Origin: a virus
Lineage: Duplodnaviria > Heunggongvirae > Uroviricota > Caudoviricetes
Virus record (IMG/VR): IMGVR_UViG_2563366912_000005
Direction: 5' to 3' (one strand)
Length of the DNA stretch: 31,816 bases
Shown here: one piece after another, positions 1 to 31,816 of the stretch
Position numbering within the stretch: position 1 is the first letter of the stretch
Layout: each line of letters starts with the position of its first letter
Notes under the pieces: model-generated
Told to the model about the DNA's origin: nothing
Database searches by the model: none
Seen by the model: only the letters and a program-made list of their open reading frames with translations
Translations under genes and position numbers: made by a program

Positions 1-749
<749 letters not shown>

Positions 750-806
750 GTTCTCCACCTGCAAAAAAGCCCCGGATAACCGGGGCAAATGATGAGTATC
801 GTCCTG

Positions 807-1550
807 TTAACCTTCGGCGCTGACAGCCACCGTAGCCACTGCCACAAAATCGCCGTCAGAAGTCATGCCCACAATGCTGACACTGCCCTGCTTCACGCCT
901 TTCACCGTGGCCACAAGCCCGTTCAGGGTCACCGTGGCAGTCTGTGGATCTGTCGAATGCACACTGATCGCTTTGTCACTGGCTCCGTCAGGTTTTACTG
1001 TAAAGGTCAGCGTGGTGGTTGCTCCCACTTTTACACTGGCAGATGCCGGTGCCACCGTCAGCCCGGTAACGCCCACGGTTTCAGTGCCTTCCTCTGCCAG
1101 ATACGGACGCCCCACACCGCTGATTTTCACTGTGCGGGTCATCACGTCTTTTGAAGCAATGGTTTTACCCAGTGAACTCAGCCAGCCACGGAAAACATCA
1201 ACAGTACCGTTGGGATATTTGATACGAAACGCGCAGACTTCACCGGAGTCGAACAACTGAACCAGTTTTTTCTGCCCGCTGTCCCCCGGACGCCAGGCCA
1301 GCGTCGCCGAAGTATCACCGACTGATTTCTGCCCCTGGGTTGTCGTTTTCCAGTCTGCATCTTCATCATCGAGATAAGTGTCATCTTCTGCATCAGCGGT
1401 CATTTCGCCAGGTTGCAGATCCTTCACCATCGCAAGACGCAGCCAGTCAGTGTCCGATAAAGGGTTCACAAACGCATCGCCCTTGCCGGTATACATCCAG
1501 AACGTCGTTCCCGCACCTTTCGTTTTTGCCAGTGGATTTGGTGTGGTCAT
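807..1550 (-). CDS. Major tail protein, lambda gpV-like, with C-terminal Ig-like domain
   Basis: MTTPNPLAKTKGAGTTFWMY...YLDDEDADW...FRIKYPNGTVDVFRGW matches lambda gpV as recalled; GGAGGTGG ribosome-binding site before ATG at 1550; the upstream extension in the ORF track is probably not translated. Confidence 0.85.
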   Translation of the reverse strand: MTTPNPLAKTKGAGTTFWMYTGKGDAFVNPLSDTDWLRLAMVKDLQPGEMTADAEDDTYLDDEDADWKTTTQGQKSVGDTSATLAWRPGDSGQKKLVQLFDSGEVCAFRIKYPNGTVDVFRGWLSSLGKTIASKDVMTRTVKISGVGRPYLAEEGTETVGVTGLTVAPASASVKVGATTTLTFTVKPDGASDKAISVHSTDPQTATVTLNGLVATVKGVKQGSVSIVGMTSDGDFVAVATVAVSAEG

Positions 1551-1560
1551 TACCACCTCC

Positions 1561-1962
1561 TTAATTCGTGTACGTGATCTGGTACGTGATTTCCGCCATC
1601 GCCCAGGTGGCCATCTCATTATCACGTTGATAGTTAAAACCGAGTGGGATCAGGGTGTCGATGAGTCCGGAAAGTGCTGGTACATCATTCAGGGCCGGGA
1701 AAATGGTGCTCTCCATCCACATATCCAGCTCTGAATCCGGTGCCTGTGCCCGGATGAAGACAGCAATATGCAGAACAGCCTGCCAGTCATCTTCATCCGT
1801 CATTTTTCCGGTGTACTGAGCATCACTCAGCCACACCGCCACGGCAGGCAGTTCCTGCGCATCAACAAATGCCGGAAGCCCGTCAAAAAACGTGGCGCTG
1901 TCTCCACACTGTTCCCGAAGGCGTGCCAGTACGACCTGGCGGATTTGTGTATGTCGGTTCAT
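1561..1962 (-). CDS. Tail terminator protein, lambda gpU-like
   Basis: ATFFDGLPAFVDAQELPAVAVWLSDAQYTG...PDSELDMWMES resembles lambda gpU as recalled; ATG at 1962 overlaps the gpZ stop in an ATGA arrangement. Confidence 0.8.
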   Translation of the reverse strand: MNRHTQIRQVVLARLREQCGDSATFFDGLPAFVDAQELPAVAVWLSDAQYTGKMTDEDDWQAVLHIAVFIRAQAPDSELDMWMESTIFPALNDVPALSGLIDTLIPLGFNYQRDNEMATWAMAEITYQITYTN

Positions 1963-2537
1963 CGGGTCAGCCATAACCTCAGTTGTTGTTTCAGTGCATA
2001 CCCCAGCTGTTTCGGCATTTCCGCAGCAATGATGTGGTCGCGGGCATCTTCAAATGCCTGTGTCAGCGGTCCGGACAGCGGGATTTTCACCACATCAATG
2101 GGGTAACGATTTTTGCCATCAATACGTCGCATCACATGCCAGCGACCATTCGCCAGTTGCTGAATAAACGCATCCCGGAAAAGATATTTACCCACCTTCA
2201 GCACACTGCCACGGTACTGCAGTTTTCCACCACGCCGGGCCAGTCTGACCCGGGCTGTCCCCAGCTTAATGGCGGGCAGATTGCCCCGGTTAACGCGGAT
2301 CCTGGCCGTCATTTTTCCTGACGGACTGGCTTTAAACACCCGGACACGCTGACGTACCAGTTTCAGGGGGATCCCTTTCACCTGGTTATCTCCCGCAACG
2401 GTATTCCCGGCAACCTGCCGGGGGGCAACCGAGACCGCTTTCTGTGCCACACGGTTTATCGCCCATGCGCTGGCCTGTGGCACCATACGGGTATCAAGGC
2501 TGTTCAGATTGCGGATGGCATTCTCAAGCCCCTTCAT
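1959..2537 (-). CDS. Minor tail / tail completion protein, lambda gpZ-like
   Basis: MKGLENAIRNLNSL...VAGDNQVKGIP...KNRYPIDVVKIPL resembles lambda gpZ as recalled; GAGGTG ribosome-binding site before ATG at 2537. Confidence 0.8.
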   Translation of the reverse strand: MKGLENAIRNLNSLDTRMVPQASAWAINRVAQKAVSVAPRQVAGNTVAGDNQVKGIPLKLVRQRVRVFKASPSGKMTARIRVNRGNLPAIKLGTARVRLARRGGKLQYRGSVLKVGKYLFRDAFIQQLANGRWHVMRRIDGKNRYPIDVVKIPLSGPLTQAFEDARDHIIAAEMPKQLGYALKQQLRLWLTR

Positions 2538-2548
2538 CCCACACCTCA

Positions 2549-2824
2549 TTACTCAATAAAGATCATTGGCTTACCGTTAAAACGTTCATGCCGTGTGACC
2601 GTCCATTGTTGTCCGTCATAAACAACGCGATCCCCGCGCCGTGGGCGGTATCCCGAAGAAAACACCACCAGAGAGACCGCAGGTCCGGACAGAGCATTCA
2701 GCTCTGCCAGTGTTTCTCCCGGGATCACAGTCATATCGACATCATTAATCGAGGCTGTCTTTCCCATCTTTCTGACCGTGATCGCATCCATACGCGCTGC
2801 CAGCCGGGAAAAGGGATCAGACAT
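2549..2824 (-). CDS. Head-tail joining protein (gpFII-like by position)
   Basis: 91-aa ORF between the head module and gpZ in the conserved lambda order; assigned by synteny and size rather than clear sequence recall. Confidence 0.5.
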   Translation of the reverse strand: MSDPFSRLAARMDAITVRKMGKTASINDVDMTVIPGETLAELNALSGPAVSLVVFSSGYRPRRGDRVVYDGQQWTVTRHERFNGKPMIFIE

Positions 2825-3140
2825 TGAGTTTTACCGGCACTTCTTCTGCACTGGTTCCGGCATCTGCCCAGACAACCCCGACCAGCGGATCAGAGCCGCT
2901 GTTAGTCAGCTGAACTTTTCCTGACTTCAGATAAACCTTCTTACCCGTTTTCATGTCATCCGTTTTCAGCTTAGGCAGCATAAACACACCTTCGGTTATG
3001 CCGTCGCCTGTTTCTCCCTGTGGAATATCGGTCAGCGCCACCGCAAAAACATCACCCACCTGCACCAGATCTCCGCTGCTGATGGCTGCACTTGCAACAA
3101 TCGCCACCGTTTTTCCTTCTTCTACAAAATTCTTTGCCAT
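2817..3140 (-). CDS. Small capsid-associated structural protein (DUF2190-like), downstream of major capsid
   Basis: ORF with GGAGA ribosome-binding site before ATG at 3140 (MAKNFVEEGK...); position immediately after the capsid gene. Confidence 0.5.
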   Translation of the reverse strand: MAKNFVEEGKTVAIVASAAISSGDLVQVGDVFAVALTDIPQGETGDGITEGVFMLPKLKTDDMKTGKKVYLKSGKVQLTNSGSDPLVGVVWADAGTSAEEVPVKLNV

Positions 3141-3183
3141 AACTGTCTCCGCACAGCCCCGTTCAGGGGCTGATTTCAGGTAC

Positions 3184-3202
3184 AAAAAAAGCCCTTACGG
3201 GC
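3184..3202 (-). terminator. Rho-independent terminator after the capsid gene
   Basis: GC hairpin gccc-ttac-gggc; on the minus strand it is followed by a run of seven T. Confidence 0.5.
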
Positions 3203-3226
3203 CATCAGAGTTGTTGTCTGCGACGT

Positions 3227-5185
3227 TTACGCCGTACATTTCACCAGGCCGCGGTGATCAACTGGCGCAACACCAGCGTCAATACGCACTTTCGTTGTCA
3301 CGCCATCCACACTGAAGCCCTCCATCTGATCAATATATGGCGTATCCACACCGTTGAGATAAGCCACTTCAATCGTATCGGAGCCTTTGGACGCAGCCAG
3401 GTAGAAGGTGGTCTGGCTGTTATCATCAAGACGAGGCTCTGCAATAACGGTCGCAAAATCTTTCACCGGGTTAATAATACCGGCGTTAATGTCAGCCCCC
3501 TTGACACTTGAGGAGCGAATGACCTGGTTAGCAACAGACTCCATCGCCGTCGGTACCAGTACGAACGCAGGACGAATATTCAGATGACGCTCACCCTCTT
3601 TCTGAACGCGCATCAACTGGCGGGCTTTATCCAGCGATGCCACGTCCATTGCCGCGCTCTCCAGTACGTTTGCATGTTTCGCTTTATCGAACAGACTTAC
3701 ATTATCTGTGGAGATTTTCGGGTTAGACGTCAGAATGGCATAAACCAGATCGGCAATAGTGGATTTCGCCGCACGGCCCAGCTTCATCGGGACATCGGTC
3801 AGCATATTCAGATCATCATTGATAATGGCCTGACGGGTGATACTGAACAGCTCGCCATAGGTCGCCAGTGCAATAGTGGCCTGTTTATCTCCGGTGGTGA
3901 CGTATTTATATTCTGCCCCTTCACGCACCTGACGCAGAGCACTGAAGCCCCCCATACCCACACGATGGGCAATTTTAAAATCAGACAACTGACCTTTCCG
4001 CGTCCACTGTTCATAGGTTTCAGGGGCATCTTCCCAGCCCTGCAGAATGGCTTTGTTCGCAACATCCAGCAGAATATTACCGAAGTCAGACGTACTGTGT
4101 ATGAACGCCGCACCGACCATCTGCATCGGGTTATAACTGGAAACACCAATACCACGTTCAGTCAGTGACATACGGGCATATTCACGCAGGGTCATCCCGT
4201 TGTAGACATTATCACGTTCAGTTTTTTCAAACCCGGCGCGCGCCATCAGCGCCTGGCGGATCCCGTCCCCCACAAAATTACCGTTACCGGCATAAATATG
4301 AGCCGGGGTATTTTTATTGGATGGCGTGGACTCGCGCCCCATCTCGTTCAACAGCTTTTCGCGGGCCTGCTCCAGCGAACATTCAGGATCGGCAAGACAC
4401 TGAGCCTGCAACGACTGATAACGCCCGCCAAACATGGCAAACAGATCATTAATACCGTTTACACGCGCTTTTTGCTCTGCCAGGACCTGCGCACGGATGC
4501 TGTTTTCATCCACCACGGGTGCTGCTGCCTGCACTGGCGTCCGGGAGGCTGCAGGTCCATCATCCTGTACGCGTGGAGCACTGTTGCGTGGCGGAGTAAT
4601 CATATTTCGAATGGATTCCGGCATCTTTTTAAATTCCTCTGTACGTTTTGACTGAATACATGCCATTGCCTTAACGGCTGGTGTCACCTGATCAGCAAAT
4701 CCCTGTGCCAGACATTCGGCACCGGACATCCAGGTCTCATCCGCCAGCATGGCAGCAATTTCATCGGTGGTTTTCCCGGTTTTCTGTGCATAAGCGGGTA
4801 ACAGAACCGCCTCAACTCTATCGAGCAGGTCGGCATAGGTGCGCATGTCCTCCGCATCACCGCCCGTAAAGCCAAATGGTTTATGAATCATCATGAAGGT
4901 GTTTTCCGGCATAATGACCGGGTTTCCTACCATCGCAATGACCGACGCCATTGACGCCGCCACACCGTCGACATAAACGGTAATGGACGCACCATGTGTT
5001 TTCAGCGCATTAAAAATGGCGATGCCTTCAAAGACATCGCCACCCGGTGAATTAATATGGAGATTAATGTGGGTGATATCGCCCAGTGCATTCAGATCAC
5101 TGATAAACTGCTTCGCTGTAACACCCCAGAAACCAATCTCGTCATAAATATAAATATCCGCGTCACTCTGGTGACCAGCCTGCAT
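3227..5185 (-). CDS. Fused prohead protease (ClpP / S14-like) and HK97-fold major capsid protein
   Basis: N-terminal part IYIYDEIGFWG...INSPGGDVFEG...MASVIAMVG is ClpP-like; C-terminal ~400 aa reads as a major capsid; one continuous frame; start taken at MQAGHQSD (ATG at 5185) just after the portal stop. Confidence 0.8.
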   Translation of the reverse strand: MQAGHQSDADIYIYDEIGFWGVTAKQFISDLNALGDITHINLHINSPGGDVFEGIAIFNALKTHGASITVYVDGVAASMASVIAMVGNPVIMPENTFMMIHKPFGFTGGDAEDMRTYADLLDRVEAVLLPAYAQKTGKTTDEIAAMLADETWMSGAECLAQGFADQVTPAVKAMACIQSKRTEEFKKMPESIRNMITPPRNSAPRVQDDGPAASRTPVQAAAPVVDENSIRAQVLAEQKARVNGINDLFAMFGGRYQSLQAQCLADPECSLEQAREKLLNEMGRESTPSNKNTPAHIYAGNGNFVGDGIRQALMARAGFEKTERDNVYNGMTLREYARMSLTERGIGVSSYNPMQMVGAAFIHSTSDFGNILLDVANKAILQGWEDAPETYEQWTRKGQLSDFKIAHRVGMGGFSALRQVREGAEYKYVTTGDKQATIALATYGELFSITRQAIINDDLNMLTDVPMKLGRAAKSTIADLVYAILTSNPKISTDNVSLFDKAKHANVLESAAMDVASLDKARQLMRVQKEGERHLNIRPAFVLVPTAMESVANQVIRSSSVKGADINAGIINPVKDFATVIAEPRLDDNSQTTFYLAASKGSDTIEVAYLNGVDTPYIDQMEGFSVDGVTTKVRIDAGVAPVDHRGLVKCTA

Positions 5186-5198
5186 CCTGAACCAGGAA

Positions 5199-6707
5199 TT
5201 ATTCTTCGGACTGGTCGTCGGTGTGCTGCGGCTCCTGTCGTTTCGTTGCGGCACTACTGCCTCCTTTATCACTGGCCGGATCGGTATCAAATACCAGATC
5301 CAGATTGCGGTTTTCATCAATTTCGGCCTTGCGCCGACGTTTGACATCATCCGGATTACGACCACCAGCACGTACCCAGTCTGATTCTGTCGCCGCTCCA
5401 CCACGAATCTGGATTTTCCAGGCCTCAGCCTCCTTAACAGGGTCAATCCACGGCATCACTGGTCCGGAATACACCGCGGTATACAGTGAAGAACGGTCAA
5501 GATCGCGGGGTAGCCTGATAACACCGGATGCCACAGCCTGTTTCAGCCATGCACGATACATCGGGCGGGTGACGGCACCAATAAACCAGTCCTGCAGGAT
5601 CAGGTAGCCATCAGTGGATTCAACCAGCTCCTGACGCTGGGCGCTGTAAGTGCCGTTATAGTTGCGCGCTGTACTGGAAAAACTCAGACGACTGCCCGCC
5701 GCCACGGCACGCAACTGACCATTACGAAAAGTTTCAAGGTTAGGATTGGGGCGATCCGACTTCACCATTCCGATTTCTTCGCCGGGTTTCAGATCGTCGT
5801 AAATAATGCCCGGCTGAATGGTAAGCTCACGTTCATTCTCCTTTCTGCCATTACCATCCGGTTCATAGCTCTGCCCGTCGCCTTTCCGGATGTACATCCC
5901 CAGAGCAGCGGCGATCCTTGCTGCAGTCAGCTCAGAATCTTCATATTCTTTCAGGGCACTGAGGCGGATCAGCACACCGGACAACAAAGACGTCCCGCGC
6001 ATCTGGTGCAGACGGCGAACAAATTTAAGATGCAGCATTCGCTCTGCATCCACTTCTTTGGTTTCCATCTGCCGTCCGGATACGGGACGGCTTTTATACA
6101 CCAGATATTTTTCGGGACGCCCCCAGTCATCAACAAACACGCCCTGATTCAGCCTGTTGCTCTCATCACTGGTCATGGGAATAAAGTCCGGCTCGAGCGC
6201 CTCCAGCCAGAAATGAACACCGGCAGAAGGCGCCAGGCTGTTTATGCGCCCGGAAACCATCTGGGCAAACACCTCACCATCGCGCAGCCAGGTACGAAGC
6301 ATCAGACGTTCCAGCATCGGACGGGTAAACTGCCCGGTGACTTCCGGGCTGACAGACCATTCACTCCATCGGGTGCGAATCTCCGCAGCCAGGTCACGGG
6401 CAATGGCCCCATTGCGTAATACCGGATGTGGCTCGACAATAATCCCGTTTTTCCCCACCACCCGTTCTTCCAGCTTGTCAAATACACCAATAACCAGATC
6501 GTGGTTGTTATCAAGGTAACGGGCCTGCTCACGTAACGACACGGCCCCGTACTGGCTTAACTGGTCGGCAGTTCGGTTCTCCCGTCGGGCTTTGTGTGTC
6601 CGCGTCGTTTTTACGGCCTCATAAGCCTGGATCACCGCACGGGAACGCAGCCTTGCCGCTTTCCATCCTGGTGAAAAAACGCCAATCACATCATCAAGAA
6701 TTGCCAT
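5199..6707 (-). CDS. Portal protein, lambda gpB-like
   Basis: About 500-aa ORF between gpW and the protease/capsid gene; start ATG at 6707 overlaps the gpW stop (ATGA) and has a GGCGAGG ribosome-binding site. Confidence 0.8.
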   Translation of the reverse strand: MAILDDVIGVFSPGWKAARLRSRAVIQAYEAVKTTRTHKARRENRTADQLSQYGAVSLREQARYLDNNHDLVIGVFDKLEERVVGKNGIIVEPHPVLRNGAIARDLAAEIRTRWSEWSVSPEVTGQFTRPMLERLMLRTWLRDGEVFAQMVSGRINSLAPSAGVHFWLEALEPDFIPMTSDESNRLNQGVFVDDWGRPEKYLVYKSRPVSGRQMETKEVDAERMLHLKFVRRLHQMRGTSLLSGVLIRLSALKEYEDSELTAARIAAALGMYIRKGDGQSYEPDGNGRKENERELTIQPGIIYDDLKPGEEIGMVKSDRPNPNLETFRNGQLRAVAAGSRLSFSSTARNYNGTYSAQRQELVESTDGYLILQDWFIGAVTRPMYRAWLKQAVASGVIRLPRDLDRSSLYTAVYSGPVMPWIDPVKEAEAWKIQIRGGAATESDWVRAGGRNPDDVKRRRKAEIDENRNLDLVFDTDPASDKGGSSAATKRQEPQHTDDQSEE

Positions 6708-6925
6708 CAGAACCTCGCCAGCCGGTACCCGGGATGCCCCCGTCGTCGTGTAATCAGAGCCGCAAGGCGGCGCTCCCACTCCTGCCGTCCCTGCCGGATC
6801 TCAGATAAGTTTTCCATGGTCATCTGCTGACCATTAAAGGTGACGGATTTTCCGTCCAGCACCGCCATTTCAGCTTCCGTATAACGCTGAATCATGGCTT
6901 CGATATCATTCTGGTTCATAACCAT
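6707..6925 (-). CDS. Head completion / head-tail joining protein, lambda gpW-like
   Basis: 72 aa ending ...RRRGHPGYRLARF, like the lambda gpW C-terminus as recalled; lies between terminase large subunit and portal. Confidence 0.7.
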   Translation of the reverse strand: MVMNQNDIEAMIQRYTEAEMAVLDGKSVTFNGQQMTMENLSEIRQGRQEWERRLAALITRRRGHPGYRLARF

Positions 6926-9015
6926 CCTCCGGAAGTCAGCCAGGGGTTAACATCGTCAGTTACTGTTTTCTTCCGTTTTTGTTTTTTAACAGGCGTGGAT
7001 ACCGGTTCCGGTGAGGATGACGGTTCGGTACTGTCCTGGACACACTCCAGCCAGGTCTCCCGGCTCGCCCACTCCGGTGCATCCGGCCAGCGGATCTTTT
7101 CGTATCCATGCAGAATGACCAGAGCCTCGGCATACACCATCAGGTCAAAAGCTTCGTTGGCACCGCGACCCGGCTTACTCCATTTCCCGTCACTGCTCCG
7201 CTCTTCATACATCAGTTCGTCGTAAAACCAGCTCCCCAGCCAGTCAGGGAAATGCACATAGCCTGGACCTGGCGAGTCACGCCATAACGCGTTATTCACC
7301 CGGTCTTTCAGGGCATCCGTCTGAAGAAGCCAGAGCGGCACATCACCTGCGGCCTGCGCCCGGCGGCCCGTTCGTCCGGTGTTATCAGGGAATGTACGGC
7401 TGATCAGTTTTGCGCGCCGGATGCTGTCACCCTTAAACAGGTAAATACGTTTACCAAGGCCATCACGACGGCAACGACGCCAGAATTTATAGGCATTATC
7501 AGTGACCCCGTCTTCACCGCCGGAGTCCACCGCCATTGCCATCAGTCGCATTTGTTGAGAAGGATCGGAGGCCAGCGGCCAGCTTTTATGAAAAACATCC
7601 GTCAGCAGGACATCCCAGTCTTCCGGATAGCTGGCCGGATCAATTCGCTGGCTCTCCCCGTCGCAGTCACTGCGCAATGACTGCGTGATGTTGTAACGAT
7701 CAATAATCCAGCGTTCGCCACGACTGCCATAGCCCGTTACCTGAACCACAAAACGGCGATGACGTCCCGCCTGCACATCCACTGTCGCCACAAGGAAATT
7801 AACGCCATCCGGCACACTGCGGGAAGGAACTGGCTCTGCCCGCTGCTCAAGCAGTTCACTTTTTCGTTGCTCCATGCTGGCACGAGGAAGATAAGGCAAT
7901 CCCCAGTCGGTGTTGATAACCGCCCTGAGTGTTTCTTCGCTTCCTGTCGCTTCATACTCCTGTTCTGCAGTCAGTAATTTGTAAACCAGTTGCGCCCAGG
8001 TCTGATACGCAGCAGCTGGCCCTTCCATCCAGAAACTGGCGATACGGGAGCGGCGCGGTTCACCGGAAACGTTGCCGTTACGATCAATGACCTGACCTTC
8101 ACGCAACCAGACTCCTGCACTATTGAGCTCACGCTTTTTCTCCGCAGTGATAATGCCGCTGCAGTGCGGGCAAAGTAGATACGCCGCCTCACTGGCTTTA
8201 AAGGGATCCGGTTCATTACGGTAGCCGGTCATGGCATCCATGGCTGGCTGAAAATATTCACCGCAGTGCGGACATGACCAGTACCAGCGGCGGCGGTCAC
8301 CACGATTGTAAAGGGAAAGAATACCAGTCGTCGGTGGCGCTTCATGAGGCGACTTACGTCGCCATTTGCTGTCGCAGATGTCACGTCCCGGCGAGCTCTC
8401 CACCAGAGTCATCCCGGCGGACATAAATGTGGTGGTACGTTTTGAGGCCAGGGAGAAACCATCACCCTCGCTGTCGATATTCTCCGGAAAACGGTCGTAA
8501 TCGGTTAAGGCGACAAACCGGTAATCCGACGACGACATAATGTTGACCGAGGGCCAACCAATTTTAAGGAACGAGCCATCCCTGAACGTCTTATCATGGA
8601 CATTATTGTCGTTACGACGTGGACTCATTCTTTTCTTTACCGCCGCACTGCTTCTGAACGTTCTGTCGAGGCGCTTTTTAGAATGCTCGCGGGCCTTATC
8701 TTCGGTCATCTGCACAACGAGCATGTCCGAAGGATCGCAAACGATGGTATAGACAATCCATCCATCGATCAGACCAATGGTCTTCCCTGTTCGCGCAGGA
8801 CCAACAAAAATCACCGCATCGTATTCACGCGATGCCAGGCAGTTCATGGGCTCAATGATGTAGGGTGTCAGTTCAGGATCCCATGGCACCGAGTTACCAG
8901 CCCCCTTGGGAACACGCATGAATTTTTTAACAGCCTCCGAAATCGGCATGCGACGTGGTGGGGAAAATCCTGCCGATATGTCCCTTCCCAAATTTCGGGC
9001 TGATGAAAAACCCAT
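6916..9015 (-). CDS. Terminase large subunit, lambda gpA-like
   Basis: 699 aa with CPHCGEYF zinc-ribbon-like motif and VHFPDW as in lambda gpA; AGGAGG ribosome-binding site 5 nt before ATG at 9015. Confidence 0.85.
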   Translation of the reverse strand: MGFSSARNLGRDISAGFSPPRRMPISEAVKKFMRVPKGAGNSVPWDPELTPYIIEPMNCLASREYDAVIFVGPARTGKTIGLIDGWIVYTIVCDPSDMLVVQMTEDKAREHSKKRLDRTFRSSAAVKKRMSPRRNDNNVHDKTFRDGSFLKIGWPSVNIMSSSDYRFVALTDYDRFPENIDSEGDGFSLASKRTTTFMSAGMTLVESSPGRDICDSKWRRKSPHEAPPTTGILSLYNRGDRRRWYWSCPHCGEYFQPAMDAMTGYRNEPDPFKASEAAYLLCPHCSGIITAEKKRELNSAGVWLREGQVIDRNGNVSGEPRRSRIASFWMEGPAAAYQTWAQLVYKLLTAEQEYEATGSEETLRAVINTDWGLPYLPRASMEQRKSELLEQRAEPVPSRSVPDGVNFLVATVDVQAGRHRRFVVQVTGYGSRGERWIIDRYNITQSLRSDCDGESQRIDPASYPEDWDVLLTDVFHKSWPLASDPSQQMRLMAMAVDSGGEDGVTDNAYKFWRRCRRDGLGKRIYLFKGDSIRRAKLISRTFPDNTGRTGRRAQAAGDVPLWLLQTDALKDRVNNALWRDSPGPGYVHFPDWLGSWFYDELMYEERSSDGKWSKPGRGANEAFDLMVYAEALVILHGYEKIRWPDAPEWASRETWLECVQDSTEPSSSPEPVSTPVKKQKRKKTVTDDVNPWLTSGGWL

Positions 9016-9023
9016 TATTCCTC

Positions 9024-9551
9024 CTAGAGACTCTCTCCTTCCTCATCAGGAATTAATTCAGCAGCACAAGCCTCGTAGGATTTTTCCTGAAGAGTGTATC
9101 GCAGGTCATCAATGGCCTGCTGTACAACGCCGACGGCCTGAGGAGTCAGGGCGCAATCGCGTTCAAGAACATCCGGAATTGTCTCCAGAACCTGGACGAC
9201 AGCCTTTCTCATGGACGAATAGACGATGACTACTTCATCAACGGGGATGAGTTTTCGCTGCTCCTTTTCCAGCTTGATCCTTTCATTTTCAGATTGGTAC
9301 CAGTCCTTTCTCTCTTTCGGCTCCATACGGGATGGATCATGAACAGAGTCTGCTGCCTCATGCTTCACACTAAACAGGGCTGGCCCGACATGCTGCAGGG
9401 CGTAAACGGGGTTCCCCCTGATAGTCGCAGCCACAGGAGTGTTGGCCGCGAGGAGCCGTTTTTTTACTGTGTCCCGGTGAAGCCCAAAGGCCTCAGCGAT
9501 TTTAAAAACACTCCAGTAATAAGCATCACCGATCCCGCTCACATTTGACAT
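9024..9551 (-). CDS. Terminase small subunit (Nu1-like)
   Basis: Directly upstream of terminase large; start assigned to MSNVSGIGDAYYW with a GGAG ribosome-binding site; the ORF could extend to 9581. Confidence 0.6.
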   Translation of the reverse strand: MSNVSGIGDAYYWSVFKIAEAFGLHRDTVKKRLLAANTPVAATIRGNPVYALQHVGPALFSVKHEAADSVHDPSRMEPKERKDWYQSENERIKLEKEQRKLIPVDEVVIVYSSMRKAVVQVLETIPDVLERDCALTPQAVGVVQQAIDDLRYTLQEKSYEACAAELIPDEEGESL

Positions 9552-10114
9552 AAGCAACTCCATCTGGCAGGTGAAAATCATGTTTATTTATATATTTCAA
9601 TTAATTGCAAACTGGTCTAATGACAGGGAGAAAAAAATATTGTACAGGTGAAAAGAGAAATAACTTTTAATTATCAATAAATTACCAAACATGCTGCCGC
9701 CGCCATGGAAATGCAAAAACTAGCCTTTTTCCGCGACGCTCCCGCCCCGTGGCAGGGGCCCCCACCGGGAGGACCCGACAGCCTGACAGCCTGACAGCCG
9801 TGATGAGCATCTGATACAGCGCTTTACATAATGGCATAGGAATAATTCAGAAGGACATCACAGCATGCCCACACAAATTAGTGTGAGTGTCCTGTTTCTT
9901 CCTACGCACAGGACTGACGAGCATGAGGGGAAAATATGCGAACCATAAATGCCTCATCTTCAGCAATGCAACCGGCATCCGAACAGGACGATATTGTAAA
10001 TTCACCTAATTACGAGGACATTGCAGTAGTTGAATTGCAGCTCTGTATTAGCCTGACAGTGACAGAATGCGATATTGACTCTGTCACAGGTGAAATAGTT
10101 TGAATGATTAGCAG

Positions 10115-10330
10115 TTATGGTGCCCAGTCAACCACCAGGGAATAATCCTTCGAATTCTTATCGTGCTTCACCAACGCTGCCTCAATTGCCCTGAATGCTT
10201 CCAGAGACACCTGATGTTCTATACATGCAATTACAACATCCGGGTAACTCATAGAAATGGTGCTATTAAGCATATTTTTTACACGAATCAGATCCAACGA
10301 GAGTTCATCAGCAGATTGTTCTTTATTCAT
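10115..10330 (-). CDS. Small acidic hypothetical protein
   Basis: 71-aa ORF with GGAGCG ribosome-binding site 7 nt before the ATG; function unknown. Confidence 0.45.
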
Positions 10331-10630
10331 TTTGTCGCTCCATGCGTTTGCTCGTCATCTAGCGGTTAAAATATTACTTCAAATCTTACTGCATAAAAGA
10401 GGAAAAGTATGAAAGTTTGAGTACATCGACCTTACATACATCTGTCGGTTGCATATCCCTCCTGGATGCCAGCAAGGCTCAATTTTGTTACGCAATCAAC
10501 ACTATTCATCAAAAACAGGCTTAATATTTGACATAAATCATCAACAAAACACAAAGAGGTCAGACCAGATTGAAACAATAAACACGATAATGCTAACTAC
10601 GCGCCATCGTATCACATGGAAGGTTTACCA

Positions 10631-11041
10631 ATGGCTCAGGCTGCCATTTTTAAAGAAATATTCGATCAAGTGCGTAAAGATTTAAACTGTGAATTATTTT
10701 ATTCTGAGCTAAAACGTCACAATGTCTCACTTTATATTTACTATTTAGCCACAGATAATATTCACATTGTGTTAGAAAACGACAACATAGTGTTAGTAAA
10801 AGGACTCAAAAAGGTTGTAAATGTTAAATTCTCCAGAAACAAACATCTTATAGAGACCTCCTATAATAAGTTGAAATCAAAAGAAATCACATTTCAACAA
10901 TACAGGGAAAATCTTGCTAAAGCAGGAGTTTTCCGATGGGTTACAAATATCCAGGAACACCAAAGATATTACTATGCCTTTGATAACTCATTACTATTTA
11001 CTGAAAGCATCCAGAAAACTACACAGATCTTACCACGCTAA
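10631..11041 (+). CDS. ydfO: DUF1398-type small prophage protein, YdfO-like
   Basis: From [16 protein letters not shown] the product is 136 aa, matching the Qin-prophage YdfO as recalled. Confidence 0.6.
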
Positions 11042-11192
11042 ACCATAACGTCCGGCTTCTCTCACTCCTGAGCCGGACTGCATTGGTTTAATAAAAACCA
11101 TCAACAATTGTGATTTAGATATTCGGAACCATTCAAATATAACAAAACCCCGTAAAAACGAGGTTTATGGATAAATTTTATTATTGAATACA

Positions 11193-11366
11193 TCAAATTA
11201 AATTAATCTTGACATCATAGCTTTCAAGACCCGTCATTTTTTCCCGTGCGGTAAACTGAATACTGGTAACTTCTTTCCCGGTCTTTTTCTTAAGTTCAAT
11301 AATTTTTTTTGTTATATATTCAGAAATATCTGCTTCTGCTTTTGTTTTTAAGTTTTCAATATTCAT
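11193..11366 (-). CDS. gnsB: GnsB-like small protein (57 aa)
   Basis: Hand translation MNIENLKTKAEADISEYITKKIIELKKKTGKEVTSIQFTAREKMTGLESYDVKINLI; below the ORF-track length cutoff; GAGGAA ribosome-binding site. Confidence 0.75.
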   Translation of the reverse strand: MNIENLKTKAEADISEYITKKIIELKKKTGKEVTSIQFTAREKMTGLESYDVKINLI

Positions 11367-11537
11367 CATTTCCTCTTTTAGTCTGTTATGACTTTCCAGT
11401 TACACAGTAAGTCGATTATATGGTGCAAACGTGTAAAAGATAAGATGAAACATCGCAATAATCAACATACGATAGTCTAAATTTTACACAAACAGACAAA
11501 GAGAATTTTCCTGAATTATCAATACAATAGCATCAAA

Positions 11538-11768
11538 TCAACTCAAGAGCCTTATTGCTGCTTCCAGAATTTCTTCTGAAGTAACATGTCGATCCGCGGC
11601 TACATAAATGACTTTATGATCTCCGGTCAGAGATGGAAACCCTGCGGCCATTACAGTAAGGTGTGTTTTTTCGCCATTTGGATATTCACGCATGATGGTG
11701 TTAACTCCAGTCATCGCTGGCACTACCACTGCTGGTTCAGAGTTAAAAAAAACTATGATTTTTTTCAT
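11538..11768 (-). CDS. Small hypothetical protein
   Basis: Start taken at MKKIIVFFNS (ATG at 11768); 76 aa; lies between gnsB and cspI. Confidence 0.4.
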   Translation of the reverse strand: MKKIIVFFNSEPAVVVPAMTGVNTIMREYPNGEKTHLTVMAAGFPSLTGDHKVIYVAADRHVTSEEILEAAIRLLS

Positions 11769-12039
11769 GATGTTACCGTAGTATGTGAGTATCCATCGAA
11801 TAGATACCAAGCAAAAAAGCTCCCGAAGGAGCCTTCATTTTCACTTTTTTAAATCCAACGACAGACGGCTGGCATTTAAGTATTGTGAAATATTATCAAA
11901 TGTAATCATCATTGATTTACAAAAGATACATTTTGCCCCGAAAGGATTCATGTCAGAAACATCAAAAGATGATGTTCTATACTGGGAACCATGACAACAC
12001 GGGCATCTAAAGTGAATATGGTTTGTAATATTGTCTACC

Positions 12040-12252
12040 TCAAAGCGCCACTACATGAACAGCGGCAGGACCTTTAGGTCCGTTCTCAATACCAAATTCA
12101 ACTTCCTGATTCTCAGTTAATGTTTTGAAATCGTTGCTCTGAATTGCTGAGAAATGGACAAACACATCTTTGCTGCCATCTTTCGGCGTGATGAAACCAA
12201 AACCTTTTTCAGGGTTAAACCATTTCACTAAACCAGTCATTTTGTTAGACAT
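12040..12252 (-). CDS. cspI: Cold-shock protein CspI-like
   Basis: [42 protein letters not shown]... cold-shock domain with RNP motifs; long AT-rich 5' leader upstream. Confidence 0.9.
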
Positions 12253-12614
12253 AATTATTACCTTTTGAAGAAATTAGCCCTTGGGCAGAATGGTCCGAAA
12301 AAAAATATCAGAGAGAAAAACCAACAAGGAAATCTCAAGAGGTACAAATAATAAAATTATAACAATGACTGCTTCAGATAAATTTGTAACAAACCAGAAC
12401 ACCATTAACGCATGATTAACCACCCATAGCAAGGATTACTTTTGTAAAGAAAAACACAGCAATGAAAGAATAGCTTTATTTATTAATAAAACGTGTCATT
12501 CTGATTAAGACCTTTTATCTTACCCTTAAGATTTCAGGAATTTTGGCTCATGGAAGAGTCCTTTTTATTTAAATTTTACATTCCGCGATGTAAATGTTCC
12601 GATTTAATATTACC

Positions 12615-13638
<1,024 letters not shown>

Positions 13639-13642
<4 letters not shown>

Positions 13643-13950
13643 ATATATTTATGATGAGGACGCTCGTGCTTATTGGCAGGATTTTCAATCTTAAAGGAGT
13701 ACTGATGCTGCAGATAAGACTCAACTTTTTCTGACAATTTTTCTGCTACTTCCAGGAAGACTTGCCGGACGCTCCTTCTGGCTGCTGCCTCATAAAACTC
13801 CAGCGCAGCTCCTTCAACACGGTCCATGGCGACATCCAGGTCAAAAATTTCACCGTCAAAGCGTTCCTTGTCCTGTAAGGCTACAGTTACCGTAACTTTA
13901 TTCTCAAAATTACGGACTCCTTTCACAACCAGTTCATAGTCTTGAGTCAT
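13639..13950 (-). CDS. ydfR: YdfR-like protein (DUF1327)
   Basis: 103 aa between holin and endolysin, as in the Qin prophage. Confidence 0.55.
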
Positions 13951-13954
13951 TGGA

Positions 13955-14170
13955 TTACTCTCCTCTCGCAGCCTTACGCCTGTCTTCTTTAATCTTGAAA
14001 TAAAGATTTGTCAGATACGTCAGCAGGCCAAAAACCAGGCTACCCAGCACACCGATTGCAGCCCACTGTGACGGAGTTACTTTATCGAGTAACTGTAATG
14101 CCCAGAAACCAGCATTACCCGCCGATGTGCCATAGGCAACACCTGTTGTTAACTTATCCATTGATTTCAT
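13955..14170 (-). CDS. Class II pinholin, phage-21 S21-like, with dual-start MKSM motif
   Basis: [26 protein letters not shown]...[38 protein letters not shown] (71 aa), near-identical in pattern to S21; GAGG ribosome-binding site. Confidence 0.85.
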
Positions 14171-14390
14171 ATCCTCACCCCGATGTACACGGATGGTGCA
14201 ATATGTTTGAAAAAGATCGGAGTCTACGGGGTAGTTTTGACAGCACACGTTGTTCTCAACGGCGCTAAAGAAACATACACATTAAAAATGTGAGTAATTA
14301 TTTTGAAAGAAAGTCATATATAAAATAATAATACGAGAAATGTTTTCATATTTAGTGTACTGTATACGGCCATTTATACAGGAAAAGCCT

Positions 14391-14561
14391 ATGTCAGAAC
14401 GTAAAGACTCAAAATCACGCCGTAATTATCTCGTTAAATGTTCCTGCCCAAACTGCACCCAAGAGTCAGAACACAGTTTTTCAAGAGTACAAAAAGGTGC
14501 CCTTTTGATCTGCCCTCATTGCAACAAAGTATTCCAGACAAATCTTAAAGCTGTAGCCTGA
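14391..14561 (+). CDS. Small zinc-ribbon protein (CPNC...CPHC)
   Basis: 56 aa from MSERKDSK with AGGAAAAG ribosome-binding site; two CxxC pairs; followed by a hairpin terminator. Confidence 0.4.
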   Translation: MSERKDSKSRRNYLVKCSCPNCTQESEHSFSRVQKGALLICPHCNKVFQTNLKAVA

Positions 14562-14620
14562 TTGATTTTATTAGTAACAAGTATTTTTTATATTTTAATA
14601 ATATATTTAAAGCAGATAAT

Positions 14621-14646
14621 AAAAAACCCGCCTGAGCGGGTTTGAG
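14621..14646. terminator. Bidirectional rho-independent terminator
   Basis: aaaaaa-cccgc-ctga-gcggg-ttt; GC stem flanked by an A-run and a T-run. Confidence 0.55.
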
Positions 14647-14924
14647 ATTGTGGTGCTTTTTGTGGGAGTCATCCACTTACGCACTTTGTTTTGCGATGCC
14701 AGCAGTTAGCTTCTGCTGTGAAACTATTCATGCAGCAAACCTGCACTTCACCACAATGGTTAGCATACTTTTCCTGATTAAGATTTTGCCAAATATGCTA
14801 GCCATTGTTTCATGTATTGGACCTCCTTACTTTTTATTAAAGAGATCCAATATTCACTACTCTGTCCGTATCTCTACTCAGGCATCAGCCTTCTTCGTTA
14901 TCGTATACAGACGAGCGATGAATT

Positions 14925-15140
14925 TTAATCAGTAATGATGACATTTGCTGCTGCAGGACCTTTAGCACCACTCTCTATAGAGAAGGTAACCTTTTGACCT
15001 TCAAATAAGGTTCGATAATTATCATTCTGAATCGCAGAAAAATGCACAAACACATCTTTACTACCATCAACAGGAGAAATAAAGCCGAAACCTTTATCAG
15101 CGTTAAACCATTTTACTAAACCAGTCATTTTATTTGACAT
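14925..15140 (-). CDS. cspB: Cold-shock protein CspB-like
   Basis: [53 protein letters not shown]...; about 300 nt of AT-rich leader upstream. Confidence 0.9.
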
Positions 15141-15438
15141 TCTACATTCCTTAACTTGAGCCTTTCGGCATAAATGGTTTGCATAACAGAAACGACTTCG
15201 TACTTAATTGGAGAGACTCAAAGAAGGAATAAGTGAATAACACCTGAAATGAGAACTGCTTTAGTAAACTACTTCGTATATCGTCTGTTCTTCAAACCGA
15301 CGCAGTCATTAACTCATAGTTGAACATATGAAGCAATGTTTATTTTAGACATCCAGCCACCTTCAATCCTATCAAAAAAGTAGTTTTCTCCAGGAACGTG
15401 TGTATGGTGCACCAGGTTATCAGTATTAAGGAGTTTTT

Positions 15439-15655
15439 CTGTCCCCTAAAATGACAGGAATTGTCAAAAACTTTGACTACAAAAGCAGCAAAGGTCTTAT
15501 ATTCCCATCCGATGGCGTATCGATGCCCAGCTTCACGTTTCAGCTCTCAATCTTCGAGATGCAGAAGAAATTACCACAGGATTACGCGTGGAATTTTGCT
15601 GGATAAATGGTTCGCGTGGACCTTCAACTGCCAATGTTTATCCCGGGATGAGATT
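15439..15655 (+). pseudogene. cspF: cspF-like cold-shock gene, decayed: frameshift and lost start and stop
   Basis: Frame A reads [22 protein letters not shown], then homology continues in the +1 frame ([40 protein letters not shown]); consistent with a 1-nt deletion near 15520; expected upstream ATG reads CTG. Confidence 0.6.
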
Positions 15656-15684
15656 CAATATCTCTATTGCCCCATTTAAAGCAC

Positions 15685-15720
15685 AAAAACCCGCTTATAA
15701 GCGGGTTTTCTACTTTTTTC
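15685..15720. terminator. Bidirectional hairpin terminator; on the minus strand the candidate late terminator (tR'-like)
   Basis: aaaaa-cccgc-ttataa-gcggg-tttt; on the minus strand it lies about 50 nt downstream of the predicted late promoter. Confidence 0.55.
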
Positions 15721-15755
15721 TAAACGTCGGATACACAAAGCCCATCGTTGAGAAA

Positions 15756-15784
15756 ATCTTATCCATGTTTTTTGAAAAATGCAA
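15756..15784 (-). promoter_or_regulatory. Candidate late promoter (pR'-like), directly downstream of Q
   Basis: Minus strand TTGCAT, 17-nt spacer, TAAGAT; location matches lambda pR' relative to Q. Confidence 0.45.
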
Positions 15785-15815
15785 ACATCATGTCGCCATC
15801 TTCAGCAAAAATCAT

Positions 15816-16568
15816 TTATCTCGTCACCTTCCTCAATTGCGCTTCCGCGTATGCTTCTTCCTGCCAGCACTTTGTTACCAGTTTACCAATGACGTCCGCA
15901 TACCCCTTATACCACTGATAATCGGTCAGGTCTGGTACCAGCTTCTGGACATGACGTCGTGCCAGCGTGGTCGGTAAACGACTAAACCGGTTTCCATTAC
16001 AACGCCCACAAATCTTATATACCGGTACGCCATGAAACCGGGTTCTTTTTTCATCCAGAACAATCCCTTTACCCTTACACCCTCTGCACGCTGTGCTGAC
16101 TTCGCCCTTACCATGGCAATGCTGACATAGTTCCTTCACCCATTCTTCCTTGATTACAGATTCCCCGCGTCTGTAGTGTTTCACCACTTCGCGCAATACA
16201 TTATAAAATCCCGTACCTGAACAATGCTCACAGCGAGCCTTACTTGCCGCAGACCTGGAGTAATCAGCAAAGGCAAAATTCACGAGGTAAGGAATAATCT
16301 GTAACCGGATTTCTTCACTCAATTTGTTCAATGTCGGGTTATCCAGTGCCATCGCGTAATTTAGCAGGCCTTCAATCGCAAACTGAGCGTCCTGAACACC
16401 AACTTTTGCCAGAAATAAGGCCAACCCAAGTGGTGCTTTCGACTGCACCATCCCCTGCGCTGCCATTACATCCGTAATTGTTAAACAACCGGTGCCTGTC
16501 GCTGGAGCGTCATCGCTCAATTTTGGAGATTTTGGGGAGTAATATTTTGGTAAGGCTTCAAGGTTCAT
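15816..16568 (-). CDS. Late-gene antiterminator Q-like protein
   Basis: 250 aa from [12 protein letters not shown] with GGAG ribosome-binding site; Cys-rich zinc-binding region ([30 protein letters not shown]). Confidence 0.75.
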
Positions 16569-16581
16569 GCTCGTTCTCCAC

Positions 16582-17508
16582 TTACGCCAGTACGCCAATT
16601 GCCAGCGCGCGATCGATAAAACGAAATATCAGCTCCAGTTGGGAGCCATACTTCTCTTCAAATGCCACTGTATCCGTATGCAGCTCGTTGTGATGCTTTC
16701 TGCACAAAGGCAACACAAAGAGATCATGTGCTTTTGTTCCCATTCCGCCCTGCCCGTGACCAATCAGATGATGCGGATCGTCGGCTGGCATACCGCAGCA
16801 AGCACACGGCTGTGTCTTAACCCAACGTGTGTATTTCTCCTTAACCCAGCGGCGACGTTTAGGCAGCTTCATGAAAGATTCCGGAGACTCTGGATCAACG
16901 GTGATGCTTACCACCGTCTTTTCCTGTGGTGTTTTTTGTTGCTGGTGGGCGTAAGGCAACGGTGCAAGATTTTTTGTGCGTTGTTTCAATATGCTGGTGG
17001 CGGTCTGCTCTCCCGGTACGATGTCGCTTTCGCGGTACACCGAGCAGATTTTTTCCGCTGGTAATCCCAGCGAACGACGCGATACAGCCTCAGGTAGTGC
17101 ATCCACCACCTGATTGCAGACCGCCCACCAGGATAATTCAGCCAAAGATAATTCCCGCTCCTGCGTACCGCTTATTGCGTGACGGATGACGTCAATCACC
17201 CATGCTGTCAGATTTTGTTGAGCAAGCAGCTCCAGTGATTCCGATGTCTGGTCACGCAGTTGGTTGTCGCAGTGCCAACACAACACCATTGCGCCGGTAC
17301 CATAACGGTGAATGACTGTTTCAGAGTGATGGTAATCGCCATTAGGCCACTGGCAGGATGTAACATGACGTAATAGCCAGTCAGACAATGCGCCAACACC
17401 GCCAGCAGCACGAATCACCCGTTCGTTACTAAAAAACGGCAGCAATGTTTTGTCTTCCGCCAGCGACTGGCGAACGGCAGGAACGACTCCGGATGGCAGA
17501 TTACGCAT
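16582..17508 (-). CDS. ydfU: DUF968-family protein (YdfU-like) with C-terminal HNH-like Cys/His motif
   Basis: C-terminus CACCGMPADDPHHLIGHGQGG...CRKHHNELH; start set at MRNLPSGV (308 aa); a GTG at 17670 would overlap the upstream gene. Confidence 0.55.
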   Translation of the reverse strand: MRNLPSGVVPAVRQSLAEDKTLLPFFSNERVIRAAGGVGALSDWLLRHVTSCQWPNGDYHHSETVIHRYGTGAMVLCWHCDNQLRDQTSESLELLAQQNLTAWVIDVIRHAISGTQERELSLAELSWWAVCNQVVDALPEAVSRRSLGLPAEKICSVYRESDIVPGEQTATSILKQRTKNLAPLPYAHQQQKTPQEKTVVSITVDPESPESFMKLPKRRRWVKEKYTRWVKTQPCACCGMPADDPHHLIGHGQGGMGTKAHDLFVLPLCRKHHNELHTDTVAFEEKYGSQLELIFRFIDRALAIGVLA

Positions 17509-17632
17509 GCTTTTTGGTTCCGGTTCCACCAGCACTCGAGGATTATGAAATATCTGTATGGATTCACGGCCCGGCTTAAGGACCACCAGCCCAAGCTCAG
17601 GCACCAGAACAGGTCTAAGTAATACCCGCACG

Positions 17633-17911
17633 TTACCTCCAGATCCGTTGCTGGAAAGTGCGGGACGCACGTGGTGGGCGTTCGGAGTAAGGCAATCTGA
17701 CTGAGATTATCCAGTGACGGTAGTCGAGGCTAAGGGCTTTCTTAACCTCGTATCCGCGCCTGCGGTAACACTGAATTATCCATTCAGCCTGCTCTTCAGT
17801 GCATGGAGGGTGTTGGAACCATTCAGACTTGAATGCGTGAGAATACCGCTCGTGCGTGCAGACAAGAACGGGCGAATTATCAGAATTGTAATATTTTACG
17901 TTGCGTGCCAT
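17633..17911 (-). CDS. Small prophage protein at the position of rem in Qin
   Basis: 92-aa ORF MARNVKYYNSDNSPVLVCTHERY...; assigned by position only. Confidence 0.45.
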   Translation of the reverse strand: MARNVKYYNSDNSPVLVCTHERYSHAFKSEWFQHPPCTEEQAEWIIQCYRRRGYEVKKALSLDYRHWIISVRLPYSERPPRASRTFQQRIWR

Positions 17912-17977
17912 CGGTTTTCTCCGGTGGCACGGTGTTACTCAGCGGGAGTTCAGCCCCGCGCAAGATTGTAGATGAGT

Positions 17978-18229
17978 TTATTCTTCTGCAAAAGCTAAAA
18001 AGCCTGCTTTTATTCCGATCTCTTTCAGTGCCTGTAATGAAGTGACAAACTCACCTTCGCGCAAGATAAATCCGTCTGTCACTCGACCATCCACAAAATT
18101 AATTAACGCAGCCCCATTCTTTCGCAAACACATAATGCGGTAATGACTAACAAGATTTCCATTTTCAACGCACACAGCATAGAGGCCATCTTCACAAAAA
18201 ATTTTACGCAATTCTTCGATGTTCATCAT
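17978..18229 (-). CDS. Hypothetical 83-aa protein
   Basis: Intact ORF between the rem-position gene and the hokD terminator; no family recognised. Confidence 0.4.
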   Translation of the reverse strand: MMNIEELRKIFCEDGLYAVCVENGNLVSHYRIMCLRKNGAALINFVDGRVTDGFILREGEFVTSLQALKEIGIKAGFLAFAEE

Positions 18230-18344
18230 CAGAATCCTTCCGGATAATTAGCTCTCCCCTTTAAGGGACCATCCCTCTTATCCCTGCGCGCTACTTAAGT
18301 ATTTTTGATTCTATTCCGGCACCGTCCAGAACTTCAAACGCGTT

Positions 18345-18378
18345 GAAAATAAAAACAAAAACCCGCCGAAGCGGGTTA
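18345..18378 (-). terminator. Rho-independent terminator of the hok transcript
   Basis: Minus strand aacccgc-ttcg-gcgggtt followed by tttgtttttatttt. Confidence 0.55.
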
Positions 18379-18445
18379 AGTGCGGGTGCGTTGAGGATGC
18401 CTGCCACATCAGAGGTGGCGAGGGATTTCTCCCTCGCCGGGTTTC

Positions 18446-18601
18446 TTACTCCTCAGGTTCGTAAGCTGTGAAGACAGCGACCTCCGTCTGGCCGGTTCGG
18501 ATTCGTACCTCGCAGAGGTCTTTCCTCGTTACCAGTGCCGTCACTATGACGGTTAAACAGATGACGATCAGGGCGATTAACATCGCCTTTTGCTGCTTCA
18601 T
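18446..18601 (-). CDS. hokD: Hok/Gef-family type I toxin, HokD-like
   Basis: MKQQKAMLIALIVICLTVIVTALVTRKDLCEVRIRTGQTEVAVFTAYEPEE (51 aa), a single transmembrane helix plus conserved Hok periplasmic tail; hairpins flank the gene. Confidence 0.85.
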   Translation of the reverse strand: MKQQKAMLIALIVICLTVIVTALVTRKDLCEVRIRTGQTEVAVFTAYEPEE

Positions 18602-19275
18602 AGCCTGCTTCTCCTTGCCTTTCGGCACGTAAGAGGCTAACCTACATATGTCTAGCATGAAATTGGCCTCAGATTAATGTTAAGCGTCTTGCAGGACGCG
18701 TAATGTTAACTGGGGCTTTTCTCTATCTGCCGTTGGTGTTCATGCCCGAGGCAGATAGCCTCAAGCACCCGCAGCCATTCTACTTAACTACCGTTACCTC
18801 GCCAATGTGAAATCAGTCAGAAAGGCGATCCATAAGAACAATAGCAAGACAATAAATCGCCATTACAGCCGTAATAGCCAGCGCACATTTGAGAACCAGC
18901 ACCACAACCTCCTGTATTGGACGTAGACCAGTCCTGATGAATATGAGGCTGTCTCGTCAGTGATTCAATACAACTATTGGGTATAGTTTCTCTGATTTTT
19001 TCTGTGGAAATGGGGCACAACCACTAGTCACCACCAGCACTTCTTTTAATACGCAAAGTCCGACACAAGCTAACCTTCTAGTCCGCTTTGAGCGAAAAAC
19101 AGCCATAATTTAGTGCCACGTATATAATGATAGAGCTATTCAAGCTAGCAATTCACATGTAAAAATTCAGAGGGTAGAAGCACATAGTTATAAATGTTGG
19201 CTCCATCGACAAATTGCGGTCTCAAGTACATTTATTAATGTTGCCCCCGCATTAACAAATCATCAAGGTGACGAC

Positions 19276-22876
<3,601 letters not shown>

Positions 22877-23022
22877 AACTAGCTCACGGATATGTGCCTG
22901 CCGGTTACTACAATCAACCTCCCTGCATTTTTGCATGGTGGCTTGTATTGCACATTCTAATGAACCCTACGGCGAGATACTGGCAAGCCACTTATGGCCA
23001 AGAGAGTGAGGCTCAGACTTAA
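22877..23022 (+). other. Orphaned 3' end of the IS-interrupted cargo gene (48 codons plus stop)
   Basis: After removing the IS and one copy of AAATC the reading frame of 19276.. continues in frame (QLAHGYVPAGYYNQPPCIFAWW...) to TAA at 23020..23022. Confidence 0.6.
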
Positions 23023-23240
23023 AGTGAATAAGTTTACGAAGTTGGCACTTCCGGATGCATGTCCATATGAGTTGAGGCGATTTGGTTAATAAGGTTGAGT
23101 GCTGCTGAAATTATTCGATGTCCGCTTTTGGCACAAAGCGGACAACCACGCCAGATCTACCCTGTGCCATGAAAAATGAGAATGTCAATTCACTCCTGAA
23201 CTAATGCTTTTTAATCTAGTAACGTCTAAAATACCTAACA

Positions 23241-23642
23241 TTATCCCTGATAAAATGCCAGTATGCGCTGCATAACTTCACTCATCCGGCACTCGCGACA
23301 GATTATGTTTAGGCGACTGTCGTAGCGACGTATTTCTCCATCAGGTAACGACCAGATAACGTCCGGATCAACCACAGCTGTTTTCTTCACCTTTGCCCTC
23401 GAGAGTTTTTTGCGGGCGTTTTGCCAGTCCTTACGCGCCTGTTCAGACGGGAATAACCCGTAGCCGGAGTTGTATACATCGCCACTGGCTACCAGCTCTC
23501 TGGCAAGAACGCTCATCAGATATCTAGTCGCACCTGTTTTAGCTTCCAGTTGCCGTAACGTCTCACGACCGCTCTGGCGCACGAGTTCCACCACCTGCCC
23601 TTTAATTTTTTCCCGCTCTTCTTGTGTAAAAACTTTTGCCAC
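23241..23642 (-). CDS. Hypothetical protein downstream of the replication initiator
   Basis: 133-aa ORF in the position occupied by P in lambda, but too short to be a P or DnaC analogue. Confidence 0.45.
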   Translation of the reverse strand: MAKVFTQEEREKIKGQVVELVRQSGRETLRQLEAKTGATRYLMSVLARELVASGDVYNSGYGLFPSEQARKDWQNARKKLSRAKVKKTAVVDPDVIWSLPDGEIRRYDSRLNIICRECRMSEVMQRILAFYQG

Positions 23643-23682
23643 AAGTCCCCCTTAAAATTACCTCATGACCTGAAATCAAAAC

Positions 23683-24648
23683 TTATCCTCTGAAACCAGG
23701 CGGAATTTCTGTATCCGGTTCAGAAATATGATTAACACAACGCTGTACAGGTGAACGCCCCAGGCGGATGACCAGTTCGTCCCATTTTTCGCGGAGCTTT
23801 GACGGGCTCATGATGTTTTTTACCCAGAATGGATCCCGCTGTACCCGACCAAACATTTCACAAATTTGTCTGTGGCTTCTGCCATCCAGCATCCGCATTG
23901 TGCGCACATCATTGGCCCAGACAGTCCAGTTAGGCTCTTTTGGTCGCATGATCTCGCCATCATCACTGGCGGCCTGTTCGTAGAGACCCACGATCCGCCC
24001 CCATATCCACTGCGCACACGCCAGATCCTCCTGGCTACCCCACTGGCGTTTTTTCGCACTAAACACAACTGCGCCAGGGTGCCGGATTAAAAAATCCTGT
24101 TCAGCCGTCTGCGGGTCCGGTTGCGAAGCTTCCGGACGAAAAGTGTTTTTATTCTCTGTAGTAATCTCTGTTGTATTCTCTGTAGGATCATCGGGCCATT
24201 TTGACCCGATGACATTGGGTCGTTTTGAACCAATGGAGCGTTTCATTTTGACCTCTTCCATCGTGTCATTTTGACCTGATGGAGCGGCGCATTTTGAACC
24301 GATGGATTCGCTCAATTTGCCATCATCTAAAAGCTCGCTCCCATAGTTAATCGTGTAGAAATTGGTCATATCGCGCTTTGATTTATTGAGCTTTTCACAA
24401 CGCAAAAGCCCCAGCGTTTTCAGACTTGCAAACGCGCGCTTTAACGTTGACTCTGACCAGAATGGGAACTGTTCCAACCATTGTTCCGTTGTGTTGTAAA
24501 TCCAGCGAACACCATCACATTCCATGCCGGAATTGGTATCTCTCAACCAGTAATGCAACTGCTGCAACACAATGGCTTCATTTAAGCCAATCTTCAGCGC
24601 AAGCTGTGTGTTTATAACCAGTGGGCGTTCAGCAAAAAGAAGGCTCAT
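23683..24648 (-). CDS. Replication initiator (lambda O-like) with origin iterons inside the gene
   Basis: N-terminal winged-helix-like region (LALKIGLNEAIVLQQLHYWL); central repeated IGSK motifs encoded by DNA iterons; start set at ATG 24648 because the track ORF begins with TTG. Confidence 0.7.
   Translation of the reverse strand: MSLLFAERPLVINTQLALKIGLNEAIVLQQLHYWLRDTNSGMECDGVRWIYNTTEQWLEQFPFWSESTLKRAFASLKTLGLLRCEKLNKSKRDMTNFYTINYGSELLDDGKLSESIGSKCAAPSGQNDTMEEVKMKRSIGSKRPNVIGSKWPDDPTENTTEITTENKNTFRPEASQPDPQTAEQDFLIRHPGAVVFSAKKRQWGSQEDLACAQWIWGRIVGLYEQAASDDGEIMRPKEPNWTVWANDVRTMRMLDGRSHRQICEMFGRVQRDPFWVKNIMSPSKLREKWDELVIRLGRSPVQRCVNHISEPDTEIPPGFRG
24189..24316. repeat. Replication origin iterons, five to six copies at about 23-bp spacing
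   Basis: Repeated TTTTGA(C/A)C..GATGG units at about 24200, 24223, 24247, 24270 and 24292, with an AT-rich TCTCTGT-repeat stretch adjacent (24130..24185). Confidence 0.6.
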
Positions 24649-25150
24649 AATTCCATCCAGCTTTTTGTTGGTATTGCTGTCGATACGCAAGTTTGAAAGC
24701 AATTGCTTTTTCTATAAGTTCGTCAGTTTCACGATCCACTACGGCAGGATCAGCAAAAAGCAGTCCGGACTCCACCACATCGCCATATTCTTTGTTTAAC
24801 CCGGCGATCATGTACGTGATGCTTTTTCCGTCACTAATTTCACGATACAACCTGAAATCATTAATCCGGATAGCCTCCATAATTGCAGGCACTAGCGCCG
24901 TGAACTTTTCACGCTTATCCCTGGTGTCGATAGCCTTCCAGCGTTCGAATATCTTCACTCGATTAACGCCAAGCGCTCGCTGATCAACCGCGCCACCTTC
25001 ATCTGTGACACGCTGAACATCGATGTTCGGGCGCTCTTTCAAAGCCCAGAATGCTTCAGTGATTAATATCGTCGCCTGCTCCTGTGTCATTCCTGGTCGA
25101 CATATCCAGGCATCCAGAGCCTCACGAGCCTGTTCAGGAGTGATTTTCAT
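24629..25150 (-). CDS. Hypothetical protein between the Cro-like gene and the replication initiator
   Basis: 173-aa ORF in the position of lambda cII; no cII similarity seen. Confidence 0.45.
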   Translation of the reverse strand: MKITPEQAREALDAWICRPGMTQEQATILITEAFWALKERPNIDVQRVTDEGGAVDQRALGVNRVKIFERWKAIDTRDKREKFTALVPAIMEAIRINDFRLYREISDGKSITYMIAGLNKEYGDVVESGLLFADPAVVDRETDELIEKAIAFKLAYRQQYQQKAGWNYEPSFC

Positions 25151-25364
25151 TGTTCAACCGCCCCGCCCGCTTCGTCTTACGATATTCGTCATAAACCTTG
25201 GGATCATACAGAAGCTCCCCGCCAGATGCCTCCTGTAGACGCATCGCGCGACCTTCAGGAACCAGTATCCCCCAAGCAGCAACACTTGCCAGTCTCACTC
25301 CTGCGGCATTGGCAAGCTTTGTTTTGCTGCCAAAAAAAGTAATTGCGTCAACTTTAAGCATCAA
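25134..25364 (-). CDS. dicC: DicC-like (Cro-type) regulator
   Basis: 76 aa with FGSKTKLANAAGVRLASV helix-turn-helix; divergent from dicA across an operator-bearing intergenic region. Confidence 0.75.
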   Translation of the reverse strand: MMLKVDAITFFGSKTKLANAAGVRLASVAAWGILVPEGRAMRLQEASGGELLYDPKVYDEYRKTKRAGRLNNENHS

Positions 25365-25374
25365 AGCCCCTCTT

Positions 25375-25390
25375 GTTAGACTTTTCTAAC
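25375..25390. promoter_or_regulatory. Candidate DicA / DicC operator, inverted repeat
   Basis: GTTAGA-N4-TCTAAC perfect palindrome in the dicC-dicA intergenic region; partial second copy at 25425..25439. Confidence 0.5.
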
Positions 25391-25440
25391 ATTATTGTGC
25401 GCGGGATATCTAAGTCAAGAAAAATTAGAATTACCTAACT

Positions 25441-25848
25441 ATGGATACAAGAACCCTAGGCCAGCGAGTTCTGGCGCGACGAAAAGAATTACGCTTAACA
25501 CAACGAGAAGCTGCGCGCCTCGCTGGAGTTGCTCACGTCACAATTTCACAATGGGAAAGAGACGAAACCCAGCCAGTCGGAAAACGATTGTTTGCTTTAG
25601 CGGATGCTCTGAAGTGCTCACCTACATGGCTAATGTTTGGTGACGAAGACAAGGCACCAGTGCCTGTACAAGAACTTCATGTGGAAACAGAGCTAACTCC
25701 CAACCACAAAGAATTGATCGAATTATTCGATGCTCTTCCATCTTCCGAGCAGGAAGCCTTGCTGTCTGAAATGCGCGCAAGAGTAGAAAACTTCAACAAA
25801 CTCTTCGAAGAAATGCTTAAAGCGCGTAAAAATAAATCAATAAAATAA
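25441..25848 (+). CDS. dicA: DicA-like repressor (XRE-family helix-turn-helix)
   Basis: 135 aa; LTQREAARLAGVAHVTISQWERDETQP helix-turn-helix and ...CSPTWLMFGDEDK... pattern as in DicA as recalled. Confidence 0.85.
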   Translation: MDTRTLGQRVLARRKELRLTQREAARLAGVAHVTISQWERDETQPVGKRLFALADALKCSPTWLMFGDEDKAPVPVQELHVETELTPNHKELIELFDALPSSEQEALLSEMRARVENFNKLFEEMLKARKNKSIK

Positions 25849-25885
25849 CATTCTTTTCAAGTGATTAGTTGCGCCCACTCTTTTT

Positions 25886-25901
25886 GTTAGACTAATCTAA
25901 C
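25886..25901. promoter_or_regulatory. Second copy of the operator palindrome, upstream of the ydfA-dicB operon
   Basis: GTTAGA-N4-TCTAAC again, with a partial TTAGGTTATTCTAA copy at 25923..25936. Confidence 0.45.
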
Positions 25902-26016
25902 AAAAAACACTTGCCTCTCATGTTAGGTTATTCTAAATTACTTTCCATCAAGACACCGCACGGTGTTCTCAGCAAACAGTTCCGCTACCCCGGCGTTAAG
26001 GGGAAATGAGGTCAGC

Positions 26017-26172
26017 ATGGATACTATCGATCTTGGCAACAGCGAATCTCTGGTATGTGGCGTGTTCCCCAACCAGGACGGCACGTTCACCGCGATGACG
26101 TATACCAAAAGCAAAACGTTTAAAACCGAAAATGGTGCCCGTCGCTGGCTGGAAAGAAACTCAGGTGAGTGA
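26017..26172 (+). CDS. ydfA: YdfA-like small protein
   Basis: MDTIDLGNSESLVCGVFPNQDGTFTAMTYTKSKTF...; GAGG ribosome-binding site before ATG at 26017. Confidence 0.7.
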   Translation: MDTIDLGNSESLVCGVFPNQDGTFTAMTYTKSKTFKTENGARRWLERNSGE

Positions 26173-26173
26173 T

Positions 26174-26749
26174 ATGGATTTCGACACAATCATGGAAAAG
26201 GCTTACGAAGAATACTTCGAAGGCCTTGCCGAAGGCGAAGAAGCTCTCAGCTTCAGTGAGTTTAAACAGGCACTCAGAATAAGAATGTGCTCTCACAATG
26301 ACGCGGAGCACAAATATGAGAAGCAAAATCAGACCGCAGAAAATTTTGTTCTGGAACCCGGAGAAACGCTTTTCAAAATTCCCGTTACGTGCCCCATTTG
26401 CGGTTTTACATCAGAAGAACTTGACGACTCCTGTAACAATCAGGAAACAACCAAGTATGTCGAAGATGATACCGAGTGCGCACGAAGAACGATTATATCC
26501 ACGAGTCCAAACTCCAGGGCCAATAAATCTCACTTTGAGAGGGTGATTAATCCACTCCCCCAAACCAATAAAAAAGATGCCGGAGGACAAAAAACCCAAT
26601 GGAACAACGGGATATCTGTCAAAAAAAGACGTTCCATTAAAGACAAACAACGCAGCGCCAACAACTGTAAGCGCTTTATACCAGTAATCAATTTTCATGT
26701 TCTTAAGCGGATTTATTGGTGGTTGCGACATTGCTTAATGAATCCTTAA
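26174..26749 (+). CDS. YdfB/YdfC-region protein, present here as one long 191-aa ORF
   Basis: Begins MDFDTIMEKAYEEYFEGL (YdfB-like) and stays open to 26749; may be a fused or ancestral form of two short K-12 genes. Confidence 0.45.
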   Translation: MDFDTIMEKAYEEYFEGLAEGEEALSFSEFKQALRIRMCSHNDAEHKYEKQNQTAENFVLEPGETLFKIPVTCPICGFTSEELDDSCNNQETTKYVEDDTECARRTIISTSPNSRANKSHFERVINPLPQTNKKDAGGQKTQWNNGISVKKRRSIKDKQRSANNCKRFIPVINFHVLKRIYWWLRHCLMNP

Positions 26750-27007
26750 AACTGTGGTGATTTTAAGGATACCACCTCGCCTGACGTGGTTAAAAGCAGG
26801 CACACAACACGAAAGCGCACGGCGAAGTTCGTCTCACTGTACGGTGTCGTTAAATTTAATTCGACCGTGCGCTTCCGGTTGTGGCAACCCGCAAAATGGC
26901 GCGGCGGTAAGTATGGCGGGGTTATTCCTTCCCCGTTGAGGACACCGGGTTGTCAGGTTGACCATACGCTTAAGTGACAACCCCGCTGCAACGCCCTCTG
27001 TTATCAA

Positions 27008-27066
27008 TTTTCTGGTGACGTTTGGCGGTATCAGTTTTACTCCGTGACTGCTCTGCCGCCGTTTTT
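27008..27066 (+). ncRNA. dicF: DicF small regulatory RNA
   Basis: tttctggtgacgtttggcggtatcagttttactccgtgactgctctgccgccgttttt matches the DicF sequence as recalled, with terminal hairpin and T-run. Confidence 0.8.
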
Positions 27067-27235
27067 AAAGTGAATTTTGTTATGCGGTGAATGCGGCTAA
27101 GCGCACGCGGAACAGTTAAAACCAAAAACAGTGTTATGGGTGGATTCTCTGTATCCGACGTTAATTGTTAACTGGTTAACGTCACCTGGAGGCACCAGGC
27201 TCTGCATCACAAAATTTATTGTTGAGGACGCGATA

Positions 27236-27424
27236 ATGAAAACGTTATTACCAAACGTTAATACGTCTGAAGGTTGTTTTGAAATTGGTGTCACTATCAG
27301 TAACCCTGTATTTACTGAAGATGCCATTAACAAGAGAAAACAAGAACGGGAGCTATTAAATAAAATATGCATTGTTTCAATGCTGGCTCGTTTACGTCTG
27401 ATGCCAAAAGGATGTGCACAATGA
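27236..27424 (+). CDS. dicB: Cell-division inhibitor DicB
   Basis: MKTLLPNVNTSEGCFEIGVTISNPVFTEDAINKRKQERELLNKICIVSMLARLRLMPKGCAQ (62 aa); GAGGA ribosome-binding site. Confidence 0.85.
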   Translation: MKTLLPNVNTSEGCFEIGVTISNPVFTEDAINKRKQERELLNKICIVSMLARLRLMPKGCAQ

Positions 27425-27612
27425 ATTCAGCATTTGCGCTTGTTCTGACAGTTTTTCTTGTTTCCGGAGTGCCAGTTGATATTGCAGTCAGTGTTCACAG
27501 GACAATGCAGGAGTGTATGACTGCAGCAACCGAACAGAAAATTCCCGGTAACTGTTACCCGGTCGATAAAGTTATTAACCAGGATAATATCGAAATCTCG
27601 GCAGGTCTTTAA
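27421..27612 (+). CDS. ydfD: YdfD-like small membrane protein
   Basis: MNSAFALVLTVFLVSGVPVDIAVSVHRT... (63 aa); start overlaps the dicB stop. Confidence 0.75.
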   Translation: MNSAFALVLTVFLVSGVPVDIAVSVHRTMQECMTAATEQKIPGNCYPVDKVINQDNIEISAGL

Positions 27613-27705
27613 AACAGTTCCGTAATAAATATCCGGTTTCATTCTTATATGCCAGCAATGGCAGGGATTTGTTCATCCTTAAATCTGTCATGAGGTTAAA
27701 ACAAA

Positions 27706-30177
27706 ATGAGTAAAGTCTTTATTTGCGCCGCTATTCCTGACGAACTGGCAACAAGGGAAGAAGGCGCTGTGGCTGTAGCCACAGCCATTGAAGCTGGCGA
27801 CGAACGCCGTGCTCGAGCAAAATTTCACTGGCAATTCCTGGAACATTATCCGGCTGCTCAGGACTGCGCTTATAAATTTATTGTCTGCGAGGATAAACCT
27901 GGCATACCCCGCCCTGCCCTCGATTCATGGGATGCTGAATATATGCAGGAAAACCGCTGGGATGAGGAGTCTGCTTCTTTTGTCCCGAATGAGACTGAAT
28001 CCGATCCGATGAACGTCACTTTTGACAAGCTGGCCCCTGAAGTACAGAACGCTGTCATGGTTAAGTTCGACACATGTGAAAACATCACCGTTGATATGGT
28101 TATTAGCGCACAGGAATTGTTGCAGGAAGACATGGCAACATTCGACGGACATATCGTTGAAGCGTTGATGAAAATGCCAGAAGTTAACGCCATGTATCCG
28201 GAGCTTAAGTTGCACGCCATTGGGTGGGTTAAGCATAAATGTATTCCTGGTGCTAAATGGCCCGAAATTCAGGCAGAGATGCGCATCTGGAAAAAACGTC
28301 GCGAAGGTGAACGCAAGGAAACCGGAAAATACACGTCTGTTGTTGATCTCGCACGCGCCAGAGCCAATCAACAGTACACTGAAAATTCAACAGGAAAAAT
28401 CAGCCCGGTCATTGCTGCCATTCATCGCGAATACAAGCAGACATGGAAAACACTGGATGACGAACTGGCCTACGCTCTCTGGCCTGGTGATGTGGATGCC
28501 GGAAACATTGACGGCAGCATCCATCGCTGGGCAAAAAAAGAAGTTATCGACAACGACCGCGAAGACTGGAAGCGTATCTCGGCATCAATGCGCAAACAGC
28601 CTGATGCCCTTCGCTACGACCGCCAGACTATTTTTGGCCTTGTCCGTGAGCGTCCGATCGACATTCACAAAGATCCCGTAGCACTGAACAAATATATCTG
28701 CGAATACCTGACGACAAAGGGCGTGTTTGAGAATGAAGAAACAGACCTGGGCACTGTTGATGTTCTCCAGTCATCAGAAACACAAACTGATGCAGTGGAA
28801 ACTGAGGTATCTGATATCCCAAAAAATGAAACCGCGCCGGAAGCTGAACCATCTGTAGAGCGTGAGGGGCCGTTCTATTTCCTCTTCGCAGATAAGGACG
28901 GAGAAAAATACGGTCGCGCAAACAAACTTTCTGGTCTGGATAAGGCACTGGCTGCTGGCGCCACTGAAATCACAAAAGAAGAATATTTTGCCCGAAAAAA
29001 TGGCACATACACGGGCTTACCGCAAAATGTAGATACCGCTGAAGATTCAGAACAACCAGAGCCGATAAAAGTTACCGCTGACGAAGTAAACAAAATTATG
29101 CAGGCAGCCAATATCAGCCAGCCTGACGCTGATAAGTTGCTTGCTGCATCACGTGGTGAATTTGTTGAAGGGATTAGTGACCCGAATGATCCGAAATGGG
29201 TTAAGGGGATCCAGACCCGCGATTCTGTGAACCAGAACCAGCATGAATCGGAACGGAACTACCAAAAAGCGGAACAAAACAGTCCAAATGCGTTACAAAA
29301 CGAGCCAGTAACGAAACAGCCTGAACCAGTAGCGCAACAGGAAGTGGAAAAAGTCTGCACCGCCTGCGGTCAGACCGGCGGCGGCAACTGCCCTGATTGT
29401 GGCGCGGTGATGGGCGACGCAACATACCAGGAAACATTCGATGAAGAGTATCAGGTTGAAGTTCAGGAAGATGATCCGGAGGAAATGCAAGGCGCTGAAC
29501 ATCCACACAAGGAGAACACTGGCGGCAATCAGCATCACAATAGCGATAATGAAACTGGCGAGACGGCAGATCACCCAATTAAGGTGAACGGTCATCACGA
29601 AATCACATCCACCAGCAGGGCGTGTGACCATCTAATGATCGACCTTGAAACCATGGGAAAAAATCCTGATGCCCCGATCATCTCAATAGGTGCAATATTT
29701 TTCGATCCGCAAACCGGAGATATGGGACCGGAATTTAGTAAGACTATCGATCTGGAAACTGCTGGCGGAGTCATTGATCGGGACACCATTAAATGGTGGC
29801 TTAAGCAATCACGCGAAGCGCAATCTGCCATTATGACCGATGAAATCCCGTTAGATGATGCACTGTTACAATTGCGGGAATTTATCGACGAAAACTCCGG
29901 TGAATTTTTTGTTCAGGTTTGGGGAAATGGAGCCAACTTCGACAACACGATTTTGCGCCGTTCATACGAACGGCAGGGGATCCCCTGCCCGTGGCGTTAC
30001 TACAACGATCGCGATGTACGCACAATCGTTGAGCTGGGGAAAGCCATAGACTTCGATGCCAGAACGGCTATTCCATTCGAAGGTGAGCGCCATAATGCAC
30101 TTGATGACGCCCGTTACCAGGCAAAATACGTTTCAGTTATCTGGCAAAAACTGATCCCGAGTCAGGCTGATTCTTAA
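27706..30177 (+). CDS. Large prophage exonuclease (YdfE-like position) with C-terminal DEDDh-type 3'-5' exonuclease domain
   Basis: C-terminal motifs MIDLETMG, WGNGANFDNTIL and H-NALDDARY are DnaQ-like; central acidic low-complexity linker with a CTACG..CPDCG zinc ribbon; TGAGGT ribosome-binding site. Confidence 0.75.
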   Translation: MSKVFICAAIPDELATREEGAVAVATAIEAGDERRARAKFHWQFLEHYPAAQDCAYKFIVCEDKPGIPRPALDSWDAEYMQENRWDEESASFVPNETESDPMNVTFDKLAPEVQNAVMVKFDTCENITVDMVISAQELLQEDMATFDGHIVEALMKMPEVNAMYPELKLHAIGWVKHKCIPGAKWPEIQAEMRIWKKRREGERKETGKYTSVVDLARARANQQYTENSTGKISPVIAAIHREYKQTWKTLDDELAYALWPGDVDAGNIDGSIHRWAKKEVIDNDREDWKRISASMRKQPDALRYDRQTIFGLVRERPIDIHKDPVALNKYICEYLTTKGVFENEETDLGTVDVLQSSETQTDAVETEVSDIPKNETAPEAEPSVEREGPFYFLFADKDGEKYGRANKLSGLDKALAAGATEITKEEYFARKNGTYTGLPQNVDTAEDSEQPEPIKVTADEVNKIMQAANISQPDADKLLAASRGEFVEGISDPNDPKWVKGIQTRDSVNQNQHESERNYQKAEQNSPNALQNEPVTKQPEPVAQQEVEKVCTACGQTGGGNCPDCGAVMGDATYQETFDEEYQVEVQEDDPEEMQGAEHPHKENTGGNQHHNSDNETGETADHPIKVNGHHEITSTSRACDHLMIDLETMGKNPDAPIISIGAIFFDPQTGDMGPEFSKTIDLETAGGVIDRDTIKWWLKQSREAQSAIMTDEIPLDDALLQLREFIDENSGEFFVQVWGNGANFDNTILRRSYERQGIPCPWRYYNDRDVRTIVELGKAIDFDARTAIPFEGERHNALDDARYQAKYVSVIWQKLIPSQADS

Positions 30178-30249
30178 TGTTCAACTGTCGCCGGTTGTGA
30201 CTGGTATTCTGCAACCGGCGCTCGTCTGATGTAAGAGATAAAGAAATCG

Positions 30250-30501
30250 ATGAGCGAAGTAATCATGATTGTCTCTCCCGGCAAATGGGTATCCGAAGAG
30301 CAGTTAATTGCGCTGAAAGGAATAAAAAAAGGTACGTTAAAAAAGGCCCGGGAAAAATCGTTTATGGAAGGAAGGGAATATAAGCATGTCGCTCATGACG
30401 GTATGCCATGGGATAACAGTCCATGCTTTTACAACCTGGAAGAAATTGATCGCTGGATTGAGCGCCAGGCATCAGCGAGACCAAGACGTCATCTTACTTG
30501 A
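30250..30501 (+). CDS. xis: Excisionase-like protein
   Basis: Small basic protein directly upstream of the integrase; GREYKHV resembles the lambda Xis DGREYLFH region. Confidence 0.55.
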   Translation: MSEVIMIVSPGKWVSEEQLIALKGIKKGTLKKAREKSFMEGREYKHVAHDGMPWDNSPCFYNLEEIDRWIERQASARPRRHLT

Positions 30502-30535
30502 CTAAAAGCCACACTAACTAATGAGAGAAGTTGAA

Positions 30536-31816
30536 ATGAAATATCCGACAGGCGTGGAAAACCATGGAGGGAAATTACGTATCTGGTTTGTTTATAAAGG
30601 CGTAAGAGTCAGGGAAAATCTGGGGGTTCCTGACACAGCAAAAAACAGGCGCGTTGCAGGTGAACTACGCTCCTCTGTTTGTTACGCAATAAAAACTGGT
30701 GTTTTCGACTATGCAAAACAGTTTCCCTCCTCACGCAATCTGGAAAAATTTGGTGAGGCCCGACAAGATTTAACCATAAAAGAACTGGCTGAAAAATTTC
30801 TGGCACTGAAAGAAACTGAAGTCGCCAAAACATCACTCAACACATACCGTGCCGTCATCAAAAATATCCTGAGCATAATCGGTGAAAAAAATCTTGCCTC
30901 ATCGATTAATAAAGAAAAATTACTGGAGGTTCGTAAAGAGTTACTGACTGGATACCAGATCCCCAAAAGTAACTATATTGTTACACAACCAGGGAGATCG
31001 GCTGTAACTGTAAATAATTACATGACAAATCTTAACGCCGTGTTCCAGTTTGGTGTTGATAACGGTTACCTGGCAGATAATCCGTTTAAGGGGATCTCGC
31101 CATTAAAGGAATCAAGAACCATTCCGGATCCTCTTTCGCGGGAAGAATTTATCCGTCTTATCGATGCGTGCAGAAATCAGCAAGCAAAAAATTTATGGTG
31201 TGTTTCTGTTTATACTGGCGTTCGCCCTGGTGAGCTGTGTGCACTTGGATGGGAGGACATAGATCTGAAAAATGGAACAATGATGATCAGGAGAAATTTA
31301 GCAAAAGACCGTTTCACGGTACCAAAAACACAGGCGGGAACCAATCGGGTCATTCATCTTATTAAGCCAGCAATCGACGCTCTCCGGAGTCAGATGACAT
31401 TAACGAGACTGAGCAAAGAGCATATCATTGATGTTCACCTCAGAGAGTATGGCAGAACAGAAAAACAAAAATGCACCTTTGTTTTTCAACCTGAAGTGTC
31501 AGCGAGAGTAAAAAATTATGGTGACCATTTTACCGTTGACTCAATAAGGCAGATGTGGGACGCAGCGATAAAACGTGCCGGACTCCGCCATCGAAAATCA
31601 TATCAGTCGAGACATACTTATGCCTGCTGGTCGCTGACAGCTGGTGCTAACCCGGCATTTATAGCAAACCAGATGGGCCATGCAGATGCGCAAATGGTAT
31701 TTCAGGTATACGGAAAATGGATGTCTGAAAACAATAATGCACAGGTAGCTTTGTTAAATACACAGTTAAGCGAGTTTGCCCCAACCATGCCCCATAACGA
31801 AGCAATGAAAAATTAA
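30536..31816 (+). CDS. int: Tyrosine-recombinase integrase
   Basis: C-terminal catalytic region with RHTYACW...H..Y (...ANQMGHADAQMVFQVYGKWM); complete, with its stop at the window end. Confidence 0.85.
   Translation: MKYPTGVENHGGKLRIWFVYKGVRVRENLGVPDTAKNRRVAGELRSSVCYAIKTGVFDYAKQFPSSRNLEKFGEARQDLTIKELAEKFLALKETEVAKTSLNTYRAVIKNILSIIGEKNLASSINKEKLLEVRKELLTGYQIPKSNYIVTQPGRSAVTVNNYMTNLNAVFQFGVDNGYLADNPFKGISPLKESRTIPDPLSREEFIRLIDACRNQQAKNLWCVSVYTGVRPGELCALGWEDIDLKNGTMMIRRNLAKDRFTVPKTQAGTNRVIHLIKPAIDALRSQMTLTRLSKEHIIDVHLREYGRTEKQKCTFVFQPEVSARVKNYGDHFTVDSIRQMWDAAIKRAGLRHRKSYQSRHTYACWSLTAGANPAFIANQMGHADAQMVFQVYGKWMSENNNAQVALLNTQLSEFAPTMPHNEAMKN

Follow-up and report, generated by a model that had tools for sequence, protein, structure and literature searches.

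A probable cargo slot with cold-shock genes in a Qin-type prophage, flanked by its lysis genes and a lambda-type late regulatory cassette

The interval between Q and the holin gene described here is very probably a cargo ('moron') slot of a Qin/Tritos-type Escherichia coli prophage, with a lambda-type, Q-dependent late regulatory cassette on one side and the lysis genes on the other. The window (the whole 31,816-nt stretch of DNA analysed) is a Qin-type lambdoid prophage adjoining rspAB, with its late genes on the minus strand. Its cold-shock cargo, formed by ynfU, cspB and a broken cspF (Table 1), is already annotated, and the locus is ordinary and already known; a literature search on cspB, cspF and Qin together returned no paper specifically treating it. 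All of the elements named in the original prediction were found at or near their predicted places, and its inventory stands for what it listed, but it had missed ynfU, the loss of ynfS and the shared terminator. The locus has little significance beyond its annotation, other than as a clean example of how lambdoid phages carry cargo ahead of the holin, just past Q/pR'/tR'; Stx phages have their Shiga toxin genes in this same slot. Cargo placed here would come under Q control upon induction and keep its own regulation in the lysogen.

Table 1. Features of the Q-to-holin interval and its borders, in window coordinates
Feature	Coordinates	Strand	Basis
Holin, class II (essQ/essD), first lysis-cassette gene	13955..14170	-	PF04971, 116.7 bits; RefSeq annotation
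ynfU, 56-aa putative zinc-binding small protein	14391..14561	+	PF23499 YnfU, 107.7 bits; RefSeq annotation
Second intrinsic terminator, late strand	14624..14643	-	AAACCCGC-UCAG-GCGGGUUUUUU; terminator scan; fold z-score -5.17
Strongly structured stretch of ~280 nt, cspB stop to next terminator	14644..14924	-	Fold z-score -7.16
cspB transcription unit	14909..15301	-	cspA-type 5'-UTR thermoregulator plus intact coding sequence 14925-15140
cspF pseudogene	15439..15640	+	Alignments to K-12 and other alleles; translations; PGAP flag
tR'-like bidirectional intrinsic terminator	15686..15709	both	Minus: AAAACCCGC-UUAU-AAGCGGGUUUUU; plus: terminator of the cspF remnant
12-mer CTCAACGATGGG	15741..15752	-	Identical to lambda pR', at equal distance from the -10 hexamer
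Late promoter pR' (predicted)	15756..15784	-	-35 TTGCAT 15784-15779, 17-nt spacer, -10 TAAGAT 15761-15756
Q antiterminator (ydfT/quuQ homologue), 250 aa	15816..16568	-	PF03589; 7UBM; RefSeq 'antitermination protein'

Late regulatory cassette next to Q

[quoted passage not shown] The Q product of the window belongs to this family, with 181.5 bits against PF03589 (cutoff 26.7) and a phmmer match to PDB 7UBM (Q-lambda) at E = 6.9e-36. Unlike lambda Q, the 250-residue protein has an added zinc-ribbon segment, formed by an extra CXXC insertion relative to the family.

A sigma-70-like promoter had been predicted on the minus strand just after Q, and the hexamers are present there, TTGCAT starting 32 nt past the Q stop codon. 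By consensus they are weak (7/12 matches): a generic promoter scan did not list TTGCAT-17-TAAGAT, its total of 5 sites in the window compares with 5.7 expected from shuffled sequence, and the hexamers taken alone are no better than chance. The call is convincing because of homology to lambda pR', with consensus not relied on. From the -35 hexamer to +9, 32/44 positions are identical to lambda pR', ungapped and in register, and the pause element AACGATGGG at +1 to +9 is identical to, and in register with, the lambda sigma-dependent pause element. The 12-mer that contributes to this match (Table 1) is unique within the window, where 0.17 chance sites would be expected even with one mismatch allowed. 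The predicted +1 is an A at 15749, with a -10-like AACGAT at predicted +1 to +6 followed by GGG, both as in lambda; a pause at about +16/+17 (15734/15733) is predicted from the sequence. The spacer is identical to that of lambda at 11/17 positions and different at 6/17, and this part of lambda pR' is where the lambda Q-binding element lies. A Q-binding element in the spacer of the window is putative, given the spacer differences and the zinc-ribbon insertion.

The hairpin predicted about 50 nt downstream of the promoter, a fair estimate, begins 41 nt after the predicted +1. It comprises 10 pairs, is GC-rich and is followed by UUUUU (terminator scan, which finds 6 terminator-like sites against 1.7 expected). 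On the minus strand its folding energy is -23.5 kcal/mol with a z-score of -3.3, and the plus-strand z-score is -4.6; as the hairpin is bidirectional, it is also the terminator of cspF. On the late strand it spans +41 to +64, and the predicted transcript ends about 65 nt from its start, whereas the lambda terminator ends at +194. A weak point is the minus-strand U-tract, which has only 5 U before GUGCUUU; the SfV annotation has a terminator at the homologous position.

These features uphold the proposed likeness to lambda pR'-tR', given the lambda-family Q, the promoter identity, the complete pause element and the SfV terminator at the homologous place. The lambda Q-pR'-tR' unit (the 6S RNA unit) shares with the window its Q Pfam family, a 17-nt spacer, the identical pause element, a terminator and lysis genes downstream; unlike lambda, the window has ~1.5 kb of cargo with two opposing genes before the holin. 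Comparison with further phages delimits the module. In SfV, mEp460, Ayreon and 15 Stx2c phages, Q-module homology runs up to window position 15682, the edge of the hairpin. Q, pR' and tR' of the Stx2c phages and SfV have ~90% nucleotide identity to the window, and cargo has again been inserted after tR' and ahead of the holin. In an Stx2c phage it comprises a methylase, tRNAs and stx2c A/B, in SfV orf47/orf48, and in the window the cold-shock genes. Where visible, the Stx2c and SfV cargo points in the direction of late transcription; cspF and ynfU in the window run against it. Since stx2c follows this Q, pR' and tR' module in Stx2c phages, the slot in the window is the classic moron slot.

It is very unlikely that TTGCAT-17-TAAGAT is a chance match, with late and lysis transcription beginning elsewhere, for example by early-operon read-through via Q. 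The poor consensus score, the omission from the scan and the equal frequency of promoter-like sites in shuffled sequence would all suit such an account, but the in-register identity with lambda pR', pause element included, speaks against it. It is further opposed by the ~90% conservation of the Q-to-hairpin block in SfV, mEp460 and Stx2c phages, with homology stopping exactly at the hairpin, and by the need of Q proteins for such a cassette in order to act (PMC9388147).

Cold-shock cargo and its transcription

cspB is intact, as had been predicted: it encodes 71 residues, is identical in nucleotide sequence to K-12 cspB, and its product matches the cold-shock domain (PF00313) at 109.1 bits. 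Its leader matches the full RF01766 model (1-428) at 158.8 bits (gathering score 78); the 5' UTR begins at ~15301, and its own promoter lies just upstream, at ~15302-15340. In LF82 lysogens cspB is expressed 59-fold over the prophage background (PMC9928086 Table 1), and it is listed among the expressed morons of Tritos (PMC9928086). It thus has the properties by which a moron is recognized: it is expressed in the lysogen (LF82) from a promoter of its own and has its own terminator. In the region of the leader and hairpin, Rfam at a permissive threshold gave sub-threshold hits only (E = 0.1-0.4; rnk, Leu and Trp leaders, RsmY), which were rejected because they reflect a terminator hairpin.

Hairpin terminators had been predicted for both cspF and cspB. 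Both are present, but that of cspF is the tR' hairpin itself, and the nearest good minus-strand terminator after cspB lies ~280 nt beyond its stop codon. The cspB transcript probably stops at this second terminator, which, read on the plus strand, is also 3' of ynfU. The structured stretch before it contains an unannotated 11-codon ORF (14813-14778), and a hairpin sequesters the Shine-Dalgarno sequence of this ORF. Where pairs vary in the stretch, wobble alone preserves them, and no double compensatory change was seen among the little variation present. Beyond the terminator, ynfU is transcribed opposite to the late direction and has a candidate promoter, TTGAAA-18-AATAAT at 14303-14332 (10/12, promoter scan). 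The holin is followed by ydfR, lysozyme and Rz/Rz1, forming the lysis cassette.

The Qin prophage of K-12 has the order essQ - ynfU - cspB - cspF - ynfS - ydfT(quuQ), and the window shares its gene order, orientation and rspB site, with 99.7-100% identity over 11885-15284 and 15824-17623. The two differ in that K-12 Qin has ynfS and an intact 70-codon cspF (TTG start) where the window has a frameshift and a 258-bp deletion, and in that the prophage of the window retains genes for head, tail, terminase and integrase, all lost from K-12 Qin. Tritos (prophage 3 of E. coli LF82; OV696610.1) shows 99.0% identity to the window across 13901-16700 (2.8 kb, 27 mismatches) and is mosaic relative to it in other parts of the prophage. 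Its cspB-to-Q interval is likewise 676 bp long and bears no cspF annotation; LF82 gives an exact match to the frameshift-site probe, and the cspF of LF82 carries a pseudogene flag. Tritos produces virions and plaques (PMC9928086), which indicates that this type of phage can be active while carrying the broken cspF allele.

The distance from +1 to the holin start is 1,579 nt and contains two minus-strand terminators. From this geometry it follows, as originally proposed, that late transcripts would have to cross cspB and a terminator to reach the lysis genes. We infer that read-through is Q-dependent, from the same geometry and from plaque formation by Tritos with the same arrangement. By analogy with lambda, sigma-70 RNA polymerase lacking Q would initiate at pR' on the minus strand (+1 = 15749), pause at about +16/+17 as sigma region 2 re-binds the -10-like AACGAT, and terminate at the tR' hairpin to release a transcript of ~65 nt. 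Upon induction of the prophage, Q from the gene just upstream would load onto the paused complex, as lambda Q does. The polymerase would then ignore terminators, passing the cspF remnant (antisense), cspB (sense), the second terminator and ynfU (antisense) before reaching the genes for the holin, lysozyme and Rz and continuing past them. The cspB unit is autonomous in the lysogen, having its own promoter and a cold-sensing 5' UTR of the cspA type.

Lesions, distribution and origin of the broken cspF allele

The predicted decay of cspF is confirmed by alignment with K-12 and four other alleles and by NCBI annotation: RefSeq/PGAP on identical DNA describes cspF as 'frameshifted; incomplete; missing C-terminus', and pseudogene flags are present in W2-5 and LF82. 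The frame switch that had been noted lies after 15515, where a 1-nt deletion relative to K-12 (GATGG-CGT versus GATGGTCGT) produces a -1 frameshift at codon 26/27. The start codon is CTG, as reported, but the codon it replaces is the TTG of K-12 and not the ATG that had been expected. Translations and alignment agree with the original prediction that no stop occurs at the expected position; the cause is a 258-bp deletion (junction 15640/15641) that took out codons 69-70 and the stop codon together with ynfS, a small gene. A further 2-bp deletion lies upstream of cspF, near 15379. The conceptually repaired CspF still matches PF00313 at 60.2 bits, but as it stands cspF is a dead gene, having no uninterrupted 70-codon ORF with a usable start and stop.

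The broken allele is present in 216/5,426 complete E. coli genomes. The deletion junction is found in all 216 carriers and the exact frameshift (an 86-nt sequence around the site) in 208; the one variant examined among the other nine is not intact. An allele intact in its own lineage, which the original prediction had named as evidence against decay, was therefore not encountered: no credible intact copy was found among the complete E. coli genomes. Qin-type cspB-cspF modules number ~1,620 in these genomes, and ~13% of them (216) have a dead cspF and no ynfS. Among species representatives the allele occurs only in Escherichia ruysiae and one misbinned MAG contig, both frameshifted.

Two accounts would spare cspF. 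One holds that the gene is still productive, either through a 51-codon ORF at 15451-15606 (22 N-terminal CspF residues followed by an out-of-frame tail) or as a full-length protein made by programmed frameshifting, and we judge it highly improbable. The allele retains an ATG in frame (codon 5) and, in AAGGAG, a good Shine-Dalgarno sequence, but the latter is spaced for the CTG and not for the ATG 12 nt downstream, and of the cold-shock fold the ORF preserves no more than the first strands. In the TUM18781 genome a second indel, +1 C, brings back the reading frame 7 codons later, yet there is no slippery motif at the deletion site, and even in frame the first stop is at 15977, inside antisense Q. 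The allele has radical replacements (G14Y, T22F, R55W) and a pN/pS of 0.39, in contrast to the near-invariance of the intact CspF proteins sampled, and cspF is absent from the expressed Tritos morons (PMC9928086). The other account, that the lesions are sequencing or assembly errors in the window and the gene is really intact, has a vanishing likelihood and is effectively refuted. It draws on a database protein, P0001 (70 residues, identical to the conceptually repaired allele), the sole intact match in a set of 5.8 billion proteins, which is encoded in CP123276.1. That genome is 4,641,690 bp, almost the size of MG1655, and agrees with K-12 at every one of 423 indel columns; its version of the 258 bp missing from the window is 100% K-12, while the DNA next to it is ~10% diverged. 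This pattern is the signature of a reference-guided consensus, and its intact CspF is probably an assembly artefact. Moreover, the frameshift sequence recurs in 208 independent complete genomes and the junction in 216, and E. ruysiae has the same broken form.

The dead allele sits in a sharply bounded, apparently recombinant patch: ~470 bp (15305-15765) are ~10% diverged from K-12, versus ~0.2% in both flanks, a divergence that decay in place cannot have produced. In-place neutral decay is rejected on this difference together with the identical cspB, the pN/pS of 0.39 (pS 0.20) in the cspF patch and residues Y14, S17 and W55, which the allele has in common with an intact E. albertii CspF. A diverged cspF lineage brought in by recombination from a diverged prophage, and then broken, would be the better fit.

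Two more speculative readings, both drawn from sequence features, seem unlikely. The structured stretch downstream of cspB may be an undescribed cold-responsive translational switch or a small-protein gene, the candidate being the 11-codon ORF with its sequestered Shine-Dalgarno sequence. Alternatively, loss of cspF-ynfS may have been favoured by removing interference with pR': the pair is transcribed head-on towards this promoter, and its loss could benefit Qin-type phages that are still inducible, such as Tritos. The reading based on interference has phage PhiR42_1 against it: cspF-ynfS is still intact there, in what was entered as a complete phage genome.

Identity and setting of the locus

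Many complete E. coli chromosomes, strain W2-5 among them, match the queried 1,567 bases (14249-15815) at 100% identity, and the NCBI annotation of the W2-5 copy records ynfU (+), cspB (-) and a cspF pseudogene (+); the tag on cspF in the matching DNA reads 'frameshifted; incomplete; missing C-terminus'. The interval lies between the holin and the antitermination gene ydfT, a gene order identical to that of the K-12 cryptic prophage Qin, next to rspB. Qin is less complete than the window's prophage. The W2-5 counterpart region, which matches much of the window, includes genes for integrase, excisionase, immunity, replication, terminase, portal, capsid and tail. In the window, the late genes lie on the minus strand. 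Phages Tritos and cdtI have structural genes 98.5% identical to window 61-9747, and Tritos (prophage 3 of E. coli LF82), a virion-forming phage that was purified from plaques (PMC9928086), is 99.0% identical across 13901-16700. The content of the locus, being either annotated or textbook lambdoid biology, is already known. The original prediction is correct in observation and interpretation except for details, among them the overlooked loss of ynfS (a small gene beyond cspF in K-12) and presence of ynfU.

Past about 18783 the window is mosaic relative to W2-5. Between the replication genes and hokD, W2-5 (10297-12810) has a gene resembling QueH and another resembling KwaB (Kiwa defence), where LF82 instead has an ImmA/IrrE-type gene, which makes this a second variable cargo site of such prophages. 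A 22.9 kb contig assigned to a 'Veillonella parvula' MAG (JAGZPX010000007.1) is 100% identical to the window across 2.1 kb of prophage; almost certainly the contig comes from E. coli and was misbinned.

Features of the locus and RNA genes elsewhere in the window
Feature	Position	Strand	Details
Q protein gene	16568-15816	-	250 aa; Pfam PF03589, 181.5 bits
pR' hexamers	TTGCAT 15784-15779; TAAGAT 15761-15756	-	17-nt spacer; read past the Q stop
tR' hairpin	15709-15686	-	10 pairs, then UUUUU; +41 to +64
cspA thermoregulator (Rfam)	15301-14909	-	full model, 158.8 bits; gathering score 78
cspB	15140-14925	-	71 aa; PF00313, 109.1 bits
Nearest good minus-strand terminator after cspB	14643-14624	-	about 280 nt past the stop codon
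Second cspA-type thermoregulator, ahead of cspI	12013-12398	-	RNA-family match, 112.8 bits
sok antitoxin RNA of hokD	18596-18770	-	RNA-family match, 112.7 bits
DicF sRNA	27010-27061	+	RNA-family match, 72.5 bits

The late promoter, its terminator and the cargo slot

The window's Q aligns with the solved Q-lambda (7UBM, E = 6.9e-36) and has an extra CXXC segment; PF03589 is the Q-lambda family, whose regulatory cassette comprises, by definition, the Q gene, PR', a sigma-dependent pause element, a terminator and the genes that follow (PMC9388147). After TAAGAT the minus strand reads TTTCTC and then AACGATGGG, starting at 15749, whereas lambda pR' comprises TTGACT, a 17-nt spacer, TAAATT, TGACTC and then the same AACGATGGG. 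Ungapped from -35 to +9, 32/44 positions agree (by segment, in order from the -35 hexamer: 4/6, 11/17, 4/6, 4/6 and 9/9). The 12-mer CTCAACGATGGG, common to both, occurs once in the window, with 0.17 sites expected by chance if one mismatch is allowed. We take AACGAT at +1 to +6 to be the -10-like element behind the sigma-dependent pause at +16/+17, as in lambda. The consensus score is weak (7/12) and a generic promoter scan, in which promoter-like sites were not in excess, did not list pR', so the case for this promoter rests on homology rather than on its hexamers.

Both the lambda-like pR' and the hairpin terminator that had been placed after Q are borne out. The predicted unmodified transcript spans about 65 nt, whereas that of lambda has 194 nt. 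On the plus strand, CUACUUUUUU comes after the hairpin, which in this direction serves cspF; since it reads as a terminator on either strand, the 'tR'-like' and 'cspF' terminators, proposed as separate, are a single bidirectional element.

Q and its leader are ~90% identical in SfV, mEp460, Ayreon, several other coliphages and 15 Stx2c-converting phages, and in nearly all of these the match starts where the hairpin has its outer edge, at query position 43 (window 15682); in SfV a rho-independent terminator is annotated where homology with the window starts. In a Stx2c phage, whose Q belongs to the same module (PF03589, 179.6 bits), a DNA methylase gene, two tRNA genes and both Shiga toxin genes (A and B) lie downstream. 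Different cargo after a common Q module identifies the tR'-to-holin interval as a familiar variable cargo slot, filled in Qin-type prophages by cold-shock genes.

Ancestry and decay of cspF

The predicted decay of cspF is confirmed by several lesions. The window's copy begins at 15439 with CTG, where the 70-codon K-12 gene has TTG and not the ATG that had been expected. A 1-nt deletion after 15515 (GATGG-CGT) shifts the frame at codon 26/27, and a 258-bp deletion (junction 15640/15641) has taken out the last two codons of cspF (69-70), its stop codon and ynfS, a gene of 29 codons; relative to K-12, 2 bp are also missing upstream, near 15379. The shifted frame stays open until 15977, within antisense Q, and a repaired frame retains a cold-shock domain match (60.2 bits).

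Identity to K-12 is 99.7-100% over 11885-15284 and 15824-17623, extending >1.8 kb either side of a sharply bounded patch (roughly 15305-15765) that is about 10% diverged, with indels. Decay of cspF in place is ruled out by this 50-fold local excess of substitutions; judged by its sequence, the patch must be of different ancestry, probably a recombination mosaic with a diverged Qin-like prophage as its source. Coding differences from K-12 number 9.5 synonymous and 11.5 non-synonymous (pS 0.20, pN 0.077, ratio 0.39), whereas the protein is near-invariant among four other intact CspF alleles sampled. Y14, S17 and W55 of the window's copy are also seen in one intact CspF of E. albertii, as are P3 and N11 in another E. 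coli variant, which argues that the allele descends from a genuine, diverged lineage of cspF and was inactivated later. The patch also spans the cspB core promoter edge, tR' and pR'.

Among 5,426 complete E. coli genomes, the deletion junction is present in 216 and the undeleted cspF-ynfS form in 1,406; the diverged cspF sequence occurs in 217, of which 208 match an 86-nt frameshift-spanning probe exactly. The identical broken allele is found in one Escherichia ruysiae genome. Strain TUM18781 (locus 1475-1678) has gained one C (+1) at a site 21 nt upstream of the -1 deletion, so that the reading frame is recovered after seven codons; the 258-bp deletion is retained and there is no stop. In strain DG351-2 (locus 1327-1539), cspF is of the K-12 type and is interrupted by a stop at codon 31 (CAG -> TAG), showing that cspF has also decayed independently.

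The only candidate for an intact cspF of the window's own lineage encodes P0001, a 70-aa CspF from the protein search that is identical to the repaired window copy and encoded solely in CP123276.1, a 4,641,690-bp 'complete genome' (locus 1638755-1644967). This locus has the window's substitutions yet the K-12 state in 423/423 indel columns, and is 100% K-12 over the exact 258 bp deleted in the window while adjoining DNA is about 10% diverged, the pattern expected of an MG1655-reference consensus. We therefore discount it as an intact allele; the record is probably a reference-guided artefact, from which a database entry, the sole intact CspF of the window's type, has arisen.

cspB and the late transcript

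As predicted, cspB is intact, its nucleotide sequence without a difference from that of K-12. The full-length thermoregulator match indicates a separate start for cspB near 15301, driven by a promoter of its own immediately upstream. Transcription in LF82 lysogens stands 59-fold (cspB) and 93-fold (cspI) above the prophage background (PMC9928086).

The established lambda model and the anatomy of the locus should together give the following mechanism. In the lysogen, pR' would fire constitutively, pause and terminate at tR', with cspB expression coming from a separate cold-regulated unit and cspF being silent or non-productive. On induction, Q would load at the paused complex and make the polymerase resistant to terminators. 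The late transcript would then extend 1,579 nt to the holin at 14170, through tR', antisense cspF, sense cspB, the 14643-14624 terminator and antisense ynfU, and past the holin into ydfR, the lysozyme gene, Rz/Rz1, cspI and the structural genes.

The sole loose end of the locus is a highly stable fold in the stretch that separates cspB from its terminator: the 280 nt of window 14644-14924 (-) fold at -108.2 kcal/mol, against -73.1 +/- 4.9 kcal/mol for shuffled sequence (z = -7.16). K-12 annotation records nothing at the matching region, and among five haplotypes with little variation the variable pairs are kept by wobble alone, with zero compensatory double changes. Within this stretch, a 14-bp hairpin occludes a strong Shine-Dalgarno sequence (TAAGGAGGT), and an 11-codon ORF (MKQWLAYLAKS, 14813-14778, -) begins 7 nt after it.

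Follow-up and report, generated by a model that had tools for sequence, protein, structure and literature searches.

The hok/sok (parB) locus of plasmid R1 and the hokC/mokC/sokC and hokB/mokB/sokB loci of Escherichia coli K-12 are built to one plan, in which a promoter, a tac leader stem, a mok start, a Sok gene, the Hok coding sequence, a 3' hairpin, an fbi (fold-back inhibition) element and a terminator follow one another. The processing and control of hok mRNA are those of the published R1 hok/sok pathway. K-12 has another hok gene, hokD (relF), in the relB-relE-hokD operon of prophage Qin. Two further kinds of small membrane protein serve for comparison with the locus described here: membrane-damaging type I toxins such as TisB, ZorO and ShoB, and the products of prophage 'moron' genes, among them HK97 gp15, a small membrane protein that acts in superinfection exclusion and is expressed in lysogens.

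The DNA analysed here (the window, 31,816 nt, IMG/VR record IMGVR_UViG_2563366912_000005, on whose numbering all coordinates are given) is a lambdoid prophage that occupies the Qin position in E. coli. Its minus strand carries a hok locus with the parts, and the order of parts, of the R1 and K-12 hok systems, and, upstream of this, a 29-codon open reading frame, orf29. We consider it probable that we are dealing with two independent units next to rem, one a hok/mok/sok cassette and the other, orf29, a genuine accessory membrane-peptide gene. The overall outcome is mostly ordinary, in that a known system had been correctly spotted in the original prediction and one modestly interesting orphan small gene comes in addition.

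The hok/mok/sok cassette and its prophage setting

In genomes that are 100% identical to the window over 17600..19400, the gene order given by PGAP is cspI, rzpQ, rrrQ, essD, cspB, ydfT (the Q antiterminator), ydfU, a hypothetical 92-aa gene, rem, hokD and an opposite-strand DUF4209/DUF7380 gene, followed by replication and immunity genes, DicF and dicB. Of 5426 complete E. coli genomes, 765 contain the same segment over at least 80% of its length, and ATCC 25922 is an E. coli strain whose locus is identical. The 83-aa ORF next to hokD (17978..18229, −), which had been left unassigned, is identical to K-12 Rem (b1561) at 79 of 83 residues (95%), occupies the same prophage position, is named 'protein Rem' by PGAP and falls in phrog_340, and by these matches is a member of the Rem family. 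The gene that had been placed in the rem position is a separate one, encoding a conserved hypothetical protein of 92 aa (17633..17911, −; phrog_1212, 121.9 bits) between rem and ydfU, and it is intact in K-12 as well, where it goes without annotation. On the other side of the locus lies the cargo gene (19276..20937, +), assigned by family matches to DUF7380/DUF4209 and to the PADLOC candidate defence gene PDC-S39, and interrupted near its 3' end by an IS21-family element.

The hokD coding sequence (51 aa, 18446..18601, −; hokD in PGAP) is intact, as originally read: its product and K-12 HokD share 100% identity, and Pfam HOK_GEF (PF01848) is matched with 81.6 bits against a cut-off of 22. A promoter, TTGGCG-17-TAGAAT, is predicted at 18777..18805 (−; promoter scan 9/12) and is kept in all hok-linked relatives; with its −10 hexamer ending at 18777 it puts the hok transcription start at about 18770. 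The full-length hok mRNA would accordingly span 18352..18773 (−), that is about 416–422 nt from a start near 18770 to the terminator T-run. Rfam RF01794 (sok/hok-leader) matches the hok-sense strand over 18596..18770 with 112.7 bits (gathering score 59), beginning at 18770 and stopping at the hok AUG. Within this leader the inverted repeat I1, the Rfam alignment and the minimum free energy (MFE) fold all give a 5' stem-loop at 18712..18769 (−), the arms of I1 (18712-18731 and 18750-18769) enclosing the inverted repeat 18723..18758 that had been noticed at the outset.

The 5' end of the predicted mRNA (tac, about 18759..18773, −) pairs with an fbi element at 18381..18396 (−) that is complementary to it. 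The two contain a perfect 9-nt inverted repeat (18381-18389 and 18765-18773, 375 nt apart), and the pairing is longer in the MFE structure of the 422-nt transcript, which has a free energy of −175.8 kcal/mol (z = −7.25 against shuffles) and in which the 5' end is closed onto the 3' end, with the first ~15 nt paired with the 3' region. Directly 3' of the hok stop is a GC-rich hairpin with a 9-bp perfect stem (18416..18439, −), and further on the terminator scan returns an intrinsic terminator (18350..18377, −), consisting of AACCCGCTTCGGCGGGTT at 18377..18360 (−) and then a T-run. These hairpins flanking hokD had all been placed at the right coordinates, and from their positions they are standard parts of the hok mRNA.

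Alignment of the leader with those of K-12 hokC and hokB allows annotation to be transferred, whereby the mokC start falls on the ATG at 18658, the hokC start on 18601 and sokC/sokB on 18650/18651..18726 (+). The corresponding mok frame (18446..18658, −; 70 codons), also present in the ORF list, runs in frame with hok, an arrangement shared with mokC, and matches the PHROG 'MokW-like host killing' with 113 bits. The predicted Sok antisense RNA gene, about 77 nt long (18650..18726, +), overlaps the mok start region and is supported by homology and by fold: the segment forms a strong stem-loop with a U-run behind it (−30.5 kcal/mol, z = −5.4 against shuffles), the stem-loop differing from that of sokC/sokB by an insertion of about 18–21 nt. 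A putative Sok promoter, TTGCCT-17-TAACCT at 18615..18643 (+), was read from the sequence below the promoter-scan threshold and lies 7 nt upstream of the mapped sokC/sokB 5' ends. A Sok-like antisense RNA had been anticipated and a gene for one is found, but it belongs to hok and not to orf29.

Because the leader, tac/fbi, mok start, Sok gene, Hok coding sequence, hairpin and terminator are all present, the hok locus is, by its predicted parts, a complete hok/mok/sok type I toxin-antitoxin cassette of the ordinary, known kind. What sets it apart from the R1 and K-12 hok loci is its place in the early-right region of a lambdoid prophage. Carried over to the window from this anatomy, an R1-type mechanism would run as follows. 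The weak promoter at 18805..18777 would give an hok mRNA of roughly 420 nt, held translationally closed by the pairing of tac with fbi (18381..18396). Slow 3' trimming would remove fbi and open the mRNA, the GC hairpin at 18416..18439 probably being the point at which trimming stops and leaves a product of about 361 nt. Translation of mok from the ATG at 18658, in frame with hok, would drive Hok synthesis, unless the short-lived antisense Sok RNA (18650..18726, +) blocked the mok start. Should the prophage be lost or its transcription cease, Hok would then be free to depolarise the membrane. In earlier work, according to a preprint, chromosomal hok loci did not mediate post-segregational killing (10.1101/2025.08.07.668861).

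Comparison with the K-12 Qin prophage

The hokD locus of K-12 Qin has the same prophage position and the same flanks (ydfT, ydfU, the 92-aa ORF and rem) as that of the window, and HokD, fbi and the terminator are likewise the same. Positions 16001..18615 of the window align with K-12 Qin free of gaps and at 98.2% identity, collinearity ending at 18615, 14 nt upstream of the hok ATG. Past this breakpoint K-12 has relE and then relB, whereas the window has the hok leader, the mok start and sok. With relBE abutting 14 nt upstream of the hok ATG, K-12 Qin is left without hok promoter, tac leader, mok start and sok gene, while the window is without relBE, ydfV and flxA: tblastn searches with K-12 RelE, RelB, YdfV and FlxA returned no match anywhere in the window (E ≤ 1e-3), which bears out the absence of relBE that had been proposed.

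Since homology to K-12 stops just before the hok ATG and gives way to relBE, the K-12 hokD gene is a truncated derivative of a complete locus. The original prediction had seen the opposite-strand cargo gene as occupying the place of relBE. A variable cargo gene does lie beyond the hok locus, but by the alignment relBE in K-12 has taken the place of the hok RNA control region (leader, sok and mok start) and not that of the cargo gene. The window thus has the look of the ancestral, complete hokD locus, and the K-12 relBE-hokD operon that of a derived fusion devoid of the RNA control region. As to the hok part of the locus, the value of this is bookkeeping only.

Anatomy, conservation and distribution of orf29

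Upstream of the hok promoter and on the same strand, orf29 (18813..18902, −) is present just as first described, with an AGGAGG ribosome-binding site (RBS; 18908..18913, −), 5 nt, a GTG start at 18902, 29 sense codons ((M)LVLKCALAITAVMAIYCLAIVLMDRLSD) and a TGA stop at 18815..18813. The stop lies 8 nt from the hok −35, and no terminator is found between the two. Only the GTG at 18902 is conserved as a start, an additional in-frame GTG at 18905 not being kept in relatives, and every intact version keeps the RBS, which is degraded solely in the frameshifted locus L114. A candidate sigma-70 promoter, TTGAAT-17-CATATT at 18940..18968 (−), is predicted with a scan score of 8/12, which is below threshold; its hexamers and 17-nt spacing are kept in loci L006, L007 and L013 and on the Shigella virulence plasmid pINV, where the sequence of the spacer varies. 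The look of a single transmembrane helix that had been remarked upon is matched by a predicted helix at residues 6–24 of the peptide, with a hydropathy of 2.58 over that 19-residue window.

The frame is conserved in related prophages. Our sample of 133 loci comprised 120 IMG/VR contigs, 6 E. coli chromosomal or phage records, 6 genome-collection contigs (from E. albertii, E. ruysiae, Shigella and three MAGs whose binning is implausible) and the window. It contains 83 distinct module sequences and 26 distinct ORF versions, of which 25 are intact, where it should be kept in mind that the pattern by which most loci were collected demanded an intact C-terminal half. Variable sites number 30 of 90 in orf29 as against 74/89, 101/104 and 34/47 in the flanks, and are distributed over the three codon positions as 7/5/18 (p = 0.0025); for the first 14 codons, which the search pattern left unconstrained, the distribution is 5/2/12 (p = 0.007), a weaker statistic. 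The pN/pS ratio is 0.26 in frame and 0.9–1.3 in the other sense frames. One antisense frame over orf29 also has a low value (0.32), which is what shared third positions would lead one to expect, but it is not open. Indels occur in the flanks and are absent from orf29, and in L114, the sole frameshifted version, the −35, −10 and RBS are degraded too. More widely, the block of roughly 325 nt upstream of hok (18771..~19100) is about 90% conserved in thousands of E. coli genomes, with no annotated features under it among the genomes listed.

Other signals in this region were considered and rejected. Minus-strand ORFs of 49 aa (18957..19106) and 67 aa (18817..19020) are broken by one-base indels among relatives, the plus-strand ORFs annotated elsewhere (Sakai ECs_1079, a RAST call on pWR100 and HannyBb CDS 48/49) have a frame pN/pS of 0.91, and neither a terminator-like match inside orf29 (18878..18859) nor two short inverted repeats, I6 and I9, rose in our judgement above chance level.

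Of 5426 complete E. coli genomes, 1833 have the promoter-to-stop unit of orf29 at 80% coverage or more; the unit is also present in the isolated phages mEp460_ev081, Evi, Tritos and HannyBb, four in all, and on 124 Shigella plasmid records. On pCP301 and pWR100 it lies about 290 nt upstream of icsP/sopA and in the same orientation, the pWR100 copy having been called by Prokka as CP037924_00134. The pINV copy is 76–77% identical to that of the window, is intact, starts with ATG (MLVLKGTLAIAAVMTIYCLIVVLMERFSD) and keeps the AGGAGG and a TTGAGT-17-CATATT promoter. Its differences from the window fall 10/1/10 on the three codon positions, with a pN/pS of 0.28. Beside it the hok leader is decayed and cut off, and hok itself is gone.

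These data bear on the view that the 29-codon frame is untranslated and owes its conservation to recent ancestry, or to a DNA or RNA role, for instance as a hok upstream promoter element or by extending hok transcripts at the 5' end. Most copies are closely related, at 90% identity or above, so that part of the conservation of orf29 is indeed recent common ancestry, and the short distance to the hok −35 with no intervening terminator would suit a role in hok expression. RefSeq, moreover, carries no annotation of the frame in nearly all genomes listed, and no transcription start site (TSS) has been called for the pINV copy. The pINV region that holds this copy is known to be silenced by H-NS, and for that reason the missing TSS weighs little. 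The missing TSS is a result from the dRNA-seq table for S. flexneri M90T, which lists no TSS at the equivalent pWR100 site and in which the nearest TSSs on the same strand are 91318 (upstream, 321 nt from the ORF start) and 90726/90709 (icsP) (PMC7132871, Table S3). Against an untranslated frame speak the three-base periodicity, the sparing of second codon positions (1 of 21 differences from pINV), the confinement of indels to the flanks and the conservation of RBS and start codon, the latter changing from GTG to ATG in pINV; in L006 and pINV, next to a hok leader that is missing or in decay, the frame is still open at 76–77% identity. We therefore regard an untranslated frame as very unlikely, and hold that orf29 is probably a true protein-coding gene. 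By these patterns it is a conserved, selected and largely unannotated gene for a predicted membrane peptide.

The position of orf29 also invites the thought that it works together with hok, either because the peptide modulates Hok at the membrane or because the orf29 promoter yields a longer hok mRNA in which the tac/fbi switch is altered. The hok leader follows directly downstream of orf29 in about 114 of 133 loci, and no terminator separates them. Yet each occurs without the other. Sakai prophage Sp4 keeps hok/sok intact and has lost orf29 save for the last ~9 codons, and orf29 is intact where hok is missing, namely in L006-type prophages and on pINV. Common descent of a single segment of the prophage backbone can account for the linkage. 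We consider joint action highly improbable; since either unit is found alone, orf29 and hok are, on this distribution, independent of each other.

Possible roles of the orf29 peptide

Searched against Pfam, NCBIfam, PHROGs and PADLOC, the orf29 peptide matched no family. When 1.84 billion representatives were searched exhaustively with HMMER, 9 matches came back, all 83–100% identical, and no relatives below 83% identity, and a word-indexed search returned 37 matches, of which those with a named organism are Escherichia except for one 'MULTISPECIES [Enterobacteriaceae]'. Copies in databases are labelled just 'hypothetical protein' or 'membrane protein', and a full-text literature search with the peptide sequence gave no match. 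YnfS, a 29-aa peptide of K-12 Qin, was considered as a homologue and discarded, its sequence being unrelated.

The product of orf29 would be a 29-aa single-pass peptide of the inner membrane, translated from its own RBS. Transcription would probably come from its own weak sigma-70 promoter as well as from the phage early-right operon, and orf29 would then be an autonomous, moron-like accessory gene that stands outside the hok switch. Like the HK97 gp15-type morons, it is a short gene for a predicted membrane protein with a putative promoter of its own within a phage operon and beside a variable cargo site; it differs from them in encoding one helix of 29 aa, in being without homology to them and in having no terminator of its own.

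In the original prediction the peptide was seen as reminiscent of type I toxins. According to this reading orf29 would be a membrane-damaging toxin like TisB, ZorO or ShoB, kept in check by an unrecognised small RNA, and the locus would contain two toxin modules in tandem. With these toxins orf29 has in common its length (about 29 aa), one hydrophobic helix and a polar or charged end, its C-terminus being charged and its hydropathy over 19 residues (2.58) close to that of TisB (2.50). It adjoins another type I system and is under purifying selection, and some 130 nt of non-coding DNA upstream of it are conserved in most prophage copies. It differs from TisB, ZorO and ShoB in having no sequence similarity to them, no detectable antitoxin RNA gene and no long structured 5' UTR. 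The scans gave no plus-strand promoter or terminator across or beside orf29, and no Rfam family other than sok was matched even at E ≤ 10. The putative orf29 mRNA and both strands of 18906..19105 fold like shuffled sequences (z from −0.6 to +0.8), and the best upstream complementarity to the start region, judged by eye, is about 7 nt. The minimal unit common to all intact copies begins at the −35 and ends only 12 nt beyond the stop, which leaves no room for an antitoxin, and the upstream block is missing from L006, L007, L013 and L059, and in part from pINV, all of which keep the ORF. Several copies retain the frame but are without the block above the −35, which can therefore hold no obligatory antitoxin. 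Finally, a strong RBS, a short leader and no visible repressor fit a tolerated protein better. The toxin assignment thus draws on size and hydrophobicity, and we consider it decidedly unlikely, although computation alone leaves room for a weak or trans-encoded antitoxin RNA. A small membrane-acting accessory protein is, in our judgement, the more likely role of orf29 than a classical type I toxin.

A further proposal is that orf29 founds a new family of phage-borne, membrane-active peptides that is restricted to Escherichia and Shigella and that has been kept on pINV, upstream of icsP, because it is useful there. The members of such a family could be toxins under a control other than cis-antisense RNA, or they could be modulators of the host envelope or of phage entry. 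We regard this proposal as a long shot, and prefer to describe orf29 as an accessory membrane-peptide gene.

As such, orf29 would be a 29-codon gene that is present in roughly one in three complete E. coli genomes, as well as on the invasion plasmids of Shigella, and that is nearly always passed over in RefSeq annotation. Should lysogens express it, its peptide would join the small prophage proteins with an action on the host membrane, and orf29 would also be an unrecognised gene within the heavily studied upstream regulatory region of icsP.

Flanks of orf29 and the variable cargo slot

The −35 hexamer of hok lies 8 nt from the stop codon of the membrane-peptide gene orf29 (window 18813..18805), with no terminator between the two, and transcripts crossing orf29 would therefore be 5′-extended hok mRNAs. 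On the other side, 5′ of the orf29 unit, about 130 nt of non-coding DNA (window 18970..19100) are kept in most prophage copies; neither a preserved ORF nor an RNA-structure signal was found in this block. It forms the border with a variable cargo slot, the contents of which differ by prophage and comprise a DUF4209 gene, TPR plus DUF262 genes, queH or other genes. In the window, the slot region 19276..22805 holds an opposite-strand cargo gene of the DUF7380/DUF4209 type, matched by PADLOC to the candidate defence gene PDC-S39 (302 bits), together with an IS21-family element (istA, 21004..22026; istB, 22023..22805) that breaks the cargo gene close to its 3′ end, at about 20918. The uninterrupted gene, as carried by ATCC 25922 and strain 190, encodes 595 aa.

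Neighbouring genes, RNA elements and annotation

Between rem and ydfU lies a 92-aa ORF (phrog_1212; window 17633..17911, minus strand) that many genome annotations list as hypothetical and that is intact yet unannotated in K-12 MG1655 (locus L002, 3307..3585). ECs_1079, a 45-aa opposite-strand gene annotated in prophage Sp4 of E. coli O157:H7 Sakai (locus L135, 1933..2070), overlaps the leader of hok as well as what is left of orf29, and is probably a spurious call because the matching frame lacks coding constraint (pN/pS 0.91 in our analysis). Rfam places thermoregulator leaders of the cspA type upstream of cspB and cspI, the cold-shock genes of the prophage (window 14909..15301 and 12013..12398, minus strand) and the DicF small RNA at 27010..27061 (plus strand), as expected for Qin-type prophages. 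The Escherichia prophage module also occurs on short contigs (L129, L130 and L132) in unrelated MAGs labelled Collinsella, Scatousia and Haemophilus, most likely through binning error.

The orf29 copy on Shigella invasion plasmids

Shigella invasion plasmids carry an intact orf29 copy of 76–77% identity, with ribosome-binding site and promoter hexamers kept, found in 124 records (for example pCP301, NC_004851.1 ~219851-220014; Shigella plasmid locus L138, 1513-1795; pWR100, CP037924 90908..90997, complement) and followed by a decayed hok leader fragment. The gene icsP/sopA, the upstream regulatory region of which is well studied, lies about 290 nt downstream of this copy, which thus places a prophage-derived small gene within the icsP upstream regulatory region.

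Follow-up and report, generated by a model that had tools for sequence, protein, structure and literature searches.

The window, the whole 31,816-nt stretch of DNA analysed here (IMG/VR record IMGVR_UViG_2563366912_000005, Caudoviricetes), carries an O-like replication initiator gene whose interior holds two sets of periodic DNA elements (Table 1). A Cro/DicC-like gene heads the early operon, whose transcription traverses the candidate origin described below, the YdaT/CII-like gene overlaps the start of the initiator by 20 nt, and a DUF977/Ren-like gene stands at the position of lambda's P, an order that is the same in phage HannyBb and in E. coli EC1722-1. No match to the P, DnaC or DnaB families was found in the five scanned neighbour genes or in the annotation of relatives. 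An IS100 element lies 370 nt past the DUF977/Ren-like gene; it interrupts a DUF7380/DUF4209 gene outside the replication module, and its exact junction had no match among 5426 complete E. coli genomes. The replication module itself is uninterrupted.

Table 1. Genes, protein domains and DNA elements at the initiator locus (window coordinates)
Feature	Position	Strand	Remarks
DUF977/LygF/Ren-like gene	23241-23642	-	Directly downstream of initiator; PF06163 E 1.4e-26; phrog_142 E 2e-44
O-like replication initiator gene	23683-24648	-	321 aa from ATG 24648; stop codon 23683-23685
C-terminal tail, aa 301-321	23686-23748	-	..VNHISEPDTEIPPGFRG; resembles C-terminus of host primosomal protein DnaT
C-terminal domain, ~aa 183-296	23761-24102	-	Homologous to lambda O C-domain
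Imperfect palindrome	24116-24137		TCCGG..GAAGCTTC..CCGGA; just beyond 12-mers; weak evidence here
A+T-rich stretch	24138-24185		Contains the 12-mers; composition profile
Three 12-nt repeats	24148-24183	-	ACAGAGAnTAnn on sense strand; candidate unwinding element
12-mer	24148-24159	-	ACAGAGAATAAA
12-mer	24160-24171	-	ACAGAGATTACT
12-mer	24172-24183	-	ACAGAGAATACA
Iteron array	24189-24327	-	Six 23-nt units; gene nt 322-460 of 966
Iteron c1	24189-24211	-	
Iteron c2	24213-24235	-	
Iteron c3	24236-24258	-	
Iteron c4	24259-24281	-	
Iteron c5	24282-24304	-	
Iteron c6	24305-24327	-	
N-terminal domain, aa 1-107	24328-24648	-	Presumed iteron-binding winged helix; non-lambda-O type
YdaT/CII-like gene	24629-25150	-	Upstream of initiator; PF06254 E 1.2e-5; phrog_163 E 2e-40
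Cro/DicC-like regulator	25134-25364	-	PF14549 P22_Cro E 2.7e-11; DicC annotation in relatives
Divergent HTH repressor	25441-25848	+	Immunity region; PF01381 E 1.5e-14

The initiator matched the PHROG profile of O-like replication initiation proteins (phrog_391) with an E-value of 7.4e-92, residues 37-339 of the 339-aa open reading frame aligning to positions 14-298 of the 298-position profile. Its start codon is the one annotated in relatives, the MSLL N-terminus is conserved across the family, and comparison with HannyBb revealed no frameshift and no stop. Pfam and NCBIfam scans of the protein returned no domain, only noise and a 20-residue DnaT tail. The N-terminal domain failed to match PF04492 (Phage_rep_O) even at E<=1, whereas lambda O itself scored 5.7e-36, and neither hhalign (probability 0.1) nor BLASTP related it to the N-domain of lambda O. 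The AF2 model of this domain shows an H-H-E-E-H-H-E topology at pLDDT 60-76. Since the structure prediction is of low confidence (mean pLDDT 55), fold matches serve as a hint only; the best PDB entries in Foldseek, 4pql and 5kbj (plasmid RepA N-domain/Rep-DNA complex), were weak (E 6e-3) and were followed by generic winged-helix regulators. The N-domain represents a Pfam-unassigned, probably winged-helix family distinct from that of lambda O.

The N-domain is followed by a linker of about 70 residues that is disordered in the model (aa 109-177, pLDDT <30) and by a C-terminal domain that is helical in the model. BLASTP aligned aa 147-294 with residues 135-270 of lambda O (148 aa, 34% identity, E 3e-27), an alignment that begins at the last unit of the iteron array, which sits in the interdomain linker. 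Judged by sequence, the likeness to lambda O is confined to the C-terminal domain. The last residues of the protein matched the end of the NCBIfam DnaT model NF002770 (profile positions 160-179 of 179, E 0.0057) with a score of 16 bits where the cut-off is 201, and matched the DnaT chains 2ru8, 6aep and 9zbt_D of the PDB with 15 of 21 residues identical (E 0.013-0.04). The likeness to DnaT thus appears as a common tail of the last ~20 residues only, with no membership of DnaT itself, and the same tail is also found on relatives with a different C-domain. The available part of a paper on the preprimosome (PMC13377028) states no role for the extreme C-terminus of DnaT.

The starts of the six iterons on the plus strand (24189, 24213, 24236, 24259, 24282 and 24305) are spaced by 24, 23, 23, 23 and 23 nt. 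Self-identity at lag 23 over positions 24186-24330 was 0.533, compared with 0.337 +/- 0.021 in shuffled sequence (z 9.5), a value that none of 2000 shuffles reached, and Tandem Repeats Finder reported a period of 23 with 3.7 copies together with a period of 12 with 2.8 copies. Counted computationally, the string TTTTGAMCYRATG occurs exactly in four of the six iterons (24199, 24223, 24269 and 24292), and at <=1 mismatch it has six matches in the whole window against 0.67 expected, a count qualified by the fact that the pattern was taken from the same data. Iterons c1, c2 and c4 come close to perfect 23-nt palindromes (sense strand CATCGGGTCAAAATGGCCCGATG), their outer arms being complementary at 6-7 of 8 positions; c5 keeps one arm, and c3 and c6 are degenerate and retain hardly more than the core. 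Good palindromes make up no more than three or four of the six units, which counts against reading the array as an origin. In single-stranded DNA prediction the iterons fold into hairpins and the 12-mer stretch is unstructured. Three DnaA boxes were detected in the window (3.3 expected), none of them within the array. A second periodic stretch of the window (lag 21, ~29181-29345) turned out to be the Q/E/N-rich linker of an exonuclease gene, where Tandem Repeats Finder returned nothing.

Five TCAAAA cores of the array fall in reading frames 0, 2, 1, 0 and 0. The motif IGSK appears three times in the translation of the initiator, and the other iterons accordingly encode SGQN and EEVK. Since the iterons occupy all three reading frames, they are repeats of DNA and not of peptide. 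The first-pass annotation had described five to six direct repeats at about 23-bp spacing inside the O-like gene, which the count and the shuffles bear out, and had held that they encode IGSK, which is true of part of the array only.

On the transcriptionally downstream side of the iterons, the A+T content rises to 0.70, compared with 0.52 for the initiator gene (GC 0.37-0.38 in composition windows starting at 24120-24140), and the sense strand is purine-rich (purine 0.62). The first-pass annotation had noted here an A+T-rich stretch with TCTCTGT repeats; we recovered three copies (24153, 24165 and 24177) with a 12-nt period, each part of one of the 12-mers, and the 19-nt pattern ACAGAGANTACWACAGAGA had two matches at the 12-mers against 0.01 expected in the window. 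The 12-mer block is short (36 nt) and only about 70% A+T, which counts against reading it as part of an origin. The small palindrome just beyond occupies a position equivalent to that of the right-hand ori palindrome of lambda, TTCGTCAGAGAATTCTGGCGAATCC. Two relatives (L220 and L256) possess a near-lambda version of the latter; in other relatives from Enterobacterales it takes the form GGTTnC-N3-GnAACC, whose arms change in a compensatory way.

The initiator is 97-99.9% identical over 1151 nt in the phage records HannyBb, mEp460_ev081 and PhiR42_1 and in many E. coli prophages. The modules of these plaque-forming phages have the same gene content, also without a loader, and the exact module occurs in 1743 of 5426 complete E. 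coli genomes (>=80% coverage), about a third. A scan of viral contigs with the N-domain of the window was useless for covariation because it returned only 99%-identical E. coli prophages. The comparative sample was obtained instead by motif and profile scans of species-representative genomes; its 80 relatives were selected on protein and dereplicated by species. Significant periodicity just upstream of the 12-mers was present in 58 of 74 genes of this sample, the best lag being 23 nt in 40. The layout recurs in related genes of many bacterial orders; the iterons of these relatives share a constant CAA(A/T)(A/T)TG core, and their arms covary between lineages (GGAT/ATCC, GTAT/ATAC, GGTG/CACC, AGGA/TCCT, GAGGG/CCCTC). 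Compensatory change in inverted arms around a constant core is the mark expected where a protein binds as a dimer.

The 12-mers are conserved at the level of nucleotides. At least two CAGAGA motifs exactly 12 nt apart occur in 49 of the 80 genes. When motifs were defined on protein alone, Thr was encoded by ACA in 107/108 cases (27% elsewhere; Fisher 2e-55) and Glu by GAG in 104/108 (47% elsewhere; Fisher 2e-27), P values that overstate independence because the sampled sequences are related by descent and horizontal transfer. Conservation spans phages of Enterobacterales, Staphylococcus, Bacillaceae and Campylobacterales hosts and holds 11 of the 12 positions, the sole free position being a second codon position; furthermore, CAGAGA persists where the amino acid before E changes to A, S, P or R. 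The orientation of the block is constant, and its distance past the last iteron core is usually 17-20 nt.

The N-domain family comprises 10,149 representative clusters at E<=1e-3. The alignment shows that the window N-domain carries its GLNEAIxLQQ..YW and FPFWS motifs, and the window displays the complete pattern of palindromic iterons of ~23 nt, CAA(A/T)(A/T)TG core and at least two ACAGAGAnTACw at a 12-nt period, a cassette of N-domain, iterons and 12-mers that is a grouping defined in this analysis and not a curated family. Klebsiella and Pantoea phages carry these three parts together with a different C-domain, and their DNA homology to the window is lost at the 12-mers, behaviour of a cassette that favours the origin reading. 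Two other types of N-domain also accompany 12-mers, and their hhalign probabilities against the N-domain profile (19% and 55%) are only suggestive. A search of the literature found no description of the 12-mer or of mEp460/Qin-type origins, though an earlier description is possible; 11-nt strings of the 12-mer led to unrelated papers only.

Several known systems help to place these elements. The iterons of lambda (NC_001416, 39034-39118) lie within gene O at gene nt 349-433, compared with nt 322-460 in the window. Both loci have direct repeats with internal dyad symmetry, a TCAAAAYG-type A-tract core and a spacing of 20-24 bp, both arrays lie between the two domains of an initiator with homologous C-terminal domains, and in both an A+T-rich stretch skewed towards purines lies downstream, with a palindrome after it. 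However, the window has six units of 23 nt where lambda has four of 18-19 nt, and arms of CATCGG/CCGATG where lambda has TCCCT/AGGGA; its N-domain is not PF04492; its A+T-rich stretch is made of exact 12-mers that are absent from lambda; its initiator bears a terminal DnaT-like tail, for which lambda O has no counterpart; and the next gene is DUF977 and not P. The lambdoid origin-within-O arrangement proposed by the first-pass annotation is supported by the position in the linker, the A+T-rich stretch downstream and the selection at the DNA level, with the qualifications that homology to lambda O is confined to the C-domain and that no P-like gene follows. In Stx phages 933W and P27, as in lambda, the middle of O holds iterons and an A+T-rich tract; only four of the six iteron-like units are strongly bound in vitro, and the extra iterons lengthen the linker of the O protein (PMC7466680). 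The three to four well-formed and two to three degenerate iterons of the window resemble this pattern; the O and P proteins of Stx phages are close to those of lambda, whereas the N-domain and iterons of the window are unrelated and P is absent.

The best, though weak, fold matches of the N-domain belong to the RepA_N plasmid initiators (RepA of pSK41 and pTZ2162), which combine a winged-helix N-domain and a C-domain specific to the host with iterons in the middle of the rep gene. The window N-domain showed no similarity to RepA_N in sequence, the Pfam RepA_N family was unmatched, and RepA_N systems, unlike the phage module of the window, are those of Gram-positive plasmids. Phage replisome organiser or DnaD-like initiators (PHROGs 6493, 2514 and 428, of the Staphylococcus phage phiIPLA88 gp17 type) belong to the same N-domain family. 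The N-domain reached 51% identity with Staphylococcus phages in tblastn, the iteron CATCGGGACAAAATGGCCCGAC of this group is identical to c1 at 21 of 23 positions, and an ACAGAGA motif lies past the iterons as it does in the window. These initiators have a DnaB_2/DnaD-like C-domain and are followed by genes for a helicase loader and a DnaB-like helicase, neither of which the window has. The DnaA-trios of bacterial oriC, the DnaD recognition element and the plasmid DUE 13-mers, one strand of which is engaged by Rep, are sequence-specific unwinding elements. The 12-mers are likewise short, phased and strand-asymmetric repeats immediately beside the presumed double-strand binding sites of the initiator, a likeness that is functional analogy only; unlike the DnaA-trios and DUE 13-mers, they have a period of 12 nt (and not 3-4 or 13), are unrelated in sequence and lie inside a coding region.

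All of the computationally checkable features agree, and in consequence support the reading that this locus is very probably the replication origin of a Qin/mEp460-like lambdoid Escherichia prophage, embedded in its own initiator gene. An origin within an initiator is of a known kind; the conserved 12-mer sub-element is possibly undescribed. By sequence, the protein consists of an N-terminal domain, a linker disordered in the model and a lambda-O-like C-domain, the DNA that encodes the linker carrying the origin. From palindromy and covariation, we infer that winged-helix dimers of the N-domain bind c1, c2, c4 and probably c5, and that the degenerate c3 and c6 would be bound weakly. With a CAAAATG A-tract core every 23 bp, the array may wrap into an O-some-like complex, the strain of which would open the adjacent 12-mer block, by analogy with lambda and iteron plasmids. 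Because its exact sequence is conserved, the block is probably more than an easily melted stretch and a target of sequence-specific recognition, perhaps in single-stranded form. The C-domain and the DnaT-like tail might then recruit host DnaB-DnaC or primosome proteins directly, a step that is a guess since no loader is encoded. Transcription from the cro-side promoter crosses the origin and, as in lambda, may activate it.

Tentatively, the ACAGAGAnTACw 12-mers could be a sequence-specific origin element common to phage initiators with winged-helix N-domains, a very large superfamily whose hosts range from Enterobacterales to Firmicutes and Campylobacterales. If so, either a conserved surface of the initiator or a replication protein universal among hosts would recognise them, possibly on a single strand of the opened duplex, and they would be to phages what DnaA-trios are to bacterial oriC or Rep-bound DUE repeats to plasmids. 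With DnaT-tail C-termini in Enterobacterales or DnaD-like ones in Firmicutes, such initiators would feed the opened 12-mers to host restart-primosome adaptors, loading the helicase without a phage loader. Alternatively, the 12-mers might be mainly a recombination joint at which cassettes of N-domain and iterons are swapped with C-modules, and not an element of unwinding or recognition. This proposal is limited to the 12-mers and leaves room for the iterons as origin. In its favour, the window and the Klebsiella phages lose DNA homology at 24153, where the block has its edge; the block lies exactly where a conserved N-module joins one of three or more kinds of C-module (lambda-O-C-like, Phg_2220_C and DnaB_2), and its copy number varies by whole units. 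Yet a non-functional joint should decay within lineages, whereas nearly every position is kept across hosts, orientation and distance from the iterons are stable, and the position of the block matches the A+T-rich opening region of lambda. A mere joint is for these reasons doubtful.

It is unlikely that the locus is a relic, a genuine origin-type sequence from which the prophage is unable to replicate, for instance for want of a loader or because the prophage is defective. Defects are frequent among Qin-type prophages, the initiator has no P, DnaC or DnaB gene beside it, IS100 lies close beyond the next gene, and some natural alleles have lost four units (P0018-P0023). However, the same loader-less module, 97% identical, is found in three phage genome records, the reading frame of the initiator is intact, IS100 hits a gene other than those of the replication module, and the window copy retains six iterons and three 12-mers. 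The suggestion of the first-pass annotation that the module is intact is supported only indirectly, by the uninterrupted gene, its close identity to that of phage records and the like gene content of their modules.

That the iterons are mainly sites of regulation or exclusion (autoregulation, titration, handcuffing or interference with related phages), and not of initiation, is very improbable. Plasmid iterons do have secondary regulatory roles, and ectopic copies of the lambda ori inhibit lambda, according to the available parts of two reports (PMC3349717, PMC4488673). The iterons of the window nevertheless lie within a coding region, far from the promoter, they are always paired with the 12-mer and A+T-rich block in the geometry of an origin, and the module showed no second candidate for an origin. 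Finally, although the model shows a disordered linker and the translation contains IGSK and TE.TTE repeatedly, it is scarcely credible that the repeats are a by-product of a low-complexity peptide (IGSK, TENTTE) with no DNA function, an idea largely refuted by iterons that encode different peptides in three frames, by frozen synonymous positions, by a CAGAGA that is kept despite amino-acid change and by a covariation of inverted arms that would be meaningless for a peptide.

The origin that we place within this O-like gene is textbook in kind. At the level of the family, the picture is that of a portable cassette in which the N-domain is combined with palindromic 23-bp iterons, whose arms are specific to the lineage, and with a 12-mer repeat that hardly varies; sequence should therefore suffice to locate the origins of thousands of phages and prophages from unrelated hosts. 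The covariation of the arms would constitute a natural specificity code for a predicted DNA-binding domain without a Pfam family, and the 12-mers point to a sequence-specific step in the opening of the origin. Furthermore, a module without a loader whose initiator bears a DnaT-like tail offers a lead on how such phages may recruit the host helicase.

The initiator gene holds six 23-nt units (c1-c6), which confirms the iterons that the first-pass annotation had placed about 23 bp apart in an O-like gene, with a computational count as the proposed check. Tandem Repeats Finder recovered the period-23 array, and the lag-23 self-identity of 24186-24330 was 0.533, against 0.337 +/- 0.021 for the best lag of shuffled sequences (z 9.5; 0/2000). 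The array contains four exact copies of the half-site TTTTGAMCYRATG, and the rest of the 31.8 kb only one. That lone copy (TTTTGACCTGATG) lies in the structural-gene region, distant from the origin, and is probably due to chance (0.67 matches expected at <=1 mismatch). The only other strong short-period self-similarity in the window (29181-29345; lag 21, score 0.58) is a Q/E/N-rich linker within an exonuclease gene, for which Tandem Repeats Finder reported no repeat. The CAAAATG core is flanked by a near-perfect palindrome in c1, c2 and c4, a single arm is retained in c5, and little more than the core in c3 and c6. The five TCAAAA cores lie in frames 0, 2, 1, 0 and 0, and the units therefore encode IGSK, SGQN and EEVK; the earlier description of IGSK-encoding repeats holds for some units only.

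Coordinates of origin elements and other features in the window (for c1-c6, plus-strand start of the unit)
Feature	Position	Strand	Remarks
Initiator ORF	23683-24702	-	from first TTG; iterons inside
c1	24189		sense-strand sequence CATCGGGTCAAAATGGCCCGATG
c2	24213		sense-strand sequence CATTGGTTCAAAACGACCCAATG
c3	24236		sense-strand sequence GAAGAGGTCAAAATGAAACGCTC
c4	24259		sense-strand sequence CATCAGGTCAAAATGACACGATG
c5	24282		sense-strand sequence CATCGGTTCAAAATGCGCCGCTC
c6	24305		sense-strand sequence GATGATGGCAAATTGAGCGAATC
12-mers	24183 down to 24148		ACAGAGAATACA, ACAGAGATTACT, ACAGAGAATAAA
Initiator tail	23686-23748	-	aa 301-321, ..VNHISEPDTEIPPGFRG
YdaT/CII-like gene	24629-25150	-	overlaps initiator ATG by 20 nt (24629-24648)
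IS100	20918-22871		complete, 1954 bp; 28-nt imperfect terminal inverted repeats
istA	21004-22026		in IS100
istB	22023-22805		in IS100
DUF7380/DUF4209 gene	19276-...		disrupted by IS100; remnant end 23022
Exonuclease gene	27706-30177	+	823 aa
Lone half-site	7138-7150	-	exact copy

Directly downstream of the iterons, in the direction of the gene, lie three 12-mers (period-12 array at 24153-24185, Tandem Repeats Finder) where A+T is 70%, compared with 52% in the gene; the description of TCTCTGT repeats in an adjoining AT-rich stretch is accurate. We sampled 80 loci from species-representative genomes with the N-domain profile (alignment A1), the genome scan itself using only the peptide GLN[EN]AI[VIF]LQ; the hosts spanned Enterobacterales, Pseudomonas, Xenorhabdus, Campylobacterales, Bacillaceae, Staphylococcus and Lactobacillaceae. 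At least two CAGAGA spaced exactly 12 nt were present within gene nt 400-550 in 49/80 sampled genes. When motifs were chosen by protein alone (TE..TE, 35 genes), the 12-mer Thr codon was ACA in 107/108 cases, compared with 384/1424 elsewhere (Fisher 2e-55), and the Glu codon was GAG in 104/108, compared with 755/1599 elsewhere (Fisher 2e-27); since the sampled sequences are not phylogenetically independent, the significance is at most that given by these P values, and the direction is unambiguous. The bias persists across gene GC of 0.32-0.62. The consensus of 156 copies is A(.76)-CAGAGA-N-T(.94)-A(.91)-C(.84)-W, its free position being the middle base of a codon for N, I, T or S, and CAGAGA is kept even where A, S, P or R precedes Glu.

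In 58 of 74 sampled genes, significant periodicity was present in the 170 nt preceding the first CAGAGA, with a best lag of 23 nt in 40 and of 22-24 nt in 51. In stacked iterons the CAA(A/T)(A/T)TG core is constant and the arms vary by lineage, remaining complementary within each site (GGAT..ATCC, GTAT..ATAC, GGTG..CACC, AGGA..TCCT, GAGGG..CCCTC, CTGTT..AGCAG). Such compensatory changes are what a dimeric, sequence-specific binder would predict. Overall, comparison among relatives shows iterons and 12-mers to be under constraint at the DNA level.

Natural initiator alleles differ by entire units (alignment A2; P0018-P0023, P0100/P0119): in several E. coli a 290-aa version is shorter by exactly 31 aa (93 nt), corresponding to units c5-c2 (window 24213-24304), and Citrobacter/Salmonella forms carry one more TTEN/TTES, that is, one more 12-mer (window 24148-24183). 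The common N-domain, iterons and 12-mers are joined to another C-domain (Phg_2220_C) in Klebsiella and Pantoea phages and to a DnaB_2/DnaD-like domain in Staphylococcus phages. At the DNA level, homology of the window to the Klebsiella phages ends at 24153, and the sole megablast match of Pantoea phage AH07 is 24115-24211, comprising the 12-mers and c1. These distributions show, at the level of sequence comparison, that the N-domain is co-inherited with the iterons. A scan of IMG/VR with ACAGAGANTACWACAGAGA matched at least 120 stretches, 80 of which were fetched; the motif was in frame in about 73 of the 80 (counted by reading), in ORFs of about 170-490 aa, and usually near aa 135-200 in complete ORFs. 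The N-domain HMM matched 54 of the approximately 73. Most remaining ORFs have other N-domains of similar general pattern (..LLSEIVYWY.., ..IFFGQIFYWQ..), and for two of these hhalign scores against the family profile were only suggestive.

The element is laid out like ori-lambda and like the origins of Stx phages, in which four of the six iterons are strongly bound (PMC7466680). Annotated lambda iterons occupy gene O nt 349-433 and the units of the window nt 322-460, in genes of similar length; lambda iterons (ATCCCTCAAAACGAGGGA) and those of the window have a central TCAAAAYG in common but differ in their arms. Past its A+T stretch lambda carries the palindrome TTCGTCAGAGAATTCTGGCGAATCC, whereas the equivalent place in the window reads TTCGTCCGGAAGCTTCGCAACC, with a perfect palindrome of only 8 bp. 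A near copy of the lambda palindrome (TTCGTC..GAATTC..GACGAA) is found in relatives L220 and L256. In many Enterobacterales relatives (L221-L255 and others), 10-25 nt past the last 12-mer, there is TCTTGTCA-GGTTnC-NNN-GnAACC-CGAC, a 6-bp inverted repeat with compensatory arms (GGTTCC/GGAACC, GGTTGC/GCAACC, GGTTTC/GAAACC). It may represent a third element of the origin, of which the window (24116-24137) carries a degenerate version.

The initiator, 321 aa from the ATG at 24648 annotated in relatives, belongs to PHROG 391, 'replication initiation O-like' (E 7e-92). Only the C-terminal halves of lambda O and the window protein align by BLASTP (135-270 against aa 147-294; 34% identity, E 3e-27), the alignment starting at the last iteron and spanning the A+T-rich stretch. 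Lambda O matches PF04492 at 6e-36, whereas the window protein has no match even at E<=1, and a Pfam search of it matched no family. The two N-domains (hhalign probability 0.1) appear unrelated at the testable level. Full membership in the lambda O family was rejected because both PF04492 and a partner P were tested for and found absent. The protein is chimeric, with a C-domain homologous to that of lambda O, an N-domain of non-lambda type and no P partner.

Every close homologue is listed as 'hypothetical protein', with no Pfam domain. The N-domain family comprises 10,149 clusters at 50% identity (E<=1e-3), and half of the best 131 representatives have a TE.TTE-type peptide at aa ~125-165. Many distant relatives of 400-880 aa (P0124, P0128, P0129, P0131, P0134 and others) have two tandem N-domains, mostly without TE.TTE, and may be a different initiator class built from the same domain. 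A low-confidence AF2 model from a shallow alignment (mean pLDDT 55) gave an N-domain topology of H-H-E-E-H-H-E (pLDDT 60-76), a helical C-domain, and pLDDT <30 at aa 109-177, exactly the residues encoded by iterons and 12-mers. Among PDB folds, Foldseek ranked the staphylococcal plasmid RepA N-domain and its complex with DNA first (4pql, 5kbj; E 6e-3) and generic winged-helix regulators after them, a hint that the modeled N-domain may be a winged helix.

The order HTH repressor (+), Cro/DicC-like (-), YdaT/CII-like (-), initiator (-) and DUF977/Ren-like (-) is that of a lambdoid early-right operon, and the overlap of the YdaT/CII-like gene with the initiator points to translational coupling. 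In some database proteins (P0002-P0004; 448 aa, PF06254) these two ORFs are fused. The 1151 nt around the initiator are 99.9% identical to prophages of many E. coli, are present at >=80% coverage in 1743 of 5426 complete E. coli genomes, and are 97% identical to phages HannyBb, mEp460_ev081 and PhiR42_1. The neighbours in E. coli genomes (dicB, ydfA, ydfD, rem, hokD, ydfU, ydfT) are those of a Qin-like prophage. No P, DnaC or DnaB gene adjoins the initiator in the E. coli prophages or in these three phages, and the window's initiator ORF shows no defect when compared with HannyBb. IS100 disrupts a gene past DUF977 that is intact in related prophages and leaves the replication module untouched; its exact junction is absent among the 5426 genomes.

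With the array and A+T stretch in an O-like gene and constraint at the DNA level, the lambdoid ori-within-O reading is supported, by analogy, as an origin working like ori-lambda. We propose that N-domain dimers would bind the palindromic units and wrap DNA, that the neighbouring 12-mer block would then open, and that the C-domain would recruit the host helicase. That the 12-mers are conserved so exactly speaks for recognition of their specific sequence rather than for mere ease of melting. The N-domain alone is co-inherited with 12-mers across all hosts and is therefore the first candidate for recognising them; next after it comes a universal host replication protein. One possible lead for helicase recruitment is the initiator tail, identical at 15 of 21 positions to the C-terminus of E. 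coli DnaT (vqrcVNhiSEPDteIPPGFRG against pkrdVNtvSEPDsqIPPGFRG). In the PriA-PriB restart primosome, DnaT serves as the adaptor on the way to loading of DnaB-DnaC (PMC13377028, PMC13220808). Relatives in Klebsiella, Pantoea and Hafnia whose C-domains differ also end in ..PxGFR(G/S), and the DnaT-like tail may be a portable motif that hijacks host helicase loading in a module without a P gene.

Our literature searches, which did not cover the main review of phage replication modules, found no description of the 12-mer or of a mEp460/Qin-type phage origin, and a prior description is possible. As an origin lying within the initiator gene of a prophage that is very common in E. coli, the element is of an ordinary kind. 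Its details are those of a variant: the DNA-binding domain is different, the module lacks a loader, and the 12-mer repeat is conserved to a striking degree.
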